DNA from: a virus | Lineage: Duplodnaviria > Caudoviricetes | Direction: 5' to 3' (one strand) | Length of the DNA: 62,374 nt | Virus record (IMG/VR): IMGVR_UViG_3300044724_008437 | Coordinates: 1 to 62,374 of that record | Shown: positions 1 through 62,374 of the stretch, one piece after another | How positions within the stretch are numbered: position 1 is the stretch's first letter | Layout of the letters: every line of letters begins with the position of its first letter | Position numbers and translations under genes: made by a program | The notes under the pieces: model-generated | The model's database searches: none | What the model was told of the DNA's origin: nothing | Seen by the model: the letters and a program-made list of their open reading frames with translations, nothing else

Positions 1-1705
1 GTCATTACCTGCGGGACCTTGAGCACCGTCAGCACCGTCATTACCCGCAGGACCTTGAATACCCTGAGGACCTTGAGCACCGTCAGCACCATCAGCACCC
101 TCAGCACCGTCATTACCTGCAGGACCTTGAATACCTTGTGGACCTTGAGCACCGTCAGCACCGTCAGCTCCAGCAGGACCTTGAGGACCTACTGCACCGT
201 CAGCACCGTCATTACCTGCGGGACCTTGAGCACCGTCAGCACCGTCATTACCCGCAGGACCTTGAATACCCTGAGGACCTTGAGCACCGTCAGCACCATC
301 AGCACCGTCATTACCTGCAGGACCTTGAATACCTTGTGGGCCTTGAGCACCGTCAGCACCGTCAGCTCCAGCAGGGCCTTGTGGACCTTGAGGACCTACT
401 GCACCGTCAGCACCGTCAGCCCCTGCAGCTCCTGCGGGTCCTTGAATACCTTGAGGACCTACTGCACCGTCAGCACCGTCAGCTCCAGCAGGACCTTGTG
501 GTCCTTGTGGACCTACTGCTCCGTCAGCGCCGTCAGCGCCGTCAGCACCGTCAGCGCCAGCTGGCCCCTGATCTCCCGTATCCCCCTTAACACCCACGAA
601 CTGGCCCATGTCAGCCCAGTCGGTACCATCCCACATCAACAGATTGCTAGATAAATCTGTACCATTCTGCACGTCGGGCGATAAAATATCGTTGCCGGAA
701 GTACCGAGAGAGCCGTTAACCCCCGACCTAGAGTCAGTAGTTACAACGAAGAAGTAAACATCAGTAGATGTGGCTCCGCTATTGGCCTCAATGTCGCTAG
801 CTACCGCGTTAGTAAGCTCGCCGCTAGCATCAACGCTAAATCCCTCGCCTCGAGGTCCCTGAGGACCTTGAGCACCATCAGCGCCGTCAGCGCCGTCAGC
901 TCCTGCAGGACCTTGTGGACCTACTGCACCATCAGCCCCGTCAGCCCCAGCAGGACCTTGTGGACCTACTGCACCATCAGCACCGTCAGCACCGTCATTA
1001 CCTGCGGGACCTTGAGCACCGTCAGCACCGTCATTACCTGCGAGACCTTGAATACCCTGTGGGCCTTGTGGTCCAACTGCGCCGTCAGCACCGTCAGCTC
1101 CTGCGGGACCTTGTGGACCTTGAGGACCTACTACACCGTCAGCACCGTCAGCTCCTGCAGGACCTTGTGGGCCTTGTGGCCCAACTGCGCCGTCAGCACC
1201 GTCAGCTCCGGCAGGACCTTGTGGACCTTGTGGCCCTACTGCACCGTCAGCGCCGTCAGCACCGTCAGCTCCTGCAGGACCTTGTGGGCCTTGTGGCCCA
1301 ACTGCACCGTCAGCACCGTCAGCTCCGGCAGGACCTTGTGGACCTTGTGGCCCTACTGCACCGTCAGCGCCGTCAGCACCGTCAGCTCCTGCAGGACCTT
1401 GTGGACCTTGAGGACCTACTGCACCGTCAGCCCCTGCGGGGCCTTGTGGGCCTACGTCACCTTGTGGGCCCTGAGGACCAGCTGCACCATCAGCACCCGC
1501 AGGGCCCTGCGGTCCCTGGGCCCCGTCGGCGCCTGCGGGACCTTGTGGCCCAACTGCACCGTCAGCGCCGTCAGCACCTGCGGGACCTTGTGGGCCTAGG
1601 TCCCCCTGTGGTCCTTGTGCGCCGTCAGCACCAGCAGGACCTTGCGGACCTACATCGCCTTGTGCACCTTGTGCACCGTCAGCCCCTGCTGGCCCAACAA
1701 CTGCA
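1..1705. repeat. Degenerate 9-bp-unit tandem repeats encoding collagen triplets (two blocks, ~1-590 and ~850-1705)
   Basis: Recurrent ACCGTCAGC, GGACCTTG and ACCTTGTGG units. Confidence 0.95.
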
Positions 1706-2412
1706 CCTAGGTTCTGAATAGAGTTGTCGCTAAACGTAATAACTAGTTCACCGTTAATTATGGCGCTATTGGTGATACCCTTACCGAGTTGAACGGGAGA
1801 AGGATTAGCGGTGTCCGGCGTGAAAACTATTTGATTAGTGTCTACGTCTATACTAAGAGTAGAGTCGCCTAGGTACAGAGTACCTTGACTAAGGTATAGA
1901 TCCCGCCATTTATTTTGGGCAGTACCTAGGTCCCTAGTCTCATTGACATCGGGTATCATATTGCTAGCTATAGAGGTAAAATCTACCCCGCCATTACCTA
2001 GCTGGCCCTGTAGCTTAGTAACCGCGTCTACTAGGTCCGTATATCCTGCCGGTAAATCTGCCGCCCCCACCTTAGTGGCTAGCTGCTTAAAGTTACCAAA
2101 GGCGGCTACTATATTAGCTACAGTCTCGTTGTCGGCGTCAGTACCGGCTAACAAATTTATAGCTACTTGAAGTAGCTCTATATCTGCCGAGGTAGCCCCG
2201 ACTACGTCGTCCTGCCCTTCGCGGCTAATAACTAGATCCCCTCCAGCATTTACACTAAGCTGTACGGAATCCTCCTGTGCCGCTGTGGCATCCTTCACTA
2301 GTTTTATTACAGGGGAACTAACGATATGGGCAGCTACTCCTGCCCAGCGTAGGCTATGCCTACCCAGGTTACCGTCATTGTCTATCTGAGGTACTATATT
2401 TGGTGTAGCCAT
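1..2412 (-). CDS. Collagen-like (Gly-X-Y) fibre protein, runs off the window edge (3'-truncated)
   Basis: Not in the ORF track because there is no stop inside the window. The ATG at 2412-2410 overlaps the upstream TAA. It reads [14 protein letters not shown]..., includes a non-repetitive N-domain ([16 protein letters not shown]), then long [16 protein letters not shown] triplets interrupted at ~600-850. Confidence 0.9.
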
Positions 2413-2801
2413 TAGCTAGAACTCCTAGGTGTGATATCCAAACCATTTCTAACCCAGTAGGTATCTGGGTAAACTTTTTGAGGCTGAGGCTGGATATCTA
2501 AATTAGATACCCGTAGCTGTGCACGACTGGCTTCCTCTTGCAGGACAACCTGTGCGTCATTCTCAGCACCAGGGGCATACTTCCACTCTATTAGAGGGGG
2601 AGTATCTAGGTTATTAAGATTAAATCTACTAACCCAGCTTCCCGATCGGCCAGCAATAGTAGAAGAAACTGTGAGGTCACCATTAGAGTTAGGCACCCAC
2701 ATAGACTCTTCAGGAAAAGAAACAGTAGCTACATTAGCTATCGCCAGATCTTCTTGATTTACTAAGCCTACTTCTATAGGTACAACTCTAATATTGGCCA
2801 T
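2412..2801 (-). CDS. Hypothetical virion-module protein
   Basis: ORF with SD; TAATG-coupled to the collagen gene. Confidence 0.7.
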
Positions 2802-2836
2802 TGTGACCTCGCTTCTAGGTACTTGGGTGGGTTTAT

Positions 2837-3277
2837 TTAGCTGTCAGACTTCTTGCGGCGAGTCTTACGCTTAGGCTTTTCTTCCTTAGCTGGCTCATCT
2901 TCTAGGCCTAGCATCTCGGCTACAGTGTCCATAGCCGCCCCAGCAGCATCTTCTGCGGCGTCAATTGCTGAGTCAACAGCACTCTCGACTGCGTCCTCTA
3001 CCGCGTCTAGGATCTTGTCACTTGCTTCTTCTAGCGCAGGGTTGTCGATCATGGCGTCAACGGCATCGCGGGCAGAGTGAATAAGGCTATCAGTTTTTGC
3101 CTCTACCTGGTTAGCCATACTGCTAACTTGCATACGTCCCGAGCTAATAAGCTTTCTAAGCGACTTGTGCATAAGCATAGTAACCGGTACTACCATACTT
3201 GCACCTCGCTTTAGGCGCTTTCCCCCAGGAAGCTTAATTGTACCTGATCGTCTATTATTAATCTTTACTTTTTGCAT
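2837..3277 (-). CDS. Hypothetical protein downstream of major capsid (basic N-terminus, acidic core, basic tail)
   Basis: ORF with GGAG SD; position typical of head accessory genes. Confidence 0.7.
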   Translation of the reverse strand: MQKVKINNRRSGTIKLPGGKRLKRGASMVVPVTMLMHKSLRKLISSGRMQVSSMANQVEAKTDSLIHSARDAVDAMIDNPALEEASDKILDAVEDAVESAVDSAIDAAEDAAGAAMDTVAEMLGLEDEPAKEEKPKRKTRRKKSDS

Positions 3278-3288
3278 TGTGTTTCTCC

Positions 3289-3328
3289 AAAAAAAAACCC
3301 CGCATACCTACTAAGAAGTATACGAGGC
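3289..3328 (-). terminator. Intrinsic terminator after the major capsid gene
   Basis: Minus-strand hairpin CCTCGTATAC/GTATGCGGGG (with GU pairs) followed by T9. Confidence 0.7.
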
Positions 3329-3380
3329 CTTATTGTTGGGCCCAAGGACCCTGTAGCTTTAAAAGCTTTTGACTACCTTA

Positions 3381-4439
3381 TTAGGCACCAATGCTCTTGA
3401 AGCCGCTGAGCTTGATCACACCCTTAGTGTTACCGATACCGATACCAGGTGAAGAGTAAGACCAGAACTCGATCATGTCCGCCTCTTGCTTAATGAACAA
3501 GGTAGCGTCCTGTAGCAGGAAGAAGTTACCGAGGTAGTTCTCAGGAGCGAACAGGTAAATAGTGTTGTCATCAATAACATCATTCTTGATAGTAGTGATA
3601 ACTGGAACACCAAATAGCTTGTCCTCACCCTCAAGCCCCTTGTCATAGTGACGAGAGACAATGTCGTTACCTACGTCGGTATAGTCAAACTTAAGAGCTT
3701 CCATAAAGGTAGCCTTAGTCATGAGCATCTTACCGATAGGAAGCTTCTTAGAGGTCATCGCCTGGAACATCTGAGCGATAAGCTCCTTGCTAAGAGGTGC
3801 TTGGTCAGAGTCGTTATCAGCCGCCTGAGCAACAAAGTTGTTACTCTCTAGTAGCTGAGTGCCAGTGAACTGAGGAAACACATCGGCATTAGCATTCTTA
3901 CCAAGATAAGAAAGCCCATCCTTGCTAAAGCCTGCAGCACCTTGGTTACCTACATCAGCAGGACCAGAATCACTAAGGGCAGCCTCAATGGTCTCGATGA
4001 ACTTCTTGTCCTCTATGTCAGCCATGTCCTTAACTGAGTTGTCAGTAAGGATCTTACGGATGTCGTTCTGGTAGGTAAGAAGCTCAAACTTTGACTTCAT
4101 GAAGTGCTGTGACTCGATCTTACCGAAGAAGACTGAGTAACGAGGACCGCGGAAGAAAGTACGCTGACCAGCACCCTTGAAGGTTACGAAAGTAGCCGTT
4201 GAATCGGGCTCCTTCTCGATGATCTTCTTAGGCTGATCGGTGTGCTCGTCGCGGTCGATCTCATCGGGGCTAAGCTCAATAGGAACTAGGATCTCACGCG
4301 CAAAGCTTTCCTGGCGGAGCTTGCTACGGATAAAGCGGCTACCCTCATCAGCAGCCTCCTTAACACGACCTTCATCTAGCTTACGAACAAATGACTGATT
4401 AATAAACTGCGCGCTAAGGCGCTCACGCTCTGTATTCAT
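3381..4439 (-). CDS. Putative major capsid protein
   Basis: 352 aa; last gene of a protease/scaffold/decoration cluster; followed by a terminator; capsid-like C-terminal LFGVPVI and IYLFAP segments. Confidence 0.7.
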   Translation of the reverse strand: MNTERERLSAQFINQSFVRKLDEGRVKEAADEGSRFIRSKLRQESFAREILVPIELSPDEIDRDEHTDQPKKIIEKEPDSTATFVTFKGAGQRTFFRGPRYSVFFGKIESQHFMKSKFELLTYQNDIRKILTDNSVKDMADIEDKKFIETIEAALSDSGPADVGNQGAAGFSKDGLSYLGKNANADVFPQFTGTQLLESNNFVAQAADNDSDQAPLSKELIAQMFQAMTSKKLPIGKMLMTKATFMEALKFDYTDVGNDIVSRHYDKGLEGEDKLFGVPVITTIKNDVIDDNTIYLFAPENYLGNFFLLQDATLFIKQEADMIEFWSYSSPGIGIGNTKGVIKLSGFKSIGA

Positions 4440-4462
4440 GGGTTACTCCTTAGTGCGCTTAA

Positions 4463-4963
4463 TTAAATTACTAAAAGATCGAGGGTGTTAGCATTGCTAT
4501 CAACAGCTAGCACCTGGCCAACTACGCTTTGGCGTGGATTGACCTCATTACCTGCTAAAGCAGTTACTACGCCACCGGCAACCTTAACTTCTTGCATAGG
4601 GGCAAAGGTAGAAGCAGCCGCTGCTAGGATGTCATACTCGGTACCGTCCGCAGTAACGCCTTTCTGAGGAAGGCGGACTACATAGCCACCGCCCAAAAGG
4701 CAAGTAACTCTATTAGCAAAGCGTGATGAGTAGTCATCTTTACCTTCAATAATCATGTAGCACTTGGCAGCGGCGCTATCACTAGTAGTGTCCGCTAGTG
4801 CTACTGCAGTATGCATAGATCCGTCCTTGTTCTGGACGTCTAGAGAAACCCACTGACCCATGTAGTGAGAGTGAACGGCGCTACCAATAACAAAATCCTC
4901 TTGGACTGCTGAAGAGTTAGGCCAGCCCCGTAGGATATCAAACTTTGAATTTAAAGCTACCAT
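4463..4963 (-). CDS. Putative capsid decoration/cement protein
   Basis: 166 aa, beta-rich, immediately upstream of the putative MCP. Confidence 0.5.
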   Translation of the reverse strand: MVALNSKFDILRGWPNSSAVQEDFVIGSAVHSHYMGQWVSLDVQNKDGSMHTAVALADTTSDSAAAKCYMIIEGKDDYSSRFANRVTCLLGGGYVVRLPQKGVTADGTEYDILAAAASTFAPMQEVKVAGGVVTALAGNEVNPRQSVVGQVLAVDSNANTLDLLVI

Positions 4964-4994
4964 GCTTTATCTCCTTGTGTATTTAGTATTTTGT

Positions 4995-5339
4995 TTAACT
5001 TAAGATCCAGTTTGCGAAGTCACGCTCGGCACGGTCAGCTCCAGCAGAGCCTCCCACTAGGCCGGCAGTCTTGGTGCTACCTGAGCTACCCATAGGGTTA
5101 GCCTCGCTTTTTGCTAGGCCACTCAGCATACCAAGTACAGAGTCATCGACTCCCGCTAGCTTTGTGCTCACATCATCTGGATCATCACCAGTGATAAAGC
5201 TTAGCTTTTCGACTAGGGGGTCAAGTGTTTGCTTACGGTGTGCTTGCTTAATAGTAGTGAGTTCAGTCTCCAGCTGAGACTTCTCATCTGCTATAGCATC
5301 TAGCACGTCAGCAACTTTAATCAAGAAATCACTGCTCAT
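4995..5339 (-). CDS. Hypothetical head/scaffold-region protein (KxA motifs)
   Basis: ORF track; coiled-coil character; KVA, KQA, KLA, KTA. Confidence 0.65.
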   Translation of the reverse strand: MSSDFLIKVADVLDAIADEKSQLETELTTIKQAHRKQTLDPLVEKLSFITGDDPDDVSTKLAGVDDSVLGMLSGLAKSEANPMGSSGSTKTAGLVGGSAGADRAERDFANWILS

Positions 5340-5344
5340 ATTAG

Positions 5345-5488
5345 TTAATCCTCAAGCTTACGTCTAAGTAATTCTAACCCGGTAGCCGCAACTACCAAGT
5401 TAGCTACTTTTTCACGCTTAGTTTGCTGATGATACTGAGCATATTTTCTAAGCTGCTCTGCTAGCACTTTTACTTTATCAGTATTCAT
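5345..5488 (-). CDS. Small 47-aa protein MNTDKVKVLAEQLRKYAQ...RRKLED
   Basis: Translated manually; fills the gap exactly; ATG abuts the upstream stop; KYA and KVA motifs. Confidence 0.7.
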   Translation of the reverse strand: MNTDKVKVLAEQLRKYAQYHQQTKREKVANLVVAATGLELLRRKLED

Positions 5489-5704
5489 TTAGCCCCCCCC
5501 AATGAAATCTAGTATATCTTGGTAAGTGGGCTCTAATGACTCTTGCCTAAGTAAACTAGCGAGCTTTGTTAGGGACTTAGCTACGTCGCCATCTAGCTCA
5601 TCAATGCGCTGCTCTAAACTAGCTTGTTTAGTCATAACAGGCTGAGGCTTAGAAGCCTCGTCTACTATACGAGCAAGAGTCTTCTCGAACTTAGATGAAG
5701 CCAT
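5489..5704 (-). CDS. Hypothetical head-module protein (KQAS, KLAS)
   Basis: ORF with SD in a packed operon. Confidence 0.7.
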   Translation of the reverse strand: MASSKFEKTLARIVDEASKPQPVMTKQASLEQRIDELDGDVAKSLTKLASLLRQESLEPTYQDILDFIGGG

Positions 5705-5716
5705 AACTACTTCTCC

Positions 5717-6061
5717 TTAATCTAGGGACTCTAGTTGTAGGTCTTTAATGTCGGAGGCATCGAAGCCAGAAGTACTAGGGAAAAAGCTAGCTGGATCACT
5801 GACTGCTTGAACTAGCTTTGGAGCTAAGAAGCCCGCAGCCGCTCCAGCTAGGGCATAGTTCTTGTGCTTTTTCTTCTCGTCTTCTCGCGCCATCTGACTA
5901 CCGACAAGGTATGCGGGTAATCCACCCACAGCTGCCCACAACAGATTTTCTTGTAAACCCGCCTGCTTGGTACAGAAGCTATAGGTAGCTTCAATACTCT
6001 CTGGTGAGCTTTGATTAGCCACCTTAGTTAGTAGGGCTCGGTACTGTTGGGATGCAGACAT
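5717..6061 (-). CDS. Hypothetical protein with two Gly/Ala-rich hydrophobic segments
   Basis: LLWAAVGGLPAYLVG and YALAGAAAGFLAP. Confidence 0.7.
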   Translation of the reverse strand: MSASQQYRALLTKVANQSSPESIEATYSFCTKQAGLQENLLWAAVGGLPAYLVGSQMAREDEKKKHKNYALAGAAAGFLAPKLVQAVSDPASFFPSTSGFDASDIKDLQLESLD

Positions 6062-6072
6062 CTTATTATCCC

Positions 6073-6687
6073 TTAAGCTAGGCTTCCAAGGATATTAATA
6101 GCATGCTGGTAACCAGTGTTGGCGCGATCCTCAGCAGCAGTCTTGATCATCTGCTTACCCTCAGCATACCCAGCTCTGATTGCCTCTGAAGCAATCTTAG
6201 TGGCCTCGTTGTGCTCTGCCTGAAGTGCCTCGGAAGCAACCTTAGTGGTCTCATCGTAGCTATGAGCATAGGCTTGCTGTGCTAGCTTCTCTAGCTCCCC
6301 GCGCGTCTCACGGTAACCTAACTCCATAGCTTGCTTCATAAGCACCTCGTCTACGTCACCTCCGCCAAAGCTAGCGACCTTGACGCCAGTACTCTCGTGC
6401 TCACCCATACGAGCAATAAACCCATCACAGACTGCTGCGCCGTACATCTCAGCCTCTTTGACGAGGGCTAGCTGCTCAGCATCGGCAAGCTTCTGAGCAA
6501 TCTTAACTAGGTCCTGAGAGGGAGTATCTACTGTAGTATTATATGAGGCTGTCTTATCCATAGAGAGTGCCGCGTCGAGGGCTGACTCTAGGCGATGACT
6601 GTGGCTTTGGCTAACCACAGAAGCGGTCTTAACCTGCTCAGTAGCAGGATTCTCTGACAATGCATCTAGAATTGATGATAGTTCCAT
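6073..6687 (-). CDS. Putative scaffold/core protein, very rich in KxA motifs
   Basis: Helical 204-aa protein next to the protease, with about 11 KxA sites. Confidence 0.6.
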   Translation of the reverse strand: MELSSILDALSENPATEQVKTASVVSQSHSHRLESALDAALSMDKTASYNTTVDTPSQDLVKIAQKLADAEQLALVKEAEMYGAAVCDGFIARMGEHESTGVKVASFGGGDVDEVLMKQAMELGYRETRGELEKLAQQAYAHSYDETTKVASEALQAEHNEATKIASEAIRAGYAEGKQMIKTAAEDRANTGYQHAINILGSLA

Positions 6688-6745
6688 TTTCTAATCTCCA
6701 TTAAGGTATACTTTGTTTGTTAAATCTTAGAGGCTGGTGCTCTTG

Positions 6746-8212
6746 TCAGCAATAAAATTGGTGGTTCAGGCCAAGTATTGTTTGCACAGACCAGGGATCG
6801 GCTTTAACCCGTCTAGCCCCGTCGGTGTTCTCAGATACTAGAGAAGCTAGCTTAGTATAGCTAGGTTCATCCTGAGATTCTAGCAAGCCCGCTATATGTA
6901 TACTATAGGCAAAGCAGGCTACCTTTGTGGCTAAGGGTATCTCGAAGTCTAGCCTAGGCAAGCTTAGACTGCTCTCTACGCTAGCCACTTTAAACATGTC
7001 TTTCTGGCCCTGGTATAGCCAAGACTCGCTTATGCTTCTGTGGGGTATATACTTGGCCATCTTATCCTGTATCTCAGGATCAGGCTCTTCAGCTCCCGTA
7101 GGCGCAACCTTGTCATAGATAAGCTCACCTGCCATGTCGGGCTGCTTAGCTAACAAGCTAAATATATCTCCCTGTAATGAAACCAGTTTCTCTGCTAAAC
7201 CTTCGGGGGCCTTTGCGTCAGTAAGCTTTATGTACACTAAGTCAAGAAACTCTGGTGTAGCTAGAAACAAGCCCATACTAGACAGAGAACTCAGAACCTT
7301 AGGAAGGCTGTGCCTACTTAAGTCTAGCTTATCTTCGTCAGATATTTCTTTAAACGAGTCTTTAAGCTTAGGTACAACAGTCTTAAGCCACTGCTTGTTT
7401 AGTGAGTTATCTGAAGAATTCATATTAGAAGAGTCCGCCTTGTAGCCAATTCCGGTTACCATCTTCTCTATCTCGGCAGCCTTGTTGAGGTACTTAGCTA
7501 AAGTTATGCGTGCAGCATTTTTCTCGGCTAACCAAGCTGAGCTAGCGCCGGTATCTCGTACACCGGCCACTTTCTTTAACATGTACCCAGTCTTGTCAGC
7601 CGGCCGCCATACAACAGATATATCAAAGAACTTGGGGTCTGGGTTATCAGCACAGACAATCCTGCCGTCTGGGTAGATCTTATTAAGCTCATTTCTAAGA
7701 TGACTGCAGTATTGTGCTCGAGTAGGTGCCTTGTTACCGCAGATACTACAAACGTCAAACTTAATCTTACAACCCATGGATACAGCTACAGATTGACCGG
7801 AGTTAACCTTGTCTACTATGTCAGGTGCTTTACGATTATCTATCTCTAAAACCAGCTCTACCCGGTGCATGTCATCATTATAGAAAGCTTTAACTACATT
7901 TCCGTAAGACTTAGCGGGATCTTTATTTACGTGTGACTTATAAACGTGCGCCCCAGTCTCGAAGGTCTTATAAGTTTTTTTCAACTCAGACTCTCTGAAT
8001 GCATCCCCGTTCCGGTTAGGTCCGTAAAACTCACTAGCCCCCATAGCTAAAACTAAAATATAGGTTTTACCTGGAGTGGACTGAATTTGCCTCGACCACT
8101 CCTCAGCTTCTGACGCTATTTTAGTATTAAAGTCTAGTAGCTGTACAGTAGGCTCGAAACCGTTACTGCCCTTAAAATGCTCGTCTAGCTCTAGTATCTT
8201 GTCAAATGCCAT
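6746..8212 (-). CDS. Putative prohead maturation protease with Zn-finger insertion
   Basis: GPNRNGDAF, SH(V)N, VSMGC followed by CSICG...CSH, and ISVV..PAD motifs; upstream of the capsid genes. Confidence 0.75.
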   Translation of the reverse strand: MAFDKILELDEHFKGSNGFEPTVQLLDFNTKIASEAEEWSRQIQSTPGKTYILVLAMGASEFYGPNRNGDAFRESELKKTYKTFETGAHVYKSHVNKDPAKSYGNVVKAFYNDDMHRVELVLEIDNRKAPDIVDKVNSGQSVAVSMGCKIKFDVCSICGNKAPTRAQYCSHLRNELNKIYPDGRIVCADNPDPKFFDISVVWRPADKTGYMLKKVAGVRDTGASSAWLAEKNAARITLAKYLNKAAEIEKMVTGIGYKADSSNMNSSDNSLNKQWLKTVVPKLKDSFKEISDEDKLDLSRHSLPKVLSSLSSMGLFLATPEFLDLVYIKLTDAKAPEGLAEKLVSLQGDIFSLLAKQPDMAGELIYDKVAPTGAEEPDPEIQDKMAKYIPHRSISESWLYQGQKDMFKVASVESSLSLPRLDFEIPLATKVACFAYSIHIAGLLESQDEPSYTKLASLVSENTDGARRVKADPWSVQTILGLNHQFYC

Positions 8213-8228
8213 AAAGGCCTCCCCAGGT

Positions 8229-8849
8229 CTATAGCAGAATGTCTACTAACAATGAAGCTATGTGGTCGGTGCTTATAGAGGAGACCTTTGACAACTCTTC
8301 TACCAGATCTACATCGGAGCTATTAGCTACCGCGGAGTCTACTACCTGCTTAGCATTTAGAGCTGTCTCTAACTCTTTAACCTCTTCGCTAACTGGCGTG
8401 GCTGGGCTAGATGAGGACATATTTCTAGCGGCTAGTATGGCGCCTACGGTAGCAGCTGCTAAACCCGGGATGGCTAGCATCTTAGAATCTACGTTATCGC
8501 TAGCTCTATTTATAGTATAGTTGGCTGCTAGAGCAGGTACTGCCGCTATCGCGGCGCCGGTTGCCAGAGCCTTAGGAAGGGACATAGCCTTTTTTACCTC
8601 CCCGGTCTCTTCTTTACCTTTTTCCCGTTTAGCCTTGTCCATAGCATGGGAGGCCCGGATAGACTGCATAACGGCACTGCCAAGCTTTATCGCCTCATCT
8701 ACCAGCTTTTGATTTAGGCTGTCTAGATTATAAATATGGGCGCGCTTCTCAAAGTAAGTATTAGCAGAGCCCACGCTAATAGAAGCGTACTTACTTTGCT
8801 GAGCTAGCTTTAAAAGTAATGGCGTAGCTGCTTTAACGTGTCTGTTCAT
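8229..8849 (-). CDS. Hypothetical virion protein with two hydrophobic segments
   Basis: ORF track; KxA motifs; ALATGAAIAAVPALAA. Confidence 0.7.
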   Translation of the reverse strand: MNRHVKAATPLLLKLAQQSKYASISVGSANTYFEKRAHIYNLDSLNQKLVDEAIKLGSAVMQSIRASHAMDKAKREKGKEETGEVKKAMSLPKALATGAAIAAVPALAANYTINRASDNVDSKMLAIPGLAAATVGAILAARNMSSSSPATPVSEEVKELETALNAKQVVDSAVANSSDVDLVEELSKVSSISTDHIASLLVDILL

Positions 8850-8854
8850 CTGTA

Positions 8855-9076
8855 TTACTTACCTAGGGTATCAAGGGCATTTATAGAACTTGCAATTGCC
8901 TTATTAACCTGGCGGTTATAGTAGGCTTTCTTAGCAATAAAGCCAATAGCGGTATCTAAGCCAAAATCGTTGGTGCCAATCCTAGCCTCGGCTACTTTGT
9001 GTAGCTGATTTTGCTGACGTAGTCGAAGTACCTCAGGAGGAATCATATTTAGCATCTCGTTTTTAGTCATTTCCAA
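8855..9076 (-). CDS. Hypothetical protein
   Basis: ORF in a packed minus-strand operon. Confidence 0.65.
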   Translation of the reverse strand: MEMTKNEMLNMIPPEVLRLRQQNQLHKVAEARIGTNDFGLDTAIGFIAKKAYYNRQVNKAIASSINALDTLGK

Positions 9077-9704
9077 AACCCTTTCCAGCCAGGCGCGCTT
9101 CTGCCTTAGCTAACTCTCCTAGTGTAACTGGATCTAGGCCGCCCTCGTGGGCGATACCCTGCCTTAAGAAACTCTTAATGGCGTCTTTATACTTTGTCAT
9201 TTTAGGAGCTACGTCAACCATGGTGTTAAATAGGCTGGCTACATGTTCAGGATCTGCGTCCCTCAGCATTTCGTCGTCCTGCATAAGCTCCCTTAGTATT
9301 GCCTGCTGATTAGGCTTGTTTACAAGTTTCTTGTAACTCTTACCCATGTTAGATACAGCCTCATTAACAAACGCGTTTGCTATATCAGCTGCATTAGAGG
9401 TCATCTTTTTAGCTACCTCCTCATCCGCACGGATACGAGTAAGGACCCCACCGATACCCGGCCGTAAAGCTTTGTTAAGCTCATAGCTAGATGTTTGTAT
9501 GGGGTCCCCCCCGATACCACTTACTGATTTAGAGGCACCTAGCATTGCGCCGCCGAGCATAGCCCCTACAGTAGTACCTCCAGCAAGACTTAGAAAGGGC
9601 TTCTGTTCTATAGCCTTAGCTAGCGCCGAGCCAACGCCTGACGTAAAGCCTACCTTTTCTCTAAATTCTTGAGTACCCACGGCCTTGTCAAGATGCTTAG
9701 ACAT
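9063..9704 (-). CDS. Hypothetical virion protein with a Gly-rich hydrophobic segment
   Basis: ORF track; LAGGTTVGAMLGGAMLG. Confidence 0.7.
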   Translation of the reverse strand: MSKHLDKAVGTQEFREKVGFTSGVGSALAKAIEQKPFLSLAGGTTVGAMLGGAMLGASKSVSGIGGDPIQTSSYELNKALRPGIGGVLTRIRADEEVAKKMTSNAADIANAFVNEAVSNMGKSYKKLVNKPNQQAILRELMQDDEMLRDADPEHVASLFNTMVDVAPKMTKYKDAIKSFLRQGIAHEGGLDPVTLGELAKAEARLAGKGFGND

Positions 9705-9708
9705 AGAA

Positions 9709-10536
9709 TTACCTCGTTACTTTAGCTAAGTAGTCAATAGCAGCTTTGTGCTGATTGTGACTATCTACTAGCTCTAGGATCTGAGCAACCTTTGCTAGGT
9801 TGCCCTTATTTTCCTGGTCTACAACATGTCTGTCAGCTAGAACAAACTCCTCTTGGGGTGTTAGAGCTCTAGCTATCTTAGGCATCCCTAGTCTGTTACG
9901 CACAAGCTGTAGTGCTGGAACTGCTGAGTTACCATGCACAGAGTAAGCATCTAGCTCAAAACTAGCATGCTTCTCACGGGTATAGATACCACGATAGTCA
10001 TAAGAGATCTCGTCAGCTAGGTCAGAGGCCCCATAGTTACAGCTAGCTATTTTAGTAAGCAAAGAGTCTCTAGCGCGCTCAGACTGGTTTATGTCTAGGC
10101 TGAGTGTGTCTTCTTGAGCCGTAAACAAGGGCCCTAGATAGCTAGCTACCTTATCCGACTTAGGCTCTAGCTCAGGTAAGGGATTATTCTCATCACTAAC
10201 AGTGTCATGTAACCCCGCCTTAGAATCAACAGATATGGTGATAGATATGCTAGGAGCACCTGAGGTAGGGCCCGAGCTTCCTAGTGCTTCATCAATTACC
10301 CTAGAGGGATCTGCTACATCAAACTCAACCATACGTTGATTGCCAGACTTGCCCTTAAACTCGTTTAAGAAGGCAGTGGTATTAGCAGACTCCACTAAGC
10401 GCTTTATCTGCTCTGGATTCATCTGATTGTGCTTGGCAATTTTTACTATGCTGTCATGTAGCGTACTTCCGTTACGGAATTCCTCGGCTACTTTAAAACC
10501 CATAGTGTCGATGTCGTGTCTAGAAAAAGTAGGCAT
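9709..10536 (-). CDS. Hypothetical head-module protein (KxA motifs)
   Basis: 275-aa ORF; KVA, KIA, KHA motifs. Confidence 0.75.
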   Translation of the reverse strand: MPTFSRHDIDTMGFKVAEEFRNGSTLHDSIVKIAKHNQMNPEQIKRLVESANTTAFLNEFKGKSGNQRMVEFDVADPSRVIDEALGSSGPTSGAPSISITISVDSKAGLHDTVSDENNPLPELEPKSDKVASYLGPLFTAQEDTLSLDINQSERARDSLLTKIASCNYGASDLADEISYDYRGIYTREKHASFELDAYSVHGNSAVPALQLVRNRLGMPKIARALTPQEEFVLADRHVVDQENKGNLAKVAQILELVDSHNQHKAAIDYLAKVTR

Positions 10537-10543
10537 AGCGGAG

Positions 10544-11254
10544 TTACCCTTTTATTTCTTCAGTGATACTATCTTTACTTAGCGTAGTATCGACCTTAAC
10601 TAATTTTAATCTTAGTGAATCTAGAGCTAGCTCACCACCTTCCCGTGACCCTCTAGCAGACTCAAGAGTTCTAAGAACTTGAGGTATCCACGACCTAGAC
10701 TCCTTAGCCCTGGAATCATCTATAGCAAAAGGCTTATGTTCCCTAGATCTCCAGTAAGAGTCTTCCAGTAAGCTATCACTAACTATGGCTGGGTCTAAAG
10801 AGTCCTCTATGCTTAGCGACATCTTCCACGCCACATACCTGTCGCCCAGACTATAAGCAGACCTTAGTAGCGCTTTATGATTCTTAGTTAGAGTAGTATC
10901 TTCGGGTAAGCTGTCTATAAAGTCTTTTAAAACAAGCCTATTCGGAAACACGGACACATCAAAGAATATCTTACCAAAGGCTATTACTGACTCTTCGGTA
11001 CCCTTAATATAGCGGGCAACTGCGGGGGCATCTGCTCCTGCTAGTAAAAGACTACTAAGTATAGACCTAGACTGTGGTAAGTAGTACATTAGATAAGCTT
11101 GAGCGATGTCATCGCTATCTGACTTTCCATGTATATAGCTGTGTATAGCCTGAACATATACATCTTCAGAACTGTCTTCTGGAGCTAGACTTAAGGCTAT
11201 CTCTAACCGCCAAGCCGGAGATTTTAAAGATCTAGGTTTAGGTAAGATAGCCAC
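10544..11254 (-). CDS. Hypothetical protein
   Basis: 236-aa ORF with SD. Confidence 0.75.
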   Translation of the reverse strand: MAILPKPRSLKSPAWRLEIALSLAPEDSSEDVYVQAIHSYIHGKSDSDDIAQAYLMYYLPQSRSILSSLLLAGADAPAVARYIKGTEESVIAFGKIFFDVSVFPNRLVLKDFIDSLPEDTTLTKNHKALLRSAYSLGDRYVAWKMSLSIEDSLDPAIVSDSLLEDSYWRSREHKPFAIDDSRAKESRSWIPQVLRTLESARGSREGGELALDSLRLKLVKVDTTLSKDSITEEIKG

Positions 11255-11266
11255 GTCCTTAACTCC

Positions 11267-13405
11267 TTAGACCACCATTCCCTCGGGGAGGGCGTTCATA
11301 CGCTTCTGAGAGTGGACGGATAGGACGATGTCACCTAGTCCGCCTAAAACCTTACGTAGGTTTTGCTCTAGAATACCATATTCTTCAGGACCTAGCTGCT
11401 CAATAAGCTGCTGCTCTCTAAGCTGTATAGACACAAGTATTCGCGCAACACTATCTATAGCTTTCTCTACAGTGGGTAGCTCACTAGCTACTGCCTCGTT
11501 AAAGGGGTTAGTAGCTATAAGCTGAGCTGTAGCTGCAGAGTCAAATAGCCCTTGATCGCCAAGGCCTGCGGCTGCTTCCATAATCTGGGGGCCTTCTTGA
11601 GGCATAGCCCCAGGAGGCATAGCGCCGGGAGGCATAGCCCCAGGAGGCATAGCCTCAGGAGGCATAGCCCCAGGAGGCATAGCCCCAGGAGGCATAGCCT
11701 CAGGAGGCATAGCCCCAGGAGGCATAGCCCCAGGAGGCATAGCCTCAGGAGGCATTGCACCGGGAGGGGGTGCCATCTGAGGTTCAGGCCCAAATATGCT
11801 AGCCAACTTAGGCATGTTTAAGGGGCTAACAAGCGCATAGGACCTAGTGCCTGTTATATCCAGGCTATCTAGGTCTTTGCGAATAACATCCACGTTTACG
11901 TTTAGGCTGCCTATTTTCTGCAGTAGGTCTACTTTACTATCAGCACTTAGGCCATTATAGGTCCAGTAGTCGCCAGCACGGTTATAGGCCACCTTGAGAC
12001 TACCATCGGATACATCATCCAGCTTTTGGGTAATAACCTTACTTAGCTGCTCGGTATCCGCTAGTAGACTTCCTAACTTATCTACCTTAGCTACTTTTAA
12101 CCCAATGTAATGGCTGGGTATGTAGAGTGTTCCGTCTACTCGCTTAGGTATAGCAACTCCCTTAGACCCGGTTATAATAACGGGCATACCTCCGGCCATA
12201 GCAGTATAGCCATCAAGGTTACGGGTAACCTTAGTTAAAGCGTCTTCCAAGATAACGGCGTTAGTAACCCCATCACCCTTAACACCTATAAACAGATTGA
12301 AGCCATTACTTACTTCGCCTGTATTGCCGGATATAGCTTTGGCTAGTCTAGACGTAGGGGGTAGAGGCATAGGATCGGGTACGGCCAATAGATCCCCGTG
12401 CACAAGGGCATAGCGCCCAGTAGGTCGTAGAACTAAGAAGCTCTTGGTAAACTTGTTTACCTGCCCTGATTCTAGGGTAGTCTGCGTATGGGGATTGGGT
12501 ATAATAACTACCTTTTCCTTAGCCCCATTAGCAGTAACTACAGTGTAAAGCCCAGGAGATCTGGGCTCAGTTAGCCCAGACTGAGTATCAGGACTTAAAT
12601 TTAAGGGGGACTCCTTAAGAACGGCGATCTTAGCTTGGCTGCGGAGGTCTCGTGTAACAACTCCCGAGTCCCGCATAACGCTATAGGCGGCAAGTTTAGC
12701 AGAGCCGAAAGCTTCTTCAAATTCTACCGGTGTACTATTACTATCTAAAACAAAAAAACCAGCTGTCTCAGCAGAGGCCTGCTTCTCTATAGATGGCTTT
12801 AAAGCCAGCAATAAGTCAGATCCGTGGTACTTCATAGCGGTCTTTAGAAGCTTAGTATTGTCGGCTAACATCTTAGAAAAAGCTAGCTTAGTATTGTTAT
12901 CACAGCTATCTATGGTGCTAAGTAACTTGGTGTTGTCGTGACTAGCATACACAAACCTACCCGTACTAGGTGGTAAAGTTATAGCCCGAACATCCATATC
13001 AGAACTAAGAGTCTTAGGCGCCTTAGCTGACTTACCCAGGTAACTAGAATCAGGATTAGCCAACTCTTCCATCCACTCTTCTGTAAGGGGTAAGTAGGTC
13101 TTACTTTCCTGAGAATAGATAAGCTCAGGGGGCTTAACCTTACCATCAGACATAACTACGGGTACCATAGCCCTATGCTGCCCTGTCTGAACTGAAAAGG
13201 CACCTACAGCTTTATTATTCTCTAAGTCTACTTCTAGTACCTTAAAGTCTTGTACAGCAGGAACTAGTGTAGGAGCCTTACCTTCTAGCATGGCGTACGC
13301 TAAGTCGCTAAAAAGTTGCTTTAGCTGTGCTTCTTCTGGCGAACCAACGCCTTGTTGCTCAACGCTATTCATAGTCTTAGGAGACAATGCGGCTAATTTA
13401 ATCAT
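11267..13405 (-). CDS. Large hypothetical head-module protein with a (PPGAM/PPEAM)n linker
   Basis: 712 aa; KxA motifs; Pro-rich pentapeptide repeat. Confidence 0.8.
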   Translation of the reverse strand: MIKLAALSPKTMNSVEQQGVGSPEEAQLKQLFSDLAYAMLEGKAPTLVPAVQDFKVLEVDLENNKAVGAFSVQTGQHRAMVPVVMSDGKVKPPELIYSQESKTYLPLTEEWMEELANPDSSYLGKSAKAPKTLSSDMDVRAITLPPSTGRFVYASHDNTKLLSTIDSCDNNTKLAFSKMLADNTKLLKTAMKYHGSDLLLALKPSIEKQASAETAGFFVLDSNSTPVEFEEAFGSAKLAAYSVMRDSGVVTRDLRSQAKIAVLKESPLNLSPDTQSGLTEPRSPGLYTVVTANGAKEKVVIIPNPHTQTTLESGQVNKFTKSFLVLRPTGRYALVHGDLLAVPDPMPLPPTSRLAKAISGNTGEVSNGFNLFIGVKGDGVTNAVILEDALTKVTRNLDGYTAMAGGMPVIITGSKGVAIPKRVDGTLYIPSHYIGLKVAKVDKLGSLLADTEQLSKVITQKLDDVSDGSLKVAYNRAGDYWTYNGLSADSKVDLLQKIGSLNVNVDVIRKDLDSLDITGTRSYALVSPLNMPKLASIFGPEPQMAPPPGAMPPEAMPPGAMPPGAMPPEAMPPGAMPPGAMPPEAMPPGAMPPGAMPPGAMPQEGPQIMEAAAGLGDQGLFDSAATAQLIATNPFNEAVASELPTVEKAIDSVARILVSIQLREQQLIEQLGPEEYGILEQNLRKVLGGLGDIVLSVHSQKRMNALPEGMVV
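11601..11765. repeat. 15-bp tandem repeat (GGCATAGCCCCAGGA-type) encoding PPGAM/PPEAM
   Basis: About 11 near-identical copies visible. Confidence 0.95.
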
Positions 13406-14007
13406 GATTTACTACCCTCAATAAGTTTCTTAGCTAAAATATAGGTCGAAGGGGCTGTTAAGTCATTAAACGAGTGACTTACTATACCAGGAACCATATT
13501 AGCCGCAGTTCTAAGTTTAGTTGGGCTATGATAAACGGCTCGACCCGAGGCCTTTAACTCTTCAATTAAGTTTGGAGCTGCTACAGCACCTGACACAAGG
13601 GTAGCCTTGTTTAGTATGTCTTGCTTCTGGTCTAGCGTTAGCCTAGGATTAAGGGCTACAAAGCTAGCTATAGGCAAGGAGGCCGTGTTGCTAATCCTGC
13701 TTAAGCCCTTAGCTCCCCGTAGTAGCCCTTTATACAGCTCACTAGCGTCTGCTAAGGAAGCCGCATGCCCCATCTCATGGGCTAAAACATCGGTGGATTT
13801 GTGCCCAATTCCTAGGCGGTTATTCTTAAAGTCATAAAATGATACGTTAGGTGCAGACTTACCTACATAGGTATTTTTTATGTGGGGGTTTGCACCCGAC
13901 ATAGAGCTAACAAGAGTTTGTATCTTGCTAACTTGGTCTTCGTCTAAACCAAGAGCAAGTCTTAGACGACTGGCTCCGTCTAAGGTTGCTAGATCTTGTA
14001 TACGCAT
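13402..14007 (-). CDS. Putative zincin metallopeptidase
   Basis: VLAHEMGHA (HExxH) plus a downstream EELKAS third-ligand-like motif. Confidence 0.6.
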   Translation of the reverse strand: MRIQDLATLDGASRLRLALGLDEDQVSKIQTLVSSMSGANPHIKNTYVGKSAPNVSFYDFKNNRLGIGHKSTDVLAHEMGHAASLADASELYKGLLRGAKGLSRISNTASLPIASFVALNPRLTLDQKQDILNKATLVSGAVAAPNLIEELKASGRAVYHSPTKLRTAANMVPGIVSHSFNDLTAPSTYILAKKLIEGSKS

Positions 14008-14066
14008 GCTCGCTACCCCATGAGTTATCTACCATTAATCATAGGGCTAACGAGCAGCTAAGTCCA

Positions 14067-14447
14067 CTACATACCCGGAGGAAGAGGTGCCCCGGCTCCT
14101 GGTGGAGGTGGTGCCCCGGCTCCTGGTGGAGGCGGAGGAAGAGGTGCCCCGGCTCCTGGTGGAGGCGGAGGAAGAGGTGCCCCGGCTCCTGGTGGAGGTG
14201 GCGGCATACCCCCACCCTGAGAAGCTTGATATTGCTCAAAGAGAATACTAAGGACCTCTAAAATCTTCATCATAGACTCTAGGTCCTGAGGGCCTATGGA
14301 CTGGCCGACCATCTGAGCTTCTTGCGGACTTGCTTGGGCAGCAATCTCAGCGCCCTGAGCCACCTTCTCAAAAGGTATCTCAGGTAACAGCCCACTGTCT
14401 GTAAATGCGCGAGTCATACCCATTATGTAGGCTGTCTTTAGCTGCAT
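14067..14447 (-). CDS. Hypothetical virion protein with a PPPPGAGAPL repeat tail
   Basis: ORF track; N-terminal KTAYxxG motif. Confidence 0.75.
   Translation of the reverse strand: MQLKTAYIMGMTRAFTDSGLLPEIPFEKVAQGAEIAAQASPQEAQMVGQSIGPQDLESMMKILEVLSILFEQYQASQGGGMPPPPPGAGAPLPPPPPGAGAPLPPPPPGAGAPPPPGAGAPLPPGM
14074..14205. repeat. ~33-bp tandem repeat encoding P(n)GAGAPL
   Basis: GGTGCCCCGGCTCCTGGTGGAGG four times. Confidence 0.9.
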
Positions 14448-14449
14448 GA

Positions 14450-15577
14450 TTAGTACCCCAGGCCCAGCTGACGAAGAATGTGAGAAGCCTCTTTCTCCTG
14501 CTTTTCCTCGCTCTTCTTCTTCTCAATAATCTCTTTCTTAAGCGCGGGGGGAAGCTTCTTCTCGTCCTCGCTTAGCATATCCTCGTCCTTAGATCCCTCG
14601 TCCTTAGACTCCTCCTCGTCCATAGCCCACTTAATACGCTGGATATACTGAGCACGCTCAGGCTGAGACATGCCAACCATGGTGCGAAGGGCCGCTAGCT
14701 TATCACGCTGGTGTAGTCCGCTAGGTAAGAAGGGGCCCACCTCCTCAGCAGTCTTTGCTAGTAGGAAGTTAAATGCAGACTGCTTCTTTAGATCCATATC
14801 GCTAGCCTGGTTGTTATCCTTAAGCGCCTTCATATCGCCCGTAAAAGGAGCAGCATTAGAGTCACCGTGAGCTAGCCCCTGGTCTACATTAGCGTAGGCC
14901 GGGTTCTTACGAGGATCCTCCTCGTGCTGATAGTCACTGCTAGACCCGTTCATGCCTGAGCCGCCTAGTGCATTAGCTGCGCCGCCTGAGGCGGCATCTT
15001 CACTAAGCTTACGTAAAATTGCAGCGGCTGTCTTAGCGTCTAGGTTAGCACCCTCAACTAAGGGCTTCTGCGCTCCCGTAAATGGGTTGGCGTTCTTCTT
15101 AGGGTCTGCAAGACCCTGTGAGCCCCCTAGGTGAGCATAGCCAGCATCAGCGCGGGCCCCGGCCTCGCCCTGGAAGTCTGGTACATTACTAGGCAGGCTA
15201 TTAGCTACGCCGGTAATCTGAGCCTCAGCGGCAGACTTTAGGTAGGCAACCACCTCTCTGGCGTCCTCCTCAGACATCTCATCTCCCTCGGCCCCCTCTA
15301 GAATCTCAGAAAGCTCGGATTGGCCATCTTCTGCTGCCTCTAAGACCTCCTTAACCTCCTCTGCACTGAGATCGTCCTCAGCGTTAGAGGCCATGGCTGC
15401 CATAGCTTGGGCAAGCTCCTCATCGCTAACGTCCTCTGCTGAGTCATCTGTGATAGCCATAGCAGCTAGCTTTACAGCTAGATCTGCCTTAAACTCTGAA
15501 GGGTAAGGCTGAATAGCGCCGGCCGAAACAAGTGCATTCTGAGCACCGCGAACATAGGCAAACTTAAGTAGTGACAT
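14450..15577 (-). CDS. Acidic hypothetical head/core protein (KxA motifs, internal duplicated NA.PFTG segment)
   Basis: ORF track gives start 15601; the GGAG SD favours the ATG at 15577 (MSLLKFAY). Confidence 0.75.
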   Translation of the reverse strand: MSLLKFAYVRGAQNALVSAGAIQPYPSEFKADLAVKLAAMAITDDSAEDVSDEELAQAMAAMASNAEDDLSAEEVKEVLEAAEDGQSELSEILEGAEGDEMSEEDAREVVAYLKSAAEAQITGVANSLPSNVPDFQGEAGARADAGYAHLGGSQGLADPKKNANPFTGAQKPLVEGANLDAKTAAAILRKLSEDAASGGAANALGGSGMNGSSSDYQHEEDPRKNPAYANVDQGLAHGDSNAAPFTGDMKALKDNNQASDMDLKKQSAFNFLLAKTAEEVGPFLPSGLHQRDKLAALRTMVGMSQPERAQYIQRIKWAMDEEESKDEGSKDEDMLSEDEKKLPPALKKEIIEKKKSEEKQEKEASHILRQLGLGY

Positions 15578-15622
15578 ATTTCTACTCCATTTAGTCGACA
15601 TATTTATGTTGTTTAAAGTATA

Positions 15623-16336
15623 CTACTGAGGTACAGCAGCGTCCAGTATATAGTCAGAGGCCCGTGGAAGTCTAGTGCTGTCTGAAGTGCTAGGTAGACT
15701 CATTACTGGTTTATCGGGGTCTAGCATAGAGCCAAGGCCCTTACCAATAGACTCTCCCAACATACTGGTTCCCATTCCTCCCACCAATCCTAGGGGACCT
15801 CCCACGGCAAACCCGGCCCCCCCAGCTAGTGCGCCAAGTATCCCCGACATGCCTCCGTGCTCATCGTAGTCAGGTGTTGAGGCCGCCGTAGCGATATCCA
15901 TAGCGGGAAAGCCTAGCAGGAGCAGCGGGTTAACACCCTCGCCCACGCCCTTAGTAGCTAGCATCTGAGTAGCTTTGCCCTTAGTAACAAGCTCACCCGT
16001 GTACGGATTGATAACTCGGGCACCCTTAGGGGCTTCCTTAAAGTTTTTTATAAGTTGCTTATATCTTGGATCTACCGCAAACTCACCCAGTATCAAGCCG
16101 CCGGGCCCAACAACCCCGCCCTGCATATACCTAGCTTTTAGAGCATCCATAGTACCCTTTTTACCTATTAACAGGTCACCTAATAGCCTACGATTGCCTA
16201 AGGCTTCGTGGTTTATACGGCCAGTGCCGGATACAAGTTCCCTAGTAGCTTTTTGTATCTCAGGGGACAGCTTTTGAGTGCCCACTAGGGCTCTCTCTAC
16301 TACACTACCTAAGTTTTTTAGCCTAGTTACATTCAT
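15623..16336 (-). CDS. Hypothetical Gly-zipper membrane/ejection-like protein
   Basis: GILGALAGGAGFAVGGPLGLVGG. Confidence 0.7.
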   Translation of the reverse strand: MNVTRLKNLGSVVERALVGTQKLSPEIQKATRELVSGTGRINHEALGNRRLLGDLLIGKKGTMDALKARYMQGGVVGPGGLILGEFAVDPRYKQLIKNFKEAPKGARVINPYTGELVTKGKATQMLATKGVGEGVNPLLLLGFPAMDIATAASTPDYDEHGGMSGILGALAGGAGFAVGGPLGLVGGMGTSMLGESIGKGLGSMLDPDKPVMSLPSTSDSTRLPRASDYILDAAVPQ

Positions 16337-16337
16337 G

Positions 16338-18113
16338 TTAGTACCTACCTGTAGAGTCTCGCCTCAACTCACTTCCTACAGCTAGCGCGGGTATAGGATT
16401 GTGTGAGTGAAGATCTGCTTTTTCACCAAATGTAGCTGCGTTAATAAGTGTAGCCTTCTGATAGCGATAACCCAGTCGCTGCATCCAGTTAGGGTTTAGT
16501 AAGGGTGTTCTTGTAGCAGCAGCCATGATTGGCTCTAGTCGCATGTTAGAGCTAATAGCCTTTACCCTAGAAATACCTTGCTTACCGAGATCCTCAGCTA
16601 CCCGCTGTGTTATCTTTGTTCCCGGTAAATGTGTACCCTGGGCTACTGTCAATACCTTACCGATACTGTCCCGAACCGAGAGCTCACTGCCTTTACCCTC
16701 AAACGTTTTACGTAACGAGTTTATAGAAACGACATCACCTGGTACATAGCCCGGAACACCACCTCCGACTTTAACATAGTTAAGCTGGCTTCTAGCTAAA
16801 AGCTCAAAGTGCCTGGGGTCCATTTCTTTTCCGCTCTCGGTGTATACATCCCTCAGAGATTTAACCAAGTACTCTCTACCAGCGCCTAGGCCCTTGTGCC
16901 TAACAACATCATCGGGGGCAACTATACCCGAGCCAAGTATATCCCCCGCCTCTACCGCCTGCCCCTTCCTTATCTTTAAGTCTCTGCCGGGCGGTACGTA
17001 ATGCTGCTTTTCCCCAACTTGTACATCATAGCCTCCCTGAGGGGCCTTAGTTATAGCGGTAACCTTTCCCGTAACTTCAGAAATAGGAGCACGTTGAAAG
17101 AAGTTTTTTGGGACCTCTACGAATTGCTTAAATGCTGCTAAGCCTCTTGGTCTATTGTTATCCCCCTCCACTAGGGATACCCCATGCTTGGCACTAAGTG
17201 CCATCTGAGTAAGAGGCTCACTAAGAGACTGAGCAGAGCGTATACCTACATTAGAACCTATAGAGAAATTCTTACCCTTGTTGCCTACACCCATACATTT
17301 TTGACAAACCCCGCTGCCTAGGTCACATGTCATAGGAGATCTAACCCTCACTTGTGCTCCTTTGCGGGCCAGGCTAGCTGCTTGTCTACCATCTATAAGA
17401 CTGCCCGAAGTAGCGTACCTACCTTCTATAGACGGATCTGAAGCATCTAGCACTATTCCGTTAGTAGTTTTACAGTCATTCGAGGCTATTACTTGCTCAC
17501 TCATCACAGAGGCTAAGACTTTTTGCATTTCCCCCGGCTCTGCGGTACCAAGCTGACCCTTTATAACCTGTGACCTACTCTCGTCTCCCGCAATCCAGGC
17601 CTCCGCGGGAGACAAACCTTCTGAGTAACCGCGCTCTATAAGGTAGGGTACCGGAGCACCATCATAGTCACCTACTATGCCCGGGCTGGTAACCATCTTC
17701 ATAAGCTGATTCATATTACCGCGACTACCAGACCTCGCCATCAGGCCCATGTCACCTGGGTGCTTAGCTGTCAGGTCACGAAGCTTAGCCTGGGTATCAA
17801 GCAGTACAGACATTTTCTTTTTATGATTAGAGCCGACCATTCTAAGTTGTCGTTTAGCGTTATTTATTATAGGGTCGCGCTTGCTATACTCGGGCTCAAT
17901 GTCGTCTAGTCCTACGGATATACCCTCAAAAGTAGAAAACTCGTCACCGAGTTTCTTTATCTTAGGTATAACTAGCTTATACATGTCGGGGCTGGCCTTA
18001 GCCATGCCAATCATGGCCCTCTTTAGGGCCTTAGTATCCATGTTACCTTGCAGCTTATAGTCCTGAGGCAAGTGATGGTTTACTAGAACATCAGCTAGTC
18101 TTCCCTTTATCAT
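16338..18113 (-). CDS. rpoC: Multisubunit RNA polymerase beta' C-terminal half
   Basis: MARSGSRGN; bridge-helix-like EGLSPAE...GTAEPG; VRSPMTC..GVCQKCMG Zn site; trigger loop AQSLSEPLTQMALSAKH. Confidence 0.92.
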   Translation of the reverse strand: MIKGRLADVLVNHHLPQDYKLQGNMDTKALKRAMIGMAKASPDMYKLVIPKIKKLGDEFSTFEGISVGLDDIEPEYSKRDPIINNAKRQLRMVGSNHKKKMSVLLDTQAKLRDLTAKHPGDMGLMARSGSRGNMNQLMKMVTSPGIVGDYDGAPVPYLIERGYSEGLSPAEAWIAGDESRSQVIKGQLGTAEPGEMQKVLASVMSEQVIASNDCKTTNGIVLDASDPSIEGRYATSGSLIDGRQAASLARKGAQVRVRSPMTCDLGSGVCQKCMGVGNKGKNFSIGSNVGIRSAQSLSEPLTQMALSAKHGVSLVEGDNNRPRGLAAFKQFVEVPKNFFQRAPISEVTGKVTAITKAPQGGYDVQVGEKQHYVPPGRDLKIRKGQAVEAGDILGSGIVAPDDVVRHKGLGAGREYLVKSLRDVYTESGKEMDPRHFELLARSQLNYVKVGGGVPGYVPGDVVSINSLRKTFEGKGSELSVRDSIGKVLTVAQGTHLPGTKITQRVAEDLGKQGISRVKAISSNMRLEPIMAAATRTPLLNPNWMQRLGYRYQKATLINAATFGEKADLHSHNPIPALAVGSELRRDSTGRY

Positions 18114-18130
18114 GAGGTACTCATTCTTTC

Positions 18131-18463
18131 TTAGAAGGGTAATTTATAGGGATTATCTTCTTTTAGGGTAGGGTTAGCCAAAGCAGCTGCGCCGGCGCTA
18201 GATAGCAACCCAGCTAAACCTGACAGCATCCTACCTCTACCAGTGCCTCTAAGTAACTTATAAGCGCCAGCACCCGCAAGGCCTGCCAGGGCTCCTTGAG
18301 CAGCTCGACTGCTAGTACTGTTGTGAAGTAACTCGTTGTAGTAATTATGCTCAGAGTCACCTAGGCCATACAGCCCCCCAAGGCCGGCTCCTAGCCCTCC
18401 AGCCAGCAGCAAGCTTTTGGGAGCCGCTAGCTTACTTAAGTTATAATAATCATGGGAGTACAT
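18131..18463 (-). CDS. Small Gly-zipper hydrophobic protein
   Basis: AGGLGAGLGGLYG and GALAGLAGAG; N-terminal KLA. Confidence 0.7.
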   Translation of the reverse strand: MYSHDYYNLSKLAAPKSLLLAGGLGAGLGGLYGLGDSEHNYYNELLHNSTSSRAAQGALAGLAGAGAYKLLRGTGRGRMLSGLAGLLSSAGAAALANPTLKEDNPYKLPF

Positions 18464-19293
18464 TAGTGACCTCCTCTTGCATCAAATACAGAGGCTGGGT
18501 GAGTAGTCATAGCGTTTTCTACCCCATGACTTGCGTACATGCCTAACCCCATACCCCCAGCCATAGTACCTAAGCCCTTAGCAAAGCGGATGCCTTTTAG
18601 TCCTGCCCTAGCTCCTGAGCTACCGGTTCCATAGCCTCCCTTATAGAGGCCGGAGCTAAACTGAGAGTACAGCTTTTTGAGCTCAGTCTGTTGAGCCCCA
18701 GTTAGGGCCCCAGGATCTTCAAACATACCCATTAACTTCTTACGCTGAGCAGCCAAGTCCTTCGTAAGCTCTAAGCCCTCAGTAGCTCCAGTGAATTCAT
18801 CACGTAGAGACTTAAGTTGACCCTTACTAGCAACACCCGCATCTAGCTTTCTCTCTAGGCTACCATGTATCTTTTTATTAAGAGTTTGAGACGCACCCAT
18901 TTGCGATACTGCGTCGTCCGCAAACCCCAGGCGCCTCATTATTGCCTGAGAACCTTTACCTGAAAAACCAGGAGCTAATAGACGTTTACCTATAGCCCCG
19001 CCTAGGGGCATAGCAGCATTGAATACTAAGCCCCCTGCTAAGCCCTTAACGAAGCCCTCTGTTTTATGGCCTTCTTCGGCGCCCATAGCCCCCATCAAGC
19101 CAAAGCCCAGGGGCATACCTACATGGTGAGCGCTGATACCTGCCATGCGACTACCCTTAGCTCCGAGGTTACCCATGCCTAAAAGAAACTTTCCACCCTG
19201 CAGCACGCCGCCTAAGAAAGCAGTTTTTTCAAAATGCTGCCTAGCTAATTCACTACCAAGCTTATAGGCGTGCTCCAGGTCACTGGGTTTCAT
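18463..19293 (-). CDS. Gly-rich hydrophobic virion (ejection-like) protein
   Basis: AYKLG...EKTA N-terminus; several GxxxG segments. Confidence 0.7.
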   Translation of the reverse strand: MKPSDLEHAYKLGSELARQHFEKTAFLGGVLQGGKFLLGMGNLGAKGSRMAGISAHHVGMPLGFGLMGAMGAEEGHKTEGFVKGLAGGLVFNAAMPLGGAIGKRLLAPGFSGKGSQAIMRRLGFADDAVSQMGASQTLNKKIHGSLERKLDAGVASKGQLKSLRDEFTGATEGLELTKDLAAQRKKLMGMFEDPGALTGAQQTELKKLYSQFSSGLYKGGYGTGSSGARAGLKGIRFAKGLGTMAGGMGLGMYASHGVENAMTTHPASVFDARGGH

Positions 19294-19541
19294 ACGTTTA
19301 TACCTGTGTTCTTAGGGGTTTCTAGCTCCATCTTATCCCCCCAAGTAGCCATGCTAGCTCTCTCGGTAGACTCTAGAACGTTACTATCTACCTGCTTTGT
19401 AGACTTATTATCTAGCAACTCATCTAACGCGGCACTTAAATGCTCAGCAGAGTCACTTGAGTCAGTAACCTCTTCTGCAAATTTTCTAAGAGCTAGTTGG
19501 CGGCCTATTTTATAGGCGGAGTATAGATTAGTCATTTTCAA
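19290..19541 (-). CDS. Small hypothetical virion protein (AYKIG...KFA)
   Basis: Overlaps both neighbours; shares the N-terminal motif. Confidence 0.7.
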   Translation of the reverse strand: MKMTNLYSAYKIGRQLALRKFAEEVTDSSDSAEHLSAALDELLDNKSTKQVDSNVLESTERASMATWGDKMELETPKNTGINV

Positions 19542-22500
19542 TCTCTACCTCGTCTGCTGCAGTCAGTTCACCACGTCTGTAAGCAGCGAGTGCATCACGA
19601 GTAGTCTTAAATCTGGAAACTCCAGACTTAGTAGGCTTACTGGCCGCAGTAGCTTTATAAAGCCCTGCCATAGCTTCCTGTTTAGGATATGCAAGGATGG
19701 TGTTCTTATTTCGATCACCCAACACATTGTTAGAAAGCATAAGCTTTTTGCTATCTTCTACTGCGCCTTGGGTAACTGGTACGTGTACCTGCAGGGCATC
19801 GCCGTCATAGTCTAGGTTCATGCCATCCTCCATAAACGGATTAACCTGTATAGTTTTACCGGCTACGGGTTTCGGAGTGAAAGCTATCATATTAAACCTG
19901 TGTAGTGAGGGCGCTCGATTAAGTATAGCGGGTCTTTGTCTAGACTCTATAAGAAGCTCTTCTCTAGCCGGAGGAGACTTGTTCTCTACCATCTCTTTAG
20001 CCCGGATAGCCGAGTGTCCCTTCTTTACTAGGTTTTTTATAACAAACGGAGAGTACATAGACCACATCATATCCTCTGGTAAACCCACCTCATCCATGCC
20101 CAGACTTGGATCTGGCGCAGCTGTTCCTCTCCCTGTGAAATCTAGTCTTCGAGCTAGAACCTTACCGTTAAAGAAACCGGTCTTTGTCCCAGTTATAGTG
20201 TTAACTATCCCTTTAACTTGCTTAGAAGCTAAGGCACTAGACACTGGTGGCCGAGTACCAACAACAGCACCCGCGGCATCAGCCATGTGCTTCCTCATCT
20301 CACCTACGTCGCTATCGGGTAAACCTAGATCCTTCGCTTCTTGTAATTTGTCTTTGGCTAAGATTAAGTCCTTATAAACATGGTTAATATCCGAGATGAG
20401 TAGGTCTCCCTTAGCACCAGGAACTATGGGCCTTAGCTTAGGGGGTAGCACAGGAAAAGCCTTCATAGTGTAGGCATCTCCGGCTTTTAGGCTGTTCTGC
20501 TTTAGGGCACTAAGAGCCTTTATCTGCTTGTAGTGGTTATCTTTATCAGATCCCTTTTTCCTACCTATCTCTGATTTAAGCTCTTCTAGCCTAGAGTCTA
20601 TATTTATATCATTTAGCTTAGACCTAATATGATCTCCGCCCTTGTCTGCTAGCTCCTTAGTTAAGCCGGACTCGGTCATACCCAGAAGGCGCCTTGTAGC
20701 ATCAGTAAATATAGGGTTAACTACAGGCTCAGGTAACTCTATATGAGTCCACTTAGTTCCTATGACACCTCCGGTCTTTCCTATATCAAATAAGCCCCCA
20801 GACTCGCTCTTTAGGTTCTTAGCTAAAACCATACGACCATTCTGTATTTCCCCGTTAGACATCTGGCGTACCTCACCGTCTGTCATAGGGGATATAGTCA
20901 TGTCGTTGCCAGATTTCTTAAACCTAAGGCCGGCACCTGCTAACATACCCTTAAACTTATCGAAGGCAAAGCTAGACTTAGGCGGAGGTAAAGGCCTACC
21001 TAGTTGCATAGCGCGCCAATACTCAGTGTTACGCGTACCCTTTAGAATAGCGTTTTCTTTTAATATATCCCGAGCATCATGGGCAAGAAGAGCATTAATC
21101 TCCATTTGCCCTGTACCTTTAGCACCAGTTACCCCGCCCTTACTGGGGGCGTCATGCAGATCGTAACCGCCATCTAAGCCTCTAGCGGCGTAGTTAGTAT
21201 CAGTAGACTTAAATAGCTTATAAGTATACTGAGGACCCACCATTATGTTTGGTATCTTTTTACCGGTAATCGGATCGTAGACGGTTTCTTTGTCCTTTAC
21301 CCCATGCTTCTTCATTAGGCCACGTACCCACTCTACGTTATTTCTCTTCTTGAATGAAGGTATAGCAATAGGGTTGCCTGTTTTCTCAGCTACCTTCGCT
21401 GCGGCAGTTTCTATAACCTGTGAAGGATTTATGCGGCTAACAACCCCAAGGGAGCTCCATAAAATATCAAGGGGTTTCCCACCCTCATCTTGGACCATAG
21501 ACTCATCGTCTACGATCTTACTGATTACACCTTTGCCCCCGTAGCGGTTACTTACTTTGTCGCCAACTTTAAGAGGCTCTATGCTCTTAACCACGATGGT
21601 AGTGCGCTTACCCTCTTTCTCAACGGCAACTACCTCTCCCTCAGAAGACTTATCCCATGTGTCACTAGCATCAGAGTACTCTTGCCGTAGGGACTTGTGT
21701 ACTTTACCTAGTATTTGGTTTTCTATTGATGGAGTTCTCTTACGCAGGACAGTAGCTATAGGATCTCCTGCCTTAAGCTTTGTGCCTACTTTGACAACTC
21801 CTTTGTCTAGCCTACTGTATTGATCTTTGTTAAATACCCTAGGGAAATTAGCTGAGTGCTTGTTATGATCAACTCTGGTATCCCGATCTTCCTCTATAAC
21901 ATACTTGGTCATGTTGGTAGAGGCCATACGTTGGGTGGCTCCCTTACTCATAACAACCGCATCATTTGAGTTTAAACCATGGTAAGCTAGATACCCTACC
22001 TTTAGATTCATACCTAGAGCTAGGGTACCATCTTTGGTAAAGTTAGTGTCTAGTATGCGCTGCCCAGCTTTTACCTTATCTCCAGGTTTAACTATAGCGC
22101 TACCCTCTAAGAAAGTCTTAGAGGCTAAGGGCATATTACGGGGTATCTCTGTTTCTATATCTTTTCCCGAGGCGTCACGTATAACTATCTTGTCTTTAGT
22201 AACAGACTTAACAACGCCTGCAGCCTTACTAGTTATGCCGTAGGTTGAATTTAGACCTACTGCTCTCTCAACAGACGAGTCCTCGTCTTCTCTATCCTCG
22301 AAACCCCCAGATTGAACTAGAGGTTTTTCCCGGTTAATAAGGGGCATAGCTTGCCCAACCATCTTGGCACCCATGATAACGCGATTGCCCTGAGTACTAT
22401 CCAGTAGAGGAACTAGGTTAGTATTAACTGTATTAAGATTAGTGTGTCTACCTACCGCGTAGTCTACCTCAGAGGGCTTAACCTTCCCTACCTTGCCTCG

Positions 22501-23892
22501 TACCATAGCGTCTACCCTACCGCTCTTAAGGTCTTGATTAGGGAAAGCTATGACTTTCTTGGCTATATCTTTTGCGGCTACGTTAACAGTTTTACGAGTT
22601 TTAGGGTCTATAAACGTGCCGTAAAGGTTTCCTTGATCATCTCTACGCGCACCCAAGGTAAACCTTTGGTCTATACCTACGTTACCTGACTCAGGCGTTC
22701 TAAAGGCGTCTATAACTCCCAGCATTGAGCTGTGCAGCTTTCTAGCGGAGGCTGGAACAGCCCTGTCGCTAGATATACCACCTTCACCAAGCCTAGTTAC
22801 GGCCATTGCACTATCCATAATCTCAACAGGATTTATCTGAGAAGGAAGGCTAGCTAACTGAGCGGAAGCTAAAAACTTTTTTAACTCATTGCTAGTAGCT
22901 GTAGAAGGCATAACTTTATTTACGTCTACGTTAGGACTAAGATCTAGCTTATTGCGTATCTTCCACTGCAGTTCCCGGGCCTTCAACTCTAGGCGCTCTT
23001 TGAATATATCTTCTGGACCAACTACTTTTTGAAACTCTAGAGAATCACGCTCGTCCTCATCTTCCTCACCTCGATATACCTTTAAAAGCTTCTGGCTAGC
23101 AGTAAGCAGGGCCTCGGGGGTAACCTTAGCGAAGCCCTTACGCAGGGTAGACTTTGTAGTTTCCTCGTCTAGCACAGTGTTATCATAGGACCGCAGAATT
23201 GCTTGAGCCTTCTCTTTTCTACCCGAGTGTAAGCCTTGCTCAGCCTTGGGCACTACTTTCTGGTACAGCTTATCTACTGCTGAGGTAGCCGACTTAGCGT
23301 ACATGTCTCTATTTCGGTTGGTAAGCTCAGAGCCCCAGTACTTACTTATATCAGTATCTTGGAGACCCATTTCTTTTAAAATTGGGTACATCGGTATCTT
23401 GGAACTTCCGTACTCCATCTGAAGGCCGCCTTTAGTAGCATTCATGCTAAGCCTAAAGTTAGCTCCCTTAGCTAAGTTAAAGCTGGATTCCAGCTCTTCG
23501 CTACCCCTTTTTCGCGTGTACACTCCGGGCCTAGTACGTAACTGATGCTTAAGAGCGTACTCGTTACCTCCTACAACAAAGGTATTATGGTGAGTAACTC
23601 TAGGCAAATGCATAACAGTATGGTTTTTTTTGCGAGATACAATGTTACCTTGCTTGTCTTTTACAACTAGGCTTGCCTTTATAGGCTCATAAATAGAGCC
23701 TCCCTTAAACAGGGCTTTTTTGTGGTCAGCAAAGCTAATAGGCTTCTGCTTTACCTCAAAGTTATCGGCTTCGATAGTATGGTGAGTGCCGATAATAGGG
23801 AACAAACTCTTTATGCCTTCTAAGGTTTTAGCGCGTAGCAGCTCTTGACGAGCTTCAGGAGTTTGAAACAGGGGTCTTACCTTATCTACCAT
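19528..23892 (-). CDS. rpoB: RNA polymerase beta subunit fused to the N-terminal (catalytic) half of beta'
   Basis: Beta motifs RTPESGNVG, NRVIMGAKMVGQA, GDKVSNRYGGKG, GVVSRIN and GQMEINAL; beta' motifs PVLPPKLRP, RRLDFTGR, LNRAPSLHR and catalytic NLDYDGD. Confidence 0.95.
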   Translation of the reverse strand: MVDKVRPLFQTPEARQELLRAKTLEGIKSLFPIIGTHHTIEADNFEVKQKPISFADHKKALFKGGSIYEPIKASLVVKDKQGNIVSRKKNHTVMHLPRVTHHNTFVVGGNEYALKHQLRTRPGVYTRKRGSEELESSFNLAKGANFRLSMNATKGGLQMEYGSSKIPMYPILKEMGLQDTDISKYWGSELTNRNRDMYAKSATSAVDKLYQKVVPKAEQGLHSGRKEKAQAILRSYDNTVLDEETTKSTLRKGFAKVTPEALLTASQKLLKVYRGEEDEDERDSLEFQKVVGPEDIFKERLELKARELQWKIRNKLDLSPNVDVNKVMPSTATSNELKKFLASAQLASLPSQINPVEIMDSAMAVTRLGEGGISSDRAVPASARKLHSSMLGVIDAFRTPESGNVGIDQRFTLGARRDDQGNLYGTFIDPKTRKTVNVAAKDIAKKVIAFPNQDLKSGRVDAMVRGKVGKVKPSEVDYAVGRHTNLNTVNTNLVPLLDSTQGNRVIMGAKMVGQAMPLINREKPLVQSGGFEDREDEDSSVERAVGLNSTYGITSKAAGVVKSVTKDKIVIRDASGKDIETEIPRNMPLASKTFLEGSAIVKPGDKVKAGQRILDTNFTKDGTLALGMNLKVGYLAYHGLNSNDAVVMSKGATQRMASTNMTKYVIEEDRDTRVDHNKHSANFPRVFNKDQYSRLDKGVVKVGTKLKAGDPIATVLRKRTPSIENQILGKVHKSLRQEYSDASDTWDKSSEGEVVAVEKEGKRTTIVVKSIEPLKVGDKVSNRYGGKGVISKIVDDESMVQDEGGKPLDILWSSLGVVSRINPSQVIETAAAKVAEKTGNPIAIPSFKKRNNVEWVRGLMKKHGVKDKETVYDPITGKKIPNIMVGPQYTYKLFKSTDTNYAARGLDGGYDLHDAPSKGGVTGAKGTGQMEINALLAHDARDILKENAILKGTRNTEYWRAMQLGRPLPPPKSSFAFDKFKGMLAGAGLRFKKSGNDMTISPMTDGEVRQMSNGEIQNGRMVLAKNLKSESGGLFDIGKTGGVIGTKWTHIELPEPVVNPIFTDATRRLLGMTESGLTKELADKGGDHIRSKLNDINIDSRLEELKSEIGRKKGSDKDNHYKQIKALSALKQNSLKAGDAYTMKAFPVLPPKLRPIVPGAKGDLLISDINHVYKDLILAKDKLQEAKDLGLPDSDVGEMRKHMADAAGAVVGTRPPVSSALASKQVKGIVNTITGTKTGFFNGKVLARRLDFTGRGTAAPDPSLGMDEVGLPEDMMWSMYSPFVIKNLVKKGHSAIRAKEMVENKSPPAREELLIESRQRPAILNRAPSLHRFNMIAFTPKPVAGKTIQVNPFMEDGMNLDYDGDALQVHVPVTQGAVEDSKKLMLSNNVLGDRNKNTILAYPKQEAMAGLYKATAASKPTKSGVSRFKTTRDALAAYRRGELTAADEVEIEND

Positions 23893-23923
23893 GGCTATTC
23901 TCGCACAAATAGGGGTATTTATA

Positions 23924-23939
23924 TGTCATAAGTATACGC
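23924..23939. promoter_or_regulatory. Divergent promoter element TGTCATAAGTATACGC
   Basis: 15/16 identical to 27983-27998; both lie at strand switches. Confidence 0.65.
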
Positions 23940-24016
23940 AGAGTCTTCCATGCCCACAACATGGCTTGGCTCTCATCTAGCCACGGGGAGGTTTGAATCC
24001 TCCCCCACTTACGCCA
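23937..24016 (+). ncRNA. tRNA-like element (CAU anticodon; degenerate tRNA-Met/fMet-like)
   Basis: CCATG/CATGG arm; TGGCT-CTCATCT-AGCCA anticodon arm; GGAGG-TTTGAAT-CCTCC T-arm; 3' CCA; imperfect acceptor stem. Confidence 0.45.
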
Positions 24017-24032
24017 TGAAAGGAGATACTCC

Positions 24033-25310
24033 ATGGCAAAGACTAAGAAGGGCGCAAGCCCCGCTAAGGGCTTCGAGCCCTCTATACGGGACCAGGTGGC
24101 GCAGAACCACCTGCAGCTCCGGCAGAAATTCTTCGCTTACGACAAGGCCGTCAAGGCGCCGTCGGTAGCGGGGAAGCTGGACAACTTCACTCTGCGCGTT
24201 AATCGCCAGGGTGAGGTTAGTGGCACCGAGCGCGCGCGCTTCACTGCGCAGCTCGAGCTGCTACTGGGGGCCGTCCAGATCCGCAAGAAAACGGATCCTG
24301 AAGGGACTACGGGCTCTGTGCAGACCAGCTGGGCGACTTCGCCCCTGGCGCAGAGCCTAGCGCTCGACCCCACCCGGACCTTCGAGGTCGCGGTGCGGGC
24401 ACCGGATAGGCCCAACCCTGACCGGGCACAGGAGGTGCTCCAATGGGTTCACTCGGCAGAGGAGCTGAGCCCCTACATGGGGCTCGCGCCCAACGAGAGG
24501 GGGGGCCACGTGGTCATCCCTGGCATGGGGATACTCCTCTCAAAGCTGCCCTTAGTGGTGGTAGAGAGGGAGGGCACTGGGGAGGTCGTCGCGATGGCGA
24601 CCTTCAAGGTCGCTTTAGCGACTAAGAGCCGCGGCCGGTGGGCTAAGCCCACTGCCGCTGAGGCCAAGGCCGAGGCGGAGGCTAAGGCTAAGGCTGAGGC
24701 GGAGGCTGAGGCCAAAGCTGAGGCTGAGGCTAAGGCTAAGTCCAAGGCCGAGGCCGCCGAGGCGCTCACCGCCCTCTTTGCTGAGGTCGAGGCTGAGGCC
24801 GTCGCCGAGGCGGAGCGGGCTGAGCACGCTCGCCTTCAGGCGGAGTGGGCTGCCACGGTCGAGGGGCGCGATGAGCTCCGGGCCGCCTGGGGGCCGGTGC
24901 TCTACGGGCACAATAAAGCCCGGGAGGAGGGGGAGTTCGCTCGACGATCCTTAAAGGCGCTAGTGCGGCCTGACAGGGCCCCTGCAGCTGAGCACCTCCG
25001 GGCCCTCAGGGGCTACCTGGGGAGCTACCAGGGAGCTCCCACATGGGCTCAGGTTGCTCAGTGGACGGTCGCCTCGATGGAAGGCCGCTCGGGGCGAACG
25101 CTCCAAGAGTGCCTCGACATGGCATATAGGGACCTTCCCACTCTGTACGACGGTACAGAGTGGCTCTCCTTCGACGGCGAGACCGTCAGGGAGATCCCGG
25201 CCCTGGAGGAGCTCTCCGCCTACACCAGGGAAACCTGGGAGTGGGCTCTCTACGAGAGCCCTGTAGTCACGGAGGAGGAGCGTGAGAGGCTCCTCGAGCT
25301 CGCCAGCTAG
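24033..25310 (+). CDS. Hypothetical early protein with an (AEAKAK)n helical repeat
   Basis: Strong AAGGAG SD; visibly more GC-rich than its flanks. Confidence 0.85.
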   Translation: MAKTKKGASPAKGFEPSIRDQVAQNHLQLRQKFFAYDKAVKAPSVAGKLDNFTLRVNRQGEVSGTERARFTAQLELLLGAVQIRKKTDPEGTTGSVQTSWATSPLAQSLALDPTRTFEVAVRAPDRPNPDRAQEVLQWVHSAEELSPYMGLAPNERGGHVVIPGMGILLSKLPLVVVEREGTGEVVAMATFKVALATKSRGRWAKPTAAEAKAEAEAKAKAEAEAEAKAEAEAKAKSKAEAAEALTALFAEVEAEAVAEAERAEHARLQAEWAATVEGRDELRAAWGPVLYGHNKAREEGEFARRSLKALVRPDRAPAAEHLRALRGYLGSYQGAPTWAQVAQWTVASMEGRSGRTLQECLDMAYRDLPTLYDGTEWLSFDGETVREIPALEELSAYTRETWEWALYESPVVTEEERERLLELAS

Positions 25311-25809
25311 AATACCTGGTAATATCTTCTGGCATCCCCAGAAGAGAACCCTAGTGAGAGTTCATCCTAGCCTAGTGGAAAAGGCTAAGGGTGAAGTCTA
25401 CGAGGGCTTCTCGGGAGATAGTCAGGTAGACTACCAGGGCTTCATCCTAGCGGCCGGAGCAGAAGTATATCTGCTAGCCGGCCTGCTGGGACTAGGGATA
25501 GGATACCTGTTGGCCTCAAGAAACAGGTGTCCTAGCCCGGGTTGCCCCACCAAGGTTTATCCTTACGGTGGGAAGCCTCACACGGGCCCCTTCGGGGGCT
25601 TAAGTGACACTGGCCATATAGTGGTAGGGAATCGTGAATTCGATCCAGATCACTTAAGGATGGCCGGGCCCCTAAAACAACTCAAAGATGGGAAGAAATT
25701 CCTAGACGTGAGTCACGGATGGATAAACCCAGACGAGCTAGCTAAGCTTGTCAAGGCCCACAACCGTGAGGGGTATCGGACCAGGAAAGGAGGTAGGCAT
25801 GCTCGTTGA
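25282..25809 (+). CDS. Hypothetical protein with one transmembrane segment (start uncertain)
   Basis: ORF track; VYLLAGLLGLGIGYLLA. Confidence 0.55.
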   Translation: MRGSSSSPARIPGNIFWHPQKRTLVRVHPSLVEKAKGEVYEGFSGDSQVDYQGFILAAGAEVYLLAGLLGLGIGYLLASRNRCPSPGCPTKVYPYGGKPHTGPFGGLSDTGHIVVGNREFDPDHLRMAGPLKQLKDGKKFLDVSHGWINPDELAKLVKAHNREGYRTRKGGRHAR

Positions 25810-25843
25810 CTGGAGTGGCCTATTCGACTGGTCCAAAAAATAG
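25799..25843 (+). CDS. Possible 14-aa micropeptide MLVDWSGLFDWSKK
   Basis: AAGGAGGT SD 4 nt upstream of the ATG. Confidence 0.35.
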   Translation: MLVDWSGLFDWSKK

Positions 25844-25856
25844 GGCCTAGGCCCTA
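25835..25856 (-). terminator. Intrinsic terminator for the portal operon (possibly bidirectional)
   Basis: Perfect palindrome TAGGGCCTAGGCCCTA followed by T6 on the minus strand, between convergent genes. Confidence 0.7.
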
Positions 25857-26234
25857 CTAGCTGAGGGGCTCCATCCATTCAAGATATACCTTGAATCCGG
25901 GTGAGCCCTTCAGATCCGCTACTTCTTTTTTAGCTAGTATAATCTCTCCGTTAGCTCCGCGTCTAAGTATATTATCGTATTCAGGGTTACCCTCAGCCGT
26001 AACCATAAACACTCGGGCATAGGGGATAAAATTCTGTTGCTGCTTTTTTTTAGCCCAGTCGGGTGGCTCTGCAGACTCTAGCTTTGTGTGTAGAGGATTA
26101 GCCTCTGGATCAAAGCCCTCAGGCGGATTAGGAATGCTAGGAAAAGGATCTGGTAGGGTGGGCCCCTCTTGATCTCCGGCTAGCTGAGAGATAGTGGTAA
26201 TAAAATCAGAGTCACTGCTCATAGATAAACTCAC
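25857..26234 (-). CDS. Hypothetical protein downstream of portal
   Basis: ORF overlapping the portal stop. Confidence 0.7.
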   Translation of the reverse strand: MSLSMSSDSDFITTISQLAGDQEGPTLPDPFPSIPNPPEGFDPEANPLHTKLESAEPPDWAKKKQQQNFIPYARVFMVTAEGNPEYDNILRRGANGEIILAKKEVADLKGSPGFKVYLEWMEPLS

Positions 26235-27955
26235 ATAGGTGGTGGGCCACCGCCCTGCATCTGGGCCATGGCTTGATTCTTTTGATCTAGCTGTAGCTGC
26301 TCAAGGCGCTGAATAACAACAGAATACATAACATAGTCTTCCGCCTGCAAGCTAGAGAGTTGTGACTTACGTGAACCGGGATCCATCTGCATAAGCTGCA
26401 TAGCTATGTTCTCTGCTTCACCGATTACAGCTTGCTGATCATAGTTTAGACCCCCTGGGGCCTGGTCCGCAGCCATTTGCCTTGCCTGCTGACTTAGGTC
26501 CTTTTGCATATCCATCATGTCCAGCTCTAGCTCTTTCTGGAATCTAGCGTCAGTTAGGTTCTCTTGCTTTATCTTCTCTCTCTCCTCGGCGATATCTATA
26601 CCGTGTGACTCAGCAACTGTAGTCTTACTTACCATACCCATCTGGAATAGCTGCATGACTAGCTGCTTCTGAGCTACATCATCTATCATCTTAAAATCAC
26701 CTAGACCTACTTGGCACTTTTCCCAGCCTAAGAACTTACCCATTTTGTTAGTAAGCCACCTAAGTAGCTGAGTTAACTGAAATACAGAAGACTCTAGCTG
26801 ATTCTCCAGCATTCTAAGAGTAACACTACTACCTGTATAGCTGAGTCCTCCATAGACAAACTCCTTGGGGAAGCCCATAGCAGCGATGATGTTATCTTCA
26901 GCTTGTTGAATTTCCGCGTTAACCATAAGAGCACGCCCTTCACCTCCTACTTGGCTAACGCCAACTGCAACGGGACTCATCATTATGTGATTAGGATCTC
27001 TCCTCCACTTAGAAATATTGTCCTCTACCTCAGACATAAACTTGCCCATAGACAGACTAAGGATAGGATCGGCATTACCGCTAATCGCCTGAGGGTGCAT
27101 TACTCGCATAGGTACTATACGCTCTAGAGCTATAGACTCATTAGCTTTACGGAGAACACTGGCGTGGTAGAATAGCGGCATGCACGCTACTAGGGGTGGG
27201 TAACCCCAACCACTCTCAACACCTGCCGGAGCGTCAGCGCGCATGTGAAATATCTCGTCGTTATTAAACTTAAATAGCTCACCTGCAGCAATTGTTTCTA
27301 GTATAGGCTTAGGTAGGGTAGTTATAAGGTGCTTATCGCCACCTTGAACCTTTGATTTAAGCTCACTAGGTACTTGCAAATAGTACTCTGACTCACTGGT
27401 TACTGAGTTATAACTTATCTGTATAAGCTTAGGATCCCAGCGTACTATGTTTATTTTTTCAGGAGATATCTGAAGGGTGTCAACGACAATAGAGGTAGCC
27501 TTGGTACCGCAATCCCCACAGGTATGTTTAAACTCGGCTGTGTTAGGGTTATAGGTATAGTCAATGATCTCAGCTACTTGCTTAAATTGACACTTTGAGC
27601 ACTTAAGGTATCTCTTAAACGGTAAGTGTATAGAAGTAAAGGAGTTACCGTAGACCTGCAGGTCAATAGAAGCTTTTATTAGATTACGCTTAATTCCTAC
27701 TATGTCTTCTAGTAACCTACGATATAGTGAGGTAAGCCTGTCACTCTCTGACATGTACTCTAACTCAGTTATTGGGTACTCCGCAAACTTGCGGGTTCCT
27801 GCAAAAATTTGAGCAGAGTTATAGTAGAGATACTCTGTCCACCGGAACAGCTGTTTTAAGTTTCTAGACGAGAAGGAGTGCGCCCATAGACGCATGGGAT
27901 CTCCGTAAACGCCGTTAGTTCCATTTGACATAGAACTGAACATATCACCCAGCAT
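26231..27955 (-). CDS. Putative portal protein with a CxxC...CxxC insertion
   Basis: 574 aa; portal-like layout (DLQVYGNSF, IFHMR, GWGYPPL, IIAAMGFPKEF); late strand. Confidence 0.65.
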   Translation of the reverse strand: MLGDMFSSMSNGTNGVYGDPMRLWAHSFSSRNLKQLFRWTEYLYYNSAQIFAGTRKFAEYPITELEYMSESDRLTSLYRRLLEDIVGIKRNLIKASIDLQVYGNSFTSIHLPFKRYLKCSKCQFKQVAEIIDYTYNPNTAEFKHTCGDCGTKATSIVVDTLQISPEKINIVRWDPKLIQISYNSVTSESEYYLQVPSELKSKVQGGDKHLITTLPKPILETIAAGELFKFNNDEIFHMRADAPAGVESGWGYPPLVACMPLFYHASVLRKANESIALERIVPMRVMHPQAISGNADPILSLSMGKFMSEVEDNISKWRRDPNHIMMSPVAVGVSQVGGEGRALMVNAEIQQAEDNIIAAMGFPKEFVYGGLSYTGSSVTLRMLENQLESSVFQLTQLLRWLTNKMGKFLGWEKCQVGLGDFKMIDDVAQKQLVMQLFQMGMVSKTTVAESHGIDIAEEREKIKQENLTDARFQKELELDMMDMQKDLSQQARQMAADQAPGGLNYDQQAVIGEAENIAMQLMQMDPGSRKSQLSSLQAEDYVMYSVVIQRLEQLQLDQKNQAMAQMQGGGPPPM

Positions 27956-27982
27956 AAGTCACCCTTAATATCTCTATTTTTG

Positions 27983-27998
27983 TGTTATAAGTATACGC
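27983..27998. promoter_or_regulatory. Divergent promoter element TGTTATAAGTATACGC
   Basis: Repeat of 23924-23939; lies between portal (-) and helicase (+). Confidence 0.65.
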
Positions 27999-28029
27999 CC
28001 ACGGCATTTATCTAGAAAGGAGATAACCA

Positions 28030-29901
28030 ATGGCCGACGTTTCTGTGTCTAGAACCCGCTCGGGCTTACCAGTGGTGGTCATAACTGATGTACTGCCTAA
28101 GGAAGTACCCGCTGTGCGGAGTATATACGGTATAGACAAGAAGAGCAACACCTGGTTTGCCCCGGGATTCTTACCCTTTGGTCAATGGGTTACAGAAGAC
28201 ATCGACAGTCTAAAAACCGTAGCTAAGTTTAATCTAGACCCTAAGTACTTGGTGCTGTGTAAACAGATACAGGACGGAGTTACACACCTAGCTAACGAGG
28301 ACCTAGCTGGCTTTACTCCTCCTGTAACGCCCTATGACCACCAGGTACAGGCCCTAAGTCTAGCGATACACATGCCTCGACTAGGCCTATTCTTAGATCC
28401 TGGCTTGGGTAAGACCAAAATAGGCTGCGACCTTATCCAGCACGTACACAGCCTCGAGCCTAAACGCTTCTGGCTTATAGTTGCCCTTAAGGTAAACCAG
28501 TTTACCTGGTCTAAAGAGATGGACTTCCACTCCCTAAACACTAAGAAACTAGTTCCCGTTACAGCTACAGGAAAAGCTAGACGCAAAAAGCTCGAAGAAG
28601 CAGTTAGCGATAAAGGTAGCGTAGGTGTGGTTATTACCTACGATACCTGTCGGGTAGCCAAAGAGGATCTGTTAGAGTTGGTGCCCTACACGGATGTGAT
28701 TTTAGATGAGTCCCACTCACTTCGCTCGCCTAAATCTGGGAAAACAAAAGCAGTCTTAGAGTTACTGTCGGCAAAGCCTGTAGCTAGGAGGCTCCTGTTG
28801 TCAGGCACTCCTTCGCTGGGGTCGCCTATGCACCTATGGGGGCAGCTAAAAGCTCTAGGTGACTTTGTAGTACCTAACCCTTGGCACTTTATAAATACCT
28901 ACGCCATAAGGTCGCCATACAACAAGCACATAATAACAGGCTACAAGAACCTAGATCAGCTTAATGATCTAGTAACCTCAGTTTCCTTGCGCAAGACCGC
29001 GGAGGAATGCCTAGACCTGCCCGACCGAGTCATACAGGTAGTAGAGGTAGAGCCTAGTTCTAAGACTCGCCGCCTCTACAACGATACAGTTAAGTCTAAG
29101 CCTATAAAAGTAGGGGAGCTAGAGCTCTACGAGCCTCCAAATCCCCTTACTGTGATGACCCGACTAGCTCAACTAAGTATGGGGTTTGTCTACAAGACTA
29201 ACAGAGATGCTACTATCTGTGATGGCTGTGTATTCGTAGATAGCTGCATAGCTAACAAGGTACAGCCCTATACGCGTGCTTGTAAGATAGCGCAGTCAGA
29301 TCCTGGTAGAAAGACAGGGTTGATAGGCTCTACTGAAGTTATTGACGCTGCTATAGAACTAGTAGATAGTCATGTACAGTCTGGCAAGAAGGTTATCCTT
29401 TGGGCCAAGCACCAATGGGTACTGCAAGAGCTAACCCGCAGACTAGCTAAACTAGAGGTGCCCGTGTTTAACTACGATTCTACTACTAAGTCTCATTCAG
29501 AAGTAGAAGAACAGTTTAACCTAGCACCTCAGGCAGTAATAGTGGCTCAGGTAAGCATGGGTATTGGGGTTACCTTTAAAGCACCAGTCATGGTCTATGC
29601 CGAACTAAGCTGGTCACTAGATCACTGGCTACAATCCCTAGATAGAAACTACGGTATTCGAGCTAAAGGACTAGGTAAACTCCTGGTACAGAGTGTAGTG
29701 CTACAGAACAGCGTCTCACACTCAACTATGAAGCTACTGCAGTCTAAGATCGACGTGAGCTCACTTATGAGTAAGTCCGTAGAGTGCGTAGGATGTCAAA
29801 AAGTTATCGACTGCCTAGCTAATGGCATTGAGCCGTTTGACCCTGGGTGCATAGTAACCTCGAAAGCAGGAAAAAGCACCCTATCTATAACACCCCTATA
29901 A
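28030..29901 (+). CDS. SNF2-family (SF2) helicase
   Basis: DPGLGKT, ILDESH, LLSGTP, SMGIGVT, QSLDRNY. Confidence 0.9.
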   Translation: MADVSVSRTRSGLPVVVITDVLPKEVPAVRSIYGIDKKSNTWFAPGFLPFGQWVTEDIDSLKTVAKFNLDPKYLVLCKQIQDGVTHLANEDLAGFTPPVTPYDHQVQALSLAIHMPRLGLFLDPGLGKTKIGCDLIQHVHSLEPKRFWLIVALKVNQFTWSKEMDFHSLNTKKLVPVTATGKARRKKLEEAVSDKGSVGVVITYDTCRVAKEDLLELVPYTDVILDESHSLRSPKSGKTKAVLELLSAKPVARRLLLSGTPSLGSPMHLWGQLKALGDFVVPNPWHFINTYAIRSPYNKHIITGYKNLDQLNDLVTSVSLRKTAEECLDLPDRVIQVVEVEPSSKTRRLYNDTVKSKPIKVGELELYEPPNPLTVMTRLAQLSMGFVYKTNRDATICDGCVFVDSCIANKVQPYTRACKIAQSDPGRKTGLIGSTEVIDAAIELVDSHVQSGKKVILWAKHQWVLQELTRRLAKLEVPVFNYDSTTKSHSEVEEQFNLAPQAVIVAQVSMGIGVTFKAPVMVYAELSWSLDHWLQSLDRNYGIRAKGLGKLLVQSVVLQNSVSHSTMKLLQSKIDVSSLMSKSVECVGCQKVIDCLANGIEPFDPGCIVTSKAGKSTLSITPL

Positions 29902-29911
29902 AGGAGAAATA

Positions 29912-30676
29912 ATGGGATATACACTACCCAAGAACTACTTATCTGCTAGTCAGATATCTAAGTACCTAAGCTGCCCTCAGCAGTACTATCGAGACTACAT
30001 ACTAGACGAAAAGCCTAAGTTTACTAGAACAGCCGCTATCTCGGTGGGCTCGGCAGTACATAAGCTAGTAGAGAATAAGCTAAGCTCTATACTCGAGGAC
30101 TCAGAGCTAGAGGAAACTAAGCTCTTTGCTACTACACCTCTAGATAGCTTCTTCGCAGACTCAGACCTAGAAGACCACGAGCCTGAGTATTGGCATACCT
30201 ACTCACAAATTTTATACAAAACGTGGTATAAGGAAGTAGGCATGTCCATCATGCCCACAGCTAGCGAGTTCGGATTCGAGTCTCTCATAGGGGATGTACC
30301 AGTTCTAGGCTACATTGACTATGTAGATAACTCGTCCGGACGACCGGAGATCGTTGATCTCAAGGTTACTAAGCGTGCTAAGAGCGAAGCTGACGCTAGG
30401 AACAGTGTGCAGCTCGCAATGTACGCAATCACGCAAGAAAACCCTTGTGTGAGGTTTGACTCCCTAGTAAAAACCAAGACTCCTAAGATAGGTGTGGCCC
30501 GCTACACCTTCTCTAAATCAGAGCTTGGGTACTACACAGATCTCATAGGAGAGGTCGCAACTAACATAAGCGCGGGTAACTTCCCTATGACCGCGCCTAC
30601 ACAGTGGGTATGCTCCGAGAAATGGTGCGCTCACTACACAAACTGTCGAGGAAAGGACAGAGACGCTAATGGCTAA
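29912..30676 (+). CDS. PD-(D/E)XK (RecB/Cas4-like) exonuclease
   Basis: SASQI..CP, GSAVH, GYIDYV, IVDLK, QLAMY, C-terminal Cys cluster. Confidence 0.85.
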   Translation: MGYTLPKNYLSASQISKYLSCPQQYYRDYILDEKPKFTRTAAISVGSAVHKLVENKLSSILEDSELEETKLFATTPLDSFFADSDLEDHEPEYWHTYSQILYKTWYKEVGMSIMPTASEFGFESLIGDVPVLGYIDYVDNSSGRPEIVDLKVTKRAKSEADARNSVQLAMYAITQENPCVRFDSLVKTKTPKIGVARYTFSKSELGYYTDLIGEVATNISAGNFPMTAPTQWVCSEKWCAHYTNCRGKDRDANG

Positions 30677-31778
30677 TGCTAACAACTACCCTACGGTCGA
30701 TGCGACCGACATCAAATCTAGCTACAAGCTGGTAGACCTAGCCGACCTTAACTACCGGGCGCCTGGCGATACGGATATCCTACAGAGCCGTGATTACTAC
30801 GGCTCTGAGGACGAGATCGCCTCGATGAAGCAGAGTATCCGTGCAAAGGGCGTCCTAGAGTCGCCCATCGTAATGGAGAATGACGACGGAGAGGGCTACC
30901 GCGTCCTTGAGGGCAACCGTCGTTGCCACGTTCTAAACCTTCTAGTAGCAGACGGTGTTACCGCTACCGACACCGGTAAGGCACTTACCAAGGTACGCGT
31001 TGAGGTAAAGGCCTCAGTGATGAGCCTCGTGGAGTCTACCTTCCAGGATTGGCTCAGCCTGAATGGCGATGCCAATGATGATACTCAGGAGGAGTGCCGT
31101 GAGCACATCCGCTCACAAGTACTCTTGGAGCTAGGTCAGGATGCTCTCATCCGTAATACTCAGCGCCTGAACTGGAGCCCCATCGAGATGGCGCGTCAGA
31201 TCAAAGCGCAGATGGAGGGAGGCACTGACATCGAGGTTCTCGCTAAGAACTTTGGGTTAGCAGTACAGACTGTGCGATCCCGTCTGGCGCTGCTAGACAA
31301 AGAGACTGAGATGCCCGAGGTCATCGAGGCAGTCGATAGCAACGAGGTCTCGTTCTCTGTGGGCAAGCTCCTCGCTAACGTGTCAGACGATACTGCACGT
31401 AAGGAGATTCTCGAGGTCGCCAAGGGCGAGGGGGAGTCTAAGCCTAGTACTAATGAAGTCAAAGAGTTCATTGATACTAAGCACAAGGAGTCGGTAGAGG
31501 CTGGTGGCGAGGGCATCAAAGCCCAGGACCGCAAAAAGCGGGCTCAGAAGGCACCTAAGACTCTAGTTCGAGCAGGGGAGTCACTCTTGGAGTCTATCCA
31601 AGAGTTATCGTCACTTCGCGCTACACTGCAAGCGGACGAGGACAACCCTGTTTCGGAGAACGCAGCGATGGACCTACGGGTGGCCATCTTAGTCTTGCAG
31701 TGGGTCACCGATCCGCAGGACGAGAACTCACTAGATGCAGTCATACTGGGTGCCTCTGACGAGGGGTCTGAGGGCTAA
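30669..31778 (+). CDS. ParB/Srx-like protein with HTH
   Basis: GVLESPIV, YRVLEGNRR, NTQRLNWSPIE and an HTH. Confidence 0.85.
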   Translation: MANANNYPTVDATDIKSSYKLVDLADLNYRAPGDTDILQSRDYYGSEDEIASMKQSIRAKGVLESPIVMENDDGEGYRVLEGNRRCHVLNLLVADGVTATDTGKALTKVRVEVKASVMSLVESTFQDWLSLNGDANDDTQEECREHIRSQVLLELGQDALIRNTQRLNWSPIEMARQIKAQMEGGTDIEVLAKNFGLAVQTVRSRLALLDKETEMPEVIEAVDSNEVSFSVGKLLANVSDDTARKEILEVAKGEGESKPSTNEVKEFIDTKHKESVEAGGEGIKAQDRKKRAQKAPKTLVRAGESLLESIQELSSLRATLQADEDNPVSENAAMDLRVAILVLQWVTDPQDENSLDAVILGASDEGSEG

Positions 31779-32476
31779 TCCTGCTCAGGATAGTGATACG
31801 TCATCCATAGACGTAGCTTATCCAAAGCTCCGGCTCGGATCTGGCGGACGCGTTCGCTGGATAAGCCCAGCTCTCTAGACATATCTCTAAGAGAAGCTGG
31901 CTTATCCGCAGACCGGCCAATAGAGTACGACCGAGTAACAATGTAGCGCTCTCGGTTAGATAGGAACCTAAGCCATAGACGAGTAACCACGGTCAATCGC
32001 TTAGAATCCATGTCTTCTTCCGGGGTCTCTTCATAGCTGCCTACAGGAAGTTCTTCGGACCCTAGGATCGTAGCGTTAGGTTTAGCCGCAGGGGTACGAA
32101 CGAGCCCTCGGTAGGTCTTGCGCATAGTCATAAGTACCCAGTGGCCGGCATAGGTGCAAAACCTGGTGCCATAGCTAGGGTCAAACTTATCTAGGGCTTG
32201 AAGTAAACCCACATTTCCATTAGCAATAAGCTCGGCCAAAAGATCGGGGTCTTTTCTGTCCCACATACTCTTGGCCATACTAAATACCAGCCTCAAGTTA
32301 GACTCTATAATTTGTGCTTTTAGCTGTTGTTTACGGTCTTTTGACGTGCTATGATCACGGTACTCTATTAGAGCTGAGGTCTCCTCCTCTCTGGTAAGTA
32401 TCTTAACCTTGGAAAGGGTATTATAGTAGATGTCTAGTAATTCTGACTCGGTTGTTGGATCTACAAAGCTAGTCAA
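31775..32476 (-). CDS. Sigma70-family RNA polymerase sigma factor
   Basis: Region 2 SNLRLVFSMAK and GNVGLLQALDKFDP..GTRFCTYA; region 4 ELGLSSERVRQI; TTG start with AGGAGG SD. Confidence 0.92.
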   Translation of the reverse strand: MTSFVDPTTESELLDIYYNTLSKVKILTREEETSALIEYRDHSTSKDRKQQLKAQIIESNLRLVFSMAKSMWDRKDPDLLAELIANGNVGLLQALDKFDPSYGTRFCTYAGHWVLMTMRKTYRGLVRTPAAKPNATILGSEELPVGSYEETPEEDMDSKRLTVVTRLWLRFLSNRERYIVTRSYSIGRSADKPASLRDMSRELGLSSERVRQIRAGALDKLRLWMTYHYPEQD

Positions 32477-32513
32477 GCTACGCTCCTCCTTTAGTGAGGG
32501 GTTATCTGGTACT

Positions 32514-32951
32514 ATGTTCTCCGGCGAAGCAGAGTATGGCAGCTCTGTAGACGTTGTACCTAGTCACATTTCAGTGATTAGAGAGCACACTACTGGATGT
32601 TCCTCTACAGATCTAGAGAGAAGCGTTTCAGGCAAAGCCTGTATCGACTGCTCTAGTTACCCGTATAGAGATACCACATCTCCGTGCCAAGTTAAATACC
32701 GTTTAACAGGCGTAGTTCACAGCCAAGCAGCTGAAGCTATTGAGCTAGAGTTCAGCGGTGTAAACGAGGTTACAGGAGAAGCTCTTTACAGGTTACTAAA
32801 ATCCTATTGGGATAACCCTTGGGATGTGGTACTAACTCTAGTCTCTTCTAAGTCAGGTAGTCTGACAGTGAGGAGAAACCCTAACAAACCCAGCGAAGCA
32901 GAAAAATTAAAAGCTAAAGCTATCGCTAAAAACAGGAGCCAACATGGTTGA
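32514..32951 (+). CDS. Hypothetical Cys-containing protein
   Basis: ORF track gives start 32430; the ATG at 32514 has an SD and avoids overlap with sigma. Confidence 0.6.
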   Translation: MFSGEAEYGSSVDVVPSHISVIREHTTGCSSTDLERSVSGKACIDCSSYPYRDTTSPCQVKYRLTGVVHSQAAEAIELEFSGVNEVTGEALYRLLKSYWDNPWDVVLTLVSSKSGSLTVRRNPNKPSEAEKLKAKAIAKNRSQHG

Positions 32952-33534
32952 TTTTAATAAGTTAAACACTAAGCTACAAAACGTCGAGGCTAAGCGCGTT
33001 GACCGTGACTACATCGGCGAGGGCCGCCATATCGTTCGTCTCGTAGGAGCCGAGACGCGAGAGACCCAGGCTGGTAAGGAGCTGGCGATCATCGAGGCTG
33101 ATGTCATTGCCTCTAACGGCCAGCATACAGAGGGCTCCGGCGTTAAGCAGCTGTTCCCACTCAGCAACGAGCCCGCCTGGCGTATCGACCAGTCGCTCGG
33201 CCTAATCCGGGCGATGATCAACGCTGCCTGCCCTGGCGAGCAGATCGACGGGGACTTCCTCGCTAGCTGCCTCAGCGGTGGTAATCAGTCTGCCTTGTCA
33301 GGTCGTACGCTTATGGTTATCGCCAAGCGTAAGATCTCCAAGAACGAAAAAGCGTACTTGGACTTCTCCTATAAGTCCGCTTCAGAGAAGGACGCTGACA
33401 CGCTACGCAACCAGGCACCAGTCGCAGCAACAGTGGCACAGGCTCCCCGTGTCATCTCTAGCTCTACAGCTAACGAGGCTCAGGAAGATCACTCACAGGA
33501 TCAGGACGACGACGAGCCTCCCTTCGACCTCTAA
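32944..33534 (+). CDS. Putative single-stranded DNA-binding protein
   Basis: Beta-rich core, acidic DDDEPPFDL tail, replication context. Confidence 0.6.
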   Translation: MVDFNKLNTKLQNVEAKRVDRDYIGEGRHIVRLVGAETRETQAGKELAIIEADVIASNGQHTEGSGVKQLFPLSNEPAWRIDQSLGLIRAMINAACPGEQIDGDFLASCLSGGNQSALSGRTLMVIAKRKISKNEKAYLDFSYKSASEKDADTLRNQAPVAATVAQAPRVISSSTANEAQEDHSQDQDDDEPPFDL

Positions 33535-33580
33535 ATAACCCGAGGTCGCTAGGTAAACCACTAAAGAAAGGAGGCGGGCT

Positions 33581-34378
33581 ATGACCCGTTTTTTTAGCTC
33601 TGGAGCTATCGATTTTGGCCCCTGGAGCCCCAGCAAAGCGGGAGTCTTGAAAGAGTGCCCGCTAAAGTACATATTCCAGTATATAGAAAAGCCAGGTATT
33701 CCTGAGGAGCAGCTTGCTAGCCAGGATAACACTGCCCTGGTTATGGGCTCAGCGGTACACAAGTACGCAGAAAATCTAACTGAGGGCAAGGGTAAGACTA
33801 TTGCAGCGAAAGAAGCGTTTGTAGAAGTCCCTCAGACTAAGAAAAATCAGCTAACTATACGCTCCCAGAAGCGCGGAGTTCACGAGTTTATTCAGCGTAT
33901 GGATAAGTTTAAGGCTGCAAACACTGTAGTCCTAGATAAAGCAGAGTTACGTCTGGCGGTAACGCCCAACTTAGACTCTGTAGATTTCTGGGACTACGGA
34001 TGTGTGTTGAGAGGAGTCCTAGACAGACTTCTAATTATTGAGCGAGGCGGCAAGCATCACGCCATAGCTCTAGATCTAAAAACAGGTAGGCGGAGGCCTA
34101 TTGAGGAGTATGCTCTTCAGCTAGAGTCTTACGGTGTACTAGTACACAGTGCCTATGATGTAGCGTCTGTATCTATGGCAGCCTACTTTACTAGTACGGG
34201 CGACCTAGATTGGTACACACGTAAGGTAGCGAAGTCTGACATAAATGCGGATAACCCTGTGTTTACAACTATAAACGGATTAATAGAAGATATATCGCCC
34301 TCTAACTACAACGTCGGAAGGCACTGTAACTGGTGCAACTACAAGACAATATGTGAACAGGAGCGCGATAACCTGTGA
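33581..34378 (+). CDS. Second PD-(D/E)XK (RecB/Cas4-like) nuclease
   Basis: WSPSK..CP, GSAVH, GVLDRL, LDLKTG, QLESY, HCNWC..C. Confidence 0.85.
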   Translation: MTRFFSSGAIDFGPWSPSKAGVLKECPLKYIFQYIEKPGIPEEQLASQDNTALVMGSAVHKYAENLTEGKGKTIAAKEAFVEVPQTKKNQLTIRSQKRGVHEFIQRMDKFKAANTVVLDKAELRLAVTPNLDSVDFWDYGCVLRGVLDRLLIIERGGKHHAIALDLKTGRRRPIEEYALQLESYGVLVHSAYDVASVSMAAYFTSTGDLDWYTRKVAKSDINADNPVFTTINGLIEDISPSNYNVGRHCNWCNYKTICEQERDNL

Positions 34379-37300
34379 ATAACTTACCCGTTAAAAAACT
34401 ATGGGAAGATATCAGCCTGTCTCAGTGGAAAGATATACTAACCCACGTAGGTTCTGGTAACTCATGGTCTATTAAGGGTAGGGCTCTGAAAGGGTGCTGT
34501 CCGTTCCCAGGACACGTAGATGCGCGACCTAGCTGCTGGATAGTGCCGGATAAGGGCTTTATTAAGTGCTTTGGTTGCGGTAAGTATCAGTCTAATCCAC
34601 TGCTTTTCATATCACAGATTGGAAAGCTTAGCTGGAGCGGGGCAGCTAGACTACTGCGCTCTAAGGGCGTAAAAACCTTTAGTAAAGCGATTGAGAAAGA
34701 GCTATCCGCTCAGGAAGACAGGTACTCTACTAAAGAAGAGCTTGCCTACGCATGTAATAGGGTACTCGTAGAGGCAGCTAAAGACCCTAATAACCCGGAC
34801 TACATGTTTGCGCACAAGTGTGTAAACTACCTGGAGTCTCGCGGGATAACAAGAGACACCTTTGCTAACTTACCCATAGGTGTTTTACCGCCGGGAGTTG
34901 TACTCAATAGGTTCATAAACAGGACTAAAGAAGTCTATGACTATGTAAAGACGGTACTTACCCCTAGCTATATAGGCTCACTAGTATTCTTCTATCACAA
35001 GTCTCCCACCGAGATCAGTAGATTTAAAATACGAGGGGACTTCCTACGCCAGAACACTAGTCAAAAAGATGAGCAATTCATTCCGGATGACTCTGAGAAT
35101 GGCATAGGATTTATAGGTTTAGCTAACTTTGTAGCCAGCATGGGTAAGCCTAGTTCTGGAGGTCTAGGAGCTATTTTAGTTGAGGGCGAGTTCGACGCCC
35201 TTGCACACCTAGTTAACTACCTTAAAGGGGTAACCTACGACATTGTGCTTGGGGTTGGAGGGGCCGGAGCCTCTAGCCCAGACGTACTTAAGTCTACATG
35301 TGGAATTAGTAAGCTGCTTATAGTTGCTGATCACCCCGAGCACGGCGGTGACGGTATAGCTAAATCACTTATGAAGTCGACTAGCCTGTCTTGTAAGGTA
35401 TTCGATTGGCCCGATGAAGTTAGCGCTAAAGACCCGCATGAGGCCATTGAAAAGCACGGTTGGCAGACTTGGATTGAGTCTCTAAACAAACTCCTGCCTA
35501 CACAAACTACTACTAGCGAACGAGCTAACTTTGTTCCTGCGTACAAATGGCTTATAGGTCAGACTAAAGCCGAATTAGCTAAAATAGAAAGCGATGACTT
35601 ACCCGAGGTTAAGCGGGTAGTTGCCTCTAATGGTGCCTGCCTAAGAGACCCAGATAGTCAGCGTCTCTACTGTATAGAGTGTGCAAAGTTCGTACCGTTA
35701 TCCCTAGGAACTTTGCTAGAGATAGTGGTGGGTCAAGATGATAGCGAAGAGGGGTTTATCTCCCGGATAACTCAAGCGCTATCTGAGGAGATCTACTTCG
35801 TAGGTATAGAGGGTATAAACAGTACTGAATGCACTGTCCGTGGCTGGTCTAAGAAAACTAAGACACCTATAGCCTGGCGTATAAGTAGGGTTAATGAGTT
35901 ACTGGGTAAACTAGAGTCTGAACTAGGCCCAGCAGCAGACTGGCTACGAGATAATGTAGGTATACCTAGAAGCTTAGCAACTAAGGTTATTGGTAAAAAG
36001 GTAGTAGCTCTTTCGCTAATAGATCTAAACGTAAAGATGGAGAAATATTTAAAGTACGCCGTAGGCCGGGTAGTCCGGGGGCTACCTTCTACTTCGTCTC
36101 TAGAGGAGCTAAAGTCAGGCTCTCATTATATAACTGTTAACTTCGACGGCGATGTGGAAGAAAAGTGCTGGGCTATTGTAAATGGGTCTGACGTCTATAT
36201 AGGTAGATTCGGGGACAAGGGAAAACTATCCTGGGCTTTACTAGATGGGCCTAAGGTTGGTAACTACACCTTTAACATCATAAAGCAGCCTTGGAGTAAA
36301 GTCATAGATGGCTGTGCTACTTTAGAAGAGGGTAGCCTAGTTGACCTTGAGGAAACCTACGACTTCATAGTTAGCAGCATCTTTAACTCTTGGAAGCTAA
36401 AGGGCGGGCAGGAGGACGCGGAGTATATCGCCGCGGCTATGATGCTAACTCCTGTCTCAGGGTGCCTACCTCACCCTCTGTACACCATGCTTAACGGCCA
36501 GAGAGGCTCTGGTAAATCCAAGTTGCTAGATTTAGTCGGAGGTAAAGATCCGAAGTTTAGACTACTAGAGTCTACCATAGATATACCCGCTAGCTATACA
36601 GCAGCCGGTACACGCAAAGATGTTAACCGCTGTGGGTTAGGACTAGTGCTAGACGAGTTCGAGGACACCGGGGACGACAGACAAAGCAGAACGGTTAGGG
36701 AGATTCTTATTGACCTACGTGCCCTTACATCTAGCCCTCAGTCTAAAATTACCCGAGGTAATGCCGAGTCTAAAGAAGTAACCGAGTACATTATCAAGTC
36801 TATGATCTGGTGCTGCGGTATCCAATACCTTAGAGATGAGGCTGATATATCACGATTTATGCAGTTTGAGTCTATTAGGGTCGAGGATCACCCTCACCCA
36901 CACCTGAACATGGATACTCTTTTTGGTGAAGATACTCTATTACACTTTAAGAGAAACATCAGTTTGGGCATGTACCCTAGAACACCTGAACTCGTTAAAA
37001 ACATAAACGAGCTTCGGGAGCACTATAACCGAGGCGACGTTAAAGATGCTCTAGCAGCCCACGCAGGTATGGCTGTGCCTTCTAGGCTACTAGATAGTAT
37101 AGTTATTACGTCAGCCCTAGTTAAGCTAGTAGGCAGAGATCCCCACGACTATATAAAAAGAGTCGTTAAGAAGAACCTCGGTCTTATTGGACGTATATCT
37201 AGCTCAACACATACCAAAGATCTACTAGATCAAGTACTTAGCGCTAGGGTAGAGCACAAGCGACCTGGGTCCGACTCACGCACCACCGCTATACGTACTA

Positions 37301-37653
37301 TACTAGCCGATCGTACAGAGCGCTTCCGTCTTATAGACATGGATTGTGGTCTATCCTACACCGAGTTTAAAGACGTAGATGCTAGCGGCACTACTAAGAT
37401 GGTCAAGATGCTAGTAGTTATGTGGCCTGATGTTCTACAGAACATACTTAGCAAAGTGCCTAGGTTTTCTAGAGAAAAAGCCGGTAGGCTAAAGCGGATG
37501 GGCGACTCTAGTGACATAGCACTTAAATATAATACCGTGCGTAAGAAGGTCGAGAGTATGCGCTCGCTTCTTAGGCCCGGTATTACTAGTAATGACATAA
37601 CTCTGTACGATATATCAGAGTTAATTGACTCCTGGGATGTGGAGGTACAATGA
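34375..37653 (+). CDS. DnaG-type primase-helicase fusion
   Basis: CHC2 finger (CPFPGH...CFGC), TOPRIM VEGEFDA, P-loop GQRGSGKS and LDEFE. Confidence 0.85.
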   Translation: MNNLPVKKLWEDISLSQWKDILTHVGSGNSWSIKGRALKGCCPFPGHVDARPSCWIVPDKGFIKCFGCGKYQSNPLLFISQIGKLSWSGAARLLRSKGVKTFSKAIEKELSAQEDRYSTKEELAYACNRVLVEAAKDPNNPDYMFAHKCVNYLESRGITRDTFANLPIGVLPPGVVLNRFINRTKEVYDYVKTVLTPSYIGSLVFFYHKSPTEISRFKIRGDFLRQNTSQKDEQFIPDDSENGIGFIGLANFVASMGKPSSGGLGAILVEGEFDALAHLVNYLKGVTYDIVLGVGGAGASSPDVLKSTCGISKLLIVADHPEHGGDGIAKSLMKSTSLSCKVFDWPDEVSAKDPHEAIEKHGWQTWIESLNKLLPTQTTTSERANFVPAYKWLIGQTKAELAKIESDDLPEVKRVVASNGACLRDPDSQRLYCIECAKFVPLSLGTLLEIVVGQDDSEEGFISRITQALSEEIYFVGIEGINSTECTVRGWSKKTKTPIAWRISRVNELLGKLESELGPAADWLRDNVGIPRSLATKVIGKKVVALSLIDLNVKMEKYLKYAVGRVVRGLPSTSSLEELKSGSHYITVNFDGDVEEKCWAIVNGSDVYIGRFGDKGKLSWALLDGPKVGNYTFNIIKQPWSKVIDGCATLEEGSLVDLEETYDFIVSSIFNSWKLKGGQEDAEYIAAAMMLTPVSGCLPHPLYTMLNGQRGSGKSKLLDLVGGKDPKFRLLESTIDIPASYTAAGTRKDVNRCGLGLVLDEFEDTGDDRQSRTVREILIDLRALTSSPQSKITRGNAESKEVTEYIIKSMIWCCGIQYLRDEADISRFMQFESIRVEDHPHPHLNMDTLFGEDTLLHFKRNISLGMYPRTPELVKNINELREHYNRGDVKDALAAHAGMAVPSRLLDSIVITSALVKLVGRDPHDYIKRVVKKNLGLIGRISSSTHTKDLLDQVLSARVEHKRPGSDSRTTAIRTILADRTERFRLIDMDCGLSYTEFKDVDASGTTKMVKMLVVMWPDVLQNILSKVPRFSREKAGRLKRMGDSSDIALKYNTVRKKVESMRSLLRPGITSNDITLYDISELIDSWDVEVQ

Positions 37654-40600
37654 AACCAGCACGCTGCGCTAGCTGTCCTCTATACCGCGATACTTACATA
37701 GCACCACTCGGGGCTAATGTAGGTGCTAAGGTGGTGTTCTTATTGGAAGCACCCCCTAGCTGGGCGAGAGTGTCCCTTAGCGGAAAAGAAGCAGACTTAC
37801 TAAAAGTCGTACTATCTACTGCAGCAGAGCAAGATACCACAGGCACCACTGCGGATATGATTAACTCAGCTCTGTATATGTACGCTCTTAGCTGCGCCTC
37901 TAACACGCCTGCCTCTGTTAAACTTATTAACAGTTGTTCAGACAACGTAGGGGCCCAGCAAGTTATAAACTCCGGGGCAGAGGTGGTAGTTGCCTTTGGG
38001 GCTAAGCCACTTAGTTTCTTTGGAATTAAAGACAAGCATTCCAACCTCCTGGGGGGTATGCGGGAAGTCAGGTTTCATGGAAAAAATCTAAAGCTGATTA
38101 CTACGTTCTCAGTATCTCAGCTACTAAGAGAGCCGGGCATAGCCGACATTATGGCTAAGGACATTCAGAAAGCAGCCCTAGCTGTAGCTGGAAAACCTCT
38201 GGATCATATAGACATACCCGAGCTAATTAAGGGGTACGACATACCTACGTCTCTAGAAGAGGCGATTAGTATAGCCGAGGAGTACTGCTCTTACTCCAAA
38301 CCTGGCAAAAAACTAGCACAAACTATGATGGCCTTAGACTTCGAGACTAATACCCTTTACAACTACTGGGATAAGTCTAGAACTATTGCTATCTCCGGTG
38401 CGGTAGCCCCGGGTAAGGCGTTTGCGTTGTACGTAGACCACAAGGATAGTCCTTACTCGTTCAGAGATATAATACCCTGGGTATGGAAGATTCTACAGTC
38501 TGACCATCCCAAATGCTGGTGGAACTATAAATTTGACTATGGAATCGCCGCAATAACGCTACTACGGCAGACCTATGAGGCTATGGCCGAGGACTCCTCG
38601 GGTACCCTCAGGTCTAAAATAGAAGAAGTTACCGGTAGAGACTTTAACGAGATACTTGCTAACCCCGTAAACAACACTCAATGGGATGGTTTACTTGGTG
38701 AGCATATGCTAGACGAGAATAAGTCTGGGCACTACTCACTAAAGAGCGTTGTACTAAAACACTATCCCTCTCTTTCCGGTTACGAGAAACCCCTGCACGA
38801 GCAGATTGCCTCGGCTAATGATATACTAGTAGCTAAGTACGAAGCTGACGCTACGGACAACGCTCTAGTAGGGCTGCAAAAGCTTTCCCCTACAGGTAGT
38901 TCTAGCGATCTGAGTACTGAGCTAGAGGAAATCAAGAGGATTAGTACTAAACTAAGGGCGGATAAAAAGTCTAAGAAAGCCAATGCCTCCCTAAAAGCTA
39001 CTATAGACAGCACTATAGACATTCTTAAATGCCGATCAAAACATATACGTAAGGTTAGAACTGAAGTATCAAAGATACTTAGGACAGTAACGTCTATAGA
39101 TCAGGGTATTGAATTTAGCAACCCACTTCACAACGCGGCTACCTTTGAGGACGTAGAACCCAAAGTAATGCTGCCGTATGCCGCTATAGATGCGGACCTA
39201 ACTCTTCGTATAAGCGATAGTCAACGCAAAAAAGCCTGGGCTGAAGACCCTAAGAAGGTAGCTGACAAAGAAAATCGTGACTATATGATGCTGCTTATGG
39301 CTAAACACTACATACCTCTTACCTATGTACTTAGCGACATGCAGACAGAGGGTATTCGTATAGATAGGGCCTACCTACTATCCGAAAGTGATAGACTGTT
39401 GAATAAGGAGACTACTCTAGAAAAAGAGCTAGTATCACAGATAGCTAGCGATCTAGGTAGGGACATAAATGATATTGTCCTTCATAATCCTACTGAACTA
39501 GCCAACCTTATGGTTGGCGGGTATGGCCTACCTGTGGTCGCAACCACTGACTCCGGTGAAGCTTCCAGTAGCAACGTAGCTATGGAAGCCTGGGCCAAGC
39601 TAAATCCGATAGCTGACAAAATACTTGAGTATCGAAAGGTCGCTAAGGCCCGATCTACTTATGTACAGAATCTATTGACACTATCAGACTATGATTCCAG
39701 AGTTCATGGAAACATATGGGCTAATGGAACAGCTACAGGACGCTTGTCAGCCTCTAAACCAAATCTACAAAATCAGCCCCCAAAGCTAGGTGGCACGTTC
39801 ATTAAGAAAGCGTTTGTTCCTACCGATACTAGCTCAGAGGCTACGTCCTGGGAGGTACACCTACGACGTAAGTATAAGTGGGCTGTAGGTGAAGAAATGT
39901 GCATAGTAGACCTAGACTTTGCAGGAGCAGAGGTTAGGGGCCTAACTGTGTATGCCCAGGACCCTGCTCTGCTAGACGCCCTTAATAGGGGTCTGGATAT
40001 GCATAGCTGGGTAGCTAGCATAGTTTTTGACCTAGACTATGACTCTATAAATATGGCCAGGAAAGTAGACAAAGCTAAGCAAAACGAGACGGAACAAAAG
40101 CTCGTTACCAATAGACAGCACGCTAAAGCTATAGTATTTGGACTTATATTCTGTATAAGTGCACCTAAGCTAGCTAATGACTTAAAGATATCCGTAGCTG
40201 AGGCCGAGGGCCTCATGGCCATGTTCTTTCAAAGGTTCCCTAAGATAAAAGAATATATCGAAGGGACTAAGAACAGGGTCGTAAGGGAAGGGATACTTCG
40301 TACCCCCACAGGGCGAGCCCGTAGATTCCCATTAGCTAAAGCAGGGGGAGCAATGGCGGCCTCTAGTCAACGTCAGGGTGTTAATTTTCTAGTACAAGGA
40401 TTTACTTCAGAGATAGTAAATAGGGTGCTGATAAATCTACACAGACACATGCACGAGGTCAGGGGCAGGCTAATGATCACAGTACATGACTCTATAGTGT
40501 TTGAAATGCCTAGAAAAAACCTAGGTATGTTAGACCAATTTTTCTCTAAAAGGGTGCGGGAGTTCATACAGCAAGAATTCCCAATGGTGCCTGTAGACCT

Positions 40601-40673
40601 GCCCTACGACGTAGAAGTGGGACCTACATATGGAGAAGCTAAACATAGCATAGGAGCATACGCGCAAATGTAG
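37650..40673 (+). CDS. polA: Family A DNA polymerase with N-terminal UDG-like domain and 3'-5' exonuclease
   Basis: CASCPL and LEAPP (UDG-like); DFET and YAAIDA exonuclease motifs; TGRLS..PNLQN; DFAGAEVR; RQHAK; VHDS. Confidence 0.93.
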   Translation: MKPARCASCPLYRDTYIAPLGANVGAKVVFLLEAPPSWARVSLSGKEADLLKVVLSTAAEQDTTGTTADMINSALYMYALSCASNTPASVKLINSCSDNVGAQQVINSGAEVVVAFGAKPLSFFGIKDKHSNLLGGMREVRFHGKNLKLITTFSVSQLLREPGIADIMAKDIQKAALAVAGKPLDHIDIPELIKGYDIPTSLEEAISIAEEYCSYSKPGKKLAQTMMALDFETNTLYNYWDKSRTIAISGAVAPGKAFALYVDHKDSPYSFRDIIPWVWKILQSDHPKCWWNYKFDYGIAAITLLRQTYEAMAEDSSGTLRSKIEEVTGRDFNEILANPVNNTQWDGLLGEHMLDENKSGHYSLKSVVLKHYPSLSGYEKPLHEQIASANDILVAKYEADATDNALVGLQKLSPTGSSSDLSTELEEIKRISTKLRADKKSKKANASLKATIDSTIDILKCRSKHIRKVRTEVSKILRTVTSIDQGIEFSNPLHNAATFEDVEPKVMLPYAAIDADLTLRISDSQRKKAWAEDPKKVADKENRDYMMLLMAKHYIPLTYVLSDMQTEGIRIDRAYLLSESDRLLNKETTLEKELVSQIASDLGRDINDIVLHNPTELANLMVGGYGLPVVATTDSGEASSSNVAMEAWAKLNPIADKILEYRKVAKARSTYVQNLLTLSDYDSRVHGNIWANGTATGRLSASKPNLQNQPPKLGGTFIKKAFVPTDTSSEATSWEVHLRRKYKWAVGEEMCIVDLDFAGAEVRGLTVYAQDPALLDALNRGLDMHSWVASIVFDLDYDSINMARKVDKAKQNETEQKLVTNRQHAKAIVFGLIFCISAPKLANDLKISVAEAEGLMAMFFQRFPKIKEYIEGTKNRVVREGILRTPTGRARRFPLAKAGGAMAASSQRQGVNFLVQGFTSEIVNRVLINLHRHMHEVRGRLMITVHDSIVFEMPRKNLGMLDQFFSKRVREFIQQEFPMVPVDLPYDVEVGPTYGEAKHSIGAYAQM

Positions 40674-40680
40674 CCCTAAC

Positions 40681-40692
40681 TGTGTTATAAGT
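40681..40692 (+). promoter_or_regulatory. Promoter element TGTGTTATAAGT upstream of the ncRNA array
   Basis: Identical 12-mer to 27981-27992. Confidence 0.65.
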
Positions 40693-40695
40693 TAG

Positions 40696-41317
40696 TGCTC
40701 TATTGAGCATACTAGTAGCGATGAATCTTAAGAAGTAACTTCTCAGTACCATCTTTGGACGAAGTCCTGAACTTATGGACAGTTGTTCACCTTGTACTAG
40801 TAGCTAATTACTGGGAAGCAACTTCTCAGACCCAAGGTTGGTGTACCACCCGCTGCGCACGCCCCGGGATCCTGATGCATCACTTTGTACTAGTCCCCTA
40901 ACTCTAATTACTAGTAGCTAGGTAAAGAGTAGGCACTACTCTATCCCCTGGCGGCCTACGGCTGGCTGCACGGTCGTCCAAGCACACGCATGTACTAGTA
41001 GCTAACTAGCCGCGAAGTTACTTCGCGGATCTATAGTTGGTGGGTAAACCCTCACCTCGTGATGTCGTCGGAAGACCGACAACTCCTTGTACTAGAACCT
41101 AGGCTTCATTACTCGTAGAAACTACGAGGTCCCTACTCGGGGCCGTGTCGCCTAACGGCGAATTCGGCCCAGCGGCGACGGGATGTCGACACTAAATTGC
41201 TAGGTAATAACTGACTTAGGCTTGACTTATGTGTAGGTTACCTGCACTCTCTAGGTCTGGTCTACGACCAGGGAAAATCCCCAGAAATCCAGGGAAATTA
41301 CTATTTTGCTAAGTCAG
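40696..41317 (+). ncRNA. Array of six retron msr/msd-like structured RNA units
   Basis: Units 40710-40802, 40796-40894, 40909-41000, 40995-41095, 41097-41205 and 41211-41317. Each has terminal inverted repeats, G-C after the 5' arm, TG before the 3' arm, an NNA-triloop hairpin and a second hairpin. Confidence 0.75.
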
Positions 41318-41330
41318 GAAAAAACTAAAA

Positions 41331-41567
41331 ATGGACGCTAAACAAGCCGCTGACCGAGCGCACGTATGCGGTGCTCATGTAGAAATCGCACTAAACGAAC
41401 ACCCCTTCATAGAGGGCGACGCGGATGCAAAGGAAAAGGTAAAGGATATTATGGCCAATATCTGGAATCTCTACCAATACCTAAACGCTAAAGCTGAGGC
41501 TGAGGAGCTCAGCCCCCCTGATAAAACTGCAGATCGTGAGTTAGTATCTTGCACGCAGCCCAGCTAA
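41331..41567 (+). CDS. Small hypothetical protein directly after the array
   Basis: 78-aa ORF with AGGA SD; 3' end overlaps terminase. Confidence 0.6.
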   Translation: MDAKQAADRAHVCGAHVEIALNEHPFIEGDADAKEKVKDIMANIWNLYQYLNAKAEAEELSPPDKTADRELVSCTQPS

Positions 41568-43020
41568 ACACAGCCGCGTGCAGACAGTCATCAGGCGAGT
41601 TAGGCGAGTGGCGCCATACCTTCTTGCCGGAAGGCATCACCTCCTCATAGAGAGCAAGCATGTCTTCAAAAGCATCTTTCATCTCGGCCTCAGGTAAGAA
41701 CTGGACACGACCTTGCTTCACGTCCAAGAAGAAACAGTCTATAAGAGTGGTACGATCCGCTAGGTACCTGTCCACTCCGTTCCAGTTAAGAGGCTTACTA
41801 GAGCTACCGTACTGCAACTGATAAAGCGGCTTACCTTGTAGGCTCTTATGTAGCAGCGAATTAGCGAGAGCTCCCTCACCAGCATCGCCTATTACTAGGT
41901 TAACTCCATACTCATGGAACGTGCGCGCTATGCGCTCCACGGCATCTACGGGATTGACGTCCTTGTAGATACAGTAGTGGTGCATGATGAACTTACCACC
42001 CGGGGATCTAGAGAAAACCCAGCTAACAGTGCGACTAAGTCCCTTGCTGCCTCCTCCACTCCAATCGACGCCCCCACAGATAAAACCTGCGGGAGACTGC
42101 CTGGGCTTACATGCCCGGAGAAGCTCGTCGATTGATATGAGCCTTGACCCTACGGCGTCACTAACGCCTAATACCTCATTCTTAAACTTACTCTCGGAGT
42201 AAGTGTCTAGCTTGTTAAGTATCCTCCCCCACCGGTGAGGCTCCATATTAGCGGGTAAGATAACTTGAGGTACATGGAACGCTTTGGTGTAGTACTTATC
42301 TTTCATGTCTACCCATATACCGTTCCTGGGATCTACAGGCTTTGAGCAGTGGAGACACTCTATGCCGTTCTTACCGATACCCTTAACCTCTCGGTAAAAC
42401 GAGTACTTGTTACAAGCAAGGCACTTAATGCACCACTCACTCTGGGAACTGCTATCCCAGATAAACTGTATGGTGTTCTCTTGGGTCTTAGGTGTGCCCA
42501 TGTAGGACACAAACCCATACTTAGAATTAGCCAGGCACTCATTAACCACAGGCACTACTGCCTCGTAGTCTATGTCCTGAACCTCATCGTATATGATCCT
42601 ATCTGCGGATACTCCACGTACCCGATCAGGATCATCGGAGGCATAGTTAAACAGCAGCTCGGCCCCGTTACCCAGTACCTTCAGGAACACGTTGTCCGAG
42701 GTAACGGTGCCCATCAGCTCTTTAACTACAGGGCTATGTCTAACTAGCTTACTAATTCTAGTGTTAGAGAAAGTGCTAGTCTGCTTCAGTGTTGGCGCTA
42801 TATACAGCGTCTTAAAGTGAGGTATCGCAATACTCTCACACACACTAAACGCAGCAGCGCTAACTGACTTACCCACCTGTCGGCCGCACATCAATAGGGT
42901 ACTAGGCCACTCGCCCTCATAAAGGGCGTTATAGAAGGGGTAGTCATCTAAACTAAATGGAGAGCCGTCTAGCTCGAGCGTAGCCTCTGCTAGAGACTTT
43001 CTATCACAACTTAAATCCAT
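41509..43020 (-). CDS. terL: Terminase large subunit
   Basis: CGRQVGKS Walker A, RGVSADRIIYDEVQD Walker B, GTPKT, Zn ribbon, nuclease GVDW and PDDCLHA; start at 43020 preferred over 43041. Confidence 0.9.
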   Translation of the reverse strand: MDLSCDRKSLAEATLELDGSPFSLDDYPFYNALYEGEWPSTLLMCGRQVGKSVSAAAFSVCESIAIPHFKTLYIAPTLKQTSTFSNTRISKLVRHSPVVKELMGTVTSDNVFLKVLGNGAELLFNYASDDPDRVRGVSADRIIYDEVQDIDYEAVVPVVNECLANSKYGFVSYMGTPKTQENTIQFIWDSSSQSEWCIKCLACNKYSFYREVKGIGKNGIECLHCSKPVDPRNGIWVDMKDKYYTKAFHVPQVILPANMEPHRWGRILNKLDTYSESKFKNEVLGVSDAVGSRLISIDELLRACKPRQSPAGFICGGVDWSGGGSKGLSRTVSWVFSRSPGGKFIMHHYCIYKDVNPVDAVERIARTFHEYGVNLVIGDAGEGALANSLLHKSLQGKPLYQLQYGSSSKPLNWNGVDRYLADRTTLIDCFFLDVKQGRVQFLPEAEMKDAFEDMLALYEEVMPSGKKVWRHSPNSPDDCLHAAVFSWAACKILTHDLQFYQGG

Positions 43021-43030
43021 AAGGAACACC

Positions 43031-44188
43031 ATGTCCAACAAAGAAAAGAACTATGCCGACACCATCGGCGTTAGCCGTATTAGTATCGGCGACTGTCATA
43101 AGACCCTACTACCTATCATGCTTGCAGGCAATACGCCTTGCATGCATGGCGAGGCCGGTATCGGTAAGACCGAGATAGCCTTGCAGCTAGCCTACGCACT
43201 GGGCGTGAAGCGAGACGCCTTTGCCCCTATCATGGTAAGTCAGAAGCTTAGCTCTGACTTCTTAATCCCTTTCAGGGATAATACTGCCAAAGGCCAGTAC
43301 TTCCGGATGCTTATGGCAGGCTGGCTAAAGCCTATAATGGAAGCAGGAGAGCGCGGGGAGCCTTCTGTGCTCTTCTTCGATGAGATAACTCGTTACCAGG
43401 ATGCCGAGACTGCATCGGTTATCTTTTCTATCATCTCCGATAGAACCCTAGGCGAGTACAAGCTGCCAGATAACTGCTATATCTTAGCCGCCTGCAACCC
43501 GGATAACGGTAACTACCAGGTTAACGATATCCTAAATGACCCTGCTTGGCGCCGACGCCTAAACCACGTTGAGGTAGTGCACGACGTGGCTGGCTGGTTA
43601 CGTTGGGCTAAGGAGGAGGGTGTCCATGAGTGGGTAACCGACTATGTATCTAGCAACATAGAGATGCTCCTAGATGAGAAGGCACGAGCTGCTGGAAAGA
43701 TCTATGCTACACCCGCCAGCTGGGCTAGAGTTAGCAACTTCTTGCAGGTGAATGATAACCTGCTTAGCATGCCGGCCTTGGCTTCCTACGTAGGCTATGA
43801 CGTAGCTAGCGACTTTATAGCTTACACCGAGGATAGTGAGTTCAAACTGTCTCCGGCTACTGTGCTTAGTGACTGGACCCAGACGCTAGAGGTACTTACT
43901 CGCATAGAGGAGGCTAGCCGCGGCGACCTGGTTACTAGGCTCGTGAGCTCTACGGTGATGTACCTATTTACCAATAAGCCAGACGCAGCTAAAGCTGCGA
44001 GGCCCTTAACTAAATTCTGGGCGCACATCAGCGCAGAGGCCAAGGTTAAGCTCGTAACCGAGCTATTCTCCGGAAAGGAGCGGGACGGTGACTCCTACCA
44101 TACGCTCCTCATGTCCGAGGTTATGAAGTCGCCTCTCTGGGCCACTAAGATCCTGCCAGAGGTCAGGCACTGCATGGGTAGAGTCTAA
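43031..44188 (+). CDS. MoxR-like AAA+ ATPase
   Basis: GEAGIGKT, LFFDEI, AACNP, DPAWRRR. Confidence 0.88.
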   Translation: MSNKEKNYADTIGVSRISIGDCHKTLLPIMLAGNTPCMHGEAGIGKTEIALQLAYALGVKRDAFAPIMVSQKLSSDFLIPFRDNTAKGQYFRMLMAGWLKPIMEAGERGEPSVLFFDEITRYQDAETASVIFSIISDRTLGEYKLPDNCYILAACNPDNGNYQVNDILNDPAWRRRLNHVEVVHDVAGWLRWAKEEGVHEWVTDYVSSNIEMLLDEKARAAGKIYATPASWARVSNFLQVNDNLLSMPALASYVGYDVASDFIAYTEDSEFKLSPATVLSDWTQTLEVLTRIEEASRGDLVTRLVSSTVMYLFTNKPDAAKAARPLTKFWAHISAEAKVKLVTELFSGKERDGDSYHTLLMSEVMKSPLWATKILPEVRHCMGRV

Positions 44189-44212
44189 TATATAGGTGCT
44201 TAGGTAGCTAAG

Positions 44213-44851
44213 CTACTTTAGCGCATCTAATTTTTTAGATCTTAGCTTAGACATAGTGCCCACATATGTAGTTATTTCGTCTAACTTCCTCTTTAATACC
44301 GGGTTAGCTACGGAGTCAGATATCTCCTGGGGTAAGTCATAAAACCGCTCTAGTTGATCGCAGCATAGGGACAGCTCCTCTGGACAGTAGGGTATTCCCG
44401 AGTCGAATAGGCAGCCTGCCATATAAATCTTAGGATCCTCACCGAACAAGGGCTCTATGCCACTTGCGTTGTTGTATACCTGATTTAAGGCATTAAGCTC
44501 ATTTAAGGTATACGCTACTTGCGCAGGGCTTAGAGGCTCCCAAATGCGTGGTACGGCAAGCATCCCGTTACTGGTTTGCCCTATACACATAAACGCTGCT
44601 GCATCCCATAGATAGACTGGGTTTAGTAGAGCGGCTATCCCCCCTAAGAGCCTATCTCTACCTTCCTCAGGAGGTAAGCACCCCTCATCCTCTAGCTCCT
44701 CAAGAATAGTATCTATCTCCCAAGTAAAGCAGGCGCCACCTGTTAAAATATCGCAGCTGACTACTAAAGAAGTTAAAGGAACAATATGCCTAGACTTAAG
44801 TAGTTCTATGGCCGCGTCTTTATTTGTGTAGGTAGACGTAGCGGATTGCAT
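44213..44851 (-). CDS. Hypothetical protein
   Basis: 212-aa ORF, TAATG-coupled to the upstream gene. Confidence 0.75.
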   Translation of the reverse strand: MQSATSTYTNKDAAIELLKSRHIVPLTSLVVSCDILTGGACFTWEIDTILEELEDEGCLPPEEGRDRLLGGIAALLNPVYLWDAAAFMCIGQTSNGMLAVPRIWEPLSPAQVAYTLNELNALNQVYNNASGIEPLFGEDPKIYMAGCLFDSGIPYCPEELSLCCDQLERFYDLPQEISDSVANPVLKRKLDEITTYVGTMSKLRSKKLDALK

Positions 44852-45834
44852 TACAAAGATAGCTCCTTAACTAGGGCCTGCTTCATATCGGCAGGTAGGG
44901 TATCTAAAATCTCTACTAGGGCATCAGGCATTATCTCTCCGTTTTCGGAGATCTCGGATACTATATCACTACCTAAAATGTCACCGTAAGCTTCAGGGCT
45001 AACAGCCAGTAACTTCTCAACGGGTACCTGCTTACCTGCTAATTCTAGCATAGGCTGCATGGCAGTCTTGGTATTAAATACAGTAGAAACTGGATCCAAT
45101 AGCGTCCTACCATAGTATCTATTAAACCCGGCTAAGCTATCTAGCTCACCAATAGCATTAGATAACTTTATAAGGTCGTCCCGATCTACGGAGCCGTCTA
45201 GGCTGGTTACTACATGAGCAATCTTAGTATAAGCCTCACTAATTGCTGAAGTAGGCGCCTTATGTGCTCGGGTCTCTACCCAGTCCCGCGTCTCTTGAGT
45301 GTCACATTGGACTAGTCCCGCATATTTAAGAGTCCAGTTACTTACGTTTTCCCCTCTACGAGAAGCCTCCTTCACAAGCTTTAAGGCACCGTCGGTTAAA
45401 GACTTGCTAGACAACTTAGCTTGATTACGCTGTAGGGCTTCTTCTCCTGCGGAAATTGGGGTATTAGAGTAAAACGCTAACTTTTGCTGAGACTCTGCTA
45501 AATACATAGGAGCTTCTTCTTTATAGGAAGCTAATTTTGGTTGATTGAAGATATCCTTCGGTACATCAAACATATCTAGCGCTGTGTCTATCTGGACCAT
45601 AACCGTGCTCGCAAGATTTGCCACTTTTGTGGCATAAGCCTTAGACAGCACCGCGTCTGCCGCTGAATGGACCGGGAACAACCTATTACCCGGGTCAGCA
45701 AACGCAGATACAGGCAAGGAGTTTCTAACATCTTCTCCTACCTGGGCTGTTTTAACATATTCCCTAATCTCGGGATATGTAGCTAGCACGTCTCTTAGGG
45801 AGGCGTAAGTAACATCAGTATTCTGATCAATCAT
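44851..45834 (-). CDS. Hypothetical virion-type protein (KxA motifs)
   Basis: 327 aa; KTA, KVA, KLA, KYA, KIA; SAFADP..RLFP. Confidence 0.75.
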   Translation of the reverse strand: MIDQNTDVTYASLRDVLATYPEIREYVKTAQVGEDVRNSLPVSAFADPGNRLFPVHSAADAVLSKAYATKVANLASTVMVQIDTALDMFDVPKDIFNQPKLASYKEEAPMYLAESQQKLAFYSNTPISAGEEALQRNQAKLSSKSLTDGALKLVKEASRRGENVSNWTLKYAGLVQCDTQETRDWVETRAHKAPTSAISEAYTKIAHVVTSLDGSVDRDDLIKLSNAIGELDSLAGFNRYYGRTLLDPVSTVFNTKTAMQPMLELAGKQVPVEKLLAVSPEAYGDILGSDIVSEISENGEIMPDALVEILDTLPADMKQALVKELSL

Positions 45835-45845
45835 GGAGGAATCCT

Positions 45846-47417
45846 TTGAGGAAAAAATTTGTCATTCCGACAGCTAGACCTAAGGTAAGTATAGCGAAGT
45901 CATACCGCACTTACCTAGCCAAACTTATGTCACGAGGTACATATAGCAGGTTTAACTTTTTTGCAGACATACTCAGCGGTCTGCAGACTCAGGAAGACGC
46001 CGCGACTAAGACATTCTCTATTCAGGTAAAGAATGGGCACTATCTCATGAAGTACTCTCCGGAGATGGTAGAGGCTCTAGACGAATACGGGGCGGGTATT
46101 GTCATATGCCACGAGCTAGGACATGCCGCTCTAGGGCACTTGCCTCGTATGATTAGGCTGCACGATATGTTCTCCGAGGACAAGAAAAAGCAGCTAGCGG
46201 CAGCCGCAGTTATACATGTAGCGGCTGACTATGCTCTAAACTCGTGGCTTATTGACGACTGTAAGATCTTTACACTTACAGACCTCAAGACGCGTATTGG
46301 TACGCCGCTAGAGGAAGGTCCTACATTCGAGGATAGCCCAATGGGAAGCTATGCGGGCATACACCCTAGCGACGTTGATCTACCTCCCTCTAAGAGTATG
46401 GAGTGGTATGTAGAGAAGCTAAGTGAGCGGATTATAAGAGAGCCTTGGAATGTGACAAGGCTAGTAAACCCCGAGGGAGGACAAGGAGACTCCGAAGACC
46501 AAGCGCTGGGTGATGGCCAGGGCAGCTCGGGTACCATAGGTAAGCTTAGTCAAGCCGCTGGAGCTATGACCTCTGAGCAACTAGATGAGCTATGCAAAGC
46601 AGCTGGACTGAATCCTGAGGAGGACATTGATAACCTCAACTCAGCAGACGGTGAGACTTCAGCCTCAGAGTTGGCAGATCAGCTAGAGCGCGAGTTTATC
46701 CGTATGATGCAGGCCTCGCTTGAATCTACTAAGAACCGAGGTACTATGCCCGGTAACCTACAGTCCTGGGTAGAAGAGCTTCTAAAGCCCCCAGTAGTAG
46801 ACTGGCGGCAAGAGCTTAGAAACTACTGCAAGACAGCTAAACCCAGCCTAAAGAAGTCCACTATTGCTAGGCCCCGCCGTAAGCATATTAACCTGGGTTC
46901 CTCTATTGAAGTTTGCGAATATCCAGGTAAGCAGAAAAACCCTAGCTACCGGATCGTGTTTGCAATCGACACCTCCGGGTCGGTAAGTGACTCTGAGCTA
47001 CAGGAAATATTTACAGAGCTACGTGGGATTCTAAACTCTAACGTGGGTACCGAGGTAACCGTAGTAGAGTGCGATACCCAGATCGGTAAGATCTATGAGC
47101 TCTCTGGGACCAGTGACGTAGACACTAAAGTTAGCGGCAGAGGCGGTACAAGCTTTGATCCTGTATTTGAGTGGGTTAACGGTAAGCCCTGGGCGGACGA
47201 GGTGTGCCGCAAGCACCCAGACCTTCTAATCTACGCTACCGACGGCGAGTGCAGCTTGCCTCCCCTAGGGATACGCATCCCACAAAACAAGGTACTATGG
47301 CTTATTAGCTCTAGAGGTCGAATTCCCTCTGATAGCTATTCTTGGGGCCAATCTACCGATAAAACTTCTGGATACGGAGACTATGGACGATTCATCAAAG
47401 TTAGTTCCCAAGGTTAG
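45846..47417 (+). CDS. Metallopeptidase-like plus VWA domain protein (MoxR partner)
   Basis: CHELGH (HExxH), MIDAS DTSGS, GRGGTSF, YATDG. Confidence 0.88.
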   Translation: MRKKFVIPTARPKVSIAKSYRTYLAKLMSRGTYSRFNFFADILSGLQTQEDAATKTFSIQVKNGHYLMKYSPEMVEALDEYGAGIVICHELGHAALGHLPRMIRLHDMFSEDKKKQLAAAAVIHVAADYALNSWLIDDCKIFTLTDLKTRIGTPLEEGPTFEDSPMGSYAGIHPSDVDLPPSKSMEWYVEKLSERIIREPWNVTRLVNPEGGQGDSEDQALGDGQGSSGTIGKLSQAAGAMTSEQLDELCKAAGLNPEEDIDNLNSADGETSASELADQLEREFIRMMQASLESTKNRGTMPGNLQSWVEELLKPPVVDWRQELRNYCKTAKPSLKKSTIARPRRKHINLGSSIEVCEYPGKQKNPSYRIVFAIDTSGSVSDSELQEIFTELRGILNSNVGTEVTVVECDTQIGKIYELSGTSDVDTKVSGRGGTSFDPVFEWVNGKPWADEVCRKHPDLLIYATDGECSLPPLGIRIPQNKVLWLISSRGRIPSDSYSWGQSTDKTSGYGDYGRFIKVSSQG

Positions 47418-47922
47418 TATAGAGAAGGTTGCCGAGGGTGTGGCTCATATAATAGCTAATCCCGAGCTACTTCCTCATACAGTAGTGCCAGGTATATCTA
47501 GCACAGCTAAGTTGGTAGAACTCGTTGTGTTCCGAGATGAGCACTGTATGGCCAGTAACATGCACCTGCTCGGCCTTACATGGCTAGCAGACCTGTTCTC
47601 TAATGCCTGCGACCTCAGTACACTGCTAAACCATATCAGTAAAACCTCCCTGTTACTGAACGACTGGGATAAAAAGCAGATGTGGCTAGCTGTTCCACTA
47701 GAAAGAGCTAGCAAGGACCGCTACACTATGTCCCCTAGCCAAGGGTACTACGGTAACTTATCGTACCTAATGTCTTGTAAGACAGCTATTATCTATGACG
47801 CTATCAGAGATGTAGCAAGCCCTACACTAGAGGTTTGTCCGTTCTCCCTAGACCATTTAATGTCTAACTGCGAGCTGGGCTGCGGCAAGTGCTCTAAGGG
47901 GTTATTTGGTGTTTCCCCCTAG
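47383..47922 (+). CDS. Hypothetical protein upstream of the RT (C-terminal Cys cluster)
   Basis: Overlaps both the VWA and RT genes; CELGCGKC. Confidence 0.65.
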   Translation: MDDSSKLVPKVSIEKVAEGVAHIIANPELLPHTVVPGISSTAKLVELVVFRDEHCMASNMHLLGLTWLADLFSNACDLSTLLNHISKTSLLLNDWDKKQMWLAVPLERASKDRYTMSPSQGYYGNLSYLMSCKTAIIYDAIRDVASPTLEVCPFSLDHLMSNCELGCGKCSKGLFGVSP

Positions 47923-48889
47923 TAAGAGGTTATTAGCTAACTCTCTAGGGTATAGTCTAAAGGCCCTTACGTTTTTATGTAAGGATCTAGGGGAAAACAG
48001 CGAGACCTACTACACTCTTATTCGTATACCCAAAGGTAACGGTAAGTTCCGTAAGGTATATAAAGTAGATAGTAGACTTAAGCTTGTCCATAGCCGTATT
48101 AAGTCCTTATTAGAGGAGCGGCTGCCCGCCACGGGCAGCTCCTACGCATATGAGCCCGGCTGCACAGTAGCTGCCGGTGCCAGTCGTATGGGCAAGCATA
48201 AGCTACTAATTTCTGTGGACTTTAAAGACCACTTTAGCTCAGTAACTATGTGGCAAGTAACTAAAACACTAGAAGAGGCAGGCGCTAAGCCGGAGGTAGC
48301 ATTTATGCTAGCTCGACTAAGCTGCATAACTAGGGGTAAAAGAAGCTTTCTTCCCCAGGGCAGTGAGATCAGCCCAATGCTTAGCAATAGGGTAAGTGAA
48401 CATCTACTAGACCCAGTATTAGAGCAAGCTTTCCCGGGTGCTACTATAACCCGCTACAGCGACAATCTGTACTTTGGCTTTGACACTAACCTAGTTAGCG
48501 GCGTTAACACGATTAGTAAGGTTAAAGAGCTAGTACGCCTGCAGACCGGCTGGAGGTGCCACAAGTGTCGAATAATGCCTTACTACAAACGGCAGAGGGG
48601 CCTGGGTCTAGTACTTAATAAAGGAGCTAATATGCCAAGAGAGAAGTACCTAGCCTTAAAGGCCCTACTGCACAATCTAGCTCAGAAAGATCCCGAACAA
48701 GAACTAGTTCGGGCTAGAGAAGAGTTTGGTTTTCAAGAACTAAGTGTTGGAGAGCTACTCATTTCCCTGCACGGCCAACTATCCTATTGGCGCCAGTTCT
48801 TATCGCTAGCTAAGCATAACAAGCTATCTACTTTACTAACCAAAGCAAAGGAACGCAATGAACGAAAAACCAATAGCAACGGTAGCTAA
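47906..48889 (+). CDS. Retron-like reverse transcriptase with YSDN motif
   Basis: IPKGNGKFR, SYAY..G, VDFKDHFSSV, LPQGSEISPMLSN, TRYSDNL, QRGLGLVLN (VTG-region equivalent); no maturase or Cas1 domain. Confidence 0.9.
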   Translation: MVFPPSKRLLANSLGYSLKALTFLCKDLGENSETYYTLIRIPKGNGKFRKVYKVDSRLKLVHSRIKSLLEERLPATGSSYAYEPGCTVAAGASRMGKHKLLISVDFKDHFSSVTMWQVTKTLEEAGAKPEVAFMLARLSCITRGKRSFLPQGSEISPMLSNRVSEHLLDPVLEQAFPGATITRYSDNLYFGFDTNLVSGVNTISKVKELVRLQTGWRCHKCRIMPYYKRQRGLGLVLNKGANMPREKYLALKALLHNLAQKDPEQELVRAREEFGFQELSVGELLISLHGQLSYWRQFLSLAKHNKLSTLLTKAKERNERKTNSNGS

Positions 48890-50606
48890 GCTACCCAGCT
48901 TATGGCTAGGCTGGCATGGGTCACAACCCATGTTTAGCGGGCATGAAGAGCACACAGACTACCGAGGATACTGGTCTCTAAACAGTAGCCAGGGTACTAC
49001 CGACGTAGGCGCTATAGTAGTAACTGAAGTTACTGAGTCGCTAGTTAAGGCAGCGCTAAAGCACAGCCCTTTAGTCCTATGCGCTAAGGCTAAGGACTTA
49101 GCCACGTACCTATGGAAGTTGACGCAGGAATTTAACTACCGTAGAAGTTCACTGCGATCAATTGAAGCCTCGTCATATGCGGAGGCGATGACAGTGGTAG
49201 CCGGCCATACCGCACCCTTTGAAGACAACGGTTTACCTCGCGGGCTAGAGCCTACAGAGAATAGCTGGGTCTTGATATCTGGGATGCCGGATTTCTTAGT
49301 TGCAAGTCTGTGGGCTAGGCTTACAGACGGCGGTATTCTAACAGGCTACTATGAGGAAGAAGGGGTACTACAAAAACTAGAACTGTCAAACCTGGATAGC
49401 TATTGCGAGGACTATCGAGTTCTCCTACCTCTAGGTTGCCTTTCGTGCCCTGCTAATAACAAGTGCGCGTCTCACCTAACAGGTAACGACTTCCCTATCC
49501 CTGAAGTAGACGTAAAGCAGCTAAAGAAAAGCATCGCTAGATTACCCGATGTGGCTTCTGCACCCCCCAGCGTACTATCTAGGCACTCTCAGAACATATC
49601 TGTGGTGGATATAAATATGGCCGGGGCTACGAAGATGCTACAGGTACACCGCGAGTTAACGTCCCTCAGGGCTGAAGCTAGAAAATTTTATAAGAACAAC
49701 TGTGATAAATGTTCTTTAAAACTTGTGTGTGGGTCTAATAAGCTAATTACTCAGTCCGGTGAAAAGTCCGAGCACATGGGTAAACTATGTAGTGGTAAAA
49801 CTACCGTTGAGACTGCAGTTACCCTAGACAACTATACCGAGGTGTTGCCTGCCTTGGTGGGTATGCTAGACAACTTAAACCCAGTAGGATATTCACCTGA
49901 CGCTTCTAAGCCTAGAAGACTTAAGGCCGCTTTGCAAAAACTGACAGAGTGGATAGCCACGGGCTCACAAGTGCCGAGAGAGCTAAGTTACTACCTAACT
50001 ACAGACAGATATGTGATGCCACAAGAGTTCATGGACTTGGTAGACGTCCTAGATCTACGCGGTGGCTACGCTTCCTATGAGAATTGGGCTAAGCCCTGGG
50101 TATCAGACATAACTAGCGAGGTAGCTAAGGCTGTACACATGGGTAAACCTAAGAGTTCTGGCTGGCTTGTACTTGGTCCAAGACAGCTAAATACGTCCTA
50201 CAACTCATACCCGATACATTACCGAGAGCTGAGGTTTGTAGATGTTAAGCTTAGCTCAAGGATAGAGGGTATCCCGTCCTCTCGGGGTTACACTAAAAAA
50301 CTAGGTAGAGCCCAAGCTAGACTTAACCTAATCTGCTACCTTATACGCGCACTACTCTTACCCAATTCTGTTATCCGTAGTGGTAGCTTTGGAAATAAAA
50401 AATCCTATGTCTGCTCAGGTGTTCTCTACCATAGACTCTGGAACGCATTCACTACTACCCACTCTACTACGACTGTTCCTGATGGGAAGGCAGCAGCCTA
50501 TCTTGTAGAATCTACTAGTTATGCTTTACAGGAGGTTCTAGGAGGTAGATACGGCCCTAACTACCGACTCGCCAAGAACTTAACTAAACTAAAGGAGGTA
50601 TTATAA
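48858..50606 (+). CDS. Hypothetical protein with two CxxC-x5-C motifs
   Basis: 582 aa; overlaps the RT stop; CLSCPANNKC and CDKCSLKLVC. Confidence 0.75.
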   Translation: MNEKPIATVAKLPSLWLGWHGSQPMFSGHEEHTDYRGYWSLNSSQGTTDVGAIVVTEVTESLVKAALKHSPLVLCAKAKDLATYLWKLTQEFNYRRSSLRSIEASSYAEAMTVVAGHTAPFEDNGLPRGLEPTENSWVLISGMPDFLVASLWARLTDGGILTGYYEEEGVLQKLELSNLDSYCEDYRVLLPLGCLSCPANNKCASHLTGNDFPIPEVDVKQLKKSIARLPDVASAPPSVLSRHSQNISVVDINMAGATKMLQVHRELTSLRAEARKFYKNNCDKCSLKLVCGSNKLITQSGEKSEHMGKLCSGKTTVETAVTLDNYTEVLPALVGMLDNLNPVGYSPDASKPRRLKAALQKLTEWIATGSQVPRELSYYLTTDRYVMPQEFMDLVDVLDLRGGYASYENWAKPWVSDITSEVAKAVHMGKPKSSGWLVLGPRQLNTSYNSYPIHYRELRFVDVKLSSRIEGIPSSRGYTKKLGRAQARLNLICYLIRALLLPNSVIRSGSFGNKKSYVCSGVLYHRLWNAFTTTHSTTTVPDGKAAAYLVESTSYALQEVLGGRYGPNYRLAKNLTKLKEVL

Positions 50607-50866
50607 TGGCTAAAATAAAATTAAGCCACCTAATGGCTAAGGTCCCTGCCGCCAAAATTAATCTAATTAACCTATCCTTCGAGCTGCACGAGCAGTTAGG
50701 CTGGGTTATAGCCGAGTGCGAGCTATGTATGGGCGATGATGATACGGAGTCCGCAATAACCCTAACCATACCCCTGCAGCTTAGTGACAAAGAAATCTTA
50801 GAGATGCTAAGCGTAACTAAAGTAGAGGGTAACACTAGGCGTAGGATATCTCGTGGAGGTAAGTAA
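50606..50866 (+). CDS. Small hypothetical protein
   Basis: TAATG coupling; GGAGG SD. Confidence 0.7.
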   Translation: MAKIKLSHLMAKVPAAKINLINLSFELHEQLGWVIAECELCMGDDDTESAITLTIPLQLSDKEILEMLSVTKVEGNTRRRISRGGK

Positions 50867-52748
50867 GCCTCTACGCGAGACTAGCCTAGTTTCTCTAGTG
50901 GGTAATGATGAACATGTAAGCATCTATACCCCCCTAGAGGATACCGTTGACTGCACCTGGGAATTGCATGTTATGCCCCGGTATAATGAACTGGTGAGCA
51001 GATCACAAAGCGCCTTAACTGTAACTAAGAGCCTTATCAACAGATTTTCGGATATTGATGAAGATCTTAGTAGATACTCTAGCCCCGATTATGGCAGTCT
51101 GCGTAACTCTATAGATAGCCTCCTACATGGCTCCTGCTTGCCTAGGCTAGACATCCTAGAGCTAGATCCTACAGGCAAATACTATGAAGTAGCCCCGCAT
51201 ATGACCTCTGCTATAACCGCGTATACCGCAGTAGGAACTAAAGTACCTAGTACTATAACCGAGAAAGAGTGGCTAACAGCTACCCTAGTCTGCGGTAATC
51301 CCGCCCAGTTTGTTTGTGTCATTATAGGTGATTCAACGCAGGCCTACACGGTGCTTGGTAAATCACTTAGCAGTATACGCAGTATAGTTCTAGACACATA
51401 TGGTATTATGCCCAGTGATAACTCGTTACCACTGTCTATAAAAATACCAATGGTAGCTGTAGAGTTCCCCGAAGCCCCAAAATACACTGAGTTAGTGGGA
51501 TTACTTTACAGCCGAGACCCTGAAGATCTAGACTCACTATGGCTAGGTGACGCCTTAGCTACAGCGTATGGATCTCTTTACTCTATAGCGCGCTTTGATT
51601 CTAGGGTGTTTGGACTAGATACACTAGGGACTAAGGTCACCTCGAAATTTGCGTATACGCAAGCCTCCTGGGGGCTCGCTGATGCTAACGGCAACACTGT
51701 ACATATTCCGTACCGATACCCACTACTAGTAGCCCTACTAGCCAACCTAGGCTGCGGGGGAGCACGTGACCACGAGCCGGGGCCTGTATACCTGTCTACT
51801 ATGCTGCGAAGTCCTACTGTATGGAAAGACGCCATTAATCTTAGGGAGCAAGTTCTACTGGGTAAAAGCCCTTATCTAGGTTCAGCTGCACATTTGGCCT
51901 CCAACGTCAGGTCTGCCATGGTTGAGCTTTATGCTCATACATGTAAAAACTGCATTAGCTTTCCCCCGGCCTCTGAGTTCCCTAAGAGAACAGAAGCTAG
52001 TAAAAAGTATTGGTACTGCTTTCAGGCCTATAAGAAAAAAGCAAGCCTATCTGCTTACCTAGAGCTAGGCGAGGCTATAGTACACGCCAGCCTAGTAGAA
52101 AATAAGGGCGCTAAGCACCTTAGTGCACTATTTCCTGACCTAGATCTGAGGCAGCTTATCCTAGACTCCTCAGATCTAGAACAGGTAAGCATATCGGTAG
52201 CCGACAGCCTGGATTGTCCTGAGTTGATTAGCTGTGCCTGGTCTTTAGACAAGGTGGCTGAGGTTCTCGGAGGTTTGACTCTTACTGACGCCGCCGGCCG
52301 TACAGTAGCAGTCGATGACCTTATCCATGCAACTAGAGTGAAAATGCTAAGTCTAATAGAAGACATAGCAGACAATTCACCTCATACACTAGTTAAAGAA
52401 AGAGACCTTAGCTCGATTATTACGGATATCAACCGTAAGCTGCTTAACTTAGGGACAACTACTGGCTGTGATTTTATCAGTAACACAATCGGTAGCCTTG
52501 CAATAGTGTACCCGTCACCTCTTATACCCGAGGAAGAAGATGGCACGGCACTAAGGGAACTAATTAAGTTAATGGACGTTGAGGGCGTTCCTAAAGAGCC
52601 CATACATAAGGTAATCAGGCTAGTTGCCGCTATAGTAGCAGTACCCCCCATATTCGGCACGGAAGAGTGGGGGAGCTATAATAACTACATCACCCGCAGC
52701 CACGCTCGACAGCTAGCTTCTAACTATCTACTAAGCTTACTAGACTGA
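50853..52748 (+). CDS. Hypothetical protein
   Basis: 631-aa ORF; no recognised motif. Confidence 0.75.
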   Translation: MEVSKPLRETSLVSLVGNDEHVSIYTPLEDTVDCTWELHVMPRYNELVSRSQSALTVTKSLINRFSDIDEDLSRYSSPDYGSLRNSIDSLLHGSCLPRLDILELDPTGKYYEVAPHMTSAITAYTAVGTKVPSTITEKEWLTATLVCGNPAQFVCVIIGDSTQAYTVLGKSLSSIRSIVLDTYGIMPSDNSLPLSIKIPMVAVEFPEAPKYTELVGLLYSRDPEDLDSLWLGDALATAYGSLYSIARFDSRVFGLDTLGTKVTSKFAYTQASWGLADANGNTVHIPYRYPLLVALLANLGCGGARDHEPGPVYLSTMLRSPTVWKDAINLREQVLLGKSPYLGSAAHLASNVRSAMVELYAHTCKNCISFPPASEFPKRTEASKKYWYCFQAYKKKASLSAYLELGEAIVHASLVENKGAKHLSALFPDLDLRQLILDSSDLEQVSISVADSLDCPELISCAWSLDKVAEVLGGLTLTDAAGRTVAVDDLIHATRVKMLSLIEDIADNSPHTLVKERDLSSIITDINRKLLNLGTTTGCDFISNTIGSLAIVYPSPLIPEEEDGTALRELIKLMDVEGVPKEPIHKVIRLVAAIVAVPPIFGTEEWGSYNNYITRSHARQLASNYLLSLLD

Positions 52749-53795
52749 GCTTGGATCTAAATTAGGGCAGTAAAGGGTAAGCTGAGCTAACGCAGCCTCC
52801 TCTGCCTGGGAGGCAGCTTCCTTTGTACGCTGCTTTTCATTTAGGTCCGAGAGCTTAGAGGCTAGGGCATTAGCGGCAGCTGCCAATTGTACTTGTGCGT
52901 TATTACAGTCTTGACTAGCGGCTATGCTGAGTTGAGCTAGATTAGCCAATAGAGACAATCCCGAACCATTAACAGAGGAGTCTATGTTAGAGGTTGCTTC
53001 CGAGTCATAAACTAGGCCAAGTCTAACAAAGTCATTCTCTAAGTAAACTTTTAGAATTTCAAGAACCGCTTGAGCATCAGAGTCCGCCAGATCTTCAGAA
53101 TTATCTCCTGCGGTATCAATAATATGCCCTAGGGTTGCGGCATAACGGTTACCTATGGTCTGGACGAGGGTACTCATACCAGTTAGCTTTTGAGCTAAGC
53201 TACAAAGCTTAGACTCACATTCCTCCCGAATATCTTTTATAGCCTGAGCAAGATCATGGGCAGTCTGTGCTACCTCCTGCGAGTCCTCAGCAGTTACTCG
53301 CACATCTCGAGCAGACTGGTATTGCTGGATATATTGGTCCCGTAGCGAGCTAACTTCTTCGGGGTAGGGGAAGTAATGAGAGTCCGACCCTACAAAAGAA
53401 TTCTTAACCCTTAAGTAGGTGTCCACTAGGTTATTAATAGTATCCCTAACTACTGAGGCCGCTGTGGTGGCCACACTCAGATTGTCGAAAGTAATTCTAT
53501 TAACATTAGAGCGATACTTATTGGATCCCCTGGCTAACGCAGACTCGCGGTCGGGGGCGATAAGATCAAGATCTGCAATAGTGGCGTAATTAGAAAAAGT
53601 GTCACTACCTGCGCTATCCCCATCTACTATGTTGTTAACAAAAAGATTAACTAAAAACCGAGCGTCTCGGGAGTCTCCTGTATAGGCTGAGTTTATCTTA
53701 GCCTCGGTTATGATAGCATAGAGAACGGTACCATCTTCATTGAATACACCCTTACGTGTCTGATCAACCAGTATAGGCTTAGATTCATTACTCAT
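52740..53795 (-). CDS. Hypothetical tail/virion-module coiled-coil protein
   Basis: 351-aa ORF downstream of the baseplate genes. Confidence 0.7.
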   Translation of the reverse strand: MSNESKPILVDQTRKGVFNEDGTVLYAIITEAKINSAYTGDSRDARFLVNLFVNNIVDGDSAGSDTFSNYATIADLDLIAPDRESALARGSNKYRSNVNRITFDNLSVATTAASVVRDTINNLVDTYLRVKNSFVGSDSHYFPYPEEVSSLRDQYIQQYQSARDVRVTAEDSQEVAQTAHDLAQAIKDIREECESKLCSLAQKLTGMSTLVQTIGNRYAATLGHIIDTAGDNSEDLADSDAQAVLEILKVYLENDFVRLGLVYDSEATSNIDSSVNGSGLSLLANLAQLSIAASQDCNNAQVQLAAAANALASKLSDLNEKQRTKEAASQAEEAALAQLTLYCPNLDPSSV

Positions 53796-54511
53796 CTAAT
53801 AGTCTCCTGAACACTGCCATCCTCTAGAGGAGTATCAAGCATGGTAACGGGCATCTTATACTCAGTTCCTGAACTACTATCTACTAGCCCGATTTCGGTT
53901 ATAGCAGAGCTAAGTAACTTAACCACACACGCCCCACTAACTACGCGATTAAGAGGAGATATAAGGTCGAACTTACTATCATCTATACTTGATATAAGCT
54001 GAGTTGTAGCGGGCCTACCTACTATCTGAAGAGAAATAGTGTCACCCTTTGTAGCCACTAACGACTCTAAGCTGGCTTCGCTTTTTTTAGCTGATAAATT
54101 TATAGCCACAAGCCTAGCTGTCGGTACAGGCGTATCGTACACACTTGCATTTGACTTGAGTACTGCGAGAGTACTCTCTAGTGCTGACTTAGCTAGTTCA
54201 TAGGTATAAAAGTAGCGAGTTACTTGGCTAGACCTATAGCTAATCCAGGCGTAGTAATCCTGAATCTGAGTATCTAGCTCGGTTCGAGAGGCTACACTCT
54301 CTGACTCTAGAAGGGTTCGTATAAATACAGGCGTAGAGGTACTTTCAGCTAGGCTGCTACCTGCGTCTACATTTTTCTCTAGAAGAAATGGCCTGGGATT
54401 AACATTTCTTACGGAGTTTACTGTGATATCTAGTTGCCAGTAACCTGGATACTCTTCTTCTGAAGATCCCCTGAATACCAAAGACCTAGTTATATTGTAC
54501 TCTTTACTCAT
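53792..54511 (-). CDS. Hypothetical tail-module protein
   Basis: ORF coupled to both neighbours. Confidence 0.7.
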   Translation of the reverse strand: MSKEYNITRSLVFRGSSEEEYPGYWQLDITVNSVRNVNPRPFLLEKNVDAGSSLAESTSTPVFIRTLLESESVASRTELDTQIQDYYAWISYRSSQVTRYFYTYELAKSALESTLAVLKSNASVYDTPVPTARLVAINLSAKKSEASLESLVATKGDTISLQIVGRPATTQLISSIDDSKFDLISPLNRVVSGACVVKLLSSAITEIGLVDSSSGTEYKMPVTMLDTPLEDGSVQETIR

Positions 54512-54918
54512 TAGTTAGACTCACTCCCTGTAAGGCTAAGAGTTACTGTACCAAACTCGTTTGTATTGTGAGAGTTTTCTATTTCATCTAGAAGGGCATT
54601 TACCACCCTTGGTACCCCGTCTTTTAAATCTTTAATGTGGGATAGGGAGTTGGTATGGTAGGTAAACTCGCTTGTTCTATAGGCGTCTGAGTCTGTAAAA
54701 GAAGAAGTACCATAGTTAGCTAAATCCCGTAAAGAAGCTACCCTACTATAGGTGTAACTGTTTACAGCAGGGTCTTGGCGTGTCATCATAAATACCTCAG
54801 GCGCTATGCCTTTAGCGAGAGTAACTTCGATCCTAATGTAATATAGTAGAGGAGACGTAGGATCCTCGTCTCTAGTGCCTGTTGTAATAGCCAGTTCAAT
54901 GTTAGGAGTTTCCGCCAT
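54511..54918 (-). CDS. Hypothetical tail-module protein (MAETPNIE...)
   Basis: ORF track gives start 54972; the ATG at 54918 minimises overlap with ruvC. Confidence 0.65.
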   Translation of the reverse strand: MAETPNIELAITTGTRDEDPTSPLLYYIRIEVTLAKGIAPEVFMMTRQDPAVNSYTYSRVASLRDLANYGTSSFTDSDAYRTSEFTYHTNSLSHIKDLKDGVPRVVNALLDEIENSHNTNEFGTVTLSLTGSESN

Positions 54919-55465
54919 GCCAAAGTACTTTCTTGGTATAGACCCCAGCGCCACTAGCACTGGGCTAACCATTCTATCGGAGGGACCTAATTACGTTAAG
55001 ACTATGCGTATACGGCCCGGGAAGAAGAGAGATGCCGAGAGACTACATCATATAAGCGAAGAGATAAAGTCCTTTGTGGGCGATACAATTATAGAGTTGT
55101 GTGTGCATGAGGCCCCTTCCTATGGGTCTACTCATAAAGAGTTCATCCTTGGGGAAGCTCTAGGAGCCATAAAACTAACCCTAGCGCAGCTTAATATACC
55201 GTGTATAGGGGTAGCCCCCACTCAGCTTAAAAAGTACTTTACCTCTAAGGGTACAGCTACTAAGCAAATGATGATAGATCAGGCACTATCTCTAGGATGT
55301 GACTCCGATCAAGAAGACATCTGTGATAGCTACGCTGCTGCGACACTGTGTAAGGACATAATAGTAGGGCCTATTCTAAACTCTAGGGCTAGCAGAGAGA
55401 TTAGGCTGGTCCTGGGTAAAACTTTACTCGATAAAAATATCTACCTCTGCAATAAAAGCACCTGA
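54917..55465 (+). CDS. ruvC: RuvC-like Holliday junction resolvase
   Basis: LGIDPS..STG, HEAP, PTQLKKY..G.ATK, DICDSYA; AGGAG SD before the ATG at 54917. Confidence 0.88.
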   Translation: MPKYFLGIDPSATSTGLTILSEGPNYVKTMRIRPGKKRDAERLHHISEEIKSFVGDTIIELCVHEAPSYGSTHKEFILGEALGAIKLTLAQLNIPCIGVAPTQLKKYFTSKGTATKQMMIDQALSLGCDSDQEDICDSYAAATLCKDIIVGPILNSRASREIRLVLGKTLLDKNIYLCNKST

Positions 55466-57052
55466 GGTTATATTACCGTCAGAAGTAACTAGCACGTCTA
55501 TTGATCTAGGTAAAGAAGTATTCTCACCAGTAGTTTGCCTAGCTGTACCTCCACCATTAATCTCTATAAATGCTCCGTCCTCTATAGAGTTTCTAGAAAG
55601 TGTAATAGACTTTGTGAAAGGGGTATCTACTGAGTTGAACCTATACACAGTTGAGAACACAAAGTTAGTGCCCTCAGTAACAAACTCGACCACTAGCTTA
55701 AACCTAACTTCAAGCAGGTGCATGGTGTAATTCCCGCCTGCGACATTCAGTACCCTTTCTAGGTAGTCGCTATAGTCTGAACTTGTAGCCCTAATCTCGT
55801 TGTTAACCATATCGGTAATTGTTCTTAGGGGGAAACTTAGGGTATGCTTTCCCTTATAGTCGGGAGTACGGCTAAGATCTTCTCTAAACAAAAAGACCTC
55901 TAGCTCGTCTGTGTCTTCCTCAGTAAAAGCAGGTAGTACCCCATCTACAGGTGTGCCATATTTATTTATCTGAGTACCATTACCCAGATAACTAGGTACT
56001 AATGAATAGTTACGGTCTGCTACAGAAATAGAATTTTCATGTAGTCTAACCAAGGGGACGTAAGAGTACCCTGGATCTAGTAGACGCGGTTTAACTAAAT
56101 ACCCTGAGTAGACTAGGTGAGACTGTAGGGTAGTAGAGTTTGCGGCCTCAGTTGAGTCTTGGTATATTCTTAAAACTAAGCTGCTAGTTGGAAGTTCATT
56201 AAGTAGCTCTGGGTAAATAGGTGACGTAGCTGCTGTTACTCTAAGTACTATACTGTTCGCTCCCGACCCGGGTAATATATGACTTACAATGCACTCGGCT
56301 CCCTGAGGGGTACCTGATAACTTAAGAGTTAGTGAATTATCGTCACCATCTCGTATAGATAAAGACCCCTCCTGGGTTAGCGTAATTCCCATACCCTCAA
56401 ACTCTGACTCTAGTAAAGTTAAGAAACTATCTACGCTTGTTTCGGCCACACTAAATAACTCTATGTCTGTATACATAGGTAGCTTGACTAGTTCGGGGAC
56501 TAGCCCCGGCGTAAAGTTATCTAGGTATTCATTACCCAGGCTCTGAGCAGAGTTACTTGGGAGTATAAGGTCTGGGTAGTTAAGTAAACTCTCAGAGGAA
56601 CCAGTGTGCCTAAGAGGTATCTTTGCGTAAATCCCGTCACCCGGAACAGCCAAGTTAGTACTTAATACTCGCTGATTAGCAGCCACTCCGTCGGAAAACA
56701 AATTTCCTAAATCTGAGCCGGAAATAATATACCTACCACCGGGAACAGACTTAGCGTAAATGCTAATGCTGCAGCTATTAAGCTCTACCCTATAATACTT
56801 AACTAGGCTTGGGCTAACCGTGCCGTCTTCTCTAAGCTCTGTCTTTAAGGTAACACTAGCCAGGTCGGGGTTGCTAGAAGCGAGTACTGCCTTCGCGCCC
56901 CCCGTATGTAAATGCTCAAACGTAAGCTGATCAGAGTCCCTTTTAATCTCATCTGTCCTGGCTTCCAGATCTACAGATGAGGCATTTAGGTTATCGGCAT
57001 TGATAGCCTGGCCATTAGAGATATAGGTAATTGTTCCATAGGTAATACTCAT
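55424..57052 (-). CDS. Putative baseplate/tail-fibre-associated protein
   Basis: 542 aa, beta-rich, in the baseplate operon. Confidence 0.55.
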   Translation of the reverse strand: MSITYGTITYISNGQAINADNLNASSVDLEARTDEIKRDSDQLTFEHLHTGGAKAVLASSNPDLASVTLKTELREDGTVSPSLVKYYRVELNSCSISIYAKSVPGGRYIISGSDLGNLFSDGVAANQRVLSTNLAVPGDGIYAKIPLRHTGSSESLLNYPDLILPSNSAQSLGNEYLDNFTPGLVPELVKLPMYTDIELFSVAETSVDSFLTLLESEFEGMGITLTQEGSLSIRDGDDNSLTLKLSGTPQGAECIVSHILPGSGANSIVLRVTAATSPIYPELLNELPTSSLVLRIYQDSTEAANSTTLQSHLVYSGYLVKPRLLDPGYSYVPLVRLHENSISVADRNYSLVPSYLGNGTQINKYGTPVDGVLPAFTEEDTDELEVFLFREDLSRTPDYKGKHTLSFPLRTITDMVNNEIRATSSDYSDYLERVLNVAGGNYTMHLLEVRFKLVVEFVTEGTNFVFSTVYRFNSVDTPFTKSITLSRNSIEDGAFIEINGGGTARQTTGENTSLPRSIDVLVTSDGNITSGAFIAEVDIFIE

Positions 57053-57065
57053 AGTAAGATCCCTC

Positions 57066-57686
57066 CTAGCTAGGCTCTTGCATAGTTATAGTCCAGGTAT
57101 AGCGAATAGTACTTCCCTCACTTGCCTGTACGGGGTTATGGGCCTGGTGTGCAAACATAACAAGATTATCTTCGTCAAAACTAGGGTCAGTTGGTTCCAG
57201 AGGTATACCCATGTCTGCTTGTTCGCTGAGTGCGGGGCAGAGTAAGGCAGCTTCAAAGTAGTTATAGCTCTGAGTATCAGCAGTTACATCAAAGCTACAT
57301 ATAAACTGAACTGAGTACTCACCAATATTCGCATTAGTTAACTTCCGGGTTACCGTGGTCTGGGTGGCCATCTGTGTATCTGTCGCTGACACAGATACGC
57401 CTCCTGCCTCAGTACTTGTTAGTACGTAGCCAAGCTTAAGGTAGCTAACAGTTAACCTATTAGAGGCCCCGTGATTACCTCCAAGTGGTATGCTAGGCCT
57501 TGCTGAGTTTGTACTACTAAAAGTGTCTCCCTCAGCAGTTAACCCTGCTCCTACTATATTACCTAAAAGTATCTTAGGAGCCTCTAGCACTAGAGTATTG
57601 GGCGTCTCATGTACATAGGTTACGTTACCTTCTTTGATAACTTCTACTTTAACAAACCCTCTTACTTTGGGTACTAAGCTACTCAT
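57066..57686 (-). CDS. Putative baseplate/tail-fibre attachment protein
   Basis: NTLV...EAAL...MFAH...IRYTWTI pattern typical of myovirus tail-collar/baseplate proteins. Confidence 0.55.
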   Translation of the reverse strand: MSSLVPKVRGFVKVEVIKEGNVTYVHETPNTLVLEAPKILLGNIVGAGLTAEGDTFSSTNSARPSIPLGGNHGASNRLTVSYLKLGYVLTSTEAGGVSVSATDTQMATQTTVTRKLTNANIGEYSVQFICSFDVTADTQSYNYFEAALLCPALSEQADMGIPLEPTDPSFDEDNLVMFAHQAHNPVQASEGSTIRYTWTITMQEPS

Positions 57687-57695
57687 ATGATCTCC

Positions 57696-60059
57696 TTAAA
57701 TACTACTAAACGGCTCTTCTAGACCTACCTGCAGCCACTCAGACAGGGTGTTGGGGCTGAAGTTATATAGATCAGTATACTCTGGGTACGAAGCGCCTAC
57801 TACCATAAGTTTCGAGATAGAGCCTACGTAATTAGTAGCTACTACTATATCCCAGGTAGACTGCTGGCCTAGGATTAGCAGATCGACTTGGGTGTATCCC
57901 GATAAATCTAAAACTAGTTCATCAGATAGCTCTAGTAGTAGTTCGTCTTCAGAATAACCCCTAACCTCTGTAGCTAAGGGTGAGCCGTCCACAGGACTTA
58001 CTAGCTCAATACCCATGAAGTTACTTAGGTTATGGCCCACGCTCATAACTCTGAGTAGCAGTCCTGAGGTTCCAATACCCGTGTAACTTTGGGTAACCAG
58101 GTCTTCTGCTAGACCATCTACCTCTACACTAACCTCAAGCGAGTCCTCAGCTGTAGGCATAAAGTCTACTAGGTCATTTGATATAACTGGAATTATTACC
58201 TTTGACAGGTCTCTCTGCGCGGCTACTATATCACCGGAAAGGTAAGATGCCTTAGTATCTAAGTCGTTTAAGCTAGGTACGAGAAGAGCTATCTTTGTAG
58301 TTAAAAAGTCTCTAGTTAACTTATAGGAAGTAGGGTAAGCCCATCCTTCCGGATTTTCAAGACTAGGCTTATCATAGTAGTCGTCCTGTCTGCTGCTATC
58401 CGGTATATACAGCTCGTAATCCCCTAGCCGGTGGTTAGGCATACCGCCTACAATAAACCGGGTCCTACGTGTTGTAACTTCCCTGCGGGATACTTCTGGT
58501 ACATCCCAAATAGACCTGGGTAATACTATGCCTCGGCTGTACCACTCCGATAGGCCTGAGGTTAAATCTACTACCTGACTTACCGGATTAATAGCTCTGC
58601 CCTGAGGGTCTACTGCTAACTGGTCGGGGCTAGTTACAGAGAACGACCCTCCAGTTATGCTAATAAATTCATTAGACAGATAGTACAGTTTAAGGCTGGG
58701 AAGACTTGATAGTTCCTGCAGGGTAACACTCAGTTGAACAACTAGAGTATTATGGCTACAGGCAAGACGAACTATACCTACAACTGTATCCTCGGGGTCC
58801 TTTACGTAAACAACTATATCGTTACTGAAGGCCCGCTTGGCTATAGCATATGCCGAAGAAGCTAGGCTTACTAAGGCACAGCTAGACATAGAAATCCTAG
58901 AGCCGTCTCTAGCTAATATACTAAGTGTATTAGACGCTACAACCCGGTCTATAGGGTATCCGGGTAGTATAGTGTAGTCAGTTAGGTAAGATACTAGTCT
59001 GTTGTTAATTAGGTCTAATACGGATAATGTATCATTTAAAGAGCTGAAAGCTATAGTGTCTGACCCGCTTAAAATATCTTCAGTTTTAGAGAGCCTAGCT
59101 GCGCTAAGGCCTAGCAGCCTATTCTCTAAACTCTGTTCTAGCAGTAACTTGTAACTATCGCTACTCTGTATCGGCCTACGTGTAGCTATGTTATCAGCTA
59201 TTAAGTGGCCCCACCTACGAAACAACTGAAGCTCGTCCACTTCACAGTCTCTGGCCCATACGTTAATATCGTCTACTTCATAAGCGTATGAAGTAAATAT
59301 GCTAGCAACTATAGGCTCATTGGTAATCCCTGTAACTGTCACTGTAGCGTCGTCTATATATACAGAAAAAGTGTCGGGAGATAACAGTAACAAGGAGTAC
59401 TGTCCCTCAGGCACTACGCCTACAATATCAGCCGTAACTTGTGTTTCAGAATAGCTAACTGTTACGGTTGTAGCTACTAAGTCCTGCTCAGGGGTATTGC
59501 CTATAAGATCTGAGTTAACCTTAATAACTAATGGATAATCTACTAGCCGAGTTGTTGGCTCAGCAGAGTCAAAATAGTAAAGTGGATCTAGGTCATAAAA
59601 AACAATAAACCTTGTATACCTACTAAAAAAAGTAGGGTTACCACTAAGCTTAACTAGATCCGCTACCTCCCTAGACTCCTCGTGAAAAAGCTCGTAGGCA
59701 ACACTACCTTCTAAGTAGTCTGCCTCTGGGCTGGGGTGTGCATATATTCTAGAGCAGCTTAGGGTTAGGTAGTCATACTCTAGTAAACCGTAAACATATA
59801 CTGCCTGTGTAGAATCTGTATCCCCTGACCTGATCTGTAGCCGATCCTGACTTGACAGGGCTATAATGCTCCAGGGTTTTACTCTACTCAGGGGAGTATC
59901 TACTACTGATAATGCCGATACAGGCTCTAGGGTCTGTGCGTAAACGTCGCCTAGGTATTCTCCTATATAAGAATAAATATCCCTAAGTAAAGGCTTATCG
60001 CTAAAAGCGTCTGTCCAGAAACTAGGTAACGCTTTTAGTATGGCGGCCGGATTAAACAT
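57696..60059 (-). CDS. Putative baseplate wedge protein
   Basis: 787 aa; follows the J-like gene; LPSFW N-terminus. Confidence 0.55.
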   Translation of the reverse strand: MFNPAAILKALPSFWTDAFSDKPLLRDIYSYIGEYLGDVYAQTLEPVSALSVVDTPLSRVKPWSIIALSSQDRLQIRSGDTDSTQAVYVYGLLEYDYLTLSCSRIYAHPSPEADYLEGSVAYELFHEESREVADLVKLSGNPTFFSRYTRFIVFYDLDPLYYFDSAEPTTRLVDYPLVIKVNSDLIGNTPEQDLVATTVTVSYSETQVTADIVGVVPEGQYSLLLLSPDTFSVYIDDATVTVTGITNEPIVASIFTSYAYEVDDINVWARDCEVDELQLFRRWGHLIADNIATRRPIQSSDSYKLLLEQSLENRLLGLSAARLSKTEDILSGSDTIAFSSLNDTLSVLDLINNRLVSYLTDYTILPGYPIDRVVASNTLSILARDGSRISMSSCALVSLASSAYAIAKRAFSNDIVVYVKDPEDTVVGIVRLACSHNTLVVQLSVTLQELSSLPSLKLYYLSNEFISITGGSFSVTSPDQLAVDPQGRAINPVSQVVDLTSGLSEWYSRGIVLPRSIWDVPEVSRREVTTRRTRFIVGGMPNHRLGDYELYIPDSSRQDDYYDKPSLENPEGWAYPTSYKLTRDFLTTKIALLVPSLNDLDTKASYLSGDIVAAQRDLSKVIIPVISNDLVDFMPTAEDSLEVSVEVDGLAEDLVTQSYTGIGTSGLLLRVMSVGHNLSNFMGIELVSPVDGSPLATEVRGYSEDELLLELSDELVLDLSGYTQVDLLILGQQSTWDIVVATNYVGSISKLMVVGASYPEYTDLYNFSPNTLSEWLQVGLEEPFSSI

Positions 60060-61726
60060 TAGGCTACCCCTATGTTAATATCTTCTGCAGCTATGTAGTA
60101 GTTAAGTACCCTGTTCGATATCTGCATAAGATTGATACCCCCGTCATACTCAATAGACCCCGGCACTAACTGAAGCGAATCGTCCTCAACACTAAGTGAC
60201 TCCGAGGTATTAAACGGCACAAACCCCCCATCGGGTAGGTATAGAATATAGCTGAGGCCCCCGACAAACGTAAACGAGCTAGCTATACCCCCAAATTGCA
60301 GAGAAAGTGTCGCCATCAGAGTACTCACAGCCAGTGGGTCCTCGGAATCCCATAGATTTACAAGTTCAGTTATAACACGCTTAACTCTAGAGATATTTAA
60401 ACTAGCTACATTTATACCTCGACCTAGGGTTATAGATAACCTGGGAATAATAACCTGTACAAGAGACGCTCCGATAACCTCGGTACTAGTAGCTAGGGAG
60501 CTGTACAGCTCGGACTCCGCTAAACCCTGAACTACGGGTAAATTACTATCGCTGTAACAGTCTACAAAGCTTAAGGGACCCTCGTCATCCGCGTAATTTA
60601 TAGTAAACTTTCCTGACTCACTACTTCCGTTCAGTAAAACGCTATCCTCGTCGGTAAGGCTTAGTGATATCGTGTTGCTATCCAACGCCTGCCCATTCTC
60701 TATGGTACTGTGACTAACTACCGTTGTTCCGGCTGAGGAGTTAAATATCTTAGAATATCTAACGGTGCCAAAGTCGCTCACTATAGTGAGGTCTGTGCCT
60801 GATCTGACGGCTGCCCGGATACCTACCAGGGGCACCTCCCCTGCCTGAGTTCCTGCATTTATAAGAGATACTGGCGCTATCTGTAGTCTAGACGCTATAA
60901 CAATATTAATCATTCCAAGAGAATGAAATCTAGAGCTACTTAAGGTACTAGGTATAACATCGCGCAGCATTTCAGGATCTGAAGCGCCCAGAGGTATAAC
61001 CCTTATCAGATTAGGTATTCCCTCATTTAGTAGCACTGATCTGATACCGTTACGGGTAGTAAAATTCCTAGCTACCTGAGCGTACTCGATACGCCCAACT
61101 AGACTTTTAGTTGAGTACTCAGTGCTAGAAAGACCTATAAACGCAGTTGTATTAAATACAGAATCTAGGTCAATTAGCGGAGACGAACTCTCGAATACCC
61201 CTGCTGTTATAGTTACATCATCAGCTACACGTACAGATTCCATTAAGGTGGAGTATTCATAGAAAGTCTGACCTCCCACGACCACCGGGATGTAGCTAGC
61301 GCTACTCAGACTTATGTCATCAGTAGTGTCAAACAGCTTAACAACTATGAAATTATCTGAGCGACTTAAGGTTATATCCGCTGGTATCACCCGTGAGATG
61401 TCTGTAGTAAACCTAAAAGTCACCATACCACGCTTAGGCGGATTATCTATGGTAGACACTAAAAAGTTACTAGCTAAGTCTTCTAGTAACTGAAAAGAAT
61501 CACCAGCATCGGAGTTCTGCAGGTCTGCTAGGTATAGTCTCTCTCGTACCTGATCTGCATCGGTCTTTATCGCTGCCGCTAAATAGCCAAGTGAGATTAT
61601 TACTAGATCATTAAGTACTGAGCCTCTCTCTGCTGAGACCTCTGGGTACCTAGCCCTGAGGATAGCCCTAAGAGCCGACTCAACCTCTACCACGTCGCTA
61701 ACTTTAATTTTTTGTGTATTAAACAT
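60059..61726 (-). CDS. Baseplate J-like (gp6-like) wedge protein
   Basis: GSVLNDLVI, LEDLASNF, GMVTFRF; follows the gp25-like gene. Confidence 0.7.
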   Translation of the reverse strand: MFNTQKIKVSDVVEVESALRAILRARYPEVSAERGSVLNDLVIISLGYLAAAIKTDADQVRERLYLADLQNSDAGDSFQLLEDLASNFLVSTIDNPPKRGMVTFRFTTDISRVIPADITLSRSDNFIVVKLFDTTDDISLSSASYIPVVVGGQTFYEYSTLMESVRVADDVTITAGVFESSSPLIDLDSVFNTTAFIGLSSTEYSTKSLVGRIEYAQVARNFTTRNGIRSVLLNEGIPNLIRVIPLGASDPEMLRDVIPSTLSSSRFHSLGMINIVIASRLQIAPVSLINAGTQAGEVPLVGIRAAVRSGTDLTIVSDFGTVRYSKIFNSSAGTTVVSHSTIENGQALDSNTISLSLTDEDSVLLNGSSESGKFTINYADDEGPLSFVDCYSDSNLPVVQGLAESELYSSLATSTEVIGASLVQVIIPRLSITLGRGINVASLNISRVKRVITELVNLWDSEDPLAVSTLMATLSLQFGGIASSFTFVGGLSYILYLPDGGFVPFNTSESLSVEDDSLQLVPGSIEYDGGINLMQISNRVLNYYIAAEDINIGVA

Positions 61727-61729
61727 AAG

Positions 61730-62182
61730 CTACACCTGAATGTCTAAGCTAGCAGCTACGCCCCCTGAGGTTGTAACGCCTATCGTTATCTTTAACTGAG
61801 TTGTAGATAATAATACGAGGTCAAGTAGCTCAATGCTAGCTAGCCGGGCAGTTACGGGTAAGCTACCTAGTGAGTCTAGTTTCTTGCACTGCGTCTCTAC
61901 ATCTAGCAAGATCATGATCACGTCTTCGTTTATAGTTTCTGGGTTGTACCCATACTCAGCCAAGTAGAGTAAATTACTACCGTAGGTAGAGTTAGCAGGC
62001 ACACTTCCCTTTTTTGTGAGAATTGTTTTTAGTACCCGCTGCGCACAGTTGGCACTAGAGGAGTCTGCAACAGCCACTAGATTACTCTGAGAATCAGTGC
62101 CCAGAGATGACTGAGTAGCCGCATAAGAAATGTCCGGCTCCTGTATCTCCAGCGGCACTGGGAACAATGCTATATCTGACAT
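61730..62182 (-). CDS. gp25/GPW-like baseplate wedge subunit
   Basis: QRVLKTILTKKGS.P....YGSNL motif. Confidence 0.75.
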   Translation of the reverse strand: MSDIALFPVPLEIQEPDISYAATQSSLGTDSQSNLVAVADSSSANCAQRVLKTILTKKGSVPANSTYGSNLLYLAEYGYNPETINEDVIMILLDVETQCKKLDSLGSLPVTARLASIELLDLVLLSTTQLKITIGVTTSGGVAASLDIQV

Positions 62183-62184
62183 CC

Positions 62185-62374
62185 TTAGTCCTCTACTTTA
62201 GACGCCGCAAAACTAGTAGACTCTTTGCTTTCAGCTAGTCTAGTATAAGCGGGCGCGTAATCTTTACCTGAAGGTCCCCTAAATCTATCTATATACTTAT
62301 CTAGAGACCTAATAACCTTTACACATTGGTAGTAGTTTTTAAGCAGGGTGTAGCCCGACTCTTCAGGCTTATCA
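62185..62374 (-). CDS. Partial CDS (5'-truncated), ...TSFAASKVED*
   Basis: Open frame from the window edge to the TAA at 62185; translated manually. Confidence 0.6.
   Translation of the reverse strand, partial: DKPEESGYTLLKNYYQCVKVIRSLDKYIDRFRGPSGKDYAPAYTRLAESKESTSFAASKVED

Follow-up and report, generated by a model that had tools for sequence, protein, structure and literature searches.

A retron-like reverse transcriptase with a YSDN motif is a core gene of an uncultured phage lineage and is co-inherited with an array of structured RNAs

We have found that a reverse transcriptase (RT) encoded on a 62,374-nucleotide fragment of viral DNA (the window, by which we mean the whole stretch that was analysed) is retron-like by sequence and fold. 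Across an uncultured phage lineage it is a core gene in conserved synteny, which is kept down to phages whose TerL proteins share 46% identity. The gene is under purifying selection, with the DN of its catalytic motif C conserved, and it is co-inherited across the lineage with an array of structured RNAs encoded 6.6 kb upstream. Retrons are bacterial anti-phage systems made up of one RT, one adjacent non-coding RNA (ncRNA) and an effector. The reading we prefer here, which we hold tentatively and rate a little short of probable, is that the RT is a functional, retron-derived enzyme of the phage core and that the array units would be its cognate RNAs, the two together forming a split, multi-template phage retron.

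Results

The RT open reading frame lies at 47,906 to 48,889 on the plus strand and its translation is free of stops. Read from the TTG at 47,906 it encodes 327 amino acids; the start is probably the GTG at 47,909 (326 amino acids), which is preceded by an AAGGGG Shine-Dalgarno sequence at 47,896 to 47,901 and gives an MFPPS N-terminus, as in the homologue P0002. The translation contains LPQGSEISPMLSN and matches Pfam RVT_1 (E 8.5e-15). A preliminary description had proposed that this is a retron-like RT, and the searches agree. The best 25 PADLOC models are all retron RT models, with RT-TIR_XII leading (2.3e-34) and RT_XIII just behind (3.1e-33), and 12 of 12 matches in a PDB sequence search are retron RTs. 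The best of these, to the RTs of Eco2 (Ec67) and Eco1 (Ec86) (9lm3, 9i2f, 7v9x and 7v9u; E 2.4e-20 and 7e-18), are also the best fold matches when a predicted model of the RT (pLDDT 88.6) is used as the Foldseek query (E 4e-17 and 3e-16, TM by query about 0.6); the fingers-palm-thumb layout is common to these enzymes and the alignment extends through region Y. Retron RTs fill Foldseek ranks 1 to 17, and RTs of diversity-generating retroelements and group II introns, the usual phage RTs, occur in the list only from rank 19 down. Although their presence there could be taken to mean that the window RT belongs to one of those classes, we consider this extremely improbable: retron RTs supply all of the best matches in sequence and in structure, a direct-repeat search of positions 1,700 to 62,374 found no dispersed repeat of at least 45 nt that could be a template/variable pair (there are only two coding tandem repeats), and no Rfam family reaches the gathering threshold anywhere in the window, so no group II intron domains were found around the RT.

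Unlike the Eco2 and Eco1 RTs, to which it is 18-25% identical and which have YADD, NAxxH and VTG, with a defence effector and an msr-msd beside the RT, the window RT lacks NAXXH, VTG and YxDD and has no contiguous ncRNA gene beside it. The preliminary description had read the replacing motifs correctly. By codon reading and family alignments motif C is YSDN (TAC AGC GAC AAT, 48,455 to 48,466, plus strand, as are all motifs given here), and alignment with Ec67 places GASRM (48,176 to 48,190) opposite the NAYKH of region X, with the His lost, and GLG (48,599 to 48,607) opposite the VTG of region Y. The His is described as the most conserved residue of NAXXH (Mestre 2020; Nat Commun 2025) and as one that may be needed for initiation or catalysis (Mestre et al. 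2020); in retron VTG, by the criterion that we applied, the Gly is the most conserved residue. The motif A Asp (D105, 48,218 to 48,220, inside SVDFKDHF) is present in 28 of 28 family members, and motif B (LPQG, 48,350 to 48,361) is invariant in the family. The same description had held that there is no room for an msr-msd beside the gene, and this is borne out. The upstream open reading frame (47,383 to 47,922) shares 17 nt with the RT gene and the downstream one (48,858 to 50,606) shares 32 nt, and because relatives preserve both as coding sequence (tblastn) there is no space for an ncRNA adjoining the RT.

The RT had also been called an orphan. It belongs instead to a large clade of phage RTs with Y[SC]DN: YSDN is invariant in all 28 family members, Y[SC]DN is found in 44 of 44 members of the wider clade, and an RT is found in every locus that covers the position beside the DUF2201 gene. 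The lineage consists of large marine and estuarine phages, which have genes for PolA, for a primase and for multisubunit-RNAP-like proteins as well. There is no close phage in INPHARED, and among cultured phages the nearest are Salmonella phage Arash and Vibrio phages D69, D148 and D181 (TerL 29%, RNAP 33%). Arash was considered as an RT-less control and ruled out, since the synteny is not common to it. Among 185,579 bacterial and archaeal species genomes, 22 candidate stretches were recovered, none of which was confirmed as a relative. A search of viral contigs with alignment A3 gave 28 loci (YxDD in 26, YxDN in none and neither in two), and the same alignment found in genome contigs only generic YADD retron loci of at most 36% identity, which form our bacterial comparison set; P0030 as a lone query found no viral locus. 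The only named phage matches are to retron cargo RTs of temperate phages, exemplified by Klebsiella phage 4LV2017. Those RTs are phage-borne, as is the window RT, but the 4LV2017 RT is 23% identical over 73% of the query and is not a syntenic core gene; we take retron RTs of this type to be accessory defence genes of P2-like prophages. The sequencing runs that contain the window stretch are DNA runs from estuary and other metagenomes, with no RNA run listed among them, and a tRNA search of the window found none. A full-text search found no paper that pairs 'YSDN' with 'reverse transcriptase' (supplementary retron tables may hold members of the clade), and no relevant paper was among those listed for 'phage-encoded reverse transcriptase'.

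Because its catalytic and signature motifs are non-canonical, the RT gene could be thought a decaying pseudogene, or a recently captured piece of defence cargo (a retron remnant) that plays no part in the phage. This reading is refuted by the intact frame, by dN/dS values of 0.056, 0.111 and 0.082 (from the three pairs whose dS is under 1), by the invariant YSDN and by the synteny, and we give it next to no credence. The divergence of the RT is also about that of neighbouring core genes, with identities to the relative L001 of 62% for the RT, 65% for DUF2201 and 70% for AAA5. The preliminary description had allowed for homologues with YADD and decay in this copy alone, which fails in the face of a YSDN found in every family member, a dN/dS of 0.06-0.11 and the retention of catalytic residues.

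Loss of the second motif C Asp abolishes activity in the RTs that have been studied. We weighed a reading in which the RT is dead or nearly so and would serve as an RNA-binding subunit, specific for sequence or shape, that assembles array RNPs but makes no cDNA, acting as scaffold, chaperone or decoy. The second Asp is replaced in all 44 DN clade members, and the NAxxH His is lost in 32 of these 44 RTs (it is kept in 12) versus one of 12 DD members of the clade, where the loss is a gap in the alignment; it is kept in 20 of 20 outgroup RTs. In addition, the hairpin stems of the array (described below), which are fixed in length and free in sequence, would suit recognition of shape by a protein. 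The other residues needed only for nucleotide binding and catalysis are, however, all as strictly conserved as those of canonical retron RTs, and this strictness holds over divergence down to about 30% identity. In the 44 DN RTs these residues are the motif A Asp (D105, 44), the Phe five residues after it, at the position of HIV-1 Y115 (F110, 41, with Tyr in the other 3), the motif B QG (Q151, 43; G152, 44), the first motif C Asp (D186, 44), the motif D Lys (K220, 40) and the fingers Arg (R49, 43), and Y184 and N187 of motif C are each kept in 44. The Asn, moreover, is fixed and never drifts, and DD and DN forms can be seen on the tree to interchange within the clade: the DD/DN label, placed on the one 56-row clade (99*) that holds both forms, needs 2-6 changes, and the most distant syntenic phage (L117) has YADD. 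Region Y of the 56 clade members has Gly in 56, Leu at the Thr position in 56 and Val in 31. Judged from these alignments the YSDN form of motif C is fixed and selected, and we regard a dead RT as quite unlikely. An Asp-to-Asn replacement at the second position of motif C occurs naturally in mononegaviral RNA polymerases, whose GDN motif belongs to an active right-hand polymerase; unlike the window RT, those enzymes are RNA-dependent RNA polymerases of eukaryotic viruses, and the palm fold alone is common to the two. In our preferred reading the YSDN RT most likely remains an active polymerase whose metal use or initiation chemistry has changed.

The preliminary description had pointed to an array of retron-like RNAs on the same strand as the RT, and this array, at about 40,680 to 41,330 on the plus strand, proves to be a genuine structured-RNA locus. 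A promoter-like element (GCGCAAAT, 13 nt, TGTTATAAG; 40,662 to 40,691, plus strand) begins within the last PolA codons, 11 other contigs have this arrangement after the PolA stop, and the promoter motif is enriched relative to a reversed control in four of five related records. Six structured units lie downstream, within 40,710 to 41,320 on the plus strand (40,710-40,802, 40,795-40,895, 40,909-41,000, 40,993-41,097, 41,090-41,205 and 41,197-41,320), bounded by TACTAGTA-type palindromic boxes, four of five of which are followed in the window by G. The units have fold z-scores of -1.5 to -3.2. Six G-NNA-C triloop hairpins with stems of 5-8 bp, fixed in length (commonly 7 bp) and free in sequence, are found between 40,731 and 41,247 on the plus strand (40,731-40,743, 40,811-40,829, 40,926-40,942, 41,010-41,028, 41,112-41,128 and 41,231-41,247), so that the 657 nt of the array hold six such hairpins versus 23 on the forward strand and 20 on the reverse strand of the other 61.7 kb. 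Changes in the array units are compensatory: of 19 pairs 9 have changed on both sides, a figure reached in 0 of 500 shuffles and far above that of slid controls, and G-U pairs occur on the plus strand only. The array units are structured, fast-evolving RNAs of the plus strand. The helix that closes each unit from box to box is invariant and so gives no covariation for or against an a1/a2-like stem. Rfam searches of the window array, the array of L028 and the bacterial arrays (at E<=10 or E<=1) returned chance-level miRNA and sRNA matches only. The pattern ACTAG-N75-105-ACTAG was uninformative, ACTAG being common throughout some related genomes.

Type XIII appears to be the nearest retron type by HMM, and RT_XIII is the best model for the RT of L117, a basal phage (2.8e-57; next 1.4e-47). 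Type XIII retrons correspond to clade 10 of Mestre et al. 2020 (Mx162, Mx65, Sa163 and Ne144), in which the accessory is described as a HEAT/ARM or SWIM zinc-finger gene (Mestre 2020). In bacterial retron loci we modelled a module consisting of a TAGC box and an 8-bp G-YYA-C hairpin (model R1). Of 80 bacterial retron loci, 22 contain R1 matches (39 in all), each on the strand of the RT, and in 20 of these 22 the last match ends -19 to 301 nt before the first start of the RT frame. There is one copy in 17 loci and there are two in 3 loci, and two training loci have 7 and 9 copies; the RTs of these two multi-copy loci match RT_XIII at 1e-106 and 4e-111. The phage unit, with its TAGTAGCTAA box and 7-bp G-NNA-C hairpin, is like the bacterial TAGC box and triloop hairpin, but the likeness is one of architecture only, as judged from the cross-searches with covariance models. 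On phage loci the best R1 match inside an array scores 14.6 bits (E 0.27), with equal scores elsewhere, and on bacterial loci model R2 recovered none of the units of L055 or L092 with filters on (E<=5) and reached at best 16.4 bits (E 0.13) with filters off. The window system differs from type XIII retrons in further ways. Its RT is a phage core gene and theirs are bacterial chromosomal genes, its candidate ncRNA lies apart from the RT as an array of diverged units, and its motifs are YSDN, GASRM and GLG where theirs are YADD, NAxxH and VTG. In RT trees the phage clade does not resolve as sister to the myxobacterial type XIII clade.

Of 12 distinct contigs covering both loci, 11 contain the array, that of the YADD phage L117 among them; since no phage of the lineage lacks the RT, this co-inheritance is not separable from shared ancestry. 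The array suggests itself as the partner of the RT by elimination, being the sole non-coding stretch of more than 400 nt in the window. The partnership put forward in the preliminary description is plausible on these comparisons, co-inheritance and the bacterial upstream module speaking for it and the non-significant cross-searches against it. That no obvious plus-strand signals had been seen between the two loci is no hint of co-transcription. Three minus-strand genes intervene (TerL at 41,509-43,041, and genes at 44,213-44,851 and 44,851-45,834), and co-transcription of array and RT is therefore unlikely. A scan of 40-51 kb for sigma-70 and terminator consensus sequences gave fewer promoter-like sites than shuffles and provided no lead.

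That the two loci belong to different transcription units, with genes of opposite strand between them, is also what might be expected if the RT were functional and had a partner other than the array, whether some other transcript of the phage, an RNA of the host or one whose gene lies beyond the 62-kb fragment; on that view the array would be a small-RNA locus of the replication module in its own right. Its promoter class recurs at the helicase operon (27,983) and not at the RT operon, the phages of the L115/L116 lineage have the RT and no array in the gap between PolA and TerL (one unit-like leader is found elsewhere), and the R1 and R2 cross-searches agree with such a separation. The window is, moreover, incomplete: related records are 72-194 kb long, and other RNA loci may exist outside it. 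Against this, the array is the only large non-coding locus that the window contains, it accompanies the RT in all but one of the contigs just mentioned, and bacterial retron RTs of the nearest type have a resembling module directly upstream, sometimes in tandem. On balance we think a different partner unlikely. We note that the arrays of L118 and the L027 group are without the G-NNA-C hairpin.

Discussion

In the split, multi-template retron that we prefer as an account of these observations, the RT would descend from retrons, with type XIII the nearest, and would have become a vertically inherited core gene of the phage. Its cognate RNAs would most likely be the array units, and the array would be transcribed from its own phage promoter, apart from the RT. 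In each unit the box and the 7-bp triloop hairpin may act as a protein-binding handle, and the variable GC-rich hairpin that follows the handle is a possible template. We infer RT catalysis, binding of the array RNAs, synthesis of cDNA and a role in replication or counter-defence. A more specific form of this account, in which a phage-essential system of type XIII descent would comprise the DN RT, the Cys4 protein encoded just upstream of it and six or more array RNAs, strikes us as doubtful. If it is true, a set of small cDNAs or RNPs would be made during infection, as counter-defence decoys or in genome replication. Some bacterial type XIII retrons already have tandem ncRNA arrays, and it is from type XIII that the split phage system would descend.

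A retron-derived RT has long belonged to the core genes of a widespread phage lineage, with no adjacent ncRNA and with a selected YxDN active site. If the RT and the array cooperate, a lytic phage programme would include reverse transcription as a matter of routine, and the system would constitute a natural multi-template retron, of interest for retron-based editing, as well as a natural test of the role of the second motif C aspartate.

Lastly, the neighbouring genes offer a candidate for a further component. The gene that overlaps the RT end (48,858 to 50,606, plus strand) encodes a protein of 582 amino acids that has no assigned family and is poorly conserved (20-28% identity). The gene that overlaps the RT start (47,383 to 47,922, plus strand) encodes the Cys4 protein, of 179 amino acids, with invariant C132, C152, C163 and C170. 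Pfam and PADLOC gave no HEAT/ARM or SWIM accessory match for either neighbour, which is another difference from type XIII retrons, the Cys spacing of the Cys4 protein differs from that of a SWIM zinc-finger, and a protein atlas held nothing usable for either protein. The Cys4 protein may be an accessory subunit of the RT, as is weakly supported by a complex prediction (ipSAE 0.42 versus 0.00 for the best control). When hhalign was used to compare the Cys4 proteins of the window group with their counterparts in L027/L028 or L116/L117, the probabilities, at 1-3%, gave no support. We also note that, by eye only, a Cys motif is common to the Cys4 protein and L117, L135 and L136.

A retron-derived reverse transcriptase in a conserved phage gene block

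We find that the retron-like reverse transcriptase (RT) of the window is, as the preliminary description held, a compact protein of 327 aa, encoded by an open frame on the + strand (47906-48889) with a match to RVT_1 (Pfam, E 8.5e-15). The GTG at 47909 is the probable true start, judging from a Shine-Dalgarno sequence, AAGGGG (47896-47901), and from the N-terminal MFPPS of the closest homologue. The motif readings offered earlier are borne out as well: positions 48455-48466 read TAC AGC GAC AAT (YSDN), and in a profile alignment NAYKH and VTG of the Ec67 RT correspond to GASRM and GLG in the window. The upstream ORF (47383-47922) overlaps the RT frame by 17 nt and the downstream ORF (48858-50606) by 32 nt, and both were recovered as coding in relatives (tblastn); because both flanks are overlapping, conserved coding ORFs, there is indeed no space for an adjacent msr-msd.

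The best matches to this protein are retron RTs. The best 25 PADLOC models listed were all retron RT models, among them RT-TIR_XII (2.3e-34), RT_XIII (3.1e-33) and RT-Protease_XI (2.9e-31), and the family profile matched 12 PDB sequences at E<=1e-5, every one a retron RT, with Ec67 the best (2.4e-20). When an AlphaFold2 model of RT (pLDDT 88.6) was submitted to Foldseek, retron RTs took ranks 1-17, and group II intron, G2L4, DGR and DRT9 RTs appeared from rank 19. PMC7736814 and PMC12475279 give as retron signatures an NAXXH motif whose His is conserved, a VTG motif whose Gly is conserved, and a contiguous ncRNA bearing an inverted repeat and a priming G. The window RT fails all three, in that the His is gone, only the Gly of VTG is kept and no ncRNA adjoins it, and we therefore term it retron-derived rather than a retron.

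The window also encodes PolA, a primase-like protein, a helicase, TerL, a head protease-like protein and two large minus-strand proteins (19528-23892 and 16338-18113) that match PHROGs of phage multisubunit RNA polymerase beta-like proteins. The nearest cultured relatives of these last two, at 33% identity, are in Salmonella phage Arash and Vibrio phages D69, D148 and D181, and the only cultured relatives found were remote ones. Syntenic loci, fetched via RT and via TerL, share a block that runs primase, PolA, a non-coding gap, TerL (minus strand), a MoxR-like AAA5 ATPase, two minus-strand genes, DUF2201 (VWA/metallopeptidase), a small Cys4 protein, RT and further genes. Wherever a locus extends over the site next to DUF2201, it contains RT; the identity of RT falls to 26-31% as that of TerL drops to 46-71%, and RT diverges at about the rate of the neighbouring genes. 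A search of 185,579 bacterial and archaeal species genomes gave 22 candidate stretches, and not one could be confirmed as a relative. We note that the AAA5 (43031-44188) and DUF2201 (45846-47417) genes flanking the two minus-strand genes are conserved with RT lineage-wide, and that TerL (41509-43041, minus strand) is 82-95% identical among relatives, as against 45-75% for every other protein shared by the same phages.

YxDN is a trait of the lineage

The preliminary description had considered that homologues might carry YADD, with decay in the window. Instead, a word-indexed search found 27 homologues, 46-93% identical and all of metagenome or virome origin. TRYSDN, LPQGS, SP..SN and the motif A Asp do not vary in the 28-row alignment, and three RT pairs with unsaturated dS gave dN/dS of 0.056, 0.111 and 0.082. 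Invariance of TRYSDN, low dN/dS and the retention of catalytic residues rule out decay of the gene.

Searching 1.84 billion representatives with a profile yielded 9,690 matches at E<=0.001, and motif C among 177 proteins reads YADD in 98, YSDN in 49, YSDD in 12, YCDN in 11, YVDD in 3 and YCDD in 3, with one fragment lacking the region. Trees were built with the motif C columns excluded, 9 of the 28 close family members kept and 3 short rows dropped. FastTree places the window within a starred clade in which all RTs have YxDN (DN). A quick IQ-TREE run on 76 rows recovers a clade of 56 (99*) that unites 44 DN RTs with 12 that have YxDD (DD), and the window lies in a 32-row all-DN subclade (support 87), 29 rows of which group at 96*. 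The DN label requires 6 changes on the tree, at least 2 of them being forced by starred branches. Among syntenic RTs, motif C is YSDN in six loci (L025, L029, L027, L028, L030 and L118), YCDN in L116, YSDD in L135 and L136, and YADD in L117, the most distant syntenic phage locus, which lies on a 194-kb record rated complete. The six syntenic RTs placed in the tree share one side of a starred branch (96*); DN and DD forms group together, and thus the change from Asp to Asn took place within an RT lineage carried by phages. YxDN is characteristic of the lineage, and the gene is almost certainly a functional, selected, retron-derived core gene of these phages.

The preliminary description weighed an active variant against a dead RT serving as a scaffold. 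Residues involved in nucleotide binding and catalysis are as strictly kept in the 44 DN RTs as in 20 canonical outgroup RTs: in window numbering, D105, G152, Y184, D186 and N187 are present in 44/44, Q151 and R49 in 43/44, F110 in 41/44 (with Tyr in the other 3) and K220 in 40/44. The His of NAxxH is kept in 12/44 DN RTs, against 11/12 DD RTs of the same clade and 20/20 outgroup RTs. We infer that this pattern would suit a polymerase with altered active-site chemistry more than a dead scaffold, and from conservation it appears likely that RT still polymerises.

An array of structured RNA units behind a promoter-like element

The array of structured-RNA units (approximately 40680-41330) lies on the + strand, the same strand as RT, as had been noted. 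The earlier hint of co-transcription, drawn from a lack of plus-strand signals in between, does not stand: TerL (41509-43041) and two further minus-strand genes (44213-44851 and 44851-45834) intervene, which makes co-transcription implausible.

Directly after the PolA stop is a promoter-like sequence, CGCAAA(A/T)-N11-13-TG(G/T)TATAAG, common to 12 distinct contigs (the window, L001, L002/L021, L003, L004, L017, L024, L026, L027, L028, L030 and L118). Sequences of this class, CGCAAAAA-N11-13-TG(G/T)TATAAG, occur in the window at 27983-27991, 47 nt ahead of the helicase ORF, at 30224-30232 and at 40683-40691, where the nonamer heads the array. Each of five related virus records has 5-7 copies of the nonamer, and the reversed control has 0 in four and 3 in the fifth, an enrichment in 4 of the 5.

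Downstream of this promoter are six tandem units delimited by TACTAGTA-type palindromes. ACTAGT occurs at 29 sites in the window, five of which cluster in a stretch of 290 nt. A G-NNA-C triloop hairpin is present in every unit; six such hairpins fall in 657 nt, whereas the other 61.7 kb contain 23 forward and 20 reverse. A TAGTAGCTAA-like box lies about 4-10 nt upstream of each array hairpin, and the units form closed multi-branch folds with z-scores of -1.5 to -3.2. Hairpin stems vary between units and between phages, with stem length stable near 7 bp. The L027/L028/L030 group has units of different sequence, in which two helices show compensatory changes (9 of 19 pairs altered on both sides); the share of paired cells is 94.7%, as compared with 83.3% for shuffles, none of which (0 of 500) reaches the observed value, and slid controls give 25-56%. 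The box-to-box helix proves nothing, because it never varies. G-U pairing is confined to the PolA-direction strand, and the RNA is therefore read from the + strand of the window. Rfam holds no family matching the array.

Hairpins of this kind are also seen within genes: one of 9 bp, GC-rich and with a CCA triloop, lies at 48120-48140, where the RT ORF encodes the conserved LPATGS, and comparable 7-bp hairpins lie over EExLL codons in the Cys4 genes of L135 (from 5252) and L136 (from 5327). These may be coincidences of codon use. We also note that ACTAG pairs 75-105 nt apart exceed a reversed-pattern control in related records G003 (48 vs 4), G004 (19 vs 1) and G005 (10 vs 0), an excess that G001 and G002 do not show. 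This suggests that, in part of the lineage, CTAG is abundant across the whole genome.

Tandem modules at bacterial type XIII-like retrons

We scanned 80 bacterial retron loci for clusters of the same hairpin type. Two loci from different phyla stood out: L055, in a Polyangiaceae MAG, and L092, in a Planctomycetota MAG. A density of at least 5 hairpins in 700 nt was not reached at any of the other 28 viral RT loci or of the 9 distant-TerL loci. Both arrays are tandem and on the RT strand, with 9 units of 182-222 nt at L055:5560-7330, in the gap directly upstream of RT, and 7 units of 154-184 nt at L092:3850-5000. Within a unit, an 8-bp hairpin of nearly constant sequence (CUGCGGYGUYACGCCGYGG) is accompanied by an (A)G(C/T)TAGC box and an AAGTAG box. 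The RTs of both loci are canonical (YADD, NAxxH, VTG), match RT_XIII at 1e-106 and 4e-111, respectively, and are encoded beside a HEAT plus aldo-keto-reductase protein. Immediately upstream of the L092 array, an almost perfect inverted repeat spans about 178 nt (L092:3631-3808); its only Rfam match, to a miRNA precursor, is at chance level.

R1, a covariance model of the bacterial module, gave 39 matches at E<=0.01. They are spread over 22 of the 80 loci and all lie on the RT strand; in 20 of these loci, the distance from the end of the last copy to the first start in the RT frame is -19 to 301 nt. There is one copy in 17 loci, two in three (L058, L079 and L046), and 7 and 9 in the training loci L092 and L055. 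From these positions and copy numbers, the box-plus-triloop-hairpin module belongs to the RNA at the ncRNA site of type XIII-like retrons, where it is at times tandemly multiplied. To our knowledge tandem multi-copy retron ncRNA modules have not been described, and no account of them was among the papers listed in a search on type XIII ncRNA.

The basal phage RT, that of L117, matches RT_XIII best (2.8e-57). On the phage arrays, R1 scored at best 14.6 bits (E 0.27), with equal scores outside them. R2, built from 37 phage modules, did not find the bacterial arrays with filters on; with filters off, 12 of 16 weak matches fell in the L055 and L092 arrays, none significant (best 16.4 bits, E 0.13). 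The tree recovers no sister relation between the phage and type XIII-like RT clades. These cross-search and tree results speak against a simple claim of homology.

Twelve contigs cover both RT and the PolA-TerL gap (the window, L001, L002, L003, L004, L017, L027, L028, L030, L118, L116 and L117), and the gap holds an array in 11 of the 12. In L117 the gap is about 3.3 kb, with a non-coding array of about 1.9 kb containing ten G-NNA-C-type hairpins; L116 has the gap without an array, and one promoter-plus-hairpin leader elsewhere in its genome. Co-inheritance, elimination and the type XIII parallel make it the best available reading, and a fairly probable one, that the array supplies putative RNA partners of RT. 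The combined model, in which RT is active and uses the array as template, we put at a little under an even chance.

Neighbours of RT and other features of the window

The protein encoded upstream of RT has four invariant Cys (alignment A6). By eye, a similar C-terminal Cys pattern is present in proteins beside RT in L116, L117, L135 and L136 and downstream of RT in L027 and L028; hhalign gave no support for kinship among them. The predicted complex of RT with the Cys4 protein has an ipSAE of 0.42 (runs 0.35-0.49) against 0.00 for the best of three controls, in a score range (<=0.60) where 7 of 80 solved complexes passed in calibration, as did both of the mismatched pairs that passed at all (2 of 110 tested). 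Contacts agree in at least 87% of cases and partner pLDDT is at least 81, and the modelling weakly suggests that the two proteins might associate. The 582-aa protein downstream has no family match.

Elsewhere in the window, the left end (1-2412, minus strand) has long coding repeats with a 9-nt period that are collagen-like, 11 copies of a 15-nt tandem repeat (11599-11767) lie inside an ORF at 11267-13405, and a GCTGAG-type repeat (24657-24754) lies in an ORF at 24033-25310.
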